Of a DNA stretch of 64,000 nt, positions 1 through 64,000 are shown one piece after another. The stretch spans positions 1 through 64,000 of the forward strand of contig JBMOPW010000026.1 in assembly GCA_049322915.1 (NCBI GenBank), written 5' to 3'. The DNA is from Candidatus Zhuqueibacterota bacterium. Lineage in GTDB: Bacteria; Zhuqueibacterota; Zhuqueibacteria; Thermofontimicrobiales; Thermofontimicrobiaceae. The notes under the pieces are model-generated. The model made no database searches. It was not told where the DNA came from and was given only the letters and a program-made list of their open reading frames with translations. A program made the position numbers and the translations under genes. Each line of letters starts with the position of its first letter. Position 1 is the stretch's first letter.

Positions 1-160
1 ATTTTTTAAGGAGACAATACTGGGAATCATGGTGTTGATTCAAAGGGGAGTTGAACTAACACCACAATTCATTGTGGTGTTATAATCATCTCAAAAGAAC
101 TCCTGAAACCGCTTCAGCGGTTTTTGTTTATTCACCCTGTGATCGGTTACAATAAGAAAT

Positions 161-225
161 TGACATCTTCATGTAACTTCGTGACTTGGAGTCTTTGCGG
201 CAAGACGACATGCCTGGATGGTAAC
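161..225. repeat. Right end of MITE/REP-like element, family B
   Basis: 65-nt ungapped match to 42289-42353 (tgacatcttc...agacgacatgcctg..); ends in a CTGAATAGTTAC-like terminus 5 nt before the ATG at 231. Confidence 0.7.
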
Positions 226-230
226 ATTTT

Positions 231-3200
231 ATGAAATATAACTGGCTGACATTTCTGTTCGGTTTCTGGATTTCGGCGGCGAGCTTCGGACAATCCCAAA
301 CATACAGTCTGTTTGACAAGATGATCAGGGTGACGCTCGAACCTTCGGCGGCTGCGTACGCGCTGCCGGACAGTTTCATCGTTGGAAATTCAGAGCGCGT
401 GGTATTGGCCGACACGGTGTTGCTTCGCGGTCGCGATTACGACATGGACTACACCCGTGGGAGAGTCATTTTCAGAAAGAAGCGATCGGCCGCCGCAACG
501 CTGGAGATGTACTATCAGGCCCTTCCGCTGGAGATCAAACTGCGCTATTCCCGGCGACAGCCGGCGCGCTATCGGCCTGAACAGGCCGGCCGGGATAATG
601 TCGCACCAGCGCCAATCCGAGCTGCTGACGCAGCGAAGTCGGCTTCGACGCTGAAGCAAAACGGGAGCATTGTCCGGGGCGTCAGTCTCGGCACGAATCA
701 GGGTCTTAAACTGGATTCCGGACTGCGCATGCAGATCTCCGGCAAAATCGCTGACAGAGTCGAAATTGTGGCCGCGCTGACCGATCAGACAACGCCCATT
801 CAGCCTGAAGGCAATACGCAGACGCTGCAGGAAATTGACAAAGTCTTCATCGAGTTGAAAAGCGATCGATTTCAGGCGACGCTGGGCGACTATTACCTGG
901 GGCTTGAGGGCACCGAGTTCAGTCCTTATCACCGAAAACTGCAGGGCGCCATGGGTTCGACGCGGTTGGGCCATTCGGGGATGATGCTCTACGGCGCGGT
1001 ATCGAAAGGAAAATTCATCAGCTATCAATTCACCGGACAGGAAGGCAACCAGGGACCCTACCAGTTGAAAGGCGACCGCGGCCAGATCGATATCATTGTC
1101 CTGGCCGGGACTGAAAAGGTCTGGATCGACGGCCAATTGATGACGCGCGGCGAAACGAACGATTACATCATCGAATACAGCAATGGCCAGATTACTTTCA
1201 CGCGGCGCCGGCTGATTACGGCCGATTCGAGGATCACCGTCGATTTTCAATTCTCGGATCAAAAATTTCAACGAAGCCTCTACGGCATGGATGTGAATTC
1301 CCGCGCGTTCGACGATAAAATCGATATCGGCGTTCGGGTGTTGCGCGAGGCGGATAACGAGGACAATCCTCTGGACTATATTCTCAATACCGCGAATCGC
1401 AGTCAGTTGGAAGCGGCTGGCGACTCAGCGGACTCGATGTTCGTTTCCGGGGTCAATTACCTGGGTCCTGGCAAGGGAAGCTATGTGGCTGTGGACTCCG
1501 CGTCGATTCGCTTTTATCGCTATGTTGGCCCGAATCTGGGTGATTACAACATTGCATTCACCTACCTCGGTCCCGGCCGGGGTGACTATAAATCCGTTGG
1601 ATACAGCAATTATCGATACGTCGGCGAGGACAAGGGTAGCTACAAGCCGGTCATTTACCTCACGCCGGCGCAGAGTCACGATCTGGTTGATGTTTCATTC
1701 AATTACAGGCCGAAGAAAAATATCCTGTTCGCGTCGGAACTGGCCATGAGCCGGCTGGATAAAAATGTCTATTCGGCGCGCGACGATCAGGACAATGCCG
1801 GTCTGGCCATGGTGACCCAATTTGGCGTCACGGATCAGCCCCTCCGAATCGCCCGGAAAGGTTTGGGCAGCGTGAGCCTGAAAGGAAGCTATCGCAAGGT
1901 GCAGCGGCAATTCAATTACATCGACCGATCCGAAGAAGTGGAGAAAAGCCGGAAATGGGATTATACCCAAACCGCCGGGCAGAGCGAGGAAATTGTGGAA
2001 TTGGACGGCGGTTATTCGCCGCTGAAACAGGCGACGCTTCAGGCCAGTCTCGGGCAAAACCAGCGCGGCGATGATTTTCGCTCCCGGCGCTGGGAGTTAC
2101 GCCCTGAACTGCGGTTCGAAAAGTTCCCCCGGGTGCGGTATCACATCGAGTCCATTAATAGCCGCGATACAGCCTCGGGACGAAGCGGGGACTGGATCCG
2201 GCAGCAGGGGAGCAGCGAGTATCACCTGTGGAAATTGCGGCCGGCCTTCGATTATCTGGCAGAGACCAAGAAGGAGACGTACCAGGACACCCTGAAACTC
2301 GGCTTTCGCTACTACCAGCTTGCGCCGTCGCTGAAACTGACGGACTGGAACAAGATGTCTTTTTCAGTCAGCGTGATTCAGCGACGCCAGGATAAATATG
2401 TTGCCGGCCATTTTCAAAGAGAATCTGATGCTCTCACCCAAGCGGCCGGGTGGCAGTTGAACGAGTGGAAGAATCTTTCGTTCGCCTTCGAATACACGCA
2501 TCGCGAGAGAACCTACACGGATTCCATCGGGGCTAAAAAGACGGATCTGGCGGACTTCAAAGCGGATTATTCACCTTTGAAACGCGCTATTCATAGTAAC
2601 TGGCATTACCAGCTTTCCAACACCCAGGTGGCGCGCCAGGAACGCGTGTACTTGAAAGTCGAGCGCGGCGCCGGCAACTACAGATATGATGAGGATTTGA
2701 ACGAATACATCCCGGATGCGTTGACCGGCGATTATATTTTGCAGACACGAACCACGGATGATTTTGTGCCGGTGGTCGAACTGCGGGCGAGCTGTCGGGT
2801 GACTCTGGAGCCGGAGCGATTGATGGCAAAATCTTCAAAAGCAGTTGGCGCAGCGGGTTGGAAGCAGTGGTTCTCGGCATTGTCCGGAGAGACATTTGTC
2901 CAATTGGAGGAAAAGACCCGGGAATCCGATGTCTGGGCGATCTATCGATTGGACCAGGCCCGGTTCCAGCAGGAGGCAGCGACTCTTTATGGCGTGAAAA
3001 ATTTCCGGCAGGATGTCTATTGGAATAGAAATCACAAGAATTTTTCGCTGCGATTTCGGTTCAATCGGAAAGCTGATTTGAACAATCAGTACCTGGAAGG
3101 CAGTCAGCAATCGACGCTGGAAGAGAGTTCGCTCCGTATGAAGGGGCAGCTTTCGCCGCGACTGAGCACGCAATTGGATTTCGGCAATCGGGTTGAAACA

Positions 3201-3638
3201 AAAACCTATGACATTCCGGGCCGAAGCGACAAGGACATCATCTCGCAGGAGGTGATTGGCGACTTCTCGTTTCGCCCGAAACAGAGCGTTGAGTTGGCGT
3301 TGAAGGTGCAATGGACGCGGGCTGAAAATCGGGTCGCCGACCTGATCGATGTCAATCTGCTGGCATTGTCGCCGCGCGTGAATTATGCCTTCCGCGGCAA
3401 AGGTCGGCTGCGGATAGAAGTGGAGTTCAATCGCGTGAATGTGCAGCCTGAAGATGCCATTGTCCCATACGAAATGGTTTCCGGCTATCGGCATGGCGCG
3501 AACCTGCGCTGGTTGACGTCGTTTGATTACAATGTCTCCAGGTACATTCGCGCGTCGCTCAGTTGGAATGGGCGTTACGAAGAGTATCTGGCCGAGCCTG
3601 TCTATACAGTGCGGGCTGAAATGCGGGCGTATTTCTAA
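231..3638 (+). CDS. Large outer-membrane beta-barrel protein, conserved FCB hypothetical with SprA-like motifs
   Basis: 1135 aa; Sec signal peptide; alternating amphipathic strands; C-terminal beta-signal AEMRAYF; motif (S/T)ExVx(L/I)xxxxxxRG..DY.(M/I)(D/E)YxxGxxxF occurs twice. Confidence 0.75.
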   Translation: MKYNWLTFLFGFWISAASFGQSQTYSLFDKMIRVTLEPSAAAYALPDSFIVGNSERVVLADTVLLRGRDYDMDYTRGRVIFRKKRSAAATLEMYYQALPLEIKLRYSRRQPARYRPEQAGRDNVAPAPIRAADAAKSASTLKQNGSIVRGVSLGTNQGLKLDSGLRMQISGKIADRVEIVAALTDQTTPIQPEGNTQTLQEIDKVFIELKSDRFQATLGDYYLGLEGTEFSPYHRKLQGAMGSTRLGHSGMMLYGAVSKGKFISYQFTGQEGNQGPYQLKGDRGQIDIIVLAGTEKVWIDGQLMTRGETNDYIIEYSNGQITFTRRRLITADSRITVDFQFSDQKFQRSLYGMDVNSRAFDDKIDIGVRVLREADNEDNPLDYILNTANRSQLEAAGDSADSMFVSGVNYLGPGKGSYVAVDSASIRFYRYVGPNLGDYNIAFTYLGPGRGDYKSVGYSNYRYVGEDKGSYKPVIYLTPAQSHDLVDVSFNYRPKKNILFASELAMSRLDKNVYSARDDQDNAGLAMVTQFGVTDQPLRIARKGLGSVSLKGSYRKVQRQFNYIDRSEEVEKSRKWDYTQTAGQSEEIVELDGGYSPLKQATLQASLGQNQRGDDFRSRRWELRPELRFEKFPRVRYHIESINSRDTASGRSGDWIRQQGSSEYHLWKLRPAFDYLAETKKETYQDTLKLGFRYYQLAPSLKLTDWNKMSFSVSVIQRRQDKYVAGHFQRESDALTQAAGWQLNEWKNLSFAFEYTHRERTYTDSIGAKKTDLADFKADYSPLKRAIHSNWHYQLSNTQVARQERVYLKVERGAGNYRYDEDLNEYIPDALTGDYILQTRTTDDFVPVVELRASCRVTLEPERLMAKSSKAVGAAGWKQWFSALSGETFVQLEEKTRESDVWAIYRLDQARFQQEAATLYGVKNFRQDVYWNRNHKNFSLRFRFNRKADLNNQYLEGSQQSTLEESSLRMKGQLSPRLSTQLDFGNRVETKTYDIPGRSDKDIISQEVIGDFSFRPKQSVELALKVQWTRAENRVADLIDVNLLALSPRVNYAFRGKGRLRIEVEFNRVNVQPEDAIVPYEMVSGYRHGANLRWLTSFDYNVSRYIRASLSWNGRYEEYLAEPVYTVRAEMRAYF

Positions 3639-3690
3639 TGAATCATTTTCGAATAATGTGACGGCGCAGGGCGCCGGCTTTCTCAATTAT

Positions 3691-3828
3691 TTATATGATT
3701 GACCAGTCGAAACCATGTACAATAAATTCGATAATTTTTTGTATCTGTAGTGGACGGTCGCGACCATCCACTCCGCGTATGTCGAATAAAAATATAGGCG
3801 ACAAAACTTTAACTGGTCATTCATATTA
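3691..3828. mobile_element. MITE-like element family A, copy 1 (138 bp) with internal GTAG-type REP palindrome
   Basis: Imperfect terminal inverted repeats ttatatgattgaccagtcgaa / tttaactggtcattcatatta; internal gtagtggacggtcgcgaccatccact; second copy at 33206-33342. Confidence 0.75.
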
Positions 3829-3899
3829 TTTATAAAAATAATTGCCGGGAAAATTTTCAGGAGAACCCTCGGCTGCGTCATGAAAAATTAACAGTACAC

Positions 3900-5654
3900 G
3901 TGATGATGCATTTCAGAATATACCTGTTAATCCTGCTGTTTTTGCCGGGTGCTTCGCTTCACGGACAGAGCGATTCCAGCCGGGTGCGCTTTGGATCAGT
4001 CGTCCTTTCCGGCTGTCAGCGCATTTCGCGGGCCGAGATTGCAGCGATGCTCCCGCCCGGAGATTATTCCCCGGCGCAGATGCAGCAGGCAATGGCAAAG
4101 GTGCTCGAGAATTACCGGCAGCGCGGGTTTTATAAAACGCGCCTGTCTGTCAGCCATGAAGCGGACCGACTGATCGCGGCTGTGCACGAAGGACCGCAGA
4201 TGATTCTCGGCGACATTGTGCTGGCCGGATTGGATTCGGTTGGCCATCAGTGGCTTTCGTCGCAATTGGACTTCCGTGGCCGGGCGTATGCCAGCGACGC
4301 CATGAATTCTAACATGGATCGGATGCTCCAGCTTCTGGAAAATAACGGCTATCCGTTCGCAACGATCACATTGGATAGCCTGGCCCTGTCGTCGGGAAAC
4401 GATTCGCTGCGCGAACGAGTCACCAGCTATGCCCGTGTGGATCGCGGTCCGCGCGTGACCATCGATTCCCTGATTATTCATGGGAACGAAATGACCCGCT
4501 CCAACGTGATTTTCCGGGAATCCCGCCTGAAGAAAGGGCAACTCTACGACCAGCGGCAGGTGTCCCGACTGCCAACCCGATTGAATAAAACCGGCTTCTT
4601 CAGCAGCGTGGAAGAGCCGCAACTCTATCTCGATGATTACGGCCGGGGCCAACTGTTCGTTCGCGTGAAGGAGGGTAATCCCAATCAACTGAACGCTGTG
4701 TTCGGGTACAATCCAAAAACAACTCCGAACTCCCGGGGATACATCACCGGATTGATCGACATTGCGTTCAGGAATCTGCTGGGCACCGGCAGGGTGATGG
4801 AAGCGTACTGGCGAAAAAAAGATCGGCGAAGTCAGGAGCTTCGGTTTCGGTACGTTGAGCCGTGGATTCGAGGCTGGCCGGTGCATGTCGGCGCCGGATT
4901 CCAGCAGGTCATTCAGGATACAACGTTCATTCGGCGCACCATGTCCCTGGATGTGGAGGCGCCTTACTCGGACGTATTGACGATTTTCTCCAATGTTGGC
5001 CGGGAGCAGATCTTGCCGGATTCCATGGGGCGCGTGCTGTACCAGTTGCCGGAGAGCCATTCCTGGCAGGCGAATATCGGCTTCAGCTACGATACACGCG
5101 ACGCCATTGGCAATCCCTCGCGCGGGGTTCTTTACAAAACAGTGTTCGAATACGCCCGGAAAAGCATTGTGGAGGATCCTGAAATGCCGCTTTCCCCGGG
5201 AGAAAAAACCAATTTCCGCCGGGACCGCTGGATGGTTGATCTGGAAATTTATGTGCCCACGCTGAAATATCAGACGATCCTGTTCGCACTGCACGGCCGG
5301 CATGTGAAATCGGCCGAACCGCTCATTCCGATTTCCGATCTGTTCCGGGTTGGCGGAGCGAATTCGCTTCGCGGATTTCGGGAGGATGAATTCTTTGGGG
5401 ACAAAATTGTCTGGCTCAATCTGGAATATCGCTATTTGCTGGCGGCGCGTTCCCGCGCGTTTGCCTTTTTCGATAGCGGTTATTTCAATCGAACCGACGC
5501 GAGCGAGACGATTATCAGGGATTACAAATTTGGATACGGTATGGGCGTGAGAATTGAAACGCGGCTGGGCATCATCGGAATCGACTACGGCCTGAGCCAG
5601 GGGCGCGGGCTCACGAGCGGCCTGGTGCACATTGGCCTCACGAACCAGTTCTGA
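3900..5654 (+). CDS. Omp85 (BamA/TamA) family outer-membrane protein with about 3 POTRA domains
   Basis: 584 aa; signal peptide; POTRA-like repeats (YRQRGFY, LENNGYPFA, IHGNEMTRSNVI); NLLGTGR barrel start; loop-6 LRGF motif; terminal Phe. Confidence 0.88.
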   Translation: MMMHFRIYLLILLFLPGASLHGQSDSSRVRFGSVVLSGCQRISRAEIAAMLPPGDYSPAQMQQAMAKVLENYRQRGFYKTRLSVSHEADRLIAAVHEGPQMILGDIVLAGLDSVGHQWLSSQLDFRGRAYASDAMNSNMDRMLQLLENNGYPFATITLDSLALSSGNDSLRERVTSYARVDRGPRVTIDSLIIHGNEMTRSNVIFRESRLKKGQLYDQRQVSRLPTRLNKTGFFSSVEEPQLYLDDYGRGQLFVRVKEGNPNQLNAVFGYNPKTTPNSRGYITGLIDIAFRNLLGTGRVMEAYWRKKDRRSQELRFRYVEPWIRGWPVHVGAGFQQVIQDTTFIRRTMSLDVEAPYSDVLTIFSNVGREQILPDSMGRVLYQLPESHSWQANIGFSYDTRDAIGNPSRGVLYKTVFEYARKSIVEDPEMPLSPGEKTNFRRDRWMVDLEIYVPTLKYQTILFALHGRHVKSAEPLIPISDLFRVGGANSLRGFREDEFFGDKIVWLNLEYRYLLAARSRAFAFFDSGYFNRTDASETIIRDYKFGYGMGVRIETRLGIIGIDYGLSQGRGLTSGLVHIGLTNQF

Positions 5655-5765
5655 TTTCAGGCGCGAATGGCGCAGCGCATCCGGATGCGAGCGATTCCCA
5701 AGTCAAGCCTGGTTCAGCCCCCCGGAATTGAGTGAATCGCGAAAATTTGCCGGACGGACTCCGGG

Positions 5766-8126
5766 TCATTTCCCTGGATTTTGCAGAAAGCTGGCCAGCT
5801 CTTTTTTGATCTCTGATAAGTTATTGTACCGATCGGCAACGGATTTTGCCACCATTTTCGAAACAATGTCGTCCAACTGTTTGGGCAATTCGTTGTTCAG
5901 CGACGAGACAGGCGCCGGCACGGTATTGCGGACTAATTTGAAGACGTCGTTCCGAGTTGCCGCGTCAAAGGGATTGTGTTCGGTGAGCAGTTCATAAAGG
6001 ATAACGCCCATCGAATAAATATCGGATTGCGCTGTTGCCGGCAGATTTTCCAATTTTTCCGGCGCAAAATAGGCGAGCGATTTGATGTGCGATTTGCTAT
6101 AGGATTCCGGCAGCACAAAGAAATGCTGAATTTGAAAATCAGTGATTTTTACGTCGCTGCCATTGGTGATAAAAATATTATTGGGTTCCAGCTTCCCGTG
6201 GTAAATATTTTTCTGGTGAATGGCTTCCAGCGTCTCCATGATATTGAGACAAATTCTCAGTGAGCGCTGCCAGTTAATTTTATTGTTGATGGCTTTGGGC
6301 GTCGACAGAACTGACCCTTCCACGTACTCTCTTGCTAGAAAATAAAAATCCTCCGCTTTTCCAACGTCGTAAATCATGGCAATGTTGGGATGATGAAGTT
6401 TGCCCAGCAATCGGGTTTCCGTCATGAACAGGTCTCCCGTAGAAATATTGCTGTCCGTGATGATAAAATCAGGGCGCAAAATTTTCAAAACGACCAGACG
6501 CTCCAGGCTTGTGTCCATGGCGCGGAAACTGGTGAATACGCCGTTGGGTTGCAGCTCTTTGAGAATTTTGAAACGCCCGATGCTTTTGACATCCCCGCGC
6601 TGAATTTTCGAAAGGTTGTCGTTCCAATGGACCTGGAATATCGGCGCCGGCTCGGGGGTCAGCGGATGGAATAGCCTGTTTTCCACGGGGATGATGGAGT
6701 ACGGATAGATTTTTTTCAGCAATTTCTCGACCGGCGCTGTGATGAAAAGCTGGTAATCGCCGGAGACCGACCCTTCTTTTGGTTCCAGCAGGAGTTTTTT
6801 CTCGAATTCAAACCCGGATAATAACATCTGCAATTCATGGAGCAGGGTCATTTCCTCTTCGGATTTTGAGGCCGACAATTTGTGAACAAGAATTTGAAAT
6901 TTGGTGGGCGCTTCGGCGTTGCCGTTTCGTCGCGTTGAAATTCCCTGGAGGAAATGGATCACGTTATCCACGGATTTTTTGATGTCGTGGGTGAAAATAA
7001 GGCTTCCATCCTTCATGGCAGCGCCCAAAAGGAAGTCGGACTGACGGTCGTAATCCCGGGTGAGCGCCTCACGCAACTGATTTTGATAGCTGGAGAAAGC
7101 CTGGCCCTCGCCGTGAACCATGACCACTGCTTTGGCCTTTTTCAGAATTTGGCGGACATGGCTCTTTTCGAACGCTGACGCCTCGCTCACCGGACCTTCG
7201 CTCCCATTCACATTAAGCCAGAGATTGAGTTTGCACCAGAGATCGGAATGAAATAGATCGCGGTTCGTGCCGGCGGCCTTGTTCTGAATATTCAATCCCC
7301 GTTCCCAAATATTGGAAAAAGAATCTTCGGCCAAAAATAATTCGAATTCCTCGATGGATTGAGAATCCTTTTTCTTATTCTTCTCGATGGCTTTTTGGGA
7401 CAGAATATTTTCAGTGAAAATATACAGGTACAAATCGAAAAGCCGTTGAAAAATTTCGAAATTGGAGAAGTACTGTCGGTAATGGGTCAGTTCAGTATTG
7501 GAAATCTGCGAGCCGCCAGTCTCGTGCAGCAACCGGTGCATGTAGTTGCTGATTAACCAGGGGTAATACTCCCTGTTTTGGGTGCGCTCGATGAGCAGTT
7601 GAAAGAAGTTCGAGACGGCATCGAAAGCGTCATTTTTCCATTCAAGTTTCACGTAGCGCGGCAGAATGCCGGCCAGCGCATCCTCGTACGGAATCAACTG
7701 CGTCAAGTACTCCCTCACCGCGGCGATATCGTTTTTTTGTATGTGGATATGGATCAGCCGGGTGAGGATCACACTGGAGTTCGGCGGATTGTGCTGCAAC
7801 GCGTTTTTGAAAACCTGACAGGCCAGCGCGTCCTCTTTGTTCATGTTCAAATAAATTTGGCTCAGCACCACATTCAGCACGGGATTGGCGGGCTCATATT
7901 TCAAAGCCGCTTCAAAGACATTCAACGCTTCCTGGTCGAATTGTTCTTTTAGAATATATGCCTTGCTTAATGTCAAAAAAATCTTTGCATTCAGTTCCCC
8001 CAACTGAATTAATTTTTTAAATTTGTCAATCGCATTATCGTAATCCCCTTTTTCCAGATAGGTCGTCCCTAACTGATACAGGAGGTCGATAACCCGTTGA
8101 TCATCATTTTGCTTTGGTTTTTCCAT
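5766..8126 (-). CDS. TPR protein with central degenerate nucleotide-cyclase-like region and C-terminal Ser/Thr pseudokinase domain
   Basis: 786 aa; N-terminal TPRs; kinase fold (VVLK, HPNIA, APE, SDIYSMG) but HRD replaced by HGK, DFG by DFQ, Gly loop degraded; no TM segment. Confidence 0.85.
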   Translation of the reverse strand: MEKPKQNDDQRVIDLLYQLGTTYLEKGDYDNAIDKFKKLIQLGELNAKIFLTLSKAYILKEQFDQEALNVFEAALKYEPANPVLNVVLSQIYLNMNKEDALACQVFKNALQHNPPNSSVILTRLIHIHIQKNDIAAVREYLTQLIPYEDALAGILPRYVKLEWKNDAFDAVSNFFQLLIERTQNREYYPWLISNYMHRLLHETGGSQISNTELTHYRQYFSNFEIFQRLFDLYLYIFTENILSQKAIEKNKKKDSQSIEEFELFLAEDSFSNIWERGLNIQNKAAGTNRDLFHSDLWCKLNLWLNVNGSEGPVSEASAFEKSHVRQILKKAKAVVMVHGEGQAFSSYQNQLREALTRDYDRQSDFLLGAAMKDGSLIFTHDIKKSVDNVIHFLQGISTRRNGNAEAPTKFQILVHKLSASKSEEEMTLLHELQMLLSGFEFEKKLLLEPKEGSVSGDYQLFITAPVEKLLKKIYPYSIIPVENRLFHPLTPEPAPIFQVHWNDNLSKIQRGDVKSIGRFKILKELQPNGVFTSFRAMDTSLERLVVLKILRPDFIITDSNISTGDLFMTETRLLGKLHHPNIAMIYDVGKAEDFYFLAREYVEGSVLSTPKAINNKINWQRSLRICLNIMETLEAIHQKNIYHGKLEPNNIFITNGSDVKITDFQIQHFFVLPESYSKSHIKSLAYFAPEKLENLPATAQSDIYSMGVILYELLTEHNPFDAATRNDVFKLVRNTVPAPVSSLNNELPKQLDDIVSKMVAKSVADRYNNLSEIKKELASFLQNPGK

Positions 8127-8146
8127 AGTGTCTGAACAGTCTTTTT

Positions 8147-9958
8147 CTAATGTCCCATTCTGTCTAATTCATCTTTGAGCGATCCACTCAAAAGGCTTTT
8201 CGGATTCTGTGTATGTTTCGATTTTTCCAGATAATATTTGGTGACAATGGGTTCCAGCCGAAATTTTAAATCATCATTGTAGAGAATGGCTTTTTCAAAA
8301 ACACTCACAGCAACCGAATCGATTCGGTTTTCGTTGATGTAAATATTGGCCAATGTGATGTAGAGCTTCACATTGTTTGGCTTTTTTGAAAGCAGATTTT
8401 CATAAATTTCGCGCGCTTTGTCGTATCGTTTTTGAAGCAGGAAGTATCTCGCCCGGGTGACCGGCGAGAAAAACAGGATGCCGGCTGCTGGCAGAATGAG
8501 GATGCCGGCAAGAAACGCCAGAAACATCATGGTTGACATTTGGGTATTGGATGGCGCTGACCCATCATTTTCGGTAACCTGGCCGCCCATATTCAAATGG
8601 CTTTTTGCCTGATTCAGGAGAAACTCGGTGTCCTTGTAATCCGGAATGATCAGGCGGATCTTTTCCATGACAATGGTCGCCTGAAGCCAATCGCGTTTCT
8701 GCATCAGCTCCAGCGCTTCCTGGTAGAAGTTCTGCACCAGTTGGGAATCGATGGCTGCGTTCATCCGCTGCGAGCGCTTTTTAAAGAATTGATCGATCTC
8801 CGGTGAGGGACGAATTTGCTGTTTGGTAGCATTCGATCCTTCGCCCGTGGAGTAATGAGCGAAGCTGTCGTCAACCAATTCGTTGCTCGATGTCTTCAGT
8901 TTGTTGATTTCATTCCGCAGCCGGGATATCTGCGCTGCAACGTCTTTGTAATTGGCGCTTTGGGCGTTCACCTGTTCGAACGTTGTCAGCGCGATCGTGT
9001 AATTCCCGTTTTTATATTGCTCCGTTCCTTTGATATACAAATTTTCCAACTGCTGGTCCGAGAGAAGTTGCGCGTATTGTTTCTCTTTGGCCTCGACTAT
9101 CAGTCGGTCGACTTCAGGGTAATCTGCCTGCCGCTTTTTAATGTTTTCAAAGTACTGTATGGCGCTTTTCAAATCACCTGTATTCATATAGGCCTTGGCC
9201 TGGTCGAACAGGATTTGTATTTCCGCCTTATCGGACAGACGGTTCTGTTCGATGGCCTGATTGATCTTGTCTAGTTGCGATTTGGCGGCCTGATGATTCG
9301 GATTCAATTCTATGACGCGCGAAAAGCGTTCCGCAGCATGCACCAGATCATTTTTCGCCGAGGCGTCCAGACCTTGCTGGTACAACTCGTAAATGGCCTT
9401 GTGATTTTGTGCAATCTGAATCCCTGTTTCAAATGTGGCGCGGTCCTCAGGGGATTCTCTCTTGCCCTGTTCGAAGAACGCAATGGCCTGGTCAAATTGA
9501 TTTTGCGCAATTTTTGTCTGGCCCAGTTCGTACAAAATCAGCGCCTGGAGTTTTTTCTCCTGAGTGATATTGAGCGCGGCCTGAAATGATTGCTCGGATT
9601 CCTCATAACGTCCCATGTTCCGGTATAACGAACCCAATCGTTTTAAAATCGTCCCTTTGAGCGAAGTCTTCAACTCCGAAGGATTGACCATAATTGCCTT
9701 CTTAAAAGCATCTTCAGCTTTTTGGTACTCCTTGAGGTTGATGTAAACAAGGGCAAGGTTGTAGAACGCCTCAATGAAGTTGGGCTTTTCCTGAATTGCT
9801 TTGAGATAATGCTCCACTTTCTTGTTGAGGTTCTGTTCGTCCACACCTTTGTTGAACCAGTAGTTCGCTCCCATGTCTTGTGAAAAAACAGGAGTCTGAT
9901 TGGCACTGACAAACCAACAGAACAACAGCGTCGAGAATAGCAGCAATGTCTTTTTCAT
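8147..9958 (-). CDS. Single-pass membrane TPR protein
   Basis: 603 aa; signal peptide; many TPR-like repeats; TM helix MMFLAFLAGILILPAAGILFF; short C-terminal TPR region. Confidence 0.85.
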   Translation of the reverse strand: MKKTLLLFSTLLFCWFVSANQTPVFSQDMGANYWFNKGVDEQNLNKKVEHYLKAIQEKPNFIEAFYNLALVYINLKEYQKAEDAFKKAIMVNPSELKTSLKGTILKRLGSLYRNMGRYEESEQSFQAALNITQEKKLQALILYELGQTKIAQNQFDQAIAFFEQGKRESPEDRATFETGIQIAQNHKAIYELYQQGLDASAKNDLVHAAERFSRVIELNPNHQAAKSQLDKINQAIEQNRLSDKAEIQILFDQAKAYMNTGDLKSAIQYFENIKKRQADYPEVDRLIVEAKEKQYAQLLSDQQLENLYIKGTEQYKNGNYTIALTTFEQVNAQSANYKDVAAQISRLRNEINKLKTSSNELVDDSFAHYSTGEGSNATKQQIRPSPEIDQFFKKRSQRMNAAIDSQLVQNFYQEALELMQKRDWLQATIVMEKIRLIIPDYKDTEFLLNQAKSHLNMGGQVTENDGSAPSNTQMSTMMFLAFLAGILILPAAGILFFSPVTRARYFLLQKRYDKAREIYENLLSKKPNNVKLYITLANIYINENRIDSVAVSVFEKAILYNDDLKFRLEPIVTKYYLEKSKHTQNPKSLLSGSLKDELDRMGH

Positions 9959-10183
9959 GCACGCCCCCTTTATCCCTTAGGTTAGCAATTAATGTGACCT
10001 CTATGTCGTTTATTCCTGGGCAGTATTTCCGCGATTCGATCAGGTCGCTGGAAAAAAGAATGATGTTGTTTTTCACAGTTGAATTGCCCACAGCAATGGG
10101 TATTCAAAAAAATAATACATTCTTCAAACGCAATATGCGTAATTTTAACGAATTGAAATCAATGAACGGGCAAATGCACCGGG

Positions 10184-11662
10184 CTATCTGCTGAATTGAA
10201 TGGTCTTTATGTCACCGGACGCGATCTCGATGGAACTGCGATTGAAAATCACCTGGTCTGATGAGTCGCGAATGGTGATCGTATATTTGCCCGGTGGAAG
10301 CTGCAAACCGGAATTTCGAAAGAGAACAGTTTTTCCCCAGAATTTATTATTGATGAACAGCGCGGAATTTTCTACATTTTTTGATTTTTCAAATCCGGCC
10401 AGATAGATCACTCCCCGATTTTTTAAAGTTGCGTTCAGGGTCTTGGCATGTGTGCGATTCCCTGAACTGGAATTCGGGCCAGGCTGAATCGAATTCGAGA
10501 CTAATTTATTGAGAACCGAGTCAGGTATCGACACGATCGCGGCTTCTTTTTTGAGTGTATCGGTTTCTTTCGCGCCGGGTGTCTCCAATGGAGGTTGCTC
10601 ATCCATCGGAGTGGAATTCGCATACACATCGTTGCTGATGACGCCGGAACTGCTCTCTGAACGCATATTTCGTAACCTGGCGAGGGCGAAAATTAGAATG
10701 ACCGCCAGCACGATCACCAGGAGGCTGAACAGAAATGTCCGCGAGGAAATGAGCCGTGAGACTCTTTTGGGCGAGTTGAGCGCGCCTGGCGGCGTGTTCA
10801 TCTCCTGCTTCAGTATTTGATCCTCGATCCGGCCGATGGACTCAGCCTCGGCTTTCAGCACAACCTTTACCGGCGTGAATGATTTTTCAGGTTGCGCGCT
10901 GTCGTCGATTTTGACCAGAGCCACAGTGACGTTGTCTGAGCCGTCTTTGATATTGGCGGTATCGATGAGATGCGTCAGCGTGTTTTCCATGTTGCCGTTA
11001 TTGAAAAACACGATGGATTTTATCTCGTCGTTGGATATAGCTTTTGTGAGCCCGTCGGTGCAGAGCAAGTATGTATCGCCGGGAACGAGTGGGCCGATGA
11101 ACAAGTCGATTTTATTCGTTGGCGCTTGACCCAGAGCGCGGGTGATGACATTCTGTTTGATAAAGTTCTTGGCTTCGTCGGCGTTAATTTCTTGATCCTG
11201 AATCAGTTCATTGACCCACGTGTGATCTTCGGTGATTTGCTCCATCACCCCCTGACTGAATCGGTAAACGCGGCTGTCCCCGACATGGGCAATGATCACT
11301 CGGTCCCCCTGAATCGAGAGAGCGGAAACCGTTGTCCCCATGCCTCTCAGATTTTGATTGTGAATGGATTTATTGTAAATATTCCGATTGGCGAGCCGAA
11401 TAGAACCGATGATCCGCGAAGCAATCTGCAAGTTCATTTCTGCAAGATCTTTAGATATCTTTTGATGTATGGCAAGATCGAGAAACAAATACATGTAGCG
11501 AATGGTGGAAACTGCCAGGCGACTGGCCTGCTCTCCACCTTTGTGTCCGCCCATACCGTCACACACAATGGCAAGCTTATTTTCTTCAAATACCCCGCTG
11601 TAATCTTCATTGATAGGCCTGACAACTCCAACATCACTTTTAGCCATCATTTTAATTGTCAT
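10184..11662 (-). CDS. Membrane-anchored PP2C (Stp1/IreP-type) Ser/Thr phosphatase
   Basis: Motifs SDVG..R..NED, CDGMGGH, GMGTT, HVGDSR, LCTDGL, DNVT; TM helix; C-terminal PEGA-like segment (LPPGKYTITI). Confidence 0.93.
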   Translation of the reverse strand: MTIKMMAKSDVGVVRPINEDYSGVFEENKLAIVCDGMGGHKGGEQASRLAVSTIRYMYLFLDLAIHQKISKDLAEMNLQIASRIIGSIRLANRNIYNKSIHNQNLRGMGTTVSALSIQGDRVIIAHVGDSRVYRFSQGVMEQITEDHTWVNELIQDQEINADEAKNFIKQNVITRALGQAPTNKIDLFIGPLVPGDTYLLCTDGLTKAISNDEIKSIVFFNNGNMENTLTHLIDTANIKDGSDNVTVALVKIDDSAQPEKSFTPVKVVLKAEAESIGRIEDQILKQEMNTPPGALNSPKRVSRLISSRTFLFSLLVIVLAVILIFALARLRNMRSESSSGVISNDVYANSTPMDEQPPLETPGAKETDTLKKEAAIVSIPDSVLNKLVSNSIQPGPNSSSGNRTHAKTLNATLKNRGVIYLAGFEKSKNVENSALFINNKFWGKTVLFRNSGLQLPPGKYTITIRDSSDQVIFNRSSIEIASGDIKTIQFSR

Positions 11663-12190
11663 AACATCCCCAAATTTGAACGCGCTCGAATTCCTTTTCC
11701 AGAGTCAGATGTTGATTGAGTTAAGTGAAAGAAGTTTCCATCTTGTTTTCAGGTATCGGTTTGCTGGCGCTCCCAGATTTGCTGCGCCGTAATGTCCTTC
11801 TTCGTGAAGGCATTCTTTGGTTCAATTCTCTGTAGTCGTTTGCCTGAGACGAACGGTTTTGCGATTTCAAATGGTTGACAGGAAAATGATTGTCATTGTT
11901 CCTCCCGGCCAATCATCCAGTCGTGCGTCCGCTTCATCGGAGTTATTCATCGTTCGTACTACTTTTTGAAGAGTCATTCATCGTTAGCATCATTGAAGGC
12001 AGGAAAATGTTCGCCCATTTATTTTCGCTGGTATTGCGAGTGAATCATAATGACAGGATTTGCGTTAAACGTCCTTTGCATTTTGGCCAGAAAGTAACTT
12101 GATATTCAATTCGACTAAAAGGGCAATGAGATGTGTTCATTGCCCTTATTTTTGTAAAGCGTGATGAACGATTGGCCGAACAATTCAATG

Positions 12191-14617
12191 TCAGATTGAA
12201 AAAAGGCGCTTTCGTTTCAGCGGCTGCAACACCAGGGTGATGCCGAAGAAAAGGATCATTGCCAGCGATAGCACAATCGCCAGATAATAGCTGCTCTTCG
12301 AGACTGAGGCAGAGGCGATACAACCGGATTGCTCGGGGTTGAAATTCACTTGTCCCCAGATGACAGAGCTTTCCTGAACTTTACTGTTCGTTGAAACCAG
12401 GGTAAATTCCTCGGAATTTTTCCGGAGCAGAATATCGATGCTATTATTTTTATTGAAATCAGCTACTATCGGCGTGGCGATTATTTCGCTCGTGATCTGT
12501 CCCATATTCGCTTCATTCATCAGCTTACCGGTGGATCCATCGAAAATGTACAGCCCGTGATAAAATCCAGCCAGGAGAATATCGACATTGTCGTCTTTAT
12601 TGACATCTGCCAGAACCGGTTGGGAGATGAACTGCTCAACATTTTGAGGAATGTAGCCCCAGTTGATCTTTTTCTGGCCGCTTCCTTTTCCCTTGCCATC
12701 ATAGACAATCACTTTATTGTCATTGGTCACCACCGCAACATCGAGGAAATTGTTGCCGTCAAAATCGCCCATGACCGGCGCGGCAAAGGACCCCATTTCC
12801 GGATCAGCCTGAAATTCATCGAACCACAATCGCTTGAATTGCTTGCCATCCAGGGTCAGAATGTGATTCCGTTCCGTCGTGATGGCCAGGTCCGCGCAGT
12901 TGTCCTGATTCAAATCGCCCACTGCAATGCGTTGGCGAATGGGCTGCTCTTCGAAAAATGAGCCTTTTGCTTTTTGGAATTCTTCATTGATATTCAGTAT
13001 TTTCGAAATGCTGTTGGACTCGCCGTCGTACACGTACATCAGACCACCTTCCGTGCCGAACACAACTTCAGGCAGGCCATCGCCATCGAGGTCACCGGCA
13101 GAGGGTGCGCATCGAATTTCATTCTCAGTCTCAATCACAGACCATTCCGGGTAGGTGAATGTGCCCAGACCCAGATGGAGTTTTCCATTCTGATTGCAGA
13201 TGAAAATGTCCTTGATATTATCGCCGTTCAAATCGGTGACGATCGGGTTGCCCGCAAATACCCCGCCCAGTAGAGGACTGGCCCAGATCTCGGTGCCGGA
13301 TTGTCCATCCACCGCGTAGACGATGGAGTTGTTGGACGGGATCAAAATATCCATCAGGTTGTTATTGTTCAAATCGGCGACGACGATTCCAACGGGCAAT
13401 TGCACCTGGTACAACGAAGAAATCTGCCAGAGTGGTTTGGACGTTTTTCCGTCGAACGCTTTCAAATACCCGATTTTATCCAGGTAAACGATATCCATGA
13501 AACCGTCGCCGTTGAAGTCAGCCGCAGCCGGCGCCAGGCTGGGAATAATGCTCATCACTTCCGTAGGTTGCAGCGTGAGGCCTTCCAAATCCGGGCTGGC
13601 GATGAATGTCGTCTCGTTCAGCGCGAGCGCGCCAGGTTTTTGATTGATGATACCCAGGCTGCGCCAGTTATTGAAAAGAATCAGGGCAAAGATGAGGATG
13701 GCTGCAACCGAAGCCAGGTTACGCACCCATGATCCATTTCGTACCCACCAGATGCCTGCTCTCCGGGGAGCGGCGTAATCCATTTTTGTCTCCGGTGTGA
13801 GCCGGAAAATGGTGCTCCTCTGGTCGCTGACAATTTCAATTTCATCTCCGGGAAATAGCTGCACCGTGTCGTCTTCGTTCAGTTGCCGTTGATTGACGCG
13901 GGTTCGGGTTTTGCTTCGCTTGTCCGTGATGAAGAAATTGCCGGCTTCGAGAGAGATCGTGGCGTGTCTGCGGGAGATGCTCGGATCGATCTGGCCTTTG
14001 CTGTTCTCCCGAATGACGATGTCATTCAGCGATGTATCTCTTCCGATTCGGGTGATGCCAAAATTTAAACGATATTTTTTCCCGGTGTACGGCCCGTAGA
14101 TCGCAACGAGGTAATGCGGGATCAGGTCGCTCCTGATCGGCTCTGCCGCGATTTTCTCGCCATCTTCCAGTAACTGGGCGCTGAGACCTTCCGCAATATC
14201 CACTTCAGTTTCAATGTCCGGGCTGGCAGCCGATGATTCAGGAAGCGCGTCGGCATAGGTCCGCTCCCCAACAGCCGCCGGCTTCTCTGGAAATTTCTCC
14301 GATTTGATGCTTTTGTCAAACAGAATATTTTCGAAGATGAGCGAGTGCTCGCCAATATGGATTTCATCGCCACTGGCTAACAGCGTTCGCTCAATAACTT
14401 TTTCGCCATTCAGCAATGTCCCGAAGGCGCTGTTATTATCCTGGACAAAATAATTCGTGCCTTCTTTTTCAATGGCTAAATGATGCATGGACACTCGTTT
14501 GTCCGCAATAATCAGATCGTTGTCCCCCTCTGACCCAATTGTGATCTTATTCTGGAAAGGTCGAATCGGAAATTCCTTATAGACTTCGGCTTTCCTTTTG
14601 ACAACGATTTTTGGCAT
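12191..14617 (-). CDS. Double FHA-domain membrane protein with FG-GAP/VCBS beta-propeller
   Basis: 808 aa; two FHA-like domains (IGS..VSMHH; IGRD..ISRRH); TM; about 8 D(F/L/V)(N/D)xDxxxD repeats; second TM at C-terminus. Confidence 0.9.
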   Translation of the reverse strand: MPKIVVKRKAEVYKEFPIRPFQNKITIGSEGDNDLIIADKRVSMHHLAIEKEGTNYFVQDNNSAFGTLLNGEKVIERTLLASGDEIHIGEHSLIFENILFDKSIKSEKFPEKPAAVGERTYADALPESSAASPDIETEVDIAEGLSAQLLEDGEKIAAEPIRSDLIPHYLVAIYGPYTGKKYRLNFGITRIGRDTSLNDIVIRENSKGQIDPSISRRHATISLEAGNFFITDKRSKTRTRVNQRQLNEDDTVQLFPGDEIEIVSDQRSTIFRLTPETKMDYAAPRRAGIWWVRNGSWVRNLASVAAILIFALILFNNWRSLGIINQKPGALALNETTFIASPDLEGLTLQPTEVMSIIPSLAPAAADFNGDGFMDIVYLDKIGYLKAFDGKTSKPLWQISSLYQVQLPVGIVVADLNNNNLMDILIPSNNSIVYAVDGQSGTEIWASPLLGGVFAGNPIVTDLNGDNIKDIFICNQNGKLHLGLGTFTYPEWSVIETENEIRCAPSAGDLDGDGLPEVVFGTEGGLMYVYDGESNSISKILNINEEFQKAKGSFFEEQPIRQRIAVGDLNQDNCADLAITTERNHILTLDGKQFKRLWFDEFQADPEMGSFAAPVMGDFDGNNFLDVAVVTNDNKVIVYDGKGKGSGQKKINWGYIPQNVEQFISQPVLADVNKDDNVDILLAGFYHGLYIFDGSTGKLMNEANMGQITSEIIATPIVADFNKNNSIDILLRKNSEEFTLVSTNSKVQESSVIWGQVNFNPEQSGCIASASVSKSSYYLAIVLSLAMILFFGITLVLQPLKRKRLFSI

Positions 14618-14816
14618 TTTTTATCCTTCCATTAACTTCATTACGCTAAAGCAATTAGTGTTTTAGTCTGACATCGTTGGTCCCACTCTATTCGAACCAT
14701 GACGTCCTTCATCATTGCGAGTGGCCCAATTTTTCGAACATGGACTCATTTGAACCTGACACATTTCAACCGATTGTCTGTTCGATTCTCTTCATGCGCC
14801 TCGATGCAGCAACTTG

Positions 14817-17762
14817 TTATTGAATGATCAGTTTGAAATCCAGAGAGTGTTCCCCATTTTTGGTATTCAGAATTGCATATTTTTCAAAATAGCCTGCCTT
14901 CTTCACCCTGAAGCTGAATTCCCCGGGAGACATTTTATTTATAATCGAACCGGTTTCATCGGTTTTGCCAAACAGCACTTCAGACGCTTTACTTTCTGTC
15001 AGCGAGCGAAACAGGAGTTCGGCGTCCTTCAGAGGCAGGCCGGTCAATGCGTCGGTGACTTTGATTTTCACATCAATGGCTGAAGGCTCCATGGCAACCA
15101 GCACATCGCTATCATCCATGGAAACTCCGACCACCGCGTCTTTGTAGCCTTCGCGGCTGAGTACTACTTTCAGATTCACAGGCGGCAAGGCAATGTCGCA
15201 TGGAGTTTTATCGTTGCGCGTATACACCACGTCATTGCGGATGATTTTTATGATTCTGGCGCCGATTTCATTGTTCTCCGGATCATTTTTATCCTTGGCA
15301 TAGAACCGCACATTTCGCGTTAACATAACCGAGATGGTCTCCGGCCCGCTATTATCCACTTTGATATTCATCTGCCTGGAGTTGAATCCCTTTTTCTGAA
15401 ATAGAATGGAATGCTGACCGGTGCTCAAGGCAATCACTGACGACACATCGGTTCGGCCCGACGGGCTGGTTGCTCCGTCGATGAAAAATGTTATGCCGGG
15501 AGGAACAGAGGCAATGTTGATGAATTTTTTGAAATTGCCCTGAATGACAAAACGTTTGTTGTCGCCCTGGATACTTTCGAAGTCCCAGAGCCGGCGGTCT
15601 TCGACCTCCTCCAGACCATCCACTGTATTCAATGAAAAACCACTCAATTTCTGGAATCCATCCATTTCCATTTCAATGGCCAATGGTTCGCCTACTTCCC
15701 ATTCAACCATTGTGGGCGTGCGATGGGGGAATTTGATTTGATTCAAATGAACCACAGCGCCAGAGGGCTCTGAGTTCAATTCAATTTGCGTCTTGAATCG
15801 GAATAAATAGGGGCTGTAGCCTTTGCGCGCAGTCTCCCCGCTGACTTTTACTTCGCCCTTGCTCGGCACGTGAATGGATTTTACAAGCGGAGCAAAGCCA
15901 TCATGCGTCAACGTCAATTCATGAACGCCCGGGGCAATTTTTGGAATGGACAACGGCGTTTCTCCCGGAATCCTTTCCTTATCCAGATAAACAATCGCAC
16001 CCAGTGGGGCTGAAGTTATTTTTATAGCTGGTGGAAATAGTCGGTTGAAAACAGCCTCACCGAGACTTGTCATTTGTAGAAAAATATCGAACAGCATAAA
16101 GACAAACAATGCGGCGAGCACTGAAATAGCTGAAATTGTGATCGCTTTTTTATGCGTCCGCGTGGAGAGCCGAATCACGTCGATGACAGTTTTTAAATCG
16201 TCTTCCCCGACTTCATCTTCGTGAGTCGGTTTGGGCGTCAGTTTTGAATGCTTTGGTTCCGGTTCAACCGGGGAAAATTTAGCATTGAATTTCTGATGGA
16301 TGATTCTTTCTGTATCGCTCAGATCGACTTCGGAGTTGCCATTTTCAGGGATTTCCTCCGCAATGGAGAGGAACTCTTCTGAGACCGTTTCTTTCCCGTC
16401 TTTGCGGTTTGCCCCATCAAAATCAGATGGCGTTTCCTCGTTCCTGGCTATGGTATCAATTTCAGGCGTCTCTTCGGTCTGAGGCTGCGGAGCGCTATTG
16501 TAAATGCCAACCTGATCGACAGGCGAAAATTGCGGTTGACGATCCCTGTGCAGGCGTTCGAATTCCGGGACAGAGGTTCTTTCCTCAACTGTTTGCGTGA
16601 CGTCCTCGCTGTAATTGGCGGAGGCAGTCTTCAATTCGTTAATGTCAGCAATCGGAACTTCGGAGAACGGCTCCGCTGTGAAATCGCTGGTGACATCTGA
16701 TTTCCCGTTGTCATCCTGCTCGTGTATCAATTTATCCAGTTCTTCGGAGAGCTGTCTGATTTGCTGATCCGTTTCCTGGTTATCATCGCGAGCCGGGGCT
16801 TCTGTGGCGGCAGCGTCGTTGTTGCTATCGGAAAAAAGACGCTGGACGAATCCACCTAATTCATCGGAAAGCTCCACCGAATAGGTCGATGACATGAGAT
16901 ATTCCACCAGGTCAAGATACACGCCATTGGCGCCATGATAGCGATCGTCAGGATTTTTCTGCAACATCTTAACGAGAATTTTTTGAACCGGCTCAGGCAC
17001 ATTGTGTTGTTCCAGGCGATCGGTATCGATGCGCAGTTTTTTGAAATTTTCGAGGATCTGCTCCGGGTCATCGGAAGGGAAAAGACGAGAGCCGGTCAAT
17101 ATCTCATAAAATGTAACACCGAGTGAAAAGATATCCGTGCGTCGGTCGACATGCCCATTGGTCAGACTCAATTGTTCCGGCGCCATGTACGGGAGCTTAC
17201 CGGAAATGACCAACTCGTTTGAATTTTTATTTTGAAAACGAAATTTCGCTAATCCAAAATCGATCAGTTTCACATGGCCGGAATGCGAGATCATGATGTT
17301 GGACGGGGAAATATCCTGATGGACCAGCTTAAGTGGTTTATCCGTCAGAATGTCGCGTTTGTTATGGGCATATTCAAGAGCCTTGCATATTTCTTTAATG
17401 ATGTAGATGCTCAATTCGAGCGGAATCGTGGCGTTAGCTTTTCGGCTCTGGCGGAGAATTTTAGCCAGATCCATGCCATCGACATATTCCATGACAATGT
17501 ACAATTGCCCATCTTCGGCGGTGACAAGGTTGTAAATATGGACGATGTTATTGTGGCTAAGTTTTGCGGCATTCTTAGCTTCGGCCATGAATAAATCCAC
17601 CCACTTTGCCTCTTTGAGCAGGCTGGGTTCGATGGCCTTAATGGCGACAGATTTCTCGAAGACATGGTCGTAACCATAATAAACAATCCCAAATCCCCCT
17701 TGTTTAATTTTCGAGACGATCTCATATTTGTTCTGTATAAGTCGGCTCTCTGTTTTCTCCAT
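14817..17762 (-). CDS. Membrane Ser/Thr protein kinase with PEGA repeats
   Basis: GGFGIVY, VAIK, HQDISPSN, DFG, YMAPE motifs; acidic linker; TM; PEGA repeats (ITSAPLGA, LNSEPSGA, IASVPPGI); start set at ATG 17762 after an AGAGG RBS (ORF track extends to 17924). Confidence 0.93.
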   Translation of the reverse strand: MEKTESRLIQNKYEIVSKIKQGGFGIVYYGYDHVFEKSVAIKAIEPSLLKEAKWVDLFMAEAKNAAKLSHNNIVHIYNLVTAEDGQLYIVMEYVDGMDLAKILRQSRKANATIPLELSIYIIKEICKALEYAHNKRDILTDKPLKLVHQDISPSNIMISHSGHVKLIDFGLAKFRFQNKNSNELVISGKLPYMAPEQLSLTNGHVDRRTDIFSLGVTFYEILTGSRLFPSDDPEQILENFKKLRIDTDRLEQHNVPEPVQKILVKMLQKNPDDRYHGANGVYLDLVEYLMSSTYSVELSDELGGFVQRLFSDSNNDAAATEAPARDDNQETDQQIRQLSEELDKLIHEQDDNGKSDVTSDFTAEPFSEVPIADINELKTASANYSEDVTQTVEERTSVPEFERLHRDRQPQFSPVDQVGIYNSAPQPQTEETPEIDTIARNEETPSDFDGANRKDGKETVSEEFLSIAEEIPENGNSEVDLSDTERIIHQKFNAKFSPVEPEPKHSKLTPKPTHEDEVGEDDLKTVIDVIRLSTRTHKKAITISAISVLAALFVFMLFDIFLQMTSLGEAVFNRLFPPAIKITSAPLGAIVYLDKERIPGETPLSIPKIAPGVHELTLTHDGFAPLVKSIHVPSKGEVKVSGETARKGYSPYLFRFKTQIELNSEPSGAVVHLNQIKFPHRTPTMVEWEVGEPLAIEMEMDGFQKLSGFSLNTVDGLEEVEDRRLWDFESIQGDNKRFVIQGNFKKFINIASVPPGITFFIDGATSPSGRTDVSSVIALSTGQHSILFQKKGFNSRQMNIKVDNSGPETISVMLTRNVRFYAKDKNDPENNEIGARIIKIIRNDVVYTRNDKTPCDIALPPVNLKVVLSREGYKDAVVGVSMDDSDVLVAMEPSAIDVKIKVTDALTGLPLKDAELLFRSLTESKASEVLFGKTDETGSIINKMSPGEFSFRVKKAGYFEKYAILNTKNGEHSLDFKLIIQ

Positions 17763-17997
17763 AATTTTTCCTCTGCTTAGAGATGGTGACCTGCGATAGT
17801 AAATAGTTGAATCAATCCGCGGCTCATGTATCGACTCGAAATCAGATCGCTCAGCAGAGTCCCTGATAGCGATGCCTTGTGCCGCATGGTTCAGCGTGTA
17901 ATGAACAGATTCTCGAAACAACAACCGAAGGCAATTGAATTATATGCTTATTAATTAGTAGATTAGTTATCGAAATCAATCATACGGGTCGTTTTTA

Positions 17998-18013
17998 CGC
18001 AAATACTATGCCA
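17998..18013 (-). promoter_or_regulatory. Sigma-54 (-24/-12) promoter of the kinase cassette
   Basis: Minus strand reads TGGCATAGTATTTGCG (GG-N10-GC), about 235 nt upstream of the kinase start in an AT-rich spacer. Confidence 0.7.
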
Positions 18014-18465
18014 TGTAGGAACTTGCATTTTTCAAAGGGATACTTCTCAAATTTTATTCAAGTTATTTGTTTACTATTTAGTAATAGTTTGATCTCGTCC
18101 TGTTCCATGCTGAGCCAATGTTTCATGCATAAACAAAGCGTATCGATGTTTCAAAGTTCGAGTGCCTATTTCAGGCATCAATTGAACAAAGTAATAATTA
18201 TTACAGATAGTTAATACCTTCAATGGCTGGTGTCTGCCGAATAAAAAATTCTGATTTTTGTCATTTATTAGAATTTTCTTTTTTCACACTGTCTCAGAAG
18301 AGAACCAGTTTATCCTGAAAATGGTGGTTGGGGCGTAGAATCCATGCAGCGAGCCGAGAGAAAATATATTGAGAAGACGGGGAATATGTTGGCCAGGATG
18401 ATTTACCAATAATGTAAAGCTGTCCCCGGGAAGTGGCAGGTAGTCGGTTTTGTCGACAGGTGCTC

Positions 18466-18521
18466 AAAAAAATAATCCACCGGACTGGATTGTTAAATAC
18501 ACGTTGCCAGTCGGTGGATTG
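18466..18521 (-). terminator. Probable intrinsic terminator after the ECF operon
   Basis: Hairpin aatccaccgactgg / ccagtccggtggatt followed by a T run on the minus strand. Confidence 0.55.
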
Positions 18522-18656
18522 TATTTACAGAGTAAAGGCTGCCCAATATACTCATAAAGCATGAAAGGGTTGTCAATCTTTTTGGGTCAGTTTTGAAATC
18601 AGATATTTTCGATGCCTTTACAATGTTCTGAATCGAAAAAGCGTAGCGTTAACGAA

Positions 18657-20720
18657 TCAATGCTCATCAAGTTCGAAAATTTTCGTCCAGATTTTGTATT
18701 GATCGAAATGAGTGGTTGCAGCCTGCTGGTAAGCGGCAAAAGCATCTTTCGTGTTATGCCGCGCGCGATAAAAATCTCCGATCATTTCATAGGCTTGTTG
18801 AGTTTCTTCACCATCCAACAACCTGGCAATTACTTTTTGCAAAAGCGGTACGTAATCTGTGGCTGTTTTTTCATTGGAACGAAGAATCAGAATGGCAATG
18901 AAACTCAACAGATCATTGTTATCACTTTTTTTTGATACGAAATTCAAGCTTTGTTCCAGCTTGTCACTACTGAGTTGCATCTGGTCATCTTCCAGCGCCA
19001 GAACCGATTGGGCAAATAGAAAATTAAACAGGGACAATGAATCTTTGGCCGAATGAGCGATAAGTTCGTCCAGATCGTGAATACCGTCTTCCACGCGGCC
19101 ATATTTCAAATAGGTTTCTATATACGCCCAAACAGCAGCATTATCTTTTGCAGATTCGAATTTGGGATTTTGAGCGCAGTGCTCTGACAAAGACATCAAT
19201 TGATTGAACACCCAGTTTGCATCCGCTGTTTTATTCAATTGGCGTAGAATGATAATTGTTTTTAACAGCGCCCCATTTTTAAGTCCAGCAAAAAGCTCTT
19301 TCATTTGAACCGAATCCGAATGGACTTTCATGTTGTTACAGGCAGTCTCCACATTCAATTTTACTTTGAAATCAGGTGAATCAAAATTTGTATCCCAATA
19401 CGAACCGATTTCGCGGAGCGCATCTTCAGGCCGTTGACTTTGAAAATAGAGATCAGCGGCCGCTAAAAATTCAGGTTTCGTTCGCGCGATAAATTCGATC
19501 GACTCATCTTTGAAACGAATCACCGGCAAATATATTTGGGGACCTAGAAATTGCGTGTCATAAGGAATGAAGTATGCCGTACTGCCGGTTGGCTCGTATT
19601 TTTCAAAGCTATACATATTTTTATCGATTCGGTACATCCCGCCCTTTTCCCAACAGAGAAACAGGTTCTTCGGTTCCGCGCGCTTCATATTTTCAATGAA
19701 CTCCCGGTAGTCGCTCTCAGGGCTGGATTCCGGGGACGGCGATGTCGGATAGTCGACCGTAAAATAAAGCTTTTCAGAACTGTCCCAGCCAAAGCAATCA
19801 ATCAAATTGTCGAATGAAATTTTCGTTAGTTGAGAGGTCGATGTCTCCAAAATCCACAGATTACTTTTTTCTTTCCCTCTCTGAACAAGCGAAATAAAAT
19901 TGCCTTTCGGCGACCACTCGATCCGGGTTATTTTAGAATCTAACTTACAGGAGAGCCGTTCACTCTTTCCATCGGAATCGAAGATAATTAAAGCATCCGT
20001 GCTATCCCTGGGTTGCTTGTTTTGAGCGATGAGGGCCAACTGATAACCGTCCGGCGACCACGAGAATGTCGATACCATCGTGTTGGTAAATATCTTCTTT
20101 CGATCGGATCCATCGGTCTTTATTTTCCATACGCCGGCTGATTTAGAATTCGACTCGGATGTCAGGGAGACCGTAATCCATTCTCCATTCGAGGCCAGCT
20201 CGTACCAGGCGACATTTCCTTTTAATTCGAACAGTAGATTCGTATGCCGGCCATCTGCCGCAGCCGAGTAAAACTGAGCCAAATTCCTGGCCGCATCATT
20301 TTTCATGTCCACGACTCTATTTTGCTGCGGCGTCCAGGCTGCTATTTGCTGCAAGGAGTGCTCGTCTATTTTGGGCATTGTTTGAATGAGGTGCTTCTCT
20401 CGGGAACTCAACGAGTATGTCAGGATTTCGGTTTGTTCTTTCCCCGTACTGGTGTAAAGCAGGAAATCCCCCTGTGGCGACCACTGCGGAGAGGATAGCG
20501 TCCTATCATCTGCTTTTTCCACCACAGTAATAGCGCCGATGACTCGTTCCTTCACGTTAGCAATCAGTAATTCTTTGGATTCCGCTGTCACGAATGCTAA
20601 TTTTGTCCCATCCGGCGACCAACTCATTTGGTCGGTCGCTAGTTTATTTTCATTGCAGGAAAAAATAAATAAAGATAAAAAAAGAAGTATAACTGCTGTT
20701 TTTACAATGTTAGTTTTCAT
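18657..20720 (-). CDS. TolB-like (PD40/WD40 beta-propeller) lipoprotein with C-terminal TPR region
   Basis: Lipobox FIFSC; repeats WSPDG, WSPQG, WSPKG; helical C-terminal half; AGGAGG RBS before 20720. Confidence 0.85.
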   Translation of the reverse strand: MKTNIVKTAVILLFLSLFIFSCNENKLATDQMSWSPDGTKLAFVTAESKELLIANVKERVIGAITVVEKADDRTLSSPQWSPQGDFLLYTSTGKEQTEILTYSLSSREKHLIQTMPKIDEHSLQQIAAWTPQQNRVVDMKNDAARNLAQFYSAAADGRHTNLLFELKGNVAWYELASNGEWITVSLTSESNSKSAGVWKIKTDGSDRKKIFTNTMVSTFSWSPDGYQLALIAQNKQPRDSTDALIIFDSDGKSERLSCKLDSKITRIEWSPKGNFISLVQRGKEKSNLWILETSTSQLTKISFDNLIDCFGWDSSEKLYFTVDYPTSPSPESSPESDYREFIENMKRAEPKNLFLCWEKGGMYRIDKNMYSFEKYEPTGSTAYFIPYDTQFLGPQIYLPVIRFKDESIEFIARTKPEFLAAADLYFQSQRPEDALREIGSYWDTNFDSPDFKVKLNVETACNNMKVHSDSVQMKELFAGLKNGALLKTIIILRQLNKTADANWVFNQLMSLSEHCAQNPKFESAKDNAAVWAYIETYLKYGRVEDGIHDLDELIAHSAKDSLSLFNFLFAQSVLALEDDQMQLSSDKLEQSLNFVSKKSDNNDLLSFIAILILRSNEKTATDYVPLLQKVIARLLDGEETQQAYEMIGDFYRARHNTKDAFAAYQQAATTHFDQYKIWTKIFELDEH

Positions 20721-21417
20721 GATGTTCACCTCCTTGGGACAACTGCTTGATCCGCGTTTCAGCCTGGGCTGCCCAGGAACTCCCAGGATAGATCTTAATC
20801 AAATCTTGATATGAAGTCAATGCCTCCGAACTATTTTTCAATTGATGATCCAAAATATCAGCAATGCGGAACTGGACATCATCGCATAAGTTGTTTTCAG
20901 GGTACTTTTTTATCAGCAGTTGAAATGTCGCGAGTCCCTGTGTCCAGTCGTTTTGTTTGCAATAAAGCTGGCCCAGTTTTAAATAGGCAGTGATGACCGA
21001 TTTATTGGATGAATAGAGCGTAATCAATTGCTGATAAGCAGTGATGGCCTTTTTTTCTTGCTCCAAATGGAGTTCATATATTTGTGCTAAGTTGAATAAA
21101 CCATCTCCACTTAGAGAATCCCCCGGAAAAAGAGAAATCAGATGTGTATAGTAATCCAAAGCTTTTTCATAATGTCCGAAAACTTCATTCAATTTGGCCA
21201 ATTTGAACGATGCCCGGGGTGCATTTTCGCCTTCCGGGGACTCGGCTAAAATCTGTTCCAAACCTTCGCGATACGTTTCAATGTCAGAAACACTCTTCAG
21301 AATCTTGCTTTCCATGCGTTCCAAATCTTTGAAAGAAGAATCAGCGGATTGATTATTTTGACATGACCAAATAGCCAGACTAACACAGAAAGTGACAAAG
21401 AGGATTTTCTTCTTCAT
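20710..21417 (-). CDS. TPR lipoprotein (BamD/CpoB-like repeats)
   Basis: MKKKILF...IWSC lipoprotein signal; repeats ending L(I)xx(Y/F)PxS; 3' end overlaps the start of the downstream gene. Confidence 0.82.
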   Translation of the reverse strand: MKKKILFVTFCVSLAIWSCQNNQSADSSFKDLERMESKILKSVSDIETYREGLEQILAESPEGENAPRASFKLAKLNEVFGHYEKALDYYTHLISLFPGDSLSGDGLFNLAQIYELHLEQEKKAITAYQQLITLYSSNKSVITAYLKLGQLYCKQNDWTQGLATFQLLIKKYPENNLCDDVQFRIADILDHQLKNSSEALTSYQDLIKIYPGSSWAAQAETRIKQLSQGGEHHEN

Positions 21418-21743
21418 AAGTCGCCTCATAATTTTTTGAGTGAAATTAAAATTAGCCGCGGCGATGAATTGATTTAATAAAATGGTATCATACCTTAATA
21501 GTAGCTGTTCACAGCTTCCGGGTTCACCCAGTGAAATAATACTAAATAACACAACAATTCGGTTGTTATATGATTTAAAGCGCTAGACATAAATTATTTT
21601 AAAATTGAAAATATTTCACGGGGTGAAGCGGTCCCGGTTGGATATAGTCGCGCGAAACATTTTTTATGTTTAAATAGTCCGTCAATAACTGTACGTTATC
21701 ATTAACCTTGAATCCTGAACGATGAACCTGTGAACGGTTATCC

Positions 21744-22244
21744 TTAAAAATCGTTTTTTAACTTTTGGACGGACATTTTTTGCTTGCCCGAATCTTTGTA
21801 CTTTTGAAGGAAACGCTGTTTCCACAAATCGTTAGCAACCGTTTCTCCCCTGGCCGCGCTGAAAACAGCCTGCTTTGTCGGGTAATCTGCCAACTGCAAA
21901 GGTGACTGCGTCGACCGAATGACCTGGTAGATGAAAATCTCCAGGCCGAGCGTAATGATAATTGTCGCAGCAACGGCGTAAACCAACCGCCGGAGGCTTT
22001 TGCGCTGACGGGGAGCCGCAATTTTCAGCTTGTCCAGTTTGTGGGCTAATTGCTCGTCGAATTTTTCAGGCAGCGCCTGGAACTGAAATCGATTCAATAA
22101 CCGGTTGGTTCGAATCAATTCCATTTCGAGGTTAAGGCACGATTTGCATTCCCACAGGTGCCGGTGCATTTCAACACGCTCCTGCTGACTCATTTCCCCG
22201 TGCAAATAGGCGGATAAATTTTGTCTGATTTCGTTGCATCCCAT
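21744..22244 (-). CDS. Zinc-finger (ZAS, zf-HC2) membrane anti-sigma factor
   Basis: HLWECKSC = HxxxCxxC; one TM; directly downstream of the ECF sigma; GGAGG RBS before 22244. Confidence 0.9.
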   Translation of the reverse strand: MGCNEIRQNLSAYLHGEMSQQERVEMHRHLWECKSCLNLEMELIRTNRLLNRFQFQALPEKFDEQLAHKLDKLKIAAPRQRKSLRRLVYAVAATIIITLGLEIFIYQVIRSTQSPLQLADYPTKQAVFSAARGETVANDLWKQRFLQKYKDSGKQKMSVQKLKNDF

Positions 22245-22289
22245 GCGGATTTCCTCCGTTGATTTTGATGTCAAAATTTTCGATGAAGT

Positions 22290-22874
22290 CTAAATGATGT
22301 CGCTGCTTTGAAGAATCTCTTTCATTTTTAACAGCGCGTTGTGCACTCGCGATTTTACCGTTCCCAGAGGGCACTTTTGAATATCGGCGATTTCCTGGTA
22401 GCTCATTCCGTGATACTGGCAGAGAACCAAGGCGGTTCGTTGATTTTCAGGAATTGTATTCAGCGCGCTTTCAATGATCGTTTGCAATTCGAGGTGCTCG
22501 AACTCCTCTGCAGGATTTGCTGACGATTCCTGAATCGTATTTTCATGATCCGGGTAATCAGTTTTTTCTGAATTGACTTCAGAGTGAATTGAAAGAATGG
22601 ATGCTTTTTTCTGCCGTCGAAATTCATCGAAACAAACATTCTGGGCGATGCGAAAAATCCACGCCTTGAATTTCCCTGCGGCGGAGTAGCTTTCAACAGA
22701 TTTATAGATTTTGACAAACACGTCCTGGGTTAAGTCCGAAGCCAGATCGCGATTTTTCACCTTGCTCAAAATGAACTGAAAAAGGTCGTGTTTGTAGCGA
22801 GCCACCAACAGGTCAAAGGCGCTCCTGTCGCCATTTCGAAAGTCTTTCATTAACATGTCATCGGTTCTTTGCAA
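22290..22874 (-). CDS. ECF RNA polymerase sigma factor (RpoE/SigW-like)
   Basis: DLTQDVF, FKAWIFRIAQN (region 2); SYQEIA..PLGTVKSR (region 4). Confidence 0.95.
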   Translation of the reverse strand: MQRTDDMLMKDFRNGDRSAFDLLVARYKHDLFQFILSKVKNRDLASDLTQDVFVKIYKSVESYSAAGKFKAWIFRIAQNVCFDEFRRQKKASILSIHSEVNSEKTDYPDHENTIQESSANPAEEFEHLELQTIIESALNTIPENQRTALVLCQYHGMSYQEIADIQKCPLGTVKSRVHNALLKMKEILQSSDII

Positions 22875-22897
22875 TGCAGTTCTCCGGATTTTCTATT

Positions 22898-22928
22898 ATA
22901 GACAACGTGGATTTATTGAAATGGTTCA
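22898..22928 (-). promoter_or_regulatory. Possible ECF-type autoregulatory promoter
   Basis: Minus strand TGAACC-N15-CGTTGTCTA just upstream of the sigma start. Confidence 0.35.
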
Positions 22929-23263
22929 TTTCATTGTTCTGTCTCGAGGATTTCTTTTGAGTGGATTCAAAAGAATAAAATTTATTGCATGATCGTATAA
23001 AATTTATTATCTTGTGAAAGCCTCAATCTTCAGACTGATTCATCCTTGAATTGTTAATTTATTAAATAGTTAAATTTCTAAACTGGATTTTTATATTCAA
23101 ATTTAGCTATTTAATTTCTAAAGACATATGGAGTGAATTGACTGTGTCAATTCATGCATCGACACAGTCGATACACTCCATACTAAAATAATACGTTATG
23201 AGCTCATTTGATATTTCATTTAAGAAATTCAGGAAATATTTTAAATTCATTGAAGGAAAATGA

Positions 23264-23869
23264 ATGCTAAAAGTTGGCATTACAGGTGGAATAGGCTGTG
23301 GAAAATCAGAAGTTTGTCGCTTACTGGAGAAACAAGGCATTCCGGTTATTCATGCAGATGTTGTCGCCAAAGATATTGTCAACGAAAATGAACAGGTAAA
23401 GCGCCAACTCAAGCAGGCGTTTGGAGATGACGTTTACTTGCCGGATGACACGCTGGATCGAAAACGAGTGGCGGACATTATTTTCAATGATGAAAATGCA
23501 AAGATGCAAATCAACCGGATTGTTCATCCGCATGTTCTCGAATATCAAAAAAATGAGTTACTCCGGATGAAAGCGTCCGGCAAAGTGAAGATCGCTTGTG
23601 TTGAAGCAGCGCTGATCTTTGAAGCTGGTTCTCAGAATCAGTTCGATATCATTGTGGTGGTGGCCGCGACCCCGGAGACGATCATGAATCGTCTAAAGGT
23701 CAGAGACGGATTGAGTGAAGATGAGATTATGAAGCGAATAAAATCTCAAATGGAATTAGCCGAGAAAATAAAACGGGCCGACTTTGTTGTTCACAATGAC
23801 GGCCCGCTCGATGAATTGAACCATAAAGTTAAACGGTTATTTAATTGGTTAAATAACCAAGAGAGGTGA
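23264..23869 (+). CDS. coaE: Dephospho-CoA kinase
   Basis: GITGGIGCGKS P-loop; LDRKR..IIF, IVHP, RIKSQM motifs. Confidence 0.96.
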   Translation: MLKVGITGGIGCGKSEVCRLLEKQGIPVIHADVVAKDIVNENEQVKRQLKQAFGDDVYLPDDTLDRKRVADIIFNDENAKMQINRIVHPHVLEYQKNELLRMKASGKVKIACVEAALIFEAGSQNQFDIIVVVAATPETIMNRLKVRDGLSEDEIMKRIKSQMELAEKIKRADFVVHNDGPLDELNHKVKRLFNWLNNQER

Positions 23870-24329
23870 GGTCAAATTAATAGTCATCATTTCTGAGAAA
23901 CCCGGTACATTTTGCACCTTTGCACAGCATGCATTCAAAAAACCAACCTGTTTCATTCTCGGCAAGTGTTAATTTAAAATCATTGTACATGGTTCTGAAT
24001 TGATCGCGATAAGGACAAATCGCAGCAATCATTTTAGCGACTTGTTGTATATCCGTTGATGTGGTGAATTGCTCTTTTGCGCTTATCATTTTTCCTGATC
24101 GAAGTTTGAGTCGAGTGTGAGTGCGTTTGTTATCTCATTTTTATCCTGTTTGTTTTTGAATTTGTAACTCAACTTTTGTCTCAATAGTTGACATTTTCTT
24201 CTTTCCAAAATTTATGCCATTCCTTCAGTACATTGATTGGCAACGACGACAATGAGATATCCCTCTCTGAACTGCAATGGCGCTAGTTGACTCTGTTCGA
24301 TTCTGAAACAGTCGATGACATAAACGTAA

Positions 24330-26729
24330 TTGCATGATGAATCGATGAAACTTTCAGTCCTCAATACTTCGCCAGCGTTTAAAGTTGCCCTCCTTTTTAC
24401 AGCAGGAGTGATCATGGGTCGATGTACATCCATCAACCCTGTTGTTACATTCTTCATCTTTGTCACTGTTTCCATAGCTGCAACTATCTTGTTTTGCAGA
24501 AATATTTCTCTGGCAAATATTCTATTCACCGTGGCTCTGGTTGCTGCAGGTGTGTTGATATACTCAATGAAAACCAGAGCTTTTCCTTCCAATCATGTCA
24601 TGCATTTTACCGATCTGAATCAGCGGATCGGCATGGTTGGCAGCGTGATCGGATTCCCTGATTTTAGAAAGGACCGCGTTGAAATAACCGTTTCACTGGA
24701 GCAAATAATCATCGATACGACCCGCTGGAACGTCTGCGGAAATATTTTGGTGAAAGTTCAGGAGCCGCATTTTTATCCCCGTTACCGGGACAGGCTCACC
24801 TTTTTCGGAAAATTGGTAACGCCCGCCGGAGAGCGCAATCCCGGGGATTTTAACTATCGAGAATTCTTGGCAGCCAATGGCGTCTATGGGCTTGTTTATC
24901 TCCGCAGCATCGGGGACATCACAAACATCGCACGGGATGACCATCGGACGTTGATGCATGCGGTGCAATTTGTGAAGGATAAATTGTACTTTGCCATCAA
25001 TGATTTGTATGATGAAAAAACGCGGCCATTGGTCAAAGGACTGATATTAGGCGAGCGCGGGGAAATCTCCCCTGAAATTACCGCAGCGTTCACCCGGACA
25101 GGTATCATTCATATTCTGGCTATTTCAGGTCTTCACATCACCTATATCAGCCTCATTTTTTTCATGCTGTTCAGTCTGCTGCGGTTCTCCTATCGGGCTC
25201 GAATTTATGCAGTTATGCTGAGCATCTTAGGCTATAATCTGCTCGTCGGATTCGAACCTCCCATCGTCCGCTCTTCGTTGATGGGAGTGTTGTTTTTAGC
25301 CGGCAAATTGATGCAACGCCCTGTCAATGTGCTGAATATTATTTCAGCGTCAGCCCTTATCATCCTCCTCGTCAATCCACTGGCGCTGTTTCAGGCATCG
25401 TTTCAATTATCCTACGGAGCGGTCATTTCGATCATTTATTTCTATCAGCGGCTGAAATTTTTCTTTGAAAAAATACCTTTATTCCGTACATTGACTGCAT
25501 TCAAATTGGGCGATTATCTGGCCGTGATGATTCTGGTTTCGCTGGCAGCGCAATTGGGGACACTGCCCATTGTGCTGTATTATTTCCAACTGATTCCAGC
25601 CATTGCGCTCATCTTGAATGTGATAGCCATTCCACTTTCAGGCGTGATCATCGCGCTTGGATTTGCGTCATTGGCCGCCTCTTTTTTCTCGGCTTCAATT
25701 GCGCAGTTATACGCCCATGCCAATATCGCCTGTCTGAATTTTTTAATTACGGTCGTCGAAAAGGCTGAGAAAATCAAGTACGGTTCGTTTGAAGCGCCTT
25801 CGATCACTATGGCGTGGGTCGTAATCTACTACTTGTTTTTATGGCTCATACTGAATATCGAAAAAAGAAGCTTTCGCAAAGTATTGGTCTTTTCCCTGTT
25901 GCTCGTCCTGAATATAGGACTGTTTCAGTTCATTCGAGCGGACAACCGATGGCTTGAGGTGATATTTTTCGATGTTGGACAGGGCGACGCTGCGCTGGTC
26001 AGCTTTCCCAATGGAAAGCGGTTGCTCATCGACGCCGGTCCGACGCTCCAGGATTTTGATGCCGGACGATATTTTCTGGTACCCTATTTTAAACGGGAAG
26101 GCATCCGACGGTTGAGTACGGTGGTGTTGTCCCATGCGGATAACGACCATATCGGTGGCATGCCGTCTGTGCTGCGGTCGGTGCGTGTCGAGCGGGTGGT
26201 GGATACCGGCCTGTTTCACAACTCGAAAATTTGCTCGGTTTACACGCATGTCATTGACAGCCTGAACATAGATTATTGCATCGCTGATGTGGGCGTTCGA
26301 ATTGACGTTTCAAAAGAATATGGTGTCCACATTCTTCATCCCGGAAAACGGCAGCGCGAGATTTTGGATCGCGATATCAATAACAATTCTGTTGTCCTTA
26401 AAATCTGTTACGGCGACGTGAGCTTTCTCTTTGCCGGGGATATCGAACGGGAGGCGGAACAATTGCTGGTGGATTACGGGGAGGCACTTCACGCGACTGT
26501 TTTGAAGATTGCTCATCACGGCAGCAATACGTCATCGACGCGCGAGTTTCTAAATCTGGTCAAGCCGGAATTCGCGGTCATTTCCCTGGGAAAAAACAAC
26601 AAATTCAATTTTCCCTCGGACGAGGTGCTGGAGCGTTTGAATTCCATGTACATAAACATCTTACGGACTGATGAAAATGGAGCCATCATTTTCAGGACAG
26701 ATGGGAGCCGTCTGATTCGAGTGCGATAA
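24330..26729 (+). CDS. comEC: DNA internalization competence protein ComEC/Rec2
   Basis: HILAISGLH, SFQLS, FDVGQGD, SHADNDHIGG, HHGS; multiple TMs. Confidence 0.95.
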   Translation: MHDESMKLSVLNTSPAFKVALLFTAGVIMGRCTSINPVVTFFIFVTVSIAATILFCRNISLANILFTVALVAAGVLIYSMKTRAFPSNHVMHFTDLNQRIGMVGSVIGFPDFRKDRVEITVSLEQIIIDTTRWNVCGNILVKVQEPHFYPRYRDRLTFFGKLVTPAGERNPGDFNYREFLAANGVYGLVYLRSIGDITNIARDDHRTLMHAVQFVKDKLYFAINDLYDEKTRPLVKGLILGERGEISPEITAAFTRTGIIHILAISGLHITYISLIFFMLFSLLRFSYRARIYAVMLSILGYNLLVGFEPPIVRSSLMGVLFLAGKLMQRPVNVLNIISASALIILLVNPLALFQASFQLSYGAVISIIYFYQRLKFFFEKIPLFRTLTAFKLGDYLAVMILVSLAAQLGTLPIVLYYFQLIPAIALILNVIAIPLSGVIIALGFASLAASFFSASIAQLYAHANIACLNFLITVVEKAEKIKYGSFEAPSITMAWVVIYYLFLWLILNIEKRSFRKVLVFSLLLVLNIGLFQFIRADNRWLEVIFFDVGQGDAALVSFPNGKRLLIDAGPTLQDFDAGRYFLVPYFKREGIRRLSTVVLSHADNDHIGGMPSVLRSVRVERVVDTGLFHNSKICSVYTHVIDSLNIDYCIADVGVRIDVSKEYGVHILHPGKRQREILDRDINNNSVVLKICYGDVSFLFAGDIEREAEQLLVDYGEALHATVLKIAHHGSNTSSTREFLNLVKPEFAVISLGKNNKFNFPSDEVLERLNSMYINILRTDENGAIIFRTDGSRLIRVR

Positions 26730-26745
26730 GCAGGGGAGTGTTTTC

Positions 26746-28188
26746 ATGAGAAATACCAAGATAGTCTGCACCTTAGGGCCGGCCACAAGTTCCGAAACCA
26801 TGGTCGCCAGATTGATCGACGCCGGCATGAGCGTGGCCCGCCTCAATTTTTCACACGGCAGCCATGACGATCATCGCCGGATGATCGGGATCATCCGAAA
26901 GGTGTCCGCTCAGCTCAATGCGCCCGTGGCAATTTTGCAGGACTTGCAGGGTCCAAAATTACGAGTCGGTAAAATAAAGGACAGTTCGGTGGAACTGCAC
27001 AAAGGTCGCCTCATTCGAATTACCACCGAGGACGTGATCGGGACCGCGGAACTGGTATCTACGACGTACAAACAATTGCCCAACGATGTACAGGCCGGCG
27101 ATCGAATTCTGCTCGATGATGGATTACTTCAATTGCGGGTCGAGGAGGTTCAATCGCATCAGATTGTCTGTAAAATCCTCGAAGGCGGAACTCTGTCCGA
27201 TCATAAAGGCATTAATCTACCTGGCATTTATATCAGTCAGCCTTCGTTCACGGAAAAAGACCATGCCGATCTACTGTTTGGCATCGGGCAGGAAGTGGAT
27301 CTGGTCGCGATTTCCTTTGTCCGATGCGCTGCTGACGTGGCGCAGGTGAAAAAGCTCATCGCCGAGCACAACAAAGATATTCTGGTGCTGGCCAAACTGG
27401 AAAAACCGGAGGCCATCAGGGATCTGGATGCGATACTCACAGTCGCCGACGGCGCCATGATCGCGCGTGGCGATTTGGGCGTTGAGTTGCCGCTGGAAAA
27501 AGTACCGCTGCTGCAGAAGCAGATCATTCGCACCGCGCTGCAAAAAGGCAAACCGGTCATCACCGCCACGCAGATGCTGGAATCGATGCGTTTCTATACG
27601 AGGCCCACGCGCGCCGAGGTCTCCGATGTCGCCAATGCCATTTTCGACGGTACCGATGCCGTGATGCTCTCTGCCGAAACCGCAACCGGCAAATACCCGA
27701 TTGCTGCTGTGAAGACCATGGCAAAGATAATCGTGGAGGCGGAGCAATCCCTGCAGACCGAATCGACTCTGCGGAATTCATGGCCGGGCAACAAGAGAAT
27801 CCATGGCATACCGGATTTGATCAGCCTTTCTACCTGCGCGGCAGCAGAGCATCTGAACCTGAAGGCCATCATCGCGTTCACGACGTCCGGCTTTACCGCT
27901 CGGATGCTGGCCAAATACCGGCCTTTGTCCCGAATTATTGCTTTCACGCCGTCCCAACTTGTGCAGCGGCAATTGAGCCTGTCCTGGGGGGTCGTTCCCA
28001 TGAAGACGGATGAAATTAAAAATACAGATGAGGTCGTCCTGCAGACCGTGAGGAGATTGCTGGAAAACAAGCTGGTGAAGCCCGGCGACATTGTGGCGAT
28101 TCTTCTCGGAGCGCCATTGTTCAAAAAAGGCACGACCAATTTGATGAAGCTGCATGTCATCGGCGAAGATGATGAGATGATCATTTGA
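26746..28188 (+). CDS. pyk: Pyruvate kinase
   Basis: TKIVCTLGPA, RLNFSHG, DLQGPKLR, ARGDLGVE, TATQMLESM. Confidence 0.98.
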   Translation: MRNTKIVCTLGPATSSETMVARLIDAGMSVARLNFSHGSHDDHRRMIGIIRKVSAQLNAPVAILQDLQGPKLRVGKIKDSSVELHKGRLIRITTEDVIGTAELVSTTYKQLPNDVQAGDRILLDDGLLQLRVEEVQSHQIVCKILEGGTLSDHKGINLPGIYISQPSFTEKDHADLLFGIGQEVDLVAISFVRCAADVAQVKKLIAEHNKDILVLAKLEKPEAIRDLDAILTVADGAMIARGDLGVELPLEKVPLLQKQIIRTALQKGKPVITATQMLESMRFYTRPTRAEVSDVANAIFDGTDAVMLSAETATGKYPIAAVKTMAKIIVEAEQSLQTESTLRNSWPGNKRIHGIPDLISLSTCAAAEHLNLKAIIAFTTSGFTARMLAKYRPLSRIIAFTPSQLVQRQLSLSWGVVPMKTDEIKNTDEVVLQTVRRLLENKLVKPGDIVAILLGAPLFKKGTTNLMKLHVIGEDDEMII

Positions 28189-28408
28189 TCTCTTAACTCT
28201 GTTTTAGCTAAACTCGTGCAAAGAATAGTCTGTGGCTTCGATATAATTGCAGGAATGTTACTGAACTCAACTTCAATCGGACATAGATTTACTATAGTTG
28301 GCCAGGCGTCATGCTGTTTGCAGCCCTCCCCTGGAGCAGAAGGCAACTGCTGTAATTTAAAAAAAAACTGAAATGCGTGGCACACTGATTTCACAGAGAT
28401 AAGGAGTA

Positions 28409-29401
28409 ATGATTATGAGTAACAATTTTCGCCGGGCGCTTGTTCTGTTGCTTCCCATCTTTCTGATGATGTGCGCGAAACGTCAGGCGCCGGAAGTCCC
28501 TGCTTCGGTTCAACCCAACGTGATGCTCATTATTTTCAATCCGATCATTGAATCGGAACAGAATAAAACATTGGTCGATCTGTTCAACTGGCACAATCCG
28601 GATTCGCTGGCGCAGGTGTATGCTGCGGATTTGAAAGAGGTGAGCCAGGGCTACCTGAATTATCGCATCGTGGCGCGGGTGGAAGTGGACGAGTTTCCAA
28701 TAAAACTGGACGGCTTCCGCTACACCGACGAGTCGTTTTTGACGGCATGGCGTACACGCGACGGATTCCACCAGCCGGACAATGTGGATTACAACGCCAT
28801 TTTCAACCAGTTCGACATTTTCAATAAAGTCGAACGCCGGGAAATCGATGAGGTGTGGTGTTTCACGTTTCCCTATTCCGGCTTCTGGGAATCCACCATG
28901 GCCGGCGCCGGCGCGTTCTATTGCAACTCAGACCCGGTCCCGGGGACTGGCCACTGCAGCCGGCGATTCATCACCATGGGTTTCAATTACGAGCGGTGCG
29001 TCGGGTGCATGCTAGAAGATTTCGGCCATCTCACAGAATCGATCATGAGCCACGTTTTCCGGCATGCGCCGGCAGAACAAAATTACTGGACAAAATTCAC
29101 ACTGTACGACAAGGTCGCGCCGGGGCAATCCCAATGCGGGAATGTCCACTTTGCGCCCAATAGCGAGAAAGATTATGACTGGGGCAATCCGCGCTTCGTG
29201 ACCAGCTTTTGCGATGACTGGTATAATTTCCCAAATTTTAAGGGCGTGTCCCGCAGCGTGAATTGCGAGGAGTGGGGGAGCGGCGACATGCGCGGCCATC
29301 ATCGCTGGTGGCTGAAGCATATTCCGCACATGGACCGGAGCCTGAATGGCATCTCCAATAACTGGTGGTATTACATGAGCGATGTGAATTGCGTCCAGTG
29401 A
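28409..29401 (+). CDS. Conserved hypothetical lipoprotein, His/Cys/Trp-rich
   Basis: 330 aa; AGGAG RBS; lipobox-like FLMMC; motifs IDEVW, EDFGHLTES, CGNVHFAPN, HHRWW. Confidence 0.8.
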   Translation: MIMSNNFRRALVLLLPIFLMMCAKRQAPEVPASVQPNVMLIIFNPIIESEQNKTLVDLFNWHNPDSLAQVYAADLKEVSQGYLNYRIVARVEVDEFPIKLDGFRYTDESFLTAWRTRDGFHQPDNVDYNAIFNQFDIFNKVERREIDEVWCFTFPYSGFWESTMAGAGAFYCNSDPVPGTGHCSRRFITMGFNYERCVGCMLEDFGHLTESIMSHVFRHAPAEQNYWTKFTLYDKVAPGQSQCGNVHFAPNSEKDYDWGNPRFVTSFCDDWYNFPNFKGVSRSVNCEEWGSGDMRGHHRWWLKHIPHMDRSLNGISNNWWYYMSDVNCVQ

Positions 29402-29492
29402 GTCCTGAATGGGCGCTGCAAAGCCGGCGCTCCATTTTTCTGCGGCAGCAGCAGGCAAATATTTTTCAGACTTTGTTTGGCCGAAAATTTTT

Positions 29493-29619
29493 CAGAGCGC
29501 GGATGATGCTGTTGATCCGCCAAAAAGATGGCGGACGTTCCGTCCGCCGATTTTACAGGAGGAGCATCCGCGCAATCAGCGTTCATTTCTTTTTTGGTTC
29601 AATCTTCTCCGGGTTTGGA
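29493..29619. repeat. Palindromic REP-like repeat family C, copy 1
   Basis: 28-nt core atccgccaaaaagatggcggacgttccg (29515-29542) recurs inverted at 33499-33526; the 3' part resembles 42510-42568. Confidence 0.7.
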
Positions 29620-29663
29620 AGGAAGAAATTTTTATTTCTCTCACAGACCAGCCAGATTTCCGC

Positions 29664-29692
29664 TTGACTTTTACCCTCGATTTAACTATAGT
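29664..29692 (+). promoter_or_regulatory. Sigma-70 promoter
   Basis: TTGACT-N17-TATAGT about 60 nt upstream of ATG 29752. Confidence 0.55.
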
Positions 29693-29751
29693 ATAACACT
29701 TAATTTTTTTCAGGGAACACCCCTTATTGACATTGTGAGTTCGGAAACGAC

Positions 29752-32700
29752 ATGAAATTTATAGCGGATTTGCACATCCATTCCAGTTATTCGCGGGCGA
29801 CGAGCAGCGACCTGACATTCGAGCAGCTCTACAAATGGGCGCAGCTCAAGGGCATTCAGGTGGTCGGCAGCGGCGACATCACGCATCCCAAATGGCTGGA
29901 GGAGATGAAGACAAAGCTGGAACCAGCCGAAGAAGGCTTTTTCCGATTGAAAGAGGAGTTTGCCAATGCCGTGAAATCGGAGATTCCCAAAACGTGCCGG
30001 AATGAAGTCCGCTTTGCCCTGTCCGGCGAAATCAGCAATATTTATAAAAAAGGGGATCGTGTTCGAAAAAACCACAATGTCATCTTTCTGCCCTCGTTCG
30101 ATGTGGCTAAAAAATTCCAGACTGAATTGGATAAAATTGGCAACATTCATTCGGATGGCCGTCCCATTCTGGGATTGGATGCGCGCAATCTGCTGGAGCT
30201 TACGCTCGAATCGCACCCACTTTCTTTTCTGATCCCGGCGCATATCTGGACGCCGTGGTTCTCAGTTCTGGGTTCCAAATCCGGCTTCGATTCAATCGAC
30301 GCCTGCTTCGACGATTTGACGTCCCATATCTTTGCGCTGGAGACAGGGCTTTCATCCGATCCGCCCATGAACTGGCGGCTGTCGCAACTGGATCGCTACA
30401 CCCTCGTCTCCAATTCCGATGCGCATTCGCCGGCAAAATTAGGACGCGAAGCGAATCTGTTCGATTGTGAGTTCAATTACGCCGCCATGCTGGACGCGAT
30501 CAAGAGCGGCGATCCGGCGCGATTCCTCGGAACCATCGAGTTCTTCCCGGAGGAGGGCAAGTATCATGCGGATGGTCATCGGAAATGCAATGCGCGGATG
30601 AATCCGGCGGAGACGAAATCGCATCGCGGACTATGCCCGGTGTGCGGCAAACCGGTGACGGTCGGCGTCCTGAATCGGGTGGAAGAACTGGCCGACCGTC
30701 CGGATGGCGCGCGGCCGGCCAATGCCCGTCCGTTTTACAGTCTGATACCCTTGCCGGAGGTTCTGGCTGAAATTTACAATGTGGGTCCGGCCACAAAAAC
30801 GGTGAAGAAACAGTACGATAAATTGCTGAATAAAATCGGCCCGGAAATGGCCATCCTGTTCGATGCGCCGCTTTCGGAAATTGAGCGGTGGGGCGATTCG
30901 CTTCTGGCGGAAGGCATTCGTCGCATGCGAACCGGTGAAGTCAAGATCGCTGCCGGGTATGACGGCGAATTTGGCACAATTACGTTGTTCACGGACCTGG
31001 AGAGGAAAGAATTCAGCGCACAGGCGGTCTTTTTTAAAGAGGATGAAACCAGATCGTCCGGGAAAAAAACCGTTTCGACCGAGCAGCTCAGCATCATCAC
31101 CGAGGAACCGCCGGTCTATCGCGCCGAGGGGGAGTCGGGCGAAAAAGAGGCCCCTGCGCCCGGTACGGATCTGCCGTCGGCTGACGAGGACGAGACCGGT
31201 TTGAACGGACGCCAGCGCGAAGCCGTGCAATGCGTGGATTCTCACGCGCTCATCATCGCCGGGCCGGGCACCGGCAAAACGAGGACGCTCACATTTCGTA
31301 TCGCTGACCTCATCCGGAAGAAGCAGACGCCGCCGGATCAAATTCTCGCCATCACGTTTACCAATCGGGCTGCCGGTGAAATGCGGGATCGGCTGTATCA
31401 ACTCCTGGACAGGGATATTGCCTCCCGAATCACCGTCAAGACATTTCACGCATTTGGGGCATTGATTCTGTACGAGCAGGCGCAGATTCTGGGGAACCGC
31501 CTGGCGTTTTCAATCTATGGCGAAAACGAAAAAATCAGGCTGCTGCGAAAATTGAATCCGGGTCTGTCCGCCAAAGAGATCAATGAACTGGGGGAGCGTA
31601 TTTCGCAGCGAAAAAATTTAATGCCCACCGATGACGACTCGGCGCAGGCAGACAGCGAGCCGGACGAATCATTCGACGCGCTCTTCGCCAACTACGAAAA
31701 AATACTGGGCCAGCTTCACGCCTATGATTTCGACGACCTGATCGTCCGACCGATCCATCTATTCCGCAATCAGCCGAAGATTCTGAAGAAATACCAGGAG
31801 CGGTTCCAGTGGATTTCTGTGGACGAGTATCAGGACATCAATGCCGGCCAGTACCAGTTGCTGCGCCAGTTGATCGCCCGCAAATCGAATCTCTGCGCCA
31901 TCGGCGACCCGGATCAGGCGATTTATGGCTTCCGCGGCTCCGATAGAAAGTACTTCCTGCAATTCGAGCGCGATTTTCCCGGGACAAAAGTCTTCACGCT
32001 GGAAAAAAACTATCGCTCTGTTTCGACCATTCTGGACGCCTCCCGGCAGGTCATTGCCAGGAATTCGGATCACCAGTCACTGGCGATCTGGTCGCCGCTG
32101 GTCAGCAAAATGAGAATTGACACATTCAGCGTGCCCACGGAGAAAGCGGAGGCCGAGACCATTGTTCACCAGGTCGAGCGAATTGTCGGAGGCACCAGTT
32201 TCTTTTCCGTCGACTCAGGGCGGACGGTGGAAGGTGATTCCGGAGATCGATTGAGTTTCTCGGATATTGCGGTGCTGTTTCGTCTCGGCGCGCAGGTGAA
32301 GCCGATCGAAGAGGCATTTCTTCGATCCGGCATTCCGTTCCAAACGCTGGGCGAGGTGCCGTTCTATGAAATCCCGGAGGTGCGGGAAATCATCTCCTTC
32401 CTGAAGATTATTCACAATCCCCATTCCGATCTGGATCTGTACAGCGTCATCAATGTCCCGCCGCGGGGAATTGGCGAACACACCCTCAATACGGTTTTGA
32501 TTTATCAGAAGACCAATGAACTGTCGTTATGGACAGCCATGGAGCGCATTTCAAGAATTGCCGTGCTCAGCGAGACGCAGAAAAATCCCATCGAGTCATT
32601 CGTCTCCCGTGTGAAAGAGTTGCAGCACGTGCACCACGAGTTTTCCATTCGTGAATTGGTCGATAAAATCGTCGCTCAGTTTGGGTTGAACTCCTACTTC

Positions 32701-33183
32701 AAAAACGATAAAAAACGACATTATTATTGGGATCAGATCAAAGAGTTGAATGCTGACTTTGGCGGGAACCTGTCCGAATTCCTGGAGCGAGTGATGCTGC
32801 AAAAGGAGACTGATGCGCTCGATCCACGGGTGGAAAAAGTGTCGCTGATGACATTGCACGCGGCCAAGGGACTGGAATTTCCGGTCGTCTTCATCGCCGG
32901 CTGCGAAGAAGGATTGATACCGTACCAGCGCGGCGACGGCGCGCCGGCCGACGTGGAAGAGGAGCGTCGGCTGTTTTATGTCGGCATGACCCGCGCAAAA
33001 GAGCGGCTGATTCTGTTGGGCAGCAAGAGCCGGTTCCTGTTCGGGGAACGAAAATCCAATTCGCCCTCCCGCTTTTTAGCCGATATTCAAGAGGCGCTCA
33101 AACAGCATCGGAAGGCCGAATTGAAAGACAGGCCGAAGGTGAAAACCGGCCAGCAGGATGCATCGCAATTGACGCTTTTTTAA
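29752..33183 (+). CDS. PHP/endonuclease Q-family domain fused to UvrD/PcrA SF1 helicase
   Basis: DLHIHS, AHIWTPW, NSDAHS, Zn-finger (RKC..CPVCG); AGPGTGKT, VDEYQD, GDPDQAIYGFRG, NYRS, TLHAAKGLEF, EERRLFYVGMTRA. Confidence 0.94.
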   Translation: MKFIADLHIHSSYSRATSSDLTFEQLYKWAQLKGIQVVGSGDITHPKWLEEMKTKLEPAEEGFFRLKEEFANAVKSEIPKTCRNEVRFALSGEISNIYKKGDRVRKNHNVIFLPSFDVAKKFQTELDKIGNIHSDGRPILGLDARNLLELTLESHPLSFLIPAHIWTPWFSVLGSKSGFDSIDACFDDLTSHIFALETGLSSDPPMNWRLSQLDRYTLVSNSDAHSPAKLGREANLFDCEFNYAAMLDAIKSGDPARFLGTIEFFPEEGKYHADGHRKCNARMNPAETKSHRGLCPVCGKPVTVGVLNRVEELADRPDGARPANARPFYSLIPLPEVLAEIYNVGPATKTVKKQYDKLLNKIGPEMAILFDAPLSEIERWGDSLLAEGIRRMRTGEVKIAAGYDGEFGTITLFTDLERKEFSAQAVFFKEDETRSSGKKTVSTEQLSIITEEPPVYRAEGESGEKEAPAPGTDLPSADEDETGLNGRQREAVQCVDSHALIIAGPGTGKTRTLTFRIADLIRKKQTPPDQILAITFTNRAAGEMRDRLYQLLDRDIASRITVKTFHAFGALILYEQAQILGNRLAFSIYGENEKIRLLRKLNPGLSAKEINELGERISQRKNLMPTDDDSAQADSEPDESFDALFANYEKILGQLHAYDFDDLIVRPIHLFRNQPKILKKYQERFQWISVDEYQDINAGQYQLLRQLIARKSNLCAIGDPDQAIYGFRGSDRKYFLQFERDFPGTKVFTLEKNYRSVSTILDASRQVIARNSDHQSLAIWSPLVSKMRIDTFSVPTEKAEAETIVHQVERIVGGTSFFSVDSGRTVEGDSGDRLSFSDIAVLFRLGAQVKPIEEAFLRSGIPFQTLGEVPFYEIPEVREIISFLKIIHNPHSDLDLYSVINVPPRGIGEHTLNTVLIYQKTNELSLWTAMERISRIAVLSETQKNPIESFVSRVKELQHVHHEFSIRELVDKIVAQFGLNSYFKNDKKRHYYWDQIKELNADFGGNLSEFLERVMLQKETDALDPRVEKVSLMTLHAAKGLEFPVVFIAGCEEGLIPYQRGDGAPADVEEERRLFYVGMTRAKERLILLGSKSRFLFGERKSNSPSRFLADIQEALKQHRKAELKDRPKVKTGQQDASQLTLF

Positions 33184-33205
33184 TTGGTGTCTGAATGAAA
33201 ACTAT

Positions 33206-33342
33206 TAATATGAATAACCGGTTAAATGCATGTACAATAAATTCAATACTTTTTTGTACCTGTAGAGGACGGTCGCGACCATCCACTACGCGTATGTCCA
33301 GTGATAGTGTAGGCGCCAAAATTTAACCGGCCATTCATATTA
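33206..33342. mobile_element. MITE-like element family A, copy 2 (137 bp)
   Basis: TIR taatatgaataaccggttaaat / atttaaccggccattcatatta (20/22 match); body colinear with 3691-3828. Confidence 0.78.
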
Positions 33343-33448
33343 CTATCATAGATTCTTACTACCCGAAAAACGAGAATTTTGTTCACGATTTTCTGGAAAA
33401 TTAGAAATCAACGTGAAGGAAAATTTTTTCAGTTTATTAAAAAAAAAT

Positions 33449-33551
33449 TATCCGTGCAAATGCGCCGAAGGACGCATCTGCCTTTGGCATGATCCGTGCG
33501 GAACGTCCGCCATCTTTTTGGCGGATTATCAGTGTCATCTGCGTTCTATGA
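33449..33551. repeat. REP-like repeat family C, copy 2 (inverted)
   Basis: Contains the exact reverse complement of the 28-nt core at 29515-29542. Confidence 0.7.
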
Positions 33552-33740
33552 TTTGTTTGGAAGTTTACTTCGTTAGTGTTTAGTTAAAACCAGATTTCGT
33601 TCGTTCACAAATTATCGAGGCGGATGAAAAATCATCGAATGAAAATGATTTTATGAACTATAACCGGCGCGACGACCCGCCGCCCACCCGGTTATCGCGT
33701 CCCCCTGTTCTGCAATTCACACGGCTGAAGGAGCTTTTCG

Positions 33741-36638
33741 ATGAAAAGAACTACAGTTTGTCTTTTTGTGATCCTCACCATTCTTGCCAGCATCCCTCTG
33801 ATTCGGGCCCAGGAATCCGAAAAAAAACTATATCGAATTTATGCCACAACGCCGGATCAGGTGAAGCGACTGGCGCAGCAGGGATTTGATATTTACAATA
33901 TTGAACCTGGTGTCTCTATCGATGTGCTGGCATTGCCTGACCGCGTTGCCCAATTGGGTGAAGCGCAATTGAAGATTGAAGTTATCGCTGAAAATTTCAA
34001 AGAACTCATCGAACGGGAATACGGCGAACAGCTCAGCCAATTTCATAATTATGCAACGACCTATCAGGAACTAACTGCATTCGCGCATGACGCTGAGTAC
34101 CCGCCCATTGCGCGGCTGGATACCATCGGCCATTCGGTCGCCCGGCGGGTGATTGGCGCGCTCAAAGTATCCGACAATCCTGACCTAACCGAAGACGAGC
34201 CTGTGATCCTGTTCGCCGGCTGTCACCACGGCAATGAGTTGCTCAGCATCGAAGCGCCGCTGACATTCATTCGCTATCTGATGGATCATTATGGCTACGA
34301 TCCTGTGATCACGCGCTGGGTAGATAGCTACGAAATCTGGTTCATCCCGCTCGTCAATCCGGATGGACGCGAGGCATTTCGCCGGCACAATAACAGTGAT
34401 GTGGATTTGAACCGGAATTACTCGTTTCAGTTTATTCCCGGCGGCACCCATGGCCCGGAACCATTTTCCGAGCCGGAGACGCGGGCTGTCCGCGATTTCG
34501 CCGCGCAGCACCCGCCAGTGCTCAGCCTCACTTACCATACGTACGGCGAATTGGTGCTCTATTCGTGGACGCACACCGACGGGATTGCTCCGGATAACGA
34601 CGTGTTGATCCAGGTCGGTGGTACGGTGGCTGATTCTCTGAATTATACGCTGCGCCAGGGCGGACGCTGGTATTTCACCGAGGGGGAATATTGTGATTTC
34701 ATGTACGGTGTTCATGGTTGTCTGGCCTTCACCATTGAAATGTATACCAGCCATCCGGAATCGCCGGTCATGATCGACGAAGTGATGGCGAGAAATTTGC
34801 CCGGTTTTATCGCCATGATGAACCTGGCGGAGAAATCGGGAATCACCGGGCTGGTCACGGATGCGGAGACCGGCGCCCCGATTCAGGCGACCATCGATAT
34901 TCTTGAAATTGATGATCAAGACTTGCTCTATCCGCGAATGAGCAATCTTCAGTTTGGCCGATTCTATCGCTATCTGACGCCGGCTCAATATACTGTTAAA
35001 ATTTCCGCTGCCGGTTACGAGTCAATCGTTTACCGCGATGTGCCGGTGACAATGGACAGCCTGATTGTGCTGGATGCCCAACTGATAAGCACGGCGTATC
35101 TCAGCGTGGCGGCAATGCGCATTGATGATGATTCGCTCGGCGTCAGCGCCGGCAATGGCGATGGCAATTTGAATAACGCCGAGACAATTCGGCTGAGTCT
35201 GACGGTTGCAAACCAGCAGCCCATCCCGGCAAGCCAGGTGTATGCGTCGTTGTCCACTGAAAATTCCAATGTGGAATTCCTGTGCGACAGCCTGTTCATC
35301 GGCGAGGTGGGGCCCAATTCCTCTGTGAGCCTGGACTCGTTCCTGTTTCGTATTCTGCCCTCAGCCGCGGACAGCGAAAAAGTGGAATTGATCCTGCGCC
35401 TTCGGGAAACTTCGGGAATGGAGTGGAGCCATCAATTCCTGTTCGAAGTATTCGCCCCGACTATGTCGTTGGAGGATGTGACGGTGAATGATTTGGCTGG
35501 AAATCAGAATGGCGTTTTGAATAACGGTGAGACCGTGCAGCTAATATTCGCGATCAATAATAATGGCCGGCAGTCGCTGACCGATCTGGTGGGTGTGCTG
35601 AGCGCGAACGACGCCTACCTGGAGATCCTTCAGGACACTGTGCGCCTTTCGAGGATCGCCATGGGGCAGACGGTCTGTTTTTCCTTTGACGTCCATTTAA
35701 AGGAAACAACGCCTCAGTTTTATACTGTCGATACGAAGCTGGCGATCTCGGCGCCGCAGAAATCGGGTTTCCAGAAACACGTTCCGATCAACAATGTGGA
35801 CGGGCTGTTCGACAATTTCGAGTTTACGGTGGATGGATGGGTGCATAAATCGTGGATGCTGTCTGCCAACTACCACGACGACTGGCAGCGCGGCCGGCCG
35901 CAGGGCAAGGGCGGCGATCCCCGGTTGCCCTATTCCGGCATGAGCTGCTGGGGGACGGACATGGGATATGATGATTATGAAGGGCTGTCATGGGATGGCT
36001 GTTATCAGGCGTCCGTCAACAATTATCTGCTGTCCCCGGTCATCGATTGCAGAGGGCTTTCGGACGTGGGGCTGCGATTCATGCGCTGGCTCAATGTCGC
36101 GGCCGGGGACGAAGCGCGCGTCAGGGTCAATTACCAGATTGTCTGGGAGAGTCCGGCCAATGGGCTTCGCGATGCGCAGTGGCAGGAGCAACTCATCGAT
36201 ATTTCAGCCTATGCGGATAACCGCGCCTCGGTCAGAATCATGTTCGAGCTACAGTCAAACAGCGATAATGTTATCGTCGGCGGCTGGAACATCGACGATT
36301 TTCTGGTGACCGGAGATCTGGTTTCCGGCGTGGCGGAGAAGCCGGAGACGGACATCAGCGCTGACTACCGGCTCTATGAAAATTATCCCAATCCATTCAA
36401 TCCTCTCACGCACATTTCGTTTCAACTGCCGGCGCGCGGATTTGTCGACCTGAAAATTTATGACATCCTGGGTCGGGAGATCAGATCGCTGGTGCAGGAC
36501 GTTCAGGAGGCCGGCGTGCACCAGGTCGCCTGGGATGGCAACGATGAATCAGGAAATGCAGTGGCTTCGGGAGTGTATTTTTGCCGGATGAAGAGTTCCG
36601 ATTTCGGGGCCACCCGGAAGCTCCTTCTATTGAAATGA
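33741..36638 (+). CDS. Secreted M14 zinc carboxypeptidase with Ig-like domains and FlgD/T9SS-type CTD
   Basis: HHGNE, NPDG, DLNRN, TYHTY, FTIEM; duplicated GNxxGxLNNxET domains; ENYPNPFNP...KLLLLK terminus. Confidence 0.92.
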   Translation: MKRTTVCLFVILTILASIPLIRAQESEKKLYRIYATTPDQVKRLAQQGFDIYNIEPGVSIDVLALPDRVAQLGEAQLKIEVIAENFKELIEREYGEQLSQFHNYATTYQELTAFAHDAEYPPIARLDTIGHSVARRVIGALKVSDNPDLTEDEPVILFAGCHHGNELLSIEAPLTFIRYLMDHYGYDPVITRWVDSYEIWFIPLVNPDGREAFRRHNNSDVDLNRNYSFQFIPGGTHGPEPFSEPETRAVRDFAAQHPPVLSLTYHTYGELVLYSWTHTDGIAPDNDVLIQVGGTVADSLNYTLRQGGRWYFTEGEYCDFMYGVHGCLAFTIEMYTSHPESPVMIDEVMARNLPGFIAMMNLAEKSGITGLVTDAETGAPIQATIDILEIDDQDLLYPRMSNLQFGRFYRYLTPAQYTVKISAAGYESIVYRDVPVTMDSLIVLDAQLISTAYLSVAAMRIDDDSLGVSAGNGDGNLNNAETIRLSLTVANQQPIPASQVYASLSTENSNVEFLCDSLFIGEVGPNSSVSLDSFLFRILPSAADSEKVELILRLRETSGMEWSHQFLFEVFAPTMSLEDVTVNDLAGNQNGVLNNGETVQLIFAINNNGRQSLTDLVGVLSANDAYLEILQDTVRLSRIAMGQTVCFSFDVHLKETTPQFYTVDTKLAISAPQKSGFQKHVPINNVDGLFDNFEFTVDGWVHKSWMLSANYHDDWQRGRPQGKGGDPRLPYSGMSCWGTDMGYDDYEGLSWDGCYQASVNNYLLSPVIDCRGLSDVGLRFMRWLNVAAGDEARVRVNYQIVWESPANGLRDAQWQEQLIDISAYADNRASVRIMFELQSNSDNVIVGGWNIDDFLVTGDLVSGVAEKPETDISADYRLYENYPNPFNPLTHISFQLPARGFVDLKIYDILGREIRSLVQDVQEAGVHQVAWDGNDESGNAVASGVYFCRMKSSDFGATRKLLLLK

Positions 36639-36668
36639 AGGAACAGCAGGGCAGAGGCGATCACTCGG

Positions 36669-38306
36669 TCACCGGCCGGCGAAGATGGCTTCGATGCCGG
36701 TCCGAACAATCTCATAGTCCAGCGACTGAATGGTGCAGGCGCCAATGGCTTCCAGCAACACGAATTGCAGGCCGGCGTCGGTCATTTTTTTATCGACTTT
36801 GATGGCGTCGAGGATTGCATCGACTGTGACGCGGCGCGGCATGCTCGGTTTTTCCAATCGCTGGAGCAGCGCCCGAATTCTGTCAGCGTCCGAAGATGGT
36901 AGCTGGCAGGCCTCCTGCGACATGGTTGTGGCCGCTAACATTCCCCAGATGACCGCTTCTCCGTGGCGAAAATAGGCGTAGTCGGTCAGCTTTTCCAGCG
37001 CATGGCCGATGGTGTGGCCGAAATTCAGGACGCGCCGCATGCCGGATTCCCTTTCGTCCTTCTCCACAACATCGGCTTTCAACTGGCAGCAGGTGTGAAT
37101 GACATGCATCAGCGAATCGGCATTGTCGAGAGAAATAATGTCGTCGAGATGCGCTTCGAGATAGTTGAAAAAGCCGCTGTCGAGAATCAGGCCGTATTTG
37201 ATCACCTCAGCCAGACCGTTGTAAATTTCCCGTTCCGGGAGCGTGCGCGTGGTCGTCGGGTCGATCCAGACCAGGTGCGGCTGGTAAAAAGCGCCGATGC
37301 TGTTTTTAGCCAGCGGGTGATTGATGCCCACCTTCCCGCCGACGCTGCTATCCACCTGGGCTAACAGCGATGTGGGAATCTGGACGAATCGCACGCCCCG
37401 TAAAAAGGTCGCCGCAATGAACCCGGCCAAATCGCCGACAACGCCGCCGCCCAGCGCAACCATGACGATCTCGCGGTGAAATCGATGGGCCAGCAGCCAT
37501 GTGAAAATTGACTCAGCCGTGGACATAGATTTTGATTCCTCGCCCGGCGTGATTTTGTAGATGTAACAAGCGCTGCCGACCGCTTCCAGCGACTGGCGGA
37601 CAATCCCTGAATAATGGCGGTCGACATTTTCATCAGTCACCACGACATAGATTTTCGCCGGGGTATATTGATGAATTTCCTTGCCGCATTCGGACAGGCT
37701 GTCCGATGCAACGATGAGCGGATAGGTCCGCTCGCCCAGATTGACGTGAAGGCTGTTCATGGACGTCTGTTTTTCATTCCTGTCGGTAATGGGGAGTTGT
37801 TCTAAAATCATTGCAAGAGTCTGTTCCGGGGATGTCCCCTCGTCCCCGGTGATGGTGACATCTGCCAGTTGGTACAGCGGAATCCTCTCGCTCACCATGC
37901 GTTGGACATGGTCGAATGTAATTTCGGCCGATGTTGTTTTCAGCAGCGGCCGGTCCTGACTTGCGTGAATTCTTCGAAACAGCACCTCCGCCGGCCAGCT
38001 CAGATATACGGTGACGCCGCTCCGCTTCATCGTCTCCCTGTTTTTCGGGGCTAATACAATCCCTCCGCCGGTGGCGATCACTTTCCTGCCGAAATGGCTG
38101 ATGTTCCGGAGAGCCGTCGATTCCCGCTGCCGAAAATAGGTCTCGCCGTGCTTTTCAAAAATCTCAGGGATGCCAAGCCCGGCTTCCTGCTCTATCCGTT
38201 CATCCAGATCGATGAATTCCCGATTCAATGCTTTGGCCAATAGCTTTCCGACGGTTGTTTTTCCGGCGCCCATAAAACCGATAAGATAGATATGCACGTT
38301 GCGCAT
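36669..38306 (-). CDS. aroB: Bifunctional shikimate kinase / 3-dehydroquinate synthase (AroK-AroB fusion)
   Basis: GFMGAGKTT, ATGGG (AroK); GGGVVGD, DSSVGGK, LNFGHTIGHA (AroB). Confidence 0.95.
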   Translation of the reverse strand: MRNVHIYLIGFMGAGKTTVGKLLAKALNREFIDLDERIEQEAGLGIPEIFEKHGETYFRQRESTALRNISHFGRKVIATGGGIVLAPKNRETMKRSGVTVYLSWPAEVLFRRIHASQDRPLLKTTSAEITFDHVQRMVSERIPLYQLADVTITGDEGTSPEQTLAMILEQLPITDRNEKQTSMNSLHVNLGERTYPLIVASDSLSECGKEIHQYTPAKIYVVVTDENVDRHYSGIVRQSLEAVGSACYIYKITPGEESKSMSTAESIFTWLLAHRFHREIVMVALGGGVVGDLAGFIAATFLRGVRFVQIPTSLLAQVDSSVGGKVGINHPLAKNSIGAFYQPHLVWIDPTTTRTLPEREIYNGLAEVIKYGLILDSGFFNYLEAHLDDIISLDNADSLMHVIHTCCQLKADVVEKDERESGMRRVLNFGHTIGHALEKLTDYAYFRHGEAVIWGMLAATTMSQEACQLPSSDADRIRALLQRLEKPSMPRRVTVDAILDAIKVDKKMTDAGLQFVLLEAIGACTIQSLDYEIVRTGIEAIFAGR

Positions 38307-38342
38307 CGCCCTCTGCGTTCAGATTTCAAAGAAAAATTAAAT

Positions 38343-38468
38343 CTGCTCAGGTTCCAGGTTTAAAGGTTCCCGGTTCAGGGTTAATAAAAATATTCATTTA
38401 TAAATATAAAAACGAAAGGATTCTAACCTTGAACCCGGAACTCTGAACCAGCCAACCCAAGTCGTTAC
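38343..38468. repeat. Intergenic element with GGTTC/GAACC short repeats
   Basis: ctgctcaggttccaggtttaaaggttcccggttcagggtta matches the reverse complement of 42367-42410. Confidence 0.65.
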
Positions 38469-38504
38469 GAAAAATTGAAGCATAATTCCCATGGGAAACA
38501 CGAA

Positions 38505-39749
38505 TTAATCCACCAGTCCCAGTCGCCAATCCCCCAGACTGAATCGTTGCAGCAAATCCAGTTGCCGCTCGTACAGCACGTTTTCCATATTCTCTTTCAT
38601 TTCAGCAATGGAATCGCCGCCAAATTTTTTGCACACCTGATCCGCCAGTACCAGCGCGACCATGGCTTCGGCGATGATTGAAGCGGAAGGGACTGCGCAA
38701 ATATCGCTTCGTTTTTTATGCCGCTGTCCCGGCGTCTTTTCCTGGATGTTCACCGATTTCAACGGCCGGATCAGTGTGGGAATGGGTTTCATGGTGGCGG
38801 TGATGATGATCGGCTCGCCATTACTGACGCCGCCTTCAATGCCGCCGGCGTGATTGGTTGGGCGCTTGTATTTCTGCATCTGCTGCTCCCAGAAAATTTC
38901 GTCATGAACCTCGGACCCGTACTTGCCGGAAAGCGCAGGGCCGTCGCCTATCTCCACCGTTTTGATGGCGGGGATGCTCATCACTGCCTGAGCCAGTAAG
39001 CCATCCAACCGTTGATCCCACTGGGAGTAACTGCCCAATCCGACCGGAATATGCAGCGCCATCACCGAAATTCGTCCACCGACGCTGTCGCCTTTGGTTT
39101 TCGCCTCATCGATGGCGGATTTCATCGCCTGGCTGGTGGCCTCATCGCTGCAATGCACCTCGGACTTCTCGATTGTCTTTCGGACTTTCTCGATTTGATC
39201 GTCGGTCGCGTCCTGTAGCTGCGTGTAAACCGGTTGCGCAAGCTGGACCTTTCCGATCTGAATGACTTCGCTGAAAATGAAGATATTGAAGAATTCGAGC
39301 AACTGTCTGGCAATGGCGCCTAACGCCACCCGCGCCGCACTCTCCCTGGCGCTGGCGCGTTCGATGACATTTCGGATGTCTGTGTGAAGATACTTCAGGC
39401 TGCCGGCCAGATCCGCGTGACCCGGTCGCGGCACCATCACTTTTTCCAGTCCCTGAGGCGGCGCGCCCCACACGGCCATTTCTTTGGACCAGTTCACCCA
39501 ATCCTTGTTTTCAATGAAAACAGAAATCGGGCTGCCGATGGTCTGGCCGAACCGTATGCCTGAAAAAATTTCTGCCCGGTCTTTTTCAATATTCATCCGC
39601 GTGCCGCGGCCATATCCCTTCTGTCGCCGCGCCAACTCCTGTTGAATCAGTTCTTCTGAAACGGACAGCCCTGAAGGAATTCCATCAATGATGCCAATCA
39701 AGCCTTTTCCGTGCGATTCGCCGGCTGTTCTCCAGGTTATTCCTGACAT
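38505..39749 (-). CDS. aroC: Chorismate synthase
   Basis: TAGESHG, PRPGHAD, ERASARE, GGIEGGVSNG, RSD motifs. Confidence 0.96.
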   Translation of the reverse strand: MSGITWRTAGESHGKGLIGIIDGIPSGLSVSEELIQQELARRQKGYGRGTRMNIEKDRAEIFSGIRFGQTIGSPISVFIENKDWVNWSKEMAVWGAPPQGLEKVMVPRPGHADLAGSLKYLHTDIRNVIERASARESAARVALGAIARQLLEFFNIFIFSEVIQIGKVQLAQPVYTQLQDATDDQIEKVRKTIEKSEVHCSDEATSQAMKSAIDEAKTKGDSVGGRISVMALHIPVGLGSYSQWDQRLDGLLAQAVMSIPAIKTVEIGDGPALSGKYGSEVHDEIFWEQQMQKYKRPTNHAGGIEGGVSNGEPIIITATMKPIPTLIRPLKSVNIQEKTPGQRHKKRSDICAVPSASIIAEAMVALVLADQVCKKFGGDSIAEMKENMENVLYERQLDLLQRFSLGDWRLGLVD

Positions 39750-40612
39750 ATTTCCCTCCTTAATGACATTTCAATATCGTTGTACAATGATTCGGTCAAA
39801 ACCACCTGCTGGTTCGTCCAGAATTTGAACGACTCGAAGCCCTGGAAGATGAGCATGCCCAATCCATTGGTATGCTGAATGTTCCTGCGCTTTGCCTGTT
39901 GCAGCAAGGGCGTCTCACAGGGTCTGTAGATCAAATCATAAATGAACATATCGTTCGACAGCGCCTCGTCGTCCGAAAGGATGGCAGACGCCGGCTGATG
40001 CGCCATGCCCACTGTGGTGGAGTTTATCACTACCTGCGATATTTTCAGGGTTTCTCCAATGGCCTCCGGCTCGAACGGTACAATGTCGATCGGGATGCCG
40101 CTCGCGTGCACCGACATGGCCGACGCCAACGCTTCAGCTTTTTCGCCTGTTCGATTGGCGATGGAAATGGCGCGGCATTTCTCTCTGATTAATGCGAACA
40201 GCACCGCACGGGCGGCGCCGCCGGCGCCGAACAGCAAGACATTTTTCCCGGCCAGTGAAATACCCCAATGCCGCAAACTCGCCTGAAATCCGATCGCATC
40301 GGTATTGTGTCCGATGACAGCGTCGTCGCCGAACGCGATGGTATTGACGCTGCCGATCAATTCGGCTTCAGCGGTCAATGTGTCCATGAACGGGAGGACG
40401 TCGTTTTTCAGCGGGGCGGTGACATTCACCCCGGTAATGCCGCTTTTTCGAAATGAAGCTAACGCCCCGGCGAGCTCATCCGGTTTCACCTGCTGCGCCC
40501 GATATTCACCGTCAATGCCGAATCGCCGGAAAAACATCGCGTGCAAATGCGGTGACAACGAGTGGCTGATGGGATTGCCGATGACAAGGCAGGTGTAACG
40601 CGACCTATTCAT
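39737..40612 (-). CDS. aroE: Shikimate dehydrogenase
   Basis: HSLSP, NVTAPLK, NTD, GAGGAA, DLIY, GLGML; start at ATG 40612 overlaps the aroA stop. Confidence 0.95.
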   Translation of the reverse strand: MNRSRYTCLVIGNPISHSLSPHLHAMFFRRFGIDGEYRAQQVKPDELAGALASFRKSGITGVNVTAPLKNDVLPFMDTLTAEAELIGSVNTIAFGDDAVIGHNTDAIGFQASLRHWGISLAGKNVLLFGAGGAARAVLFALIREKCRAISIANRTGEKAEALASAMSVHASGIPIDIVPFEPEAIGETLKISQVVINSTTVGMAHQPASAILSDDEALSNDMFIYDLIYRPCETPLLQQAKRRNIQHTNGLGMLIFQGFESFKFWTNQQVVLTESLYNDIEMSLRREICQE

Positions 40613-41888
40613 CCACAACCTCTTCCAGCGTCGTGTAAAAATTGGGCATGGAAATACCAACGCAGTCCGGGTTGAGAATCGTCGTCTGGCCCCGGGCTAT
40701 CAGCCCGGCCACCGAAAAAGCCATGGCAATGCGGTGATCGTGAAAACTGTCCACCTCCGCGCCTTTGAATTGCTGCGGTCCTTCGATGATGAAACCGTCG
40801 TCTTTTTCCTCGATGAGAATTCCCATCTTCAGTAAATTTTGAGTGATCGCCTTCAATCGATCCGATTCTTTCACGCGAAGCTCTCCAGCGCCGGATAACG
40901 TGGTCATGCCTTCTGCGCGGGCGGCAATCACCGCGAGGATGGGAATCTCGTCGATCAGCGATGGCACCAGATTCGCCTCAATAGTCGTTCCGACAAGCCG
41001 GGATGAAAAAATTTCAATATCGCCCATGGGTTCGGACGATGGAAATGAAGACGGATGGATGATGATTCTGGCGCCCATCCGACCCAACACGTCCAGTAAT
41101 CCTGTGCGCGTCGGATTGAGACCGATGTTTTTCAGTAGCAACGATGCATTGGAAACGAGCAATGCCGCGCCAATGAAGAAAGCGGCAGAGGAAAAATCGC
41201 CCGGCACCAGAATATCGCAGCCGTGCAGCGTGGCCGGCCCGTGGATTGAAATGCCCGAAGCATCGGAATCGACCGTCACCCCGAAATCGTGAAGCAGACG
41301 TTCGGTGTGATCCCGCGACAGCGTGGGTTCGCTGACGGTCGTTGTGCCTTCTGTGAAAAGACCAGCCAATAAAATGCACGATTTCACCTGGGCGCTGGCG
41401 ACCGGGCTGGTAAAGGCAATGGGATTCAGCCGCTGGCCGTGAATGGTCAGCGGGGCAAATCCACCCGGCTGGCTGACGATCTGCGCGCCCATTTGAGTCA
41501 GAGGCTGAATGATGCGGTTCATCGGGCGCTTGCTGAGCGAGGCATCGCCGATGAGCGTGGATGTGAATGGCTGGGCAGCCAGAATGCCGGAAATCAGCCG
41601 GATCGTCGTGCCGGAATTCCCGCAGTCGAGCTCGCGTGGCGATGCGGACAGTCCTGTCAATCCCTTTCCCGCCACGGTGATGACGCTGTTCTCCTCGGTG
41701 ATATCGATCCCGAGCTGTTGCAGGCAACTTCGGGTGCTGGCAACATCCGCCGAAGAGGACAGATTGGAGATGGTGGTGTTCCCCCGGGCAATGGCGCCGA
41801 ACATGATCGCGCGATGCGAGATGGATTTGTCGCCCGGCACAGAGATGTCGCCATGAATGGATTTCGCTGGCTGGATAATTTTATTCAC
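40605..41888 (-). CDS. aroA: 3-phosphoshikimate 1-carboxyvinyltransferase (EPSP synthase)
   Basis: PGDKSISHR, CGNSGTT, SAQVKS, RDHTER, RVKESDR, DHRIAM; GTG start 41888 or ATG 41906. Confidence 0.97.
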   Translation of the reverse strand: MNKIIQPAKSIHGDISVPGDKSISHRAIMFGAIARGNTTISNLSSSADVASTRSCLQQLGIDITEENSVITVAGKGLTGLSASPRELDCGNSGTTIRLISGILAAQPFTSTLIGDASLSKRPMNRIIQPLTQMGAQIVSQPGGFAPLTIHGQRLNPIAFTSPVASAQVKSCILLAGLFTEGTTTVSEPTLSRDHTERLLHDFGVTVDSDASGISIHGPATLHGCDILVPGDFSSAAFFIGAALLVSNASLLLKNIGLNPTRTGLLDVLGRMGARIIIHPSSFPSSEPMGDIEIFSSRLVGTTIEANLVPSLIDEIPILAVIAARAEGMTTLSGAGELRVKESDRLKAITQNLLKMGILIEEKDDGFIIEGPQQFKGAEVDSFHDHRIAMAFSVAGLIARGQTTILNPDCVGISMPNFYTTLEEVVDE

Positions 41889-42002
41889 ATGGATCTCCCG
41901 ATGCATTTGAACATTTTGAGTGAATCAAAACCGGCGTTGCGGTATTAGTATCTAACAAATAATTTTCTGACCTTTTTGGGCAGAAAATTTTATACTTTTT
42001 TT

Positions 42003-42353
42003 GTAACTGCGCAGCCACCAAGTCTCAAAGGCGCGAAGAAAAAAATACATCTAACCTGAATCATTCATGAACTTGCTCAGAATTTGAGTCAACATTCAGA
42101 TTTTCAATTAGCTAAAGGCTAAGCTATTTTGAAACTCAGTTTTTATACGTTTATTCTAAAAAGAGCACCATTCAGGTTAGCCAGCCTCCTTTAAAAATAC
42201 TATGAATAATGCAGGCTGAATTATCGATTCAGAAATACTGAACGTGGTATTAAAAAAATTGAATCTCACAAAATATGAATTAATAAAATGACATCTTCGT
42301 GCAACGTTGTGGCTTCGTGATTTCGCGGCGAGACGACATGCCTGAATAGCGAC
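42003..42353. mobile_element. MITE-like element family B, complete copy (about 350 bp)
   Basis: Ends gtaactgcgcag... / ...ctgaatagcgac are imperfect inverted repeats; left end matches 63754-63795, right end matches 161-225. Confidence 0.65.
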
Positions 42354-42366
42354 GAAAATTCTATTT

Positions 42367-42410
42367 AGCCCTGAACCGGGAACTTTTAAACCTGGAACCT
42401 GAGTAGTTAC
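42367..42410. repeat. GAACC-type element end, inverted copy of 38343-38383
   Basis: tagccctgaaccgggaacttttaaacctggaacctgagtagttac. Confidence 0.65.
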
Positions 42411-42419
42411 CTTTTTTTA

Positions 42420-42568
42420 ATAGAACACGGATAATCCATCAAAGAAGCGGCTGACGTACCGCACTGATGACACCGATTTACTCCTATAAAGAATCCGTGA
42501 AGATCAGCATCATCCGCGTCATCAGCGTTCTATTTCTTTTTTGGTTCCCGGCTCGTCCTGGTTGGGAA
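42420..42568. repeat. REP-like repeat family C, degenerate copy 3
   Basis: tagaacacggat ... atccgcgtcatcagcgttcta inverted ends; tail similar to 29566-29619. Confidence 0.55.
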
Positions 42569-42737
42569 TTCGATGAAGATCAAGCAGCAACTTGAACAGG
42601 CTCGTCAGACCCGGGCCTTCGCTAATGACAGACAGTATCTCTGGCCGTTATGAGCCCGTGTCCACGATAAAAATAAAGGCGCTTCAACTGCGCCGTGAAA
42701 CGGACAGCGTCCCGGTCGAAGCGCCTGAATCGCTTTG

Positions 42738-43313
42738 CTATAATTTTCTGCTTTCAAACCATTGCAGCGCGATGATGGTTTTGGCGTCAACGATTTCGCC
42801 CTGATGCAGCATGTCGTACACTTTCTCCCGCGGCAGTTTCACGACGGCAATATTTTCGTCTTCTCCAACGGCGCCGCCGCCCCGGGCAATCTGGTCCTTT
42901 TCTTCTACTTCGGCATAAAACAGATAAATGATTTCGTTGCTGCCGCCCGGCGTTGGGTAAAAATAAAACAGCGACTTCACACTGGATGGCTGGTAACCAG
43001 TCTCTTCCATTATCTCCCTGCGGATAGCATCTTCAGGAGAACCATCGTCATCAATCATGCCAGCGACGACCTCCAGGGACCAAGCCAGGTTTTCATCCCG
43101 CGTATAAATCGGGTAGCGGAATTGTCTGACCAGGATAATGGTATCATTTTCAGGATTGTAAAGAAGCGCCGCGCACGCCTCGCCGCGAAGCAAATTCAAT
43201 CGGACAATATCTTCGCTCATCGTGCCATCGAATTTTTCGTGCTGCAGGATGGCGCGATCAACCTTGAAAAAGTCATCCAGTATTCTATGCTTCTGTTTTA
43301 GGTGTACTTTCAT
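42738..43313 (-). CDS. Nudix hydrolase (ADP-ribose / NDP-sugar pyrophosphatase, NudF/NudK-like)
   Basis: Nudix box GMIDDDGSPEDAIRREIMEETG; RQFRYP, TPGG, DAKTIIALQ. Confidence 0.93.
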   Translation of the reverse strand: MKVHLKQKHRILDDFFKVDRAILQHEKFDGTMSEDIVRLNLLRGEACAALLYNPENDTIILVRQFRYPIYTRDENLAWSLEVVAGMIDDDGSPEDAIRREIMEETGYQPSSVKSLFYFYPTPGGSNEIIYLFYAEVEEKDQIARGGGAVGEDENIAVVKLPREKVYDMLHQGEIVDAKTIIALQWFESRKL

Positions 43314-43314
43314 T

Positions 43315-44145
43315 TCATCGAATGGGTTGATAATCTAAAAACAGTGAATAGCTGAACATTTGAAACAAGAAATGGTAAATGGCAATCAGGAACGTGAATA
43401 CGCTCAGACTGGTCGTCTGCCCTGAGGTATGCAAAAGCCAACTGGCGAAAAAGATGACCGTGGCTGAAACAAAGCTGATGAGCATCGCTGAATAGTAGAA
43501 CACATTGCTCTTCTTGCCTGGCTTGGGCAGGCTTTTACTGTCCCACAAAAATGCAGAGCGGGCGAGGTCATCCGGGACGCGACCGTTGACGACGTAAAAT
43601 TCTTTGATCTGGTTCATCGCGGCGGCGCTGCTGCACCAGGCCTGTCGCAGCCGGACGATGTGCATGAAATAAATCCAGCCGATGACATTGATTACGATGG
43701 CCAATACCGTTACAATCCCGACAGAAACAGCGCCGGGGGCAGTCCCCTCCAATTTAAAAAACTGGCTGCTAATGATTGTAAAAATGCCGCCGGCGATGAG
43801 CAGAAAGTAGTTCACCATCGTGTGGCGGTCGTCCATGGCCTGTTTGGCCGTTTCTCTGATGTATTCGAATTCCTGGATCAAAATATCGGTGAGTAAAAAT
43901 GAATTCTCCTGCAGCCGTGGATTCTTCAGTTTTTTAATATAGAGCACCCGGTTGGACGTGGAGTCCTTGAAAGTGAAAAAGGTGATAATGATGACGGCCT
44001 GGATAAATACGAGATAAATCACCAATGACTGCTGATGCATATCTTTTTTAAAATAGAATGCCGTAAAAGCGAAAATGATGCTTACTGCGACGGTGGTCGC
44101 AATAAAGATGGCACGTTTTAATGTGCTGTTCAGCGTAAAAAACAT
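43315..44145 (-). CDS. Hypothetical 6-TM membrane protein
   Basis: 276 aa; AGGAG RBS; six hydrophobic segments; stop 1 nt before the Nudix start. Confidence 0.82.
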   Translation of the reverse strand: MFFTLNSTLKRAIFIATTVAVSIIFAFTAFYFKKDMHQQSLVIYLVFIQAVIIITFFTFKDSTSNRVLYIKKLKNPRLQENSFLLTDILIQEFEYIRETAKQAMDDRHTMVNYFLLIAGGIFTIISSQFFKLEGTAPGAVSVGIVTVLAIVINVIGWIYFMHIVRLRQAWCSSAAAMNQIKEFYVVNGRVPDDLARSAFLWDSKSLPKPGKKSNVFYYSAMLISFVSATVIFFASWLLHTSGQTTSLSVFTFLIAIYHFLFQMFSYSLFLDYQPIR

Positions 44146-44437
44146 AATGCACTCCTTGAGTTATTGAATTTGGAATAGAAAAAGTTGTAATGGCTGTTCC
44201 AGAAATCGAACAGATGAAATATCTGTGAGAGGATGAGTGCCATTGAACAGAGTTATTGTGACGACAAAAGATGAAATCTGATTCGGAATTAACCTCCTTT
44301 CTCGACTAATGTTAATTTCTTCGTTGGCAGCAGGGACGAATCAGCAGAGCGACGGGATCGGTCTGGCATGGACCCATCAAAGCAGGGATGCGGCATAATT
44401 TCGGAACCGCTCCCCAATCAGACGCCGGTTGCGGTTA

Positions 44438-46129
44438 TCAGCGACCCTGGCGAACCACAAATTGGTCGACGAAATAGGTCGCTGACAGGTTTTCGCCGGT
44501 GGCTCGCTTGATCAATTCATTCCAGGGATAGGTCGAACCCGGGACGAAGATTTTCTCCTTCAAATACTCGCCCACTCGCTGTTCGCGGACGAATGAGACG
44601 CCGGCGTCCGCATCTTGCTCCAGAACATGTTTCACGATGAACCCATGGAGTTGAGAAGCCAATAATTCGCCCAGCATGTAGTTGTGATAATACACGGGCG
44701 ATGATGAGAGATGAATTTTTGCTGCCCAGTCCGGCGCAGACCGCCCTTCCGGTTTTTTGATGAACTGGTACTTCTCCTGCAAGGACCACCATAGCGCGTT
44801 CAGGTCCTGGTCCGGGTTGGCATACAGTTCCTGTTCAAATCGGAACATCACCTGGCACCAGCGGGCAAAGACCATTTGTTTCAACCGCAGTGTTTTTTGA
44901 ACCCGCCCATGAATTTCATCGCGCTGGCCATCGCTAAGGTTCACCATCTCCTGCAGCCAGAATGCATTGCGGGACAGTCGCCCGAAAAACATGGCAATGG
45001 CCTCGGTCGTGAAAATGTGGGCCGGCTCGCGCAGCAGAAACGGCAGATCCGGGCTGAGGTTCGCGTCGTAAACCGCATGCCCCAGTTCGTGAAGCATGGT
45101 TTCCATCCACGATTCGTCATTCTTCAGATTGGCCAAAATTCTCACATCCTTGTCGCGATCGATGCTGATGCAGAAGGCATGAGGATTCTTTCCCCGTTTT
45201 TCGTAAAGATCGCTCCGGGCCAGAATGTCATCGACCGGCAGGTTGATTCCGCTGTAAAAATTCCGGGCCAACTGCTTCACGTCCGAGCGCTCAAAATATT
45301 TGTCCAGATCGACGTCGTACACCATGGGGCCTTCCTGGAAAAATGGATCGTGATAATGCCAGGGCATCAAATTCTCAGCCGCGACTCCGTATCTCCGGGC
45401 CAGCGTGTCGTCCAGTTCGTGCTTCAATGCGCGAAAGGGTTCATCAGTCAACTCGGCAAGCTCATTGAAAATGGCATTCAACTCGCTCAGATTTTGCTCG
45501 GACAGCGTGAGCGACATCAGATAGAAATTTTCGAAACCGAGTTTCACCGCAGCCTGATTGCGGAGCTTCACCAATTCAATGATATCGTCAGCAACCTGCT
45601 GTCCCACCTGCTTGCTGGCAAGCCAGGCTTCGCGACGTTTTTCGGTGTCAGTTTCTTTCCTCAAAATTTCTTTAATTTCATTGTCTGTCACCTCGCGCTG
45701 GCCGATCTTCGCCCGATACACATTGAATTTGTTCTCGACAGCCGTGCTTTTTTCAACGATCTGCCTGAGCAGCTCAGGTTCAATCTGATTACTCAAATAG
45801 CCGTTGTAAAGCAGGTCCAACTGACGTTTCAACATCGGCTCCATGAGCTGACCGGAATTCTTCAAATCGGACAGATAGTTGAAATCATCTTTATTCGAAT
45901 AAATCGTCCGCAGCTTCAGTTCAACTTCAGCATAGGCATCAAAATCTTCCTTGCTGCCAGTCAATGATGCATTCCAATAATGCAGCGCCATTTCTTTCAT
46001 CAAAGGCTGAATGGCTGCCACGTGATTTTCTACAAACGTTTTGAATTGTGTTTCCATCGCATTCTCCCCACAGCCTGTCCACCAAAGTAATGATAGGAAA
46101 AGTAATACGTGTGCTTGTCGGCCCCGCAT
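44438..46129 (-). CDS. M3/M2-family metallopeptidase lipoprotein
   Basis: HELGH zincin motif, FTTEAIA, HLSSSPVYYHNY; lipobox WTGC; GAGGA RBS before 46129. Confidence 0.9.
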   Translation of the reverse strand: MRGRQAHVLLFLSLLWWTGCGENAMETQFKTFVENHVAAIQPLMKEMALHYWNASLTGSKEDFDAYAEVELKLRTIYSNKDDFNYLSDLKNSGQLMEPMLKRQLDLLYNGYLSNQIEPELLRQIVEKSTAVENKFNVYRAKIGQREVTDNEIKEILRKETDTEKRREAWLASKQVGQQVADDIIELVKLRNQAAVKLGFENFYLMSLTLSEQNLSELNAIFNELAELTDEPFRALKHELDDTLARRYGVAAENLMPWHYHDPFFQEGPMVYDVDLDKYFERSDVKQLARNFYSGINLPVDDILARSDLYEKRGKNPHAFCISIDRDKDVRILANLKNDESWMETMLHELGHAVYDANLSPDLPFLLREPAHIFTTEAIAMFFGRLSRNAFWLQEMVNLSDGQRDEIHGRVQKTLRLKQMVFARWCQVMFRFEQELYANPDQDLNALWWSLQEKYQFIKKPEGRSAPDWAAKIHLSSSPVYYHNYMLGELLASQLHGFIVKHVLEQDADAGVSFVREQRVGEYLKEKIFVPGSTYPWNELIKRATGENLSATYFVDQFVVRQGR

Positions 46130-46382
46130 GAACATTCCTCGAAGATTTCGGTTTCGTTTAACAGTCGTTTCGAAAATAATACAAAATTATATTTACAATT
46201 TCAAGTATTATTTAGACTTTCAGGACATTAAACATGCATATTTTTTGTTCGTCATGGCGGAAATTCAGGAATCCATGATGGCGCTGGATGGATGACCTAT
46301 CTTTTTTGTCCCGGAAGGTTTTATCCGACAGATTGAACCGGGCTGGCGCGATTTTTTCCTGAACAAAACCGGCAAAAAAACG

Positions 46383-46411
46383 TTGACATTTATAACTGCG
46401 TTTGCTATAAT
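46383..46411 (+). promoter_or_regulatory. Consensus sigma-70 promoter
   Basis: Exact TTGACA-N17-TATAAT. Confidence 0.75.
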
Positions 46412-46714
46412 TGGATCGACAGGTGATCTCTGAGGCCGGGCGAAATCGATGAAAATCGAAAAGACAAAAAATACATGCTTTATCCTGATCCTTGTATCAT
46501 GGTTGACCGCGAGAATGTGGTGGGCTTTGGAGTTTTCGCGACTGGCATTTTGCCGAACCTATCCCAGGAAATCCGTTGTGTACAAAATACAATCCCATCG
46601 GCTCGACGTGAGCTACTGGAATTATGAGAAAGACAGATTGAGTGTACTGAATTATGACTCGAAGAACAACACCTGTGTGATTTATAAATTCACTGAGACG
46701 CATTTCAATTAGAC

Positions 46715-47593
46715 ATGGAATTCAACATGGCCCCAGCGAAAACGAAGCATGCGATTGTTTGCCCCAATTGCGGGAAGTTAATCAGCGCGGATGCGGAAGA
46801 ATGTATTCATTGCGGAATTAAAAATCCCGGTCGGCCGGGGTTGTTCACCTTTGCGCAGAAAATTTTCAGCCGGTCTCTTGATTTTGTCGACATCATCACG
46901 TACTTCTGCGTCGGGCTGTATGTCATCGCCCTGCTCATCGATCTCCCGGGTGCGTTGAGTCCGCGGGGCGGAATTTTGAACTTTTTGTCGCCAAGTTCGA
47001 AAAGCCTGATCATCCTCGGCATGACAGGGAAGTGGTTCATGGAACTGGGCCGGTATTGGACGCTCATCACCGCTATTTACCTGCATGGCGGCGTGTTGCA
47101 CATTTTGTTTAACATGCTCTGGATTCGCCAATTGGGTCCCATGGTTGAGGACATTTTTGGAACGTCGCGGTTTATTCTCATTTTCACGATTTCTGGTGTG
47201 GCCGGATTCATCCTGTCCACTGCCTTTTTGAGCAATCCAACAATTGGCGCGTCCGGCTCGATCTTTGGATTGTTGGGCGCCCTAATCTATTATGGGCGCG
47301 CGCGAGGGGGTGTGTTCGGACAGATTGTTTACCCGCAGCTATTGAACTGGGCTGTGGTGATGTTCCTGTTCGGATTCTTCTTCCCGGCCGTCAATAATCT
47401 GGCCCATTTGGGTGGATTCATCGGCGGCTATGCAGCGGGACATATTTTAAGCTATCAGGAGCGTAGCTGGGAGAATTCAAACCATAAACGGTTAGCCACG
47501 ATTGCCATTGGGCTCACCGTTCTCGCCTTTGTCATAGTCATTATCACTATTCCCAGATCGCTGGATCTGTACTATCGATATGTCAGCCATTAG
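46715..47593 (+). CDS. Rhomboid intramembrane serine protease with N-terminal zinc ribbon
   Basis: CPNC..CIHC; HILFNM, GASG, AHLGG. Confidence 0.94.
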   Translation: MEFNMAPAKTKHAIVCPNCGKLISADAEECIHCGIKNPGRPGLFTFAQKIFSRSLDFVDIITYFCVGLYVIALLIDLPGALSPRGGILNFLSPSSKSLIILGMTGKWFMELGRYWTLITAIYLHGGVLHILFNMLWIRQLGPMVEDIFGTSRFILIFTISGVAGFILSTAFLSNPTIGASGSIFGLLGALIYYGRARGGVFGQIVYPQLLNWAVVMFLFGFFFPAVNNLAHLGGFIGGYAAGHILSYQERSWENSNHKRLATIAIGLTVLAFVIVIITIPRSLDLYYRYVSH

Positions 47594-47905
47594 GACCGAG
47601 GTTGTAACGTCCCTGGCGCCGAGCAATCACAAATAGACAGGGATGTGAGGAAAATGTATTTCTGAGTTACCGGAAGTGATCCAGCTTGGGTATGCCTGAT
47701 TTCGTTGGCGATACAACCTGTCTGGTTGCAGTCCGTTCAATGCTGATTGATGCGCATGGAGTAGTTTTAACCGAACAAATGTTTTGTTTGACCGGACAGT
47801 TGTTTGGTTTTCACAAGGACCGTTGTCTGTGATTTGTATCGCCTGATATTTCATGGAACGCTATCAAGTCGTTCGCTATTCAAATCATAATAGCAGATTT
47901 TTGTA

Positions 47906-48994
47906 ATGAAAGCTACAATTCAACGTCGTCTTGCCGGGAATGTTAATGCAGGTTTTTTGATCAACCTCGCATTTCTTCTCACCATTCATTCTTATGCGTC
48001 GGCTCAAACCACCATTGCCTTTGCCGGGGTCGATACGCTGGTGGATAAAGCGCTGAACCTGGTTTACGATCAAAAGTATGACGAGGCCATTGCTCTTTGC
48101 GAGCAGGTGATACAGAAATATCCGGAGAATCCCCTGGGCTATTTTGGCCACGCGGCTGTGTATCATCTTTACATGATGTCCTACCGGGTCAACATCTTCG
48201 ATGATAAATTTGATAGTCTCGCTGCGTTGACCATTGAAATCGGCGATCGCGCTGTTCTGAAAAATGTCAAAGATCCAAATGCTCATTTTGTGCTGGGGGC
48301 GACCTATGGGTTTCGCGGATTGAACCGCATTCGCAAGGGGCAATGGTTCAAAGCGTTTCTGGATGGCGTCAAAGGGGTTTCCAATATCAAGCAGGCGCAC
48401 AGTCTGGATGAATCGCTGTGGGATACATATTTTGGTCTTGGCCTCTATTATTATTGGAAAAGCTCCAAAGCCCGTGTGCTGACCTTCCTTCGGATGATGA
48501 AAGACGAGCGCGAGAAAGGGATCGAGTATTTGAAAATTGCCGGTGAGAAAGGCCGCTTCACGGCATTGGAGAGTAAAATTTCACTGGTGGAAATATTTTA
48601 TTATGAGGACAGGTACGAAGAAGCGCTGGCCGAATGCTTTTCGATTCAACACCGATTCAGGGATGACCCCACCTGGAATTATATCACTGCGAAAACCTTG
48701 ACGAAATTAGGTCGCTACAGCGAAGCGAAACAATATTTTGCTCACCTCATTCAACTGCTGGAGAAAGCGGAGCACCAGAGCAACAGCTATTTGGGCGAAT
48801 GCTTTTTTGGCCTGGCGAAATGCTATTTCGAGCTGAAGCAGTACGACCAGGCAAAGGAGTTTCTGGTGTCCGCGAAAAAACTGGTCAGCCTGAAGGACAC
48901 AGAGCGCGAGATTGAAGGCCCTCTGTTGGATTACGATCTGGTCATAAAACGTATGGATGAGCTTGAAATCGAGCTTTCCCTGATCAACGGTTGA
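47906..48994 (+). CDS. Exported TPR protein
   Basis: Signal peptide ending ASA; helical TPR-like repeats. Confidence 0.82.
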   Translation: MKATIQRRLAGNVNAGFLINLAFLLTIHSYASAQTTIAFAGVDTLVDKALNLVYDQKYDEAIALCEQVIQKYPENPLGYFGHAAVYHLYMMSYRVNIFDDKFDSLAALTIEIGDRAVLKNVKDPNAHFVLGATYGFRGLNRIRKGQWFKAFLDGVKGVSNIKQAHSLDESLWDTYFGLGLYYYWKSSKARVLTFLRMMKDEREKGIEYLKIAGEKGRFTALESKISLVEIFYYEDRYEEALAECFSIQHRFRDDPTWNYITAKTLTKLGRYSEAKQYFAHLIQLLEKAEHQSNSYLGECFFGLAKCYFELKQYDQAKEFLVSAKKLVSLKDTEREIEGPLLDYDLVIKRMDELEIELSLING

Positions 48995-49053
48995 GATGAG
49001 CCATCTGATTCAGGAAGTGATTCGAATAGGATCTAAACCCATGAGAATAAAAT

Positions 49054-49542
49054 ATGAATGATGCTCAACAAAGTCCTTACGTGGATTTTTATGAGTCTCC
49101 GATAGGGCTTTTTGAAATATGCGCCACAGAAACCGCCATCACCCATGTCCTGTTTGTCGAGACGTCAGATAAGAGAGAAATCAAGTCATCTGCGTTGGTC
49201 AAAAAGTGTCGGGATCAGTTGGCCGAGTATTTTCAAGGGAATCGTCGGACCTTTGATCTGCCATTAGCGCCACGCGGAACAGCGTTTCAAAAATCGGTCT
49301 GGAGCGAATTGAGTAAAATTCCCTTTGGCGCAACGACGTCCTATCTGGAAATTGGCAAGAGAATTGGCAACACCAGAGCTGTTCGCGCCATTGGCGGCGC
49401 AAACGGGAAAAACCCAATCAACGTCATTGTGCCATGCCACAGGGTTATTGGCGCCAATGGCACGTTAGTGGGATACGGCGGCGGGTTGTGGCGGAAGCAA
49501 TGGCTGTTGAATCATGAGAAGTCAACAGACTGTGCGCGCTAG
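49054..49542 (+). CDS. ogt: Methylated-DNA--protein-cysteine S-methyltransferase
   Basis: GTAFQKSVW, RAIG.ANG.NP, PCHRV active site. Confidence 0.96.
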   Translation: MNDAQQSPYVDFYESPIGLFEICATETAITHVLFVETSDKREIKSSALVKKCRDQLAEYFQGNRRTFDLPLAPRGTAFQKSVWSELSKIPFGATTSYLEIGKRIGNTRAVRAIGGANGKNPINVIVPCHRVIGANGTLVGYGGGLWRKQWLLNHEKSTDCAR

Positions 49543-49726
49543 TCTGAGCGACCTGCCATTGCAGCTTGATGTGTCAACGCGAAAATACTCTCGGAGCCTG
49601 AGTGATCTTCCCGCTCCGAACGATTGCGGACATGCAAGAGGCTGGGCGCTGCATCCGGATTGAGGAAATTCGATTGACAGAACGATTCAAACGCATTAAC
49701 CAACTGAATAACTGAGGAGAACGAAC

Positions 49727-50518
49727 ATGCAAAGTCACAAAGTGGATTACGAAATTTTTGGCGACGATATGCAGGTTGTGGAAGTTGAATTGGATCATGG
49801 CGAAACGGTCATTGCCGAGGCCGGCGCGATGAACTGGCTGGATGAGGGCATTGTCTTTGAAGCGCGCATGGGCGATGGTTCCAAGCCAGAACAGGGATTA
49901 TTGGACAAAGTGATGGGCGCTGCCATGCGCAAGTTGACCGGCGAATCGATTTTCATGACCCATTTCACCAATCAAAGTAACGCGAAAAGCCGGGTGGCGT
50001 TTGCAGCGCCGTACCCGGGCAAAATCATTCCCATCGATTTGTCGACGGTCAGCGGTGATCTGCTCTGCCAGAAAGATGCATTTCTGTGCGCAGCCCTGGG
50101 GACAGAGGTCAGCATTGCGCTCACGAAACGATTCGGCACAGGATTGTTCGGCGGCGAAGGTTTCATTTTGCAGCGACTGCGAGGCGATGGAATGGTATTT
50201 GTGCACGCCTGTGGCACCATCATAAAACGCGAATTACACGGCGAAACGCTGCGGCTGGATACCGGCTGTCTCGTCGCCTTCACCAACGGCATTGATTACG
50301 ACATTCAGCGGGCCGGCGGTTTGAAGTCCATGTTCTTCGGTGGCGAAGGTCTGTTTTTGGCTACGCTTCGAGGCACTGGTGTGGCTTGGCTGCAAAGTCT
50401 TCCGTTCTCCCGGCTCGCGGATCGGATTCTGCGAAGCGCGCCATCCGCCGGCGGCCGACGATCTGAAGAAGGCTCCGTTCTGGGCGGATTGGGCAGTTTT
50501 CTCGGCGGCGATAGATAA
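49727..50518 (+). CDS. TIGR00266 / AIM24 family protein
   Basis: [35 protein letters not shown]. Confidence 0.92.
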
Positions 50519-50526
50519 AATTGATG

Positions 50527-50556
50527 GCCTCCCATGGAACGATACGTGGGAGGCTG
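50527..50556. terminator. Hairpin after the AIM24 gene
   Basis: gcctcccat...gtgggaggc stem directly after the stop; weak U tract. Confidence 0.4.
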
Positions 50557-50925
50557 TCTCCTCACACATTCCCCTCAATAATCCGACTTTTTCGATTGTG
50601 TCAAATCGAAAGATGATATCAAATTAACAGGCAAATTGTTTGGTCCTCTGGTCGAATAAACATGTCCCCGGCAAAATGGCTTCGACCGCAGCACGGCCAT
50701 TTGTTTTGCTGGTGATACCAACCGTCAGTTGCATGACGCGATCCTGCCGTGTTTTCCACCTATGCTGTAGATGTTGGATTGTCCTGAAAGATAACTTCGG
50801 AGAGCCTTTCGCGCATTACCGGAGCAAGGCGATAGGGGTGAGAATATCCAGTAAAATGGCCACGCATTCGACTTCGGGACAGGTTTTGATTCATGTTGAA
50901 AAGCAGACGCCTGGACCAGGGAGAG

Positions 50926-51423
50926 TTAATTCCTGTTTTTAAGCAGTTTGATCAGCACGACCTCCATGCCGTCTTTTTTTCTGGTGAATTTGACTTTATC
51001 CATGAGGAGCGACATCAGGTAGACGCCGCGGCCATTTGTTTTTTTGAGATTATTGGGATTGAGCGGATTGGGCAGTTCTTTGAAATCGAAGCCATCGCCC
51101 TGGTCATTGATCGTGAGCTGGATGTGTTCGCTGGTGATGAGAATTTTTATCGAGACTGTTTTGGTCGCTTGCCTTTTATTGCCATGGATGATGGCATTGG
51201 CCAGCGCCTCGGACAGAGCGGTCGCAAGTTCGCTTCGCATTTGCGATGAACAGCAGCGGGCGTCATCAAGAAGCCGTTCGAATAGCTGAATCGTGCTCGT
51301 GATCTGATCCGTCGAGCTCTGTATCATGAAGTTATATTGGAGATTTTGCTCTGCAATACCAGACCCATTGCTGTTAACCAGGTTTTCGGAAAGGTTGTTT
51401 TCTGAATCATTCATACGTCGCAT
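50926..51423 (-). CDS. RsbW-like anti-sigma factor / Ser kinase (HATPase_c)
   Basis: EALANAIIHGN, DQGDGFD, GRGVYLM boxes. Confidence 0.9.
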   Translation of the reverse strand: MRRMNDSENNLSENLVNSNGSGIAEQNLQYNFMIQSSTDQITSTIQLFERLLDDARCCSSQMRSELATALSEALANAIIHGNKRQATKTVSIKILITSEHIQLTINDQGDGFDFKELPNPLNPNNLKKTNGRGVYLMSLLMDKVKFTRKKDGMEVVLIKLLKNRN

Positions 51424-52197
51424 CGTTCTAAATGAAAATTCATTGGCATGGTATCATTCTAATTATTGAATACAAAATCCGTCGTGTCATTCGTGCAGCA
51501 AACCTTTCAGAGAATCAATGCATCATGAGGTACCTGTCGTCCGGTGAAATGGCCGAAATCCTTTCGTGTCATCTGGATGAATTGCAACGCTTAAAATCGC
51601 TTCACCCCCGGTGAATTGAATCGAATGCTAAAATCCTATACGGCTGATTCATTAAATTGATTCACATTTTCTTGGCGGCGCCGATTCAGCGAGGACAGTG
51701 TGACAGGGCTCCGGGGCCAGGAGAAATTCCGCACGCTAACCCTGGCTCTGCCCACATGGGTAAAGAATTCGGGGCAGGTAAGCGATGAACTGCTGATGCT
51801 GGTTCAGGTATGGCTCAATGTCATTTCGTCCGGTTCAATATCGATCATCCTGACTGCTGCTGATTACCTATTCAAAAATAGATACCTAAGCAAGGCTATA
51901 AGTCGTAACGTTAAATTAAATATTAAATTGTTTTCATAAAAAGTGATTGTGGGCATGTCAACCGGGGTGAAAGTCGATTAATTTTGCTTTGTCAATTGAA
52001 AGATGCGACACTCATGTCATGTGCGGGAATGAAACAAATGCATCATTTTATAACAGTGTCGGATAATTTGCGCAGGGTAGACGATTCCACGAAACACGCA
52101 GCAGTGGCGCTGATTCTGATGCAGCACCGATGTTTACCGATTGTTGCAATATAGCTAACAGCTAATGAATGTTATAATAACGAAGTATATTTTTAAC

Positions 52198-52213
52198 TGG
52201 CATTAAAATTGCA
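52198..52213 (+). promoter_or_regulatory. Sigma-54 (-24/-12) promoter of the FecR/CHASE2 operon
   Basis: TGGCATTAAAATTGCA (GG-N10-GC), 67 nt upstream of ATG 52281, within an 860-nt spacer. Confidence 0.75.
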
Positions 52214-52280
52214 AATTGCTAAATAAATCTAAGGCATTTTTAATCAATTATTTTGAAGAGTAACCGTATCGGAGATAGAC

Positions 52281-53387
52281 ATGAAGAAATTATTTTCGAC
52301 TATCATCTTAATTTTTCTGGTACTAATGTCAGCTCACCCGAACCGCGCGACCGGAGGTTGCCTGGTAGATGATGTCACGGCCGAGTTGGAAATTTTCATC
52401 GCTGACGCAAGTGTGCTATTTTTGAATGATTTGAATTTAGCCAATCTGGAAGCGACGCCGCTGCTGTTCTCAGTGACGGTACAGAATAATACCAATGCAA
52501 TAAAGTCGGTGACGTTGCACTTTGGCATCAATCGGGGCAGCGATGTGCTGATTGCCGGCGTCAGCCGGCCGTTCGACATGCAACCCCACGAGGTCATCTA
52601 TTTGACCAATCAGAATATCTTCTCGGGCGGCCAGAGGTATTCTCTGGAGAATATTGATATTGGCAGCGCGGCTGAAGATTTGAAAAATGCAATATTAGCC
52701 TCCGGTAAATTGCCGGCCGGCAGCTACCAGTTTTATGTGAAAGTCGACTACCAGGACAACACGCATCAGAATCAGGAAGCTTTCTCCGATGAGATTTTGA
52801 ATATCACCGATCCGACCATCCTGGACTTAACTTCACCGGGTCAATCGGCGGAGATGCCCGATGTGATGGAACTGTTCACACCATTCCCGTTCTTTGTGTG
52901 GCAATCCAATGCCTCGGAATTCGAGATAACCGTGTGCGAAAAAATGAGCACCAATAGCTCTCCATCGGACGTGATGACCAATGAGCCCCGGTTGCGACAA
53001 ACGATTCCGTGGACATTCTTTCAATATCCCTCGGCCGGCGCGTGGCCGTTGGAAGAAGGGAAGACCTACTACTGGCAGGTGTTTGCAACCGTTCCGTCTT
53101 CCAGCGGTCCAATTCGGTTGGAGAGCGAGATATGGGGATTCAAAATCGGGAATGTCAGCGGCGGTATGTTGTCGGTTGAGCATGCGCAAATGGTGAGTCT
53201 GCTGCAAACGCTCTTCCCCACCGGCGGGATCGAAGGATTATTCGAACCAGGGGGCATTCTGGAGGGTTTTACGTTTACAGGTGTCATGACAGTCAATGGT
53301 CAGCCCTTCACGATGGAGGATTTGAAGGCATTCTTTCAGAAAGTGCTGAATAAAGAATATACGATTGATTCTTACAGTGTGGAATGA
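52281..53387 (+). CDS. Secreted beta-rich protein with Ig/FN3-like and DUF928-like motif
   Basis: 368 aa; GGAG RBS; signal peptide; LPAGSYQF; PFFVW...YPSAGAWPLEEGKTYYWQV. Confidence 0.8.
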   Translation: MKKLFSTIILIFLVLMSAHPNRATGGCLVDDVTAELEIFIADASVLFLNDLNLANLEATPLLFSVTVQNNTNAIKSVTLHFGINRGSDVLIAGVSRPFDMQPHEVIYLTNQNIFSGGQRYSLENIDIGSAAEDLKNAILASGKLPAGSYQFYVKVDYQDNTHQNQEAFSDEILNITDPTILDLTSPGQSAEMPDVMELFTPFPFFVWQSNASEFEITVCEKMSTNSSPSDVMTNEPRLRQTIPWTFFQYPSAGAWPLEEGKTYYWQVFATVPSSSGPIRLESEIWGFKIGNVSGGMLSVEHAQMVSLLQTLFPTGGIEGLFEPGGILEGFTFTGVMTVNGQPFTMEDLKAFFQKVLNKEYTIDSYSVE

Positions 53388-53411
53388 GTTGAAAACAGGA
53401 GCGCCCGAAAT

Positions 53412-54104
53412 ATGAATACCAAATATCTTATCATAAAAAAAATATGGCTATTTCTTTCGTTGCTTTTCATAATGACTGATGCGTTATTTTCGCAGGAGGC
53501 GAAAGATGTGGCTATCGTTTTAAAAACCTCCGGCAAGGTCACCGTGAAAGATGCTGCAACGAAAAAATGGAAGGATAGTCAGCGGGGAGAGCGGCTCGAT
53601 TCCGGGGATATTGTCAAAACAAATGAAAATGCGTTTGCGGCTATCATGTTCACCGATGATAAAACCATGCTGAAAGTGAAGGATAATTCCATGGTGGCGA
53701 TTCGTGGAAAGCGCGAAAACAATTCCGTGTCCAAGCGAATTGCATGCAGCCTGGGCAATTTCTGGCTGAAGGTGAAAAAGCAACAGACGGAAATGATTGT
53801 GGAGACGCCGTCCGGAGTGGCTGCGGTGAAGGGGACTGAATTCTACGGCGTCGTGAACGAAGACGGCAGCACCATGATCATTGCAGTGGAGGGTCTGGTG
53901 CAACTCATCAATAAATTTGGAGAGCAATTTGTCAAAGCCGGGCAGACCGGCACCATGTCCAAAAACGAATCTCCGACGGTCGCGCAGACCGACCCCAGCA
54001 TGACGCCAACCTGGGGCGGCGAGGACGAGGATGATAACGAATTGATGCTGGAGTTCGAAGACGCGAATGGCAATAAAAAACATTTGAAAATTAAATACCA
54101 TTAA
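53412..54104 (+). CDS. Exported FecR-domain protein
   Basis: Signal peptide; L.SGD.VKT, VETPSGVAAVKGTEF, VEGLV motifs; acidic C-terminal tail. Confidence 0.9.
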   Translation: MNTKYLIIKKIWLFLSLLFIMTDALFSQEAKDVAIVLKTSGKVTVKDAATKKWKDSQRGERLDSGDIVKTNENAFAAIMFTDDKTMLKVKDNSMVAIRGKRENNSVSKRIACSLGNFWLKVKKQQTEMIVETPSGVAAVKGTEFYGVVNEDGSTMIIAVEGLVQLINKFGEQFVKAGQTGTMSKNESPTVAQTDPSMTPTWGGEDEDDNELMLEFEDANGNKKHLKIKYH

Positions 54105-54128
54105 TATCCATATTTCAGGGATTCTCCT

Positions 54129-56663
54129 ATGACAAAGCGAAGTTTGTTCATCTTAATGTTTTTTTTGCCAGGACTACTGGGGGTACCTGGAATTAACCTG
54201 TTACGCTCCGATGCGATGGCTCAACTCCATTCGGGTCTGATTCATTTTCCTGTGAAGAACGCGACGCAGGGTCAGGCGATTTCTGTGGAGGCGAAAGTGG
54301 AAGATCCAAACGTGCAAATGGACTATATGCGCGTGTATTTTCGCCAGAGAGGTGAGTCGGATTTTCAATATATCGAGATGCAAGAGCAGTTGGAAAATTA
54401 TGTGATACAGATACCTGGCAGCGCTGTGAATCCGCCGGGCATCGATTATTTCATCATGGCCGTGAAAACAGATCGCTCCGTGTTGACCAGCCCGGATTCA
54501 AATCCCTATTACTCGCCGTATGAAGTGGTCGTCACTCCGGGACCGGCCGCGCCGACGGAATCAATAGCGCCGGCAAAACAGCAGTCGCTGCGGTCCGCCA
54601 GTGGCGCGGGAATTGAGACGGTCATTCTCAGTCCTGAGCCGGACGAGCGGGTGGATGCCACGGACATCATCATCGCGCTGTCGTTTCTTGGAAAAGTGGA
54701 GGATTTGAACACCAAATCAATAAAGCTATTTCTGGATAATGTCAATGTAACCTCCCGGGCGGAGATCAGCAATTACATGATTTCCTACGTTCCAAAGGCA
54801 TTGAGTCCCGGTATACATCAGGTCAAAGTGACACTGACGGATAAGTCCGGCAAGCGATTCGACGACGTGGTCTGGCAGTTCACAATTGTTTCCTCTGTGG
54901 AGCAAAAGGCAGCCGAGAAGTCCCAGCCGATGAGGGCCGACGCGTACGCCGAAGTGAAGCAGGAAAACATCAGTGACAGCACCCTGTCCACATCGAATTT
55001 CGGTGGGAATGTTCGCGGACAATACGGCGCGATCAAATATCACGGGATGGCGTTTATCACGTCGCACGAAAAATCTGATGCCCAGCCGCGGAATCGATTC
55101 CTGCTGGAAGTGGGAACGTCCTGGCTCGGCGCTAAATTCGGTGATACATCGCCGCGGTTCAGTGAACTGGTGCTGTGGGGAAGGCGCGTGCGGGGGTTTG
55201 AAGCCTATTTAAAATTAGGATTTTTCAATATTGAATTTGTCCAGGGCGAGATCAATCGAAAAATTGAAGGCCAACCGTATGATATTCAGGTCGTGGGTGG
55301 TGATACCATTTGGATCGATCCTGAAACCGGCACGCCGGTCTCTTCCACCACCGGAATTTACCGCTACGGAACTTACAAACGCAATTTAATGGCGGTCAGA
55401 CCCAGCTTCGGCGGTGGGAAAAACTTCCAATTGGGTTTCAACCTGATGAAAGTGAAGGACGATCCTGAATCCATCCGGTACAGCTCGCAACCCAAAGATA
55501 ACCTGGTGCTGGGCCCGGATATTTTGTTCGCGCTGGACAATCACCGGATTGAATTGAAAGCCAGCGCTGCGTTCAGTTTCCTGGCCAACGATATTTCCGG
55601 CGGCGCCATCACCAAGTCGGAACTGGATTCAGTCCTCGGCGACGTCCCATTCGACCCCTCTGATTATGAAGAATATTTTGTGCTGAACACATCGCTCATT
55701 CCGCTCGATCCGTCCGAGCTCACCTCGCTGGCGTATCAGGGAAGTTTTCGGTTCAACTATTTCAATAATAATCTTCAGGTCATTTATAAATCCATCGGCT
55801 CGGATTACTATTCTCTGGCCAATTCGTTCCTGCGAAAGGATATTCAGGGATTCTCGATTTACGACCGGGTTCAGCTTTATAAAAATCAGGTGTACCTGAA
55901 TTTGGGATTGGACCGCTACAAAGAAGGCCTCTCCTATGAAAATGATGGCGCAGATGATACGGCGCCAACCGATTACAGCGCGTTGAATATCGGCGTTTCA
56001 TATTATCCGCATCAGAACTGGCCGAAAGTCAGCTTCAACTGGAAGAATTACGGTCGCGATGATGGACTAGATACACTGATTGCATCGAATCCGGTCAATT
56101 ACCAGAACCGCGATGTGTCGGTTCAACTCAGTTATGATTTTCATTTGCTCAATTTGAATCACACGCTGAGCATGAGCTACATCGCTTCTAACCGCGAAGA
56201 TGGATTCGATCGGACCGCGTCTAATCTGGCCAATGATATTCAAATGTATTCGTTACGGACAACCTATCAGATACCTTTGAATACGGTCATCACTTTCGCA
56301 ACGAATACAAACACAGCCGGGGAAGGCCTGTATGGTTTTGAATACACCATGTTCGGATTTTCAGGCGATTATAAATTGCTGAATAATCAACTCGAGCTAA
56401 GAGGGAGTTTCAATCTGACCAATGCCACCGGCACCAATACTTACGAAACGACTGCCCCTGACTCGACGGGCACCTTGGTGACGCAGACGGTCACAACCAC
56501 GTACACGGACTACACGCGAACCGCGATAAACATGGGCGCCAATTATCGGTTCACCCGGCGCCACAATTTTCTGCTGGACTTCAGTTTTATCGACTTCCAC
56601 GATGAGGTCACGAAAACGTACAAGGACAGCATTTTACGTCTACGGTACGAGTTCATGTATTAG
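54129..56663 (+). CDS. Outer-membrane beta-barrel protein with two N-terminal Ig-like domains
   Basis: 844 aa; signal peptide; Ig-like segments; amphipathic strands; terminal LRLRYEFMY. Confidence 0.78.
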   Translation: MTKRSLFILMFFLPGLLGVPGINLLRSDAMAQLHSGLIHFPVKNATQGQAISVEAKVEDPNVQMDYMRVYFRQRGESDFQYIEMQEQLENYVIQIPGSAVNPPGIDYFIMAVKTDRSVLTSPDSNPYYSPYEVVVTPGPAAPTESIAPAKQQSLRSASGAGIETVILSPEPDERVDATDIIIALSFLGKVEDLNTKSIKLFLDNVNVTSRAEISNYMISYVPKALSPGIHQVKVTLTDKSGKRFDDVVWQFTIVSSVEQKAAEKSQPMRADAYAEVKQENISDSTLSTSNFGGNVRGQYGAIKYHGMAFITSHEKSDAQPRNRFLLEVGTSWLGAKFGDTSPRFSELVLWGRRVRGFEAYLKLGFFNIEFVQGEINRKIEGQPYDIQVVGGDTIWIDPETGTPVSSTTGIYRYGTYKRNLMAVRPSFGGGKNFQLGFNLMKVKDDPESIRYSSQPKDNLVLGPDILFALDNHRIELKASAAFSFLANDISGGAITKSELDSVLGDVPFDPSDYEEYFVLNTSLIPLDPSELTSLAYQGSFRFNYFNNNLQVIYKSIGSDYYSLANSFLRKDIQGFSIYDRVQLYKNQVYLNLGLDRYKEGLSYENDGADDTAPTDYSALNIGVSYYPHQNWPKVSFNWKNYGRDDGLDTLIASNPVNYQNRDVSVQLSYDFHLLNLNHTLSMSYIASNREDGFDRTASNLANDIQMYSLRTTYQIPLNTVITFATNTNTAGEGLYGFEYTMFGFSGDYKLLNNQLELRGSFNLTNATGTNTYETTAPDSTGTLVTQTVTTTYTDYTRTAINMGANYRFTRRHNFLLDFSFIDFHDEVTKTYKDSILRLRYEFMY

Positions 56664-56804
56664 TCCGGACGTGTGGCCGGGGCGACGTTTGGATGATTTC
56701 AGTAGGTGTTGGAGCTACAGACCTGTCGAAACCAGGATGGGGAAACGGGCAGGCAAAAGGCAGAGGTGGTTGGACTCTGCTTTTTGACTTTGGGGATGAA
56801 TTGC

Positions 56805-58916
56805 ATGAGAAAAATATTTAGAAATTCAGGGTATCTTGGGGGATTACTGGTCGTTGCCGTTATTGTAATTTTGTTTGTGTTGAATGTTTTTGGCGTGTTC
56901 GATAATCTGGAACTGAAGACGTATGACCTGAGGTTCCGGTTGCGCGGCGTTAAAAACGTGGACAATGCCGGCATTGTCCTGGTCACTATCGATGACCAGT
57001 CCTTCGTCAGCCTGAAAAGCCGCTGGCCTTTTCCGCGCGCCTATTTTGCCCGCGTCATTGAGAATCTCGCCGAAGCCGGCGCTGCGTTGATCGTTATGGA
57101 TATTGAATTTGCAGAACCATCCTCTGTGAGCGACAGCGATGACGAGGCGTTTGCCAATTCCATCCGGAAATTCCCACACGTCATCATTGCCGGAAAAGTA
57201 GTCGCTGAGTACGGCGCCAACATGACTTTGAACCGCTATCCCATCAGACCGTTGCCGAAATTCATCAACGCCGGCGCGGAGTGGGCGTTCGCCAATGTGT
57301 ATCTGGACGAGGATGGTTTCATTCGGCGCTACAATCTGTATCAGGATTTATTCGGAGCCACCTGTTACCCCCTGGCCATTGAGGCGCTCCGTTATATCCA
57401 GGGGATTCCGCCAGAGAAGATCATCCAGAATCGCAACGGCAGATTCATTGTGGGAAAGGTGTCCATTCCCAGATTCGGCGCCGACGATATGCTCATCAAT
57501 TTTTTCGGGCCGACCCAGCATTTTCCCACCTATTCTTTTGCCAATATCATGGACGATCAGCGATTCAATTTACCGGACACAACGGAAGATACCAATATTT
57601 TTGAGATCTACAAACAGTCGGGTCTGTTCAGGAATAAAATCGTCTGGATCGGGGCTTCTGCCGAGGAATTGCAGGATAATAAATTCACCCCCTTCTTCCA
57701 ATTCGATGGCGTGAAGCAGACAATGCCCGGCGTGGAGATGCATGCCAATGCGCTTTACACGATGATGACCGCATCCTATCTCCATCGGGCCAATCCGTTG
57801 CTGGTAGCGCTCATCATCCTGGCCCTGGGCGGGTTGTCGATTTTATTATCCAATTATGTGAAACCGATTCTGGGATTCATTCTGGGAGTTGGCATCGCTT
57901 CGATTTATGCGCTGCTCAGTCTGGCGTCGTTCGTGCAGCTTCAGGTTTGGTTGCCATTGGTTTTTCCCCTCACCTGTTTCAGCCTTTGCTACGTGGTGAA
58001 TATAGTCAACAAGATTTTGATCGAGCAACGGGAAAAGGGTCGTTATCGAAAAACATTTCAGCAATACGTGGCACGAAGCGTGGTCGATTCCATGCTCAAC
58101 TCCGGCGAGTTGCCCAAGTTCGGCGGTGAGCGGAAAATATTGACGGTGCTGTTCTCTGATATTCGCGCGTTCACTTCGTACAGCGAGAAATATCCCCCTG
58201 AAACAGTGGTGCAGCGTTTGACGGAGTATTTGACTGCCATGGTGGATGTCATTTTCCGGCATCGCGGCACGCTGGATAAGTTCGTCGGCGACGAGATTAT
58301 GGCGCTGTTCGGGGCGCCCTATTATTTCGCCAATCATGCGGAACATGCGTGTCTCACCGCGCTGGATATGGTGGCGTCGCTGCGAAAAATTCAGAAGTCC
58401 TGGTCAGAAAAAGAGATGGAATATTTTCAGATCGGCATTGGCATCAATACCGGCAAAGTGATCGTGGGCAATCTCGGCTCGATCCAATTATTTGATTATA
58501 CCGTGATTGGCGACGAGGTGAATCTGGGCGCGCGGCTGGAAGGGGCGAACAAGCATTATTCGACGACGATCATCATCAGCGAGGCCACCTATGACCAGGT
58601 GCGGGACAAGGCGATTGTCCGCGAACTGGATTTTGTGCGGGTCAAAGGCAAAAAGCGGCCGGTTAAAATTTATGAACTGCGCGGCATGTATTCGCTGCCT
58701 TCCATTGAAAAAGATTTGATCATCGACGTCTATTCCTACGGTCTGGATTTATTCAAAGAAAAAAAATGGACCCAGGCGCTGAAGGAATTCCGGCGCGTGC
58801 TTCGCTACTTCCCTTCGGATGGCCCGTCGCGGGTGTACACGCTGCGATGCCTTGAATTCATCGAGCATCCGCCGCCGGAGAATTGGGATGGAGTGTTTGA
58901 ATTCGCAGTGAAGTAG
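56805..58916 (+). CDS. CHASE2-domain class III adenylate cyclase
   Basis: TM-CHASE2 (IDDQS, RWPFPR, DEDGFIRR, PGVEMHAN)-3TM; FSDIRAFT, DKFVGD, DYTVIGDEVNLGARLE; start 56805 chosen by RBS (track 56706). Confidence 0.95.
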   Translation: MRKIFRNSGYLGGLLVVAVIVILFVLNVFGVFDNLELKTYDLRFRLRGVKNVDNAGIVLVTIDDQSFVSLKSRWPFPRAYFARVIENLAEAGAALIVMDIEFAEPSSVSDSDDEAFANSIRKFPHVIIAGKVVAEYGANMTLNRYPIRPLPKFINAGAEWAFANVYLDEDGFIRRYNLYQDLFGATCYPLAIEALRYIQGIPPEKIIQNRNGRFIVGKVSIPRFGADDMLINFFGPTQHFPTYSFANIMDDQRFNLPDTTEDTNIFEIYKQSGLFRNKIVWIGASAEELQDNKFTPFFQFDGVKQTMPGVEMHANALYTMMTASYLHRANPLLVALIILALGGLSILLSNYVKPILGFILGVGIASIYALLSLASFVQLQVWLPLVFPLTCFSLCYVVNIVNKILIEQREKGRYRKTFQQYVARSVVDSMLNSGELPKFGGERKILTVLFSDIRAFTSYSEKYPPETVVQRLTEYLTAMVDVIFRHRGTLDKFVGDEIMALFGAPYYFANHAEHACLTALDMVASLRKIQKSWSEKEMEYFQIGIGINTGKVIVGNLGSIQLFDYTVIGDEVNLGARLEGANKHYSTTIIISEATYDQVRDKAIVRELDFVRVKGKKRPVKIYELRGMYSLPSIEKDLIIDVYSYGLDLFKEKKWTQALKEFRRVLRYFPSDGPSRVYTLRCLEFIEHPPPENWDGVFEFAVK

Positions 58917-59122
58917 TTTTTGAACGCATAGTCCGTTGCAGAAGCGGCTACCCTCTTCGGCGAAAAACCGGGCCTGGTTTCGACGGGACATAGCGCCGGG
59001 CCTGGAAATCAGCTTTACGACCCGATACAACGACGCGATGTATAGATTTTTACAGGGGTCGGATTCAAAAAAACCTTCAATTATTTTTGAAAAACGATTC
59101 AACCAAAGAGATGAGGTGAGTC

Positions 59123-62100
59123 ATGAAGTTAACGACAGGTTCAATTGCGATGGCGCTGCTTGTTTTTCTGGCGGTGGTTCCGGGATTTGGGCAGCAATGG
59201 TCAACGCCGGTCACTGTCAGCAGCGGCGACACGCCGGACATGGATATCGACCGAAACACGGGCTACGTGTACATCCTTTCCATGGTGAACGGAGTCACCG
59301 TGACCAAAGTATCTCCTGAAGGCGCTATCATCGCCCAGGAAATAGTCCCCGGCGCGGAGAGCGATGCGGGTGGTGGCAACTTTGGCGCCTCCATTGCAGT
59401 CGATTCGAAAGGCTATCCTCATGTCTGTTATCGTCGCTCAGCAGGAACCGATCCGGACGGCACACCAAAGTACAACGCCTATTATGTGAAAAAGACAGCA
59501 GCCGGCTGGCAGAGTCGACTCACCCTTTCCAACGGAGTGCGTCGCGGCTATGTGGTGCGGATCGATATCGATGACAGCGATGTCGCTCATATCGTGCAGG
59601 GATTCGCATTTGACGAAGAGGGTTCGGAGTTTGGCCGACTGATTTATTATCGGGTTGTCAATAATGCCGTCAACAAGCAGGTGGAGTTAGGCGCTGCGTA
59701 CCCGTACATTTATCGCGGCAATGACCGGGCTGAAATCACCACGTCCGGGAAGTCCAATGTCTACATCCTCAGCGGTGTGCCCAACGAGGATGGTCCGGTC
59801 TATTTCATATTCTCCCCTGATGGCGGTAATAGCTTCACCAACTTCGGCGACATCCATCACAACGATGCATTTGGCCGAAACGGCAGTCCCGATGTAGCGG
59901 TGGATTCTCTGGGCAATGTGCATATCTGCTACGGCACCAGTCAAGATGCAACGCGATTGGATTCGGCGTCGGTGCGTTACACAAAATTCACCGGTGAAAA
60001 CCAGACCCTGGATAATGCCTGCACACCGAACGACTATCTCACCGATTGGAAAATTGGCATGGGACTTGGCTCGATTGCGTGCAGCGATAATGGCCAGGTT
60101 CTGATCACGGCATTTGTCGAATATCCCGGCGGCCCGCTTTACACGACCCTCTCGACGGACGCCGGCCAGTCATGGGCAACTCCGGTTCAGCTTGTTACAA
60201 ACTGCGGGAGCGATGTGGGGCGAAATAAGCATATCATCCGCTCACGCGGAAATAAATTTTATCTCGTCTACCCCTACAACTATACCGTGCAGTTGAGGGC
60301 GTTCACGTTCGAGACAAACGATCCCCCGGTGGCCGACGCCGGCGGGCCTTACACTCAGGCTGAAGGTTCGACCATTCTGTTCGATGCAGCGGGTTCCAGC
60401 GATCCGGATGGCATTGTTGTTCAATACGAATGGGACTGGCAGAATGACGCCATCTTCGATACGACAACGACCTCTGCTGTGTGCAATCACCGCTACACCG
60501 ATGATTTTTACGGTCAGATTAACCTGCGTGTGACCGACAACGAGGGCGGGACGCACTCGGATCTTGCCAGCGTAACGGTCTATAATGTCAATCCAGTGGC
60601 CGAAGCCGGCGGGCCCTATCAGGGTCAGCCCAATGTGGAAATCGATTGCCATGCCTCGGCTACAGACGCTGGCGCTGACGACGTGCCCTCGCTGATCTAT
60701 CAATGGGATGTAAACGGCGATGGCATTTACGCGACGTATGGCCAGAATATAAAAGTGAAATTTGCCAACGGCGGCATCTACACCATTCGCCTGCGCGTTG
60801 TGGATAATGACGGCGGCATTGGTCTCGATTCCGCAACAGTGAACATCACCAATCAGCCGCCGGTGGTCGCGGCTATTCCGCCACAGAGCGTCAACGAAGG
60901 GACTCCGTTCAACACCATTAGTCTGGATAGCTATGTCACTGACCCTGATAATCGGGATGATCAGATGGTCTGGTCGGCGCGGGGTCAGGTCAATTTAACG
61001 GTCGTCATCAACGCCAGCCGCGTGGCAACGATCAGTCCTGTGAAGGCAAATTGGTTCGGCGCAGAAATGATCACCTTCACAGCGACAGATCCGGGGTTTC
61101 TCAAAGATAGTACGTCGACCACATTCACCATCGCCAATGTCAATGACCGCCCCGCGATCGCTGTCATTCCCGATCAGACGATCCCCGAAGGGGGGAGTTT
61201 TGCAGCCATCAATCTGGATGAGTACGTATCCGATCCGGACCACGCGGACAACCAGATTTCATGGCAGGTATTCGGAAATTCGCAACTGCTGTATCAGATA
61301 CAAAATCGCGTGCTCACGGTTATTCCACCCAATACCGAGTGGTCGGGGAGCGAGCAATTGTCCATTGTTGCCAGTGATCCGCTGAATGCCCGGGACACGA
61401 CCCAAACGCGATTCACGGTGTCAGGGGAAAACGACCCGCCGAATGTGACGAAAATTCCGGATCAGAATAAAGCCGTTGGCACGGATTTCAGTTCGATCGC
61501 GCTGGATGATTATGTGAGCGATCCTGATAATCCAGATAGCGATATTCTCTGGACGTACAGCGGCAACACCAAAGTGACTGTGGAAATTACCAACCGGGTG
61601 GCTTCGATCGAAAGAGTCAATCCCACGTGGGTTGGCTCGGATACGGTAATTTTCAATGCGGCCGATCCCGGCGGATTGTCGGGCAGCAGCAGCGTCATTT
61701 TCACCAGCAGTATCGGCAATCAGCCGCCGGACGTGACGCACATCCCGGATCAATCGATACTGGAAGGTCAGAGTTTTCAGACCGTCAACCTGGATGGCTA
61801 CGTAACAGACCCTGATAATCCGGACAATGAAATCACATGGACAGCGAGCGGCCAGAACGACCTCATCATCACCATTCATAACAGAGTCGTGACGATTTCC
61901 CAACCGCTCGATAATCCGGATTGGAGCGGCATGGAGGTTGTCAATTTCAAAGCGACCGACCCGGGCGGCCTGGCCGACAGTTCTCTCACGCTGTTCATCG
62001 TGATGTCGGTGAATGATCCGCCGGTGTTATCAACGATTCCCAATACCCAATTCCTGGAAGACGATACACTGGAATGGCCATTCTCAAATCTGTGGTCGCT

Positions 62101-62932
62101 GGTGAGGGATCCGGATAATGATTCTTCGGATTTCCAATTTCAAATCAGCGGGAACAGCAAGTTGACCTGGTTTTCCGATGGGGGCAATAAAATACTGAAA
62201 CTCTTTGGCGCGCCGAACTGGCATGGCAGTGAGACGGTGACGCTCACGGTGTACGACGGTAACGGCGGCAGCGACTCCGAACCCTGGAACCTGACCGTCG
62301 TGAGTGTGCCGGACAATCCATCCCCGTTCATGGTGAAATATCCCCGCGGAGAGACATTTTCAGCAAGCGGAGATACCATCCATTTCAGTTGGCGCCGGGC
62401 GGCTGATCCGGAAGGCGGAACGTCGATGTACCAGTTGAGCATTGCCGATGAAATTGGTTTCAATCACGTCATCGACCAATTCAATACAATTCTGGATTCC
62501 AGCCTGAGCTATGTAACGCAATCAACGCTGGCAGAGGCAACTTATTACTGGAGAGTGGTGGCCTTCAACAGCGTGGGTTCCACCGCTTCGGATATCGGCA
62601 CGTTTGTGATTTCATCGACCGCGGTCAATGGCGGCGATGAATCAGCGATGCCAACGAGGTTCGCTCTGTTGCAGAATTATCCCAATCCATTTAATCCGGA
62701 AACCTGCATTAGCTACACCCTGCCGAAGCTGGCAGCGGTCAAGTTGGAAATCTTTAACGCGCTGGGTCAGCGGGTGCTGTTGGCCAGTCCGGGCGAACAG
62801 GGTCCCGGCGTTTATCGTTACATGTGGGATGCGCGCTCGCAGAACGGAGAGTTATTGCCCAGCGGCATTTACATCTGCCGCTTGCAGGCCGAAGGTCAAT
62901 CGTATTTTATCAAAATGGTTTTGCTGCAATGA
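59123..62932 (+). CDS. Large secreted adhesin-like protein: Asp-box propeller, 2 PKD, 5 cadherin-like repeats, FN3-like domain, FlgD/T9SS-type CTD
   Basis: SPDGGNSF/STDAGQSW Asp boxes; PVA(D/E)AGGPY PKD starts; five NxxP..IP....DPD repeats; QNYPNPFNP terminus. Confidence 0.88.
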   Translation: MKLTTGSIAMALLVFLAVVPGFGQQWSTPVTVSSGDTPDMDIDRNTGYVYILSMVNGVTVTKVSPEGAIIAQEIVPGAESDAGGGNFGASIAVDSKGYPHVCYRRSAGTDPDGTPKYNAYYVKKTAAGWQSRLTLSNGVRRGYVVRIDIDDSDVAHIVQGFAFDEEGSEFGRLIYYRVVNNAVNKQVELGAAYPYIYRGNDRAEITTSGKSNVYILSGVPNEDGPVYFIFSPDGGNSFTNFGDIHHNDAFGRNGSPDVAVDSLGNVHICYGTSQDATRLDSASVRYTKFTGENQTLDNACTPNDYLTDWKIGMGLGSIACSDNGQVLITAFVEYPGGPLYTTLSTDAGQSWATPVQLVTNCGSDVGRNKHIIRSRGNKFYLVYPYNYTVQLRAFTFETNDPPVADAGGPYTQAEGSTILFDAAGSSDPDGIVVQYEWDWQNDAIFDTTTTSAVCNHRYTDDFYGQINLRVTDNEGGTHSDLASVTVYNVNPVAEAGGPYQGQPNVEIDCHASATDAGADDVPSLIYQWDVNGDGIYATYGQNIKVKFANGGIYTIRLRVVDNDGGIGLDSATVNITNQPPVVAAIPPQSVNEGTPFNTISLDSYVTDPDNRDDQMVWSARGQVNLTVVINASRVATISPVKANWFGAEMITFTATDPGFLKDSTSTTFTIANVNDRPAIAVIPDQTIPEGGSFAAINLDEYVSDPDHADNQISWQVFGNSQLLYQIQNRVLTVIPPNTEWSGSEQLSIVASDPLNARDTTQTRFTVSGENDPPNVTKIPDQNKAVGTDFSSIALDDYVSDPDNPDSDILWTYSGNTKVTVEITNRVASIERVNPTWVGSDTVIFNAADPGGLSGSSSVIFTSSIGNQPPDVTHIPDQSILEGQSFQTVNLDGYVTDPDNPDNEITWTASGQNDLIITIHNRVVTISQPLDNPDWSGMEVVNFKATDPGGLADSSLTLFIVMSVNDPPVLSTIPNTQFLEDDTLEWPFSNLWSLVRDPDNDSSDFQFQISGNSKLTWFSDGGNKILKLFGAPNWHGSETVTLTVYDGNGGSDSEPWNLTVVSVPDNPSPFMVKYPRGETFSASGDTIHFSWRRAADPEGGTSMYQLSIADEIGFNHVIDQFNTILDSSLSYVTQSTLAEATYYWRVVAFNSVGSTASDIGTFVISSTAVNGGDESAMPTRFALLQNYPNPFNPETCISYTLPKLAAVKLEIFNALGQRVLLASPGEQGPGVYRYMWDARSQNGELLPSGIYICRLQAEGQSYFIKMVLLQ

Positions 62933-63086
62933 CAGGGAGGGGATCGCTAAAAACATTTGGCAATTCCTCTGACAGTTTCGGTTCATGGGCCTTTTTTAAG
63001 TGCCAGTCATTCTGAAATGAATTTTATTAATTATGTTTTGGATTTTACTGAATTTCAACACAGAAATTCAGATAATCCTTTGCGGG

Positions 63087-63126
63087 AAAAAAAGAATCCC
63101 CGGAAATCATCCGGGGATTCTTTTTT
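63087..63126. terminator. Bidirectional intrinsic terminator
   Basis: A-run, gaatccccgga / tccggggattc stem, T-run, between convergent genes. Confidence 0.85.
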
Positions 63127-63338
63127 GAATTCGACTTTTCGGCAGGTCATGTCGCGCTGAACACCTTCCTTATCCGAGCGGACCCGAGCGTTGATATCAG
63201 TCTACTATTCCTCCCTGCGACTTTGAACGATACTTTTGCCCTGAGGCAGCTCGTCCCGTAATGCGTGAAACATCGCTGCGCCTTGCGCTCTGACTTATTG
63301 AGTTACTCTCAAATCAAAGTGTTTCATGAGTGAGGCGC

Positions 63339-63512
63339 TCAGAAACCTTTCAAAAATGTGCCTAACCATAAAATGATGAAAGCGACGAGCAGAATGATGA
63401 ATGCATAGGGTGAGAGAAATGTGATAGTGATGACCCAGTTAACGTTAATGGCGAGAAGAGCCAGGATAGCAGATATGAACCACGTAATTTTTTTGGGAGA
63501 ACTTAATCGCAT
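63339..63512 (-). CDS. Small 2-TM membrane protein (57 aa), absent from the ORF track
   Basis: MRLSSPKKITWFISAILALLAINVNWVITITFLSPYAFIILLVAFIILWLGTFLKGF; AGGAGG RBS; upstream TTGACA-N16-TATGTT. Confidence 0.8.
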   Translation of the reverse strand: MRLSSPKKITWFISAILALLAINVNWVITITFLSPYAFIILLVAFIILWLGTFLKGF

Positions 63513-63753
63513 AACATACCTCCTGAAAGAAAAAATGAATGTTGAATGAACTGATAATAACCTGAAGGCGCGGGATCAAACGGGTGTATTGGTTCCTGGT
63601 GAATGCGCTGGACCATGAAATGTCTAAAACCGATCAGTCGACTTTAAACATAACAAAAGATTTTAAAATGTCAAGTATTTTTTTTCAGGGAGCGCGATTG
63701 CGTCAGCCGATTTTCCGGTCGGAATCCTGCCAGCGCATGATGCAAATATTTTA

Positions 63754-63795
63754 GTCACTTTTCAGCCTCAGAGTCTCAACGGCGCAAAGAAAAAG
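63754..63795. repeat. Left end of family B element
   Basis: gtcacttttcagcctcagagtctcaacggcgcaaagaaaaag aligns with 42003-42044. Confidence 0.55.
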
Positions 63796-64000
63796 AAATT
63801 GTCAAAATGAACGATTCTGAAAAGCTGAATTTGGTTTTAAAAATGAAATTGAATTTCACAGAATAAGAATGAGCCGGCGCTAAAAAGAGGCTGAAGCCCA
63901 ATAATCAACGTTGAATTTTTGTTCCCCGACTTAAAAGTCAGGGCTATTCAAGGTGTCTGACTTTTAACTTTTTCAATGAATTGCCGTGTCATTTATGACG

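What the first reader, a model, noticed from the sequence alone, without database searches (positions are those of the whole stretch)
5766..18013. Sigma-54-preceded five-gene transmembrane Ser/Thr phosphorylation cassette
Seen, in transcription order: sigma-54 motif, PEGA receptor kinase, FHA-FHA/FG-GAP membrane protein, membrane PP2C, membrane TPR protein, cytoplasmic TPR-pseudokinase. Writer, reader and eraser all span the membrane with extracytoplasmic domains, and a pseudokinase is a possible scaffold or output. Known kinase/PP2C/FHA modules (T6SS PpkA-PppA-Fha, actinobacterial pknAB-pstP-fhaAB) sit with secretion or division genes; none is present here. Inference: a self-contained, eukaryote-like receptor complex that I do not recognise as described.
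Basis: partly seen in the sequence, partly recalled or inferred. Interest (0 to 1): 0.82.

Follow-up and report, generated by a model that had tools for sequence, protein, structure and literature searches.

The report
Membrane Ser/Thr kinase cassette of KSB1
Five neighbouring genes of an uncultured KSB1 bacterium encode a membrane protein-phosphorylation module (kinase, phosphate reader, phosphatase and two scaffold proteins) that is kept together across many related genomes and whose target is still unknown.

Summary
All five genes and the sigma-54-like element lie at the stated coordinates on the minus strand.

The cassette is real and co-conserved. The order kinase, double-FHA/FG-GAP protein, PP2C, 0-4 membrane TPR genes, TPR-pseudokinase recurs in 75 loci from one class of the KSB1/Zhuqueibacterota phylum. 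The -24/-12 element is at chance level within the window alone. It recurs as a perfect match upstream of the kinase in 20 of 61 loci, against 0.7% of control windows.

New findings:
- The last protein also carries a degenerate class III cyclase-fold domain between its TPR and pseudokinase parts.
- Its catalytic Asp is lost in 44 of 44 sequences.
- The kinase is non-RD and has an invariant juxtamembrane T-x-I-D motif in 61 of 61 sequences, a candidate ligand for the invariant FHA2 domain.
- Two paralogous cassette clades in one family flank pilus/secretion-like genes. The window's clade does not.

Verdict: a new variant of the known Hanks kinase/PP2C/FHA module. It most likely senses the cell envelope. 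Its output is unknown. I found no description of it in six literature searches.

The parts
17998..18013 (-). sigma-54-type -24/-12 promoter element TGGCAT-N5-TTGCG, 251 nt before the kinase start codon
   Evidence: One search finds it with one mismatch, at chance level within the window. One search finds a perfect TGGCA[CT]-N5-TTGC within 450 nt upstream of the kinase in 20 of 61 loci, plus 5 at 9 of 10 positions, against 0.7% and 1.3% of 1220 control windows. One search shows the flanks are not conserved. rpoN and about 40 activator genes are in the genome.
14817..17762 (-). K1: active non-RD Hanks-type Ser/Thr kinase. Order: cytoplasmic kinase domain, disordered acidic linker, juxtamembrane motif, one TM, then an ectodomain of three PEGA stretches plus a CarboxypepD_reg-like domain
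   Evidence: Domains. TM. GGFG, VAIK, HxD, DFG and APE are kept in 62 of 62 sequences. The HxD middle residue is Q in 53, K in 5 and L in 3 of 61, never R, and no activation-segment column has S/T in 30% or more of sequences.
16179..16190 (-). Codons of the invariant juxtamembrane T525-V-I-D528, 12 residues before the TM: candidate phospho-Thr docking site (pT-x-x-D)
   Evidence: One search lists T525, I527 and D528 as invariant columns. One search shows T-[VI]-I-D in 61 of 61 sequences. Phosphorylation and FHA binding are inferred.
12191..14617 (-). Double-FHA membrane protein: FHA1, variable linker, FHA2, TM, FG-GAP beta-propeller (extracytoplasmic), TM
   Evidence: Domains. TMs: (two TM-like segments in 65 of 66 orthologues). 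FHA2 G192, R193, S215, H218 and N242 are invariant in 67 of 67. FHA1 has lost the phosphate-binding Arg in 64 of 67.
12119..12147 (-). Stable hairpin 44 nt after the FHA stop codon, with a weak U tract: possible attenuator or terminator between the FHA and PP2C genes
   Evidence: (pattern scan): -16.1 kcal/mol, z -4.7, 0 of 200 shuffles fold as well.
10184..11662 (-). Membrane-anchored PP2C phosphatase (Stp1/IreP type): cytoplasmic catalytic domain, one TM, 164-residue extracytoplasmic part of unassigned fold
   Evidence: Stp1_PP2C_phos 236.6 bits against a cut-off of 230; three PP2C motifs in 47 of 47 orthologues and a TM in 43 of 47; no significant Pfam family in the C-terminal part.
8147..9958 (-). 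Membrane TPR protein: signal-like N-terminus, about 450-residue periplasmic TPR region, TM, cytoplasmic TPR tail
   Evidence: The tail is homologous to the N-terminal TPR of the pseudokinase protein (BLASTP E 4e-10, 32% over 63 residues). The gene is present 0-4 times per cassette.
5766..8126 (-). psK: cytoplasmic TPR (residues 1 to about 260), degenerate class III cyclase-fold domain (295-505; window 6612-7244), pseudokinase (507-786)
   Evidence: AF2 model of the whole protein, pLDDT 84.4. Kinase fold matches PknB: Z 28.6, rmsd 2.8, 262 aligned. Middle-domain model pLDDT 82.3; its top 24 VIA matches are all nucleotidyl cyclases, Z 12.8 to 8.5. The HRD Asp is absent in 44 of 44.
18462..18524 (-). 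Intrinsic terminator of the upstream ECF-sigma operon: upstream boundary of the cassette
   Evidence: (sequence): a 14-pair stem followed by UUAUUUUUUU, -21.6 kcal/mol, z -4.7.

Best explanation
This is an operon-like, sigma-54-driven membrane Ser/Thr phospho-signalling module. It is confined, as far as detected, to one class of the KSB1/Zhuqueibacterota phylum.

Shown:
- The parts and their membrane topology.
- Their conserved order.
- An active kinase and an active-looking PP2C.
- A canonical FHA2 domain.
- A pseudokinase fused to TPR repeats and a dead cyclase-fold domain.

Inferred mechanism:
1. The ectodomains of the kinase (PEGA/Ig-like) and of the FHA protein (FG-GAP propeller) form a periplasmic sensor pair.
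2. The non-RD kinase phosphorylates its own invariant juxtamembrane Thr (T525-x-I-D).
3. The membrane-proximal FHA2 domain reads that mark.
4. The membrane PP2C erases it.
5. The TPR/pseudo-cyclase/pseudokinase protein keeps Lys, Asn and the DFG Asp but has HxN in place of HRD. It acts as a nucleotide-binding scaffold or allosteric partner.
6. Where the membrane TPR protein is present, its homologous TPR tail tethers that scaffold to the membrane.

The output is unknown. The best lead is control of envelope machines (type IV filament or secretion-like apparatus, polysaccharide export, outer-membrane homeostasis).
For: Domains and topology.

Synteny:
- 75 loci.
- Kinase directly before the FHA gene in 65 of 66.
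- PP2C is the next gene in 48 of 60.
- Among 40 loci with at least 9 kb downstream, psK is present in 37.

Operon-like spacing: kinase-to-FHA median 35 nt (35 of 57 at 50 nt or less); TPR-to-psK median 6 nt (19 of 24 at 50 nt or less).

Sigma-54:
- 20 of 61 perfect elements, mostly 94-146 nt before the kinase start, with unconserved flanks.
- rpoN and about 40 activators in the genome.
- A receiver-type sigma-54 activator ends the divergent operon in 4 of 4 long clade C loci.

Enzyme states:
- Kinase motifs 62 of 62.
- PP2C motifs 47 of 47.
- At the HRD Asp position psK has N in 33, R in 6, K in 3, G in 1 and S in 1 of 44. The VAIK Lys is kept in 42, the catalytic-loop Asn in 43 and the DFG Asp in 44 of 44.

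Reader and mark: FHA2 phosphate-binding residues invariant in 67 of 67; T-x-I-D invariant in 61 of 61.

Ectodomain pair (complex prediction), weak support:
- Score 0.52, best of 3 controls 0.00.
- The mark was reached by 116 of 157 solved complexes and 2 of 215 mismatched pairs.
- At 0.60 or under it was reached by only 18 of those 157, and by both mismatches that passed.
- Runs agree in at least 87% of contacts; partner pLDDT at least 85.

Cyclase fold. Of 30 weaker profile hits sampled, 20 carry Pfam Guanylate_cyc.

TPR tail homology.
Against: - No expression data. No RNA run holds the region, so co-transcription and use of the sigma-54 promoter are untested.
- In this window the gaps are long (199-528 nt), and a stable hairpin follows the FHA gene. 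The five genes may form two or three transcripts here.
- 36 of 61 loci have no good sigma-54 element within 450 nt.
- The T-x-I-D motif could instead be a structural or dimerisation helix. TxxD motifs are not enriched in the disordered linkers of the kinase or the FHA protein (z +1.5 and -1.8).
- The complex prediction is only a weak pass, and passes in that score range are more often wrong than right without a good prior.
- Neither the membrane TPR gene nor PP2C is universal.
- No substrate or output is identified.
- Topology rests on hydropathy alone.
Confidence: 0.6

Rival explanations
1. The cassette is the regulatory arm of a type IV filament (pilus or type II secretion-like) machine and polysaccharide export. 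This would parallel the way the PpkA/PppA/Fha1 threonine-phosphorylation pathway gates type VI secretion. In the window's genome it would act in trans on the unlinked PilC/PilB/secretin cluster.
For: - In one family, clade C cassettes are followed by PilC and PilB homologues in 4 of 5 loci.
- Clade B cassettes have a secretin gene about 3.5 kb upstream on the same strand in 10 of 13 loci.
- Between them lie a PilT-like ATPase and unknown genes. After clade B come Poly_export and Wzz/GNVR genes.
- Two cassettes lie about 20-21 kb apart on one contig in 6 genomes: G023, G028, G086, G093, G096 and G098.
- The window's genome has PilC (45%), PilB (53%) and secretin (41%) homologues at C1:141951-152920.
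- FHA1 matches the T3SS YscD cytoplasmic-domain family.
Against: - No PilC, PilB or secretin homologue was found in any clade A locus, including the window (E 1e-15 or better and at least half the query covered; Pfam on the window).
- Neighbours of clade A cassettes vary: PolA, aminotransferase, ribonucleotide reductase, Omp85.
- Families with a single cassette keep it away from such genes.
- Linkage in paralogues does not show function in this copy.
Confidence: 0.22
2. The module controls outer-membrane or cell-wall homeostasis, in the manner of the actinobacterial PknB/PstP/FhaA/MviN-pseudokinase circuit. In that circuit the kinase phosphorylates the pseudokinase protein and an FHA protein is recruited to switch an envelope biosynthetic step.
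For: - It has the same set of part types: receptor kinase, PP2C, FHA protein and pseudokinase.
- The review PMC12599244 (passages read) states that PknB phosphorylates the MviN pseudokinase tail and this recruits FhaA.
- Envelope genes recur nearby. A divergent MlaE/F/D operon with a STAS/RsbW/GAF-SpoIIE partner switch lies upstream in 5 clade A loci (L043, L045, L048, L056, L091) and 4 clade C loci.
- An Omp85 gene plus a 1135-residue protein converge on psK here and in L063.
- TonB-dependent-receptor-like genes are inserted in L041 and L045.
Against: - No RodA, PBP, MurJ/MviN or PASTA domain is in the window or in the loci scanned.
- psK has no invariant Thr.
- The neighbours differ between families, so the link is circumstantial.
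Confidence: 0.12
3. It is an anti-phage or conflict system built on a Ser/Thr kinase.
For: - The kinase domains of K1 and psK match kinase-based PADLOC models (mad6 1.6e-68, PD-T4-6 6.5e-65).
- Some genomes carry 2-3 paralogous cassettes.
- The kinase ectodomain diverges fast in some loci.
Against: - The PADLOC matches cover only the generic kinase domain.
- The FHA protein matches 0 PADLOC families, and PP2C and TPR match only weakly.
- The FHA tree groups loci by the same families that the genome search reports, which suggests vertical descent.
- No nuclease, NTPase effector or mobile-element gene was seen in the flanks scanned.
Confidence: 0.04
4. The genes are merely neighbours with unrelated functions, and the sigma-54 motif is a chance match.
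For: - The motif is at chance level within the window (8 found against 6.2 expected).
- Intergenic gaps are long in this window.
- The pattern scan finds a terminator-like hairpin after the FHA gene.
Against: - The gene order is kept at 31-70% FHA-protein identity in 75 loci.
- The motif is enriched about 47-fold over controls at a fixed distance.
- Gaps in relatives are short or overlapping.
Confidence: 0.03

Closest known systems
Type VI secretion threonine-phosphorylation pathway (PpkA kinase, PppA PP2C, Fha1/TagH)
   Same: A membrane Hanks kinase with a periplasmic domain, a PP2C eraser and an FHA reader are encoded together. The FHA domain binds a phospho-Thr on a membrane component; the abstract of PMC3953482 was seen in a search listing. 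The PpkA kinase domain is a structural match of the psK kinase fold (5hnv, Z 22.9).
   Different: No T6SS core genes lie in the window or in the loci scanned. Here the FHA protein is itself a two-TM membrane protein with an FG-GAP propeller. There is an extra TPR/pseudo-cyclase/pseudokinase protein. The kinase is non-RD.
Actinobacterial PknB / PstP / FhaA-FhaB with the MviN pseudokinase
   Same: The part types match: receptor kinase, membrane PP2C, FHA proteins and a pseudokinase used as a phospho-dependent docking platform (PMC12599244, passages read). The PP2C here passes the Stp1/IreP NCBIfam cut-off. The kinase fold is closest to PknB.
   Different: There is no PASTA domain, no RodA/PbpA and no MurJ. 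The pseudokinase is soluble and fused to TPR and a cyclase fold rather than to a flippase. The gene order and the phylum differ.
Mycobacterial Rv1747 (FHA-linker-FHA membrane transporter) with the adjacent kinase PknF
   Same: Two FHA domains joined by a variable linker at the N-terminus of a membrane protein, encoded next to its kinase. The abstract of PMC3138270 was seen in a listing.
   Different: The membrane part here is an FG-GAP propeller between two TM helices, not an ABC transporter. TxxD/TxxI motifs are not enriched in the linker. FHA1 lacks the phosphate-binding Arg.
Type VIIb secretion EssC (two FHA domains, TM) with the EssB/YukC membrane pseudokinase
   Same: A double-FHA membrane protein occurs together with a pseudokinase. 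PMC9600267 was seen in a listing only; the rest is recalled.
   Different: The EssB pseudokinase is itself membrane-anchored, and no active kinase or PP2C belongs to that system. No FtsK-type ATPase or WXG genes are here.
HER3-type pseudokinases and receptor guanylyl cyclases (eukaryotic; recalled, not from a call)
   Same: psK has H-x-N in place of HRD in 33 of 44 sequences while keeping the Lys, Asn and DFG Asp. I recall HER3 having the same pattern. A kinase-homology domain is joined to a class III cyclase fold in one chain, as in receptor guanylyl cyclases. Chains of GC-A and soluble guanylate cyclase are among the fold matches.
   Different: The domain order is reversed (cyclase fold before pseudokinase). 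The cyclase fold is also dead. The protein is soluble. No common descent of the fusion is implied.
Deinococcus vWA / STPK / FHA / PP2C operon (bioRxiv 10.64898/2026.01.23.701218; abstract start seen in listing)
   Same: A kinase, an FHA protein and a PP2C are encoded together in one operon as a signalling module.
   Different: That module has a vWA protein and a soluble FHA protein. It has no propeller, TPR, pseudokinase or sigma-54 element.

Membership tests
Hanks-type (eukaryote-like) Ser/Thr protein kinase: K1 | Pkinase profile above the curated cut-off | tested here: met
   PF00069 165.5 bits against a cut-off of 31.7.
Hanks-type (eukaryote-like) Ser/Thr protein kinase: K1 | Gly-rich loop, VAIK Lys, catalytic Asp, DFG and APE | tested here: met
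   All are kept in 62 of 62 aligned kinase domains.
RD kinases (activated by activation-loop phosphorylation): K1 | Arg before the catalytic Asp, and a conserved Ser/Thr in the activation segment | tested here: not met
   The middle residue of HxD is Q in 53, K in 5 and L in 3 of 61. No activation-segment column has S/T in 30% or more of sequences.
Pseudokinase: psK C-terminal domain | Kinase fold combined with loss of catalytic residues | tested here: met
   Fold: Z 28.6 to PknB chains 4eqm_A and 1mru_A. The HRD Asp is absent in 44 of 44, the Gly-rich loop is lost and DFG is intact in 1 of 44. Lack of activity itself is not testable here.
FHA phospho-Thr-binding domain: FHA2 | FHA profile plus the Gly-Arg, Ser-x-x-His and Asn phosphopeptide-binding residues | tested here: met
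   PF00498, two stretches. G192, R193, S215, H218 and N242 are invariant in 67 of 67.
FHA phospho-Thr-binding domain: FHA1 | Arg of the Gly-Arg pair | tested here: not met
   The position holds S in 52, A in 6, C in 4, T in 2 and R in only 3 of 67. The fold and the other residues are kept: S43 in 58, H46 in 63 and N70 in 67.
PP2C phosphatase, Stp1/IreP family | NCBIfam equivalog cut-off and the metal-binding motifs | tested here: met
   NF033484 scores 236.6 against 230. DG.GG, [STC]DG and DN.[ST] occur in 47 of 47 orthologues.
Class III nucleotidyl cyclase: psK residues 295-505 | Cyclase-homology fold | tested here: met
   The top 24 VIA matches are all nucleotidyl cyclases (4wp3_A Z 12.8, rmsd 3.2, 152 aligned). 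Foldseek best E 3.0e-6. Profile against PDB: Ma1120 at E 0.003.
Class III nucleotidyl cyclase: psK residues 295-505 | Pfam Guanylate_cyc profile and the pair of metal-binding Asp residues | tested here: not met
   PF00211 matches 1 of 47 members, at E 0.21. The site after strand 1 shows no Asp among the six commonest residues (E 14, Q 12, H 5, R 5, K 4, T 3, covering 43 of 47). The second site is Asp in 30 of 47. Placement of the first site rests on the sequence alignment, not on superposed coordinates.
T6SS threonine-phosphorylation pathway | Linkage to type VI secretion core genes | tested here: not met
   No T6SS family appears among Pfam results for the window or the flanks of 21 loci. TagH scores 48.6 against a cut-off of 120.25.
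Actinobacterial pknB division/cell-wall cluster | PASTA ectodomain and adjacent rodA/pbpA | tested here: not met
   PknB_PASTA_kin scores 235.5 against 450, through the kinase domain only. No PASTA, FtsW/RodA or transpeptidase family was found in the window or loci scanned.
Sigma-54-dependent promoter | GG and GC dinucleotides ten bases apart in a TGGCAC-N5-TTGC context, upstream of the gene | tested here: met
   The consensus itself is recalled.
Sigma-54-dependent promoter | Conservation in relatives; sigma-54 and activators encoded in the genome | tested here: met
   20 of 61 loci perfect against 0.7% of controls. rpoN lies at C34:287886-288362. 40 strong PF00158 matches.
Sigma-54-dependent promoter | Transcription start and dependence on an activator | not testable with these tools
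   No RNA run was listed. The cognate activator is not identified for this genome.
Known anti-phage defence systems (PADLOC) | System-specific components beyond a generic kinase domain | tested here: inconclusive
   Only kinase-domain matches were found, and the FHA protein matches 0 families.

The most novel reading that the evidence does not exclude
This would be a previously undescribed bacterial receptor architecture. A non-RD receptor kinase and an integrin-like FG-GAP propeller co-receptor sense an envelope or outer-membrane cue, possibly relayed by a TonB-dependent-receptor-like barrel through the periplasmic TPR protein. The state is written as one invariant juxtamembrane phospho-Thr that the co-receptor's own FHA domain reads. 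The signal passes to a cytoplasmic platform made entirely of non-catalytic modules (TPR, dead cyclase, HER3-like pseudokinase), which allosterically controls the kinase or assembles an envelope machine.
Probability: 0.3. Interest if true: 0.8.

Novelty: new variant of a known kind. Interest (0 to 1): 0.6.

Why it matters
Hanks kinase/PP2C/FHA modules are known mainly from Actinobacteria, Firmicutes and type VI secretion. This cassette shows a differently built version in an uncultured FCB-group phylum.

What is unusual:
- Kinase, FHA reader and phosphatase are all membrane proteins with outside domains.
- The FHA reader is fused to an integrin-like propeller.
- The module includes a scaffold that joins a dead cyclase to a pseudokinase.

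It gives concrete, cheap tests: one invariant Thr, one canonical FHA domain and one pseudokinase with a HER3-like active site. These bear on how bacterial pseudokinases and juxtamembrane phosphosites work.

The paralogues that bracket pilus/secretion-like and polysaccharide-export genes point to where an output may be found.

It does not overturn any current view. The organism is uncultured, so the work would have to be heterologous.

Tried and rejected
Co-transcription across the gaps is untested.
- Rfam: no match at E 0.1 or better in 5000-19000.
- TxxD, TxxE or Txx[ILV] enrichment in the kinase linker and in the inter-FHA linker: none (z between -1.9 and +1.5). The idea of Rv1747-like multivalent linker phosphosites gains no support.
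- FHA-fused sigma-54 activator as a feedback route: none found. The genome's 5 FHA domains lie in 4 proteins of 163-809 residues, none at an activator locus.
- ESM Atlas look-up of the psK middle domain: no usable hit; its own model is poor.
- Pfam on the PP2C extracytoplasmic part: nothing significant (DUF2846 at E 0.034).
- Fold search with the whole psK model was filled by kinases. The domain had to be modelled alone.
- The search of earlier findings by place, by sequence and by words: nothing.
- Literature. FHA + FG-GAP + PP2C + kinase: 0 papers. KSB1/kinase/FHA, PEGA/Hanks/FHA, FG-GAP/FHA/kinase and pseudokinase/FHA/PP2C/operon gave no description of this cassette.
- The Zhuqueibacterota paper PMC11683472 ('find' passages only) has 0 hits for FHA, phosphatase, sigma or signal. 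Its supplementary tables were not opened.
- Distribution outside the phylum. The genome-contig scan used two FHA2-specific peptide patterns. Outside the KSB1-type records it found only isolated FHA-domain matches (L115-L119). Distant analogues without those motifs would have been missed.
- Defence-system reading: PADLOC matches come from the kinase domain only.

Full report
**What is in the window**

Five large ORFs lie head to tail on the minus strand between 5766 and 17924. Pfam assigns the following:
- ORF 14817-17924: Pkinase (165.5 bits), PEGA and CarboxypepD_reg.
- ORF 12191-14617: two FHA domains plus FG-GAP repeats.
- ORF 10184-11662: PP2C.
- ORF 8147-9958: TPR.
- ORF 5766-8126: TPR plus Pkinase.

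Relatives of the kinase align from the Met at 17762, so that is the likely start.

A Kyte-Doolittle scan gives this topology:
- Kinase: one TM helix, residues 540-558.
- FHA protein: two TM helices, about 297-318 and 779-797, bracketing the FG-GAP region.
- PP2C: one TM helix, 310-328.
- TPR protein: one TM helix, 479-497, after a signal-like N-terminus that I read by eye.
- Last protein: no TM helix.

The kinase ectodomain holds three PEGA stretches and a CarboxypepD_reg domain.

The element TGGCATAGTATTTGCG lies at 17998-18013(-).

Upstream, an ECF sigma, anti-sigma, TPR and TolB-like propeller operon ends in a strong terminator hairpin at 18462-18524 (-21.6 kcal/mol, z -4.7). Downstream, an Omp85 gene and a 1135-residue ORF converge on the cassette.

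**Is it more than chance?**

The sigma-54 pattern alone is not. With one mismatch allowed, the window has 8 matches against 6.2 expected. The comparative evidence is what counts.

A search of 41 related genomes with the FHA protein found full-length relatives at 32-70% identity. In all 20 regions fetched, the kinase precedes the FHA gene and PP2C follows it.

A scan of one genome per species (185,579 species) with an FHA alignment returned 75 loci with such relatives. Only isolated FHA-domain matches were found elsewhere (L115-L119).

Most of the records are labelled candidate division KSB1, Zhuqueibacter or Coneutiohabitans. Examples: L055 = G025:C14, L091 = G015:C153, L045 = G018:C13, L040 = G001:C168.

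Within the phylum, 69 of 167 species genomes have a match at E 1e-60 or better. This tally includes the unpublished genomes G158 and G162. The matches fall in these families:
- f1: 10 of 13
- f2: 5 of 5
- f3: 2 of 2
- f6: 21 of 21
- f8: 10 of 10
- f10: 17 of 19
- f12: 1 of 1

Almost none was found with this query in f4, f5, f7, f9, f14 or f21.

**Conservation of the order**

- By tblastn, the kinase ends within 1.5 kb of the FHA gene in 61 of 66 loci with at least 1.5 kb upstream.
- Four of the five exceptions (L054, L060, L065, L088) have one kinase ORF that runs up to the FHA gene but has a diverged ectodomain. L104 has three genes inserted between the two.
- PP2C is the next gene in 48 of 60 loci with at least 2 kb downstream.
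- Of 40 loci with at least 9 kb downstream, 37 have the pseudokinase, 35 have PP2C and 23 have at least one membrane TPR gene.
- The three without a scored pseudokinase are L060 (no cassette genes after FHA), L104, and L091. In L091 four TPR genes push the pseudokinase to the locus edge, where its N-terminus is seen.
- Architectures among those 40: PP2C + 1 TPR + psK in 15; PP2C + psK in 15; TPR + psK without PP2C in 4; PP2C + 2 TPR + psK in 3.

The conserved core is therefore kinase, FHA protein and pseudokinase. PP2C is usual and the TPR gene is optional or multiplied.

Gaps in relatives are short:
- Kinase to FHA: median 35 nt, with 35 of 57 at 50 nt or less.
- TPR to psK: median 6 nt, several overlapping by 4.

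The window's own gaps are at the long end. A stable hairpin follows the FHA gene, so partial termination there is possible in this genome.

**The sigma-54 element**

- A perfect TGGCA[CT]-N5-TTGC lies within 450 nt upstream of the kinase in 20 of 61 loci, and 5 more match 9 of 10 positions.
- Random 450-nt windows from the same loci reach those scores in 0.7% and 1.3% of 1220 trials.
- In most loci the element lies 94-146 nt before the start codon. The sequence on both sides is not conserved.
- In the other 36 loci no good element was found within that span.
- The genome encodes rpoN and 40 strong sigma-54 activator matches. None is in the window.

I conclude the element is a real promoter feature of a large subset of the family, including this locus. 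Its use is untested.

**State of the enzymes**

- Kinase: all catalytic motifs are kept in 62 of 62 sequences. The residue before the catalytic Asp is never Arg (Q 53, K 5, L 3 of 61), and no activation-segment column is Ser/Thr-rich. It is a non-RD kinase, so activation-loop phosphorylation is unlikely to be its switch. That last step follows from what is known of RD kinases, which I recall.
- PP2C: it passes the Stp1/IreP NCBIfam cut-off and keeps three catalytic motifs in 47 of 47 sequences. A TM helix is present in 43 of 47.
- Last protein: the catalytic Asp is lost in 44 of 44 (N 33, R 6, K 3, G 1, S 1). The Gly-rich loop is lost, and DFG is intact in only 1. The VAIK Lys (42), the catalytic-loop Asn (43) and the DFG Asp (44) are kept. 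This is a long-conserved pseudokinase that may still bind nucleotide. I recall the same H-x-N pattern in HER3.

- An AlphaFold2 model of the whole last protein (47-row alignment, pLDDT 84.4) shows a helical TPR region, an alpha/beta domain at about 295-505, and a kinase fold. The kinase fold is closest to PknB (Z 28.6, rmsd 2.8, 262 aligned).
- Modelled alone (pLDDT 82.3, pTM 0.83), the middle domain matches class III adenylyl/guanylyl cyclases. The top 24 VIA rows are all nucleotidyl cyclases, with Z from 12.8 (4wp3_A, rmsd 3.2, 152 aligned) down to 8.5.
- Foldseek gives E 3.0e-6 to CyaB.
- A sequence profile of the domain finds the Ma1120 cyclase in the PDB at E 0.003.
- Against 1.84 billion representatives the profile finds 288 proteins at E 0.001 or better. 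The strong ones have psK-like lengths. Of 30 weaker ones that I sampled, 20 carry Pfam Guanylate_cyc.
- Pfam itself does not detect the domain: 1 of 47 members, at E 0.21.
- The site expected to hold the first metal-binding Asp shows none among the six commonest residues listed, which cover 43 of 47 sequences. The second site is Asp in 30 of 47.

I read it as a dead cyclase-homology domain. The protein is thus TPR, pseudo-cyclase and pseudokinase, all scaffold-type modules.

Full-length relatives are rare. Only 15 clusters in 5.8 billion proteins cover at least 97% of the query, and the only name given is 'protein kinase [candidate division KSB1 bacterium]'.

**A candidate mark and its reader**

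- The kinase linker is variable. The 20 residues before the TM are not: [DE]-rich, then [KR]-T-[VI]-I-D-x-x-R-[LIV]-S, with T525, I527 and D528 invariant in 61 of 61 sequences.
- pT-x-x-D is a classical FHA ligand (recalled).
- FHA2 of the neighbouring protein keeps every phosphopeptide-binding residue in 67 of 67 sequences and sits about 25 residues before its own TM.
- FHA1 has lost the phosphate-binding Arg in 64 of 67.
- A recent preprint reports that a juxtamembrane phosphosite is needed to activate PrkC (10.1101/2025.11.01.686061; abstract start seen in a listing). That makes such a site plausible.
- Against over-reading: TxxD motifs are not enriched in the disordered linkers, and an invariant helix could serve another purpose.

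**Do the outside domains meet?**

Complex prediction was run on the kinase ectodomain (560-981) with the propeller (320-778), using my own alignments. It gave weak support:
- Score 0.52; best of 3 controls 0.00.
- The mark was reached by 116 of 157 solved complexes and 2 of 215 mismatched pairs.
- At 0.60 or under it was reached by only 18 of the 157, and by both mismatches that passed.
- Runs agree in at least 87% of contacts; partner pLDDT is at least 85.

With strict adjacency as a prior, I count this as a modest plus.

The cytoplasmic tail of the TPR protein is homologous to the first TPR repeats of psK (E 4e-10). This suggests, but does not show, that the two stack or compete.

**Neighbours and paralogues**

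Flanks of 21 loci were scanned with Pfam, and all loci were searched by tblastn with selected neighbour proteins. An FHA-protein tree was built from 67 rows: the window plus every locus with a complete FHA ORF. Nine of the 75 loci with a cut ORF were left out. The method was quick IQ-TREE with a midpoint root for drawing only. It gives three well-supported groups.

- Clade A (the remaining 49 rows, including the window) has PP2C and variable neighbours. It is a grouping left over once clades B and C are set apart; the tree leaves its deep branching unresolved. No PilC, PilB or secretin homologue was found in any of its loci.
- Clade B (13 rows) lacks PP2C and has a secretin gene about 3.5 kb upstream in 10 of 13.
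- Clade C (5 rows) has PilC and PilB downstream in 4 of 5.

In clade C a divergent operon lies upstream, encoding GAF-SpoIIE, an RsbW-like kinase, STAS, MlaE/F/D, an auxiliary lipoprotein and a receiver-type sigma-54 activator. The same operon, without that activator, lies upstream of five clade A loci (L043, L045, L048, L056, L091).

On single contigs the gene order is: clade C cassette, PilC, PilB, a PilT-like ATPase, unknown genes, secretin, unknown genes, clade B cassette, Wza-like, Wzc-like.

Two cassettes lie about 20-21 kb apart on one contig in six genomes.

The window's genome has one cassette. Its PilC, PilB and secretin homologues are unlinked, on contig C1.

I treat the link as the best lead to an output, not as the identity of the system.

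TonB-dependent-receptor-like genes are inserted in two cassettes (L041, L045). A paralogue of the TPR protein in this genome sits beside such a receptor. This hints at an outer-membrane partner.

**Comparison with known systems and novelty**

The module works like the known kinase/PP2C/FHA circuits: the T6SS threonine-phosphorylation pathway, the PknB/PstP/FhaA/MviN-pseudokinase circuit, and Rv1747 with PknF. It is a member of none of them. It has no T6SS core genes, no PASTA, RodA, PBP or MurJ, and no ABC transporter.

PADLOC matches only the generic kinase domain.

A 2025 review of bacterial pseudokinase families contains no occurrence of TPR or cyclase (PMC12599244, 'find' passages). The paper naming the phylum does not mention FHA, phosphatases or sigma factors (PMC11683472, 'find' passages; supplements not opened). 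Searches found no description.

I rate it a new variant of a known kind. It is interesting for its architecture and for the sharp tests it offers. Its function is unresolved and its host is uncultured.

Noticed in passing
window 52198-62929 (+): A perfect sigma-54-type element (TGGCATTAAAATTGCA, 52198-52213) lies 68 nt before an ORF with no Pfam family (52281-53384). It is followed by FecR (53412-54101), an 844-residue unknown, a CHASE2 adenylate/guanylate cyclase (56706-58913) and a 1269-residue PKD/Big_9 protein. This is a second sigma-54-preceded envelope-sensing cluster.
   Followed up: no
window 18462-22874 (-): An operon of ECF sigma (22290-22874), zf-HC2 anti-sigma (21744-22274), TPR protein (20710-21552) and a TolB-like beta-propeller lipoprotein with a C-terminal TPR (18657-20729). 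It is closed by a strong terminator hairpin. The TPR and propeller genes also lie upstream of the cassette in L083.
   Followed up: partly
window 231-5654 (+): An Omp85/BamA-like gene (3900-5654) and a 1135-residue ORF (231-3638; only a weak SprA-like match, below cut-off) converge on the pseudokinase gene. The same pair sits next to psK in L063 at 53% and 61% identity.
   Followed up: partly
L120 5184-10628 (G000:C28); L041 7770-10271; L045 14035-16557; L060 1362-4655: A full-length paralogue of the membrane TPR protein (28% identity) in the window's genome lies divergent to a TonB-dependent receptor. TonB-dependent-receptor-like genes are also inserted inside, or lie just upstream of, cassettes in three other loci. 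This suggests a receptor/TPR-protein pairing.
   Followed up: partly
L106, L107, L109, L111 (clade C); L098, L102, L114 and others (clade B): A supercluster found in one family. The order is: receiver-type sigma-54 activator, Mla, STAS, RsbW and GAF-SpoIIE operon (divergent); cassette; PilC, PilB, PilT-like; secretin; second cassette; Wza-like and Wzc-like genes.
   Followed up: partly
L066 1300-6781, L069 444-4780, L080 1384-5049, L095 880-6426 (minus strand): A conserved run of four to five genes upstream of the cassette. Pfam found no family (E 1e-4 or better) in those I scanned; two ORFs each in L080 and L095 were not scanned.
   Followed up: no
G000:C14:603538-605188 and C41:33967-37712: Two other Hanks kinases in the genome lie next to, or within 3 kb of, sigma-54 activator genes. 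Two small FHA/kinase pairs (C34:478423-480172, C16:3731-5220) and an FHA/PP2C pair (C20:353-3167) also exist.
   Followed up: no
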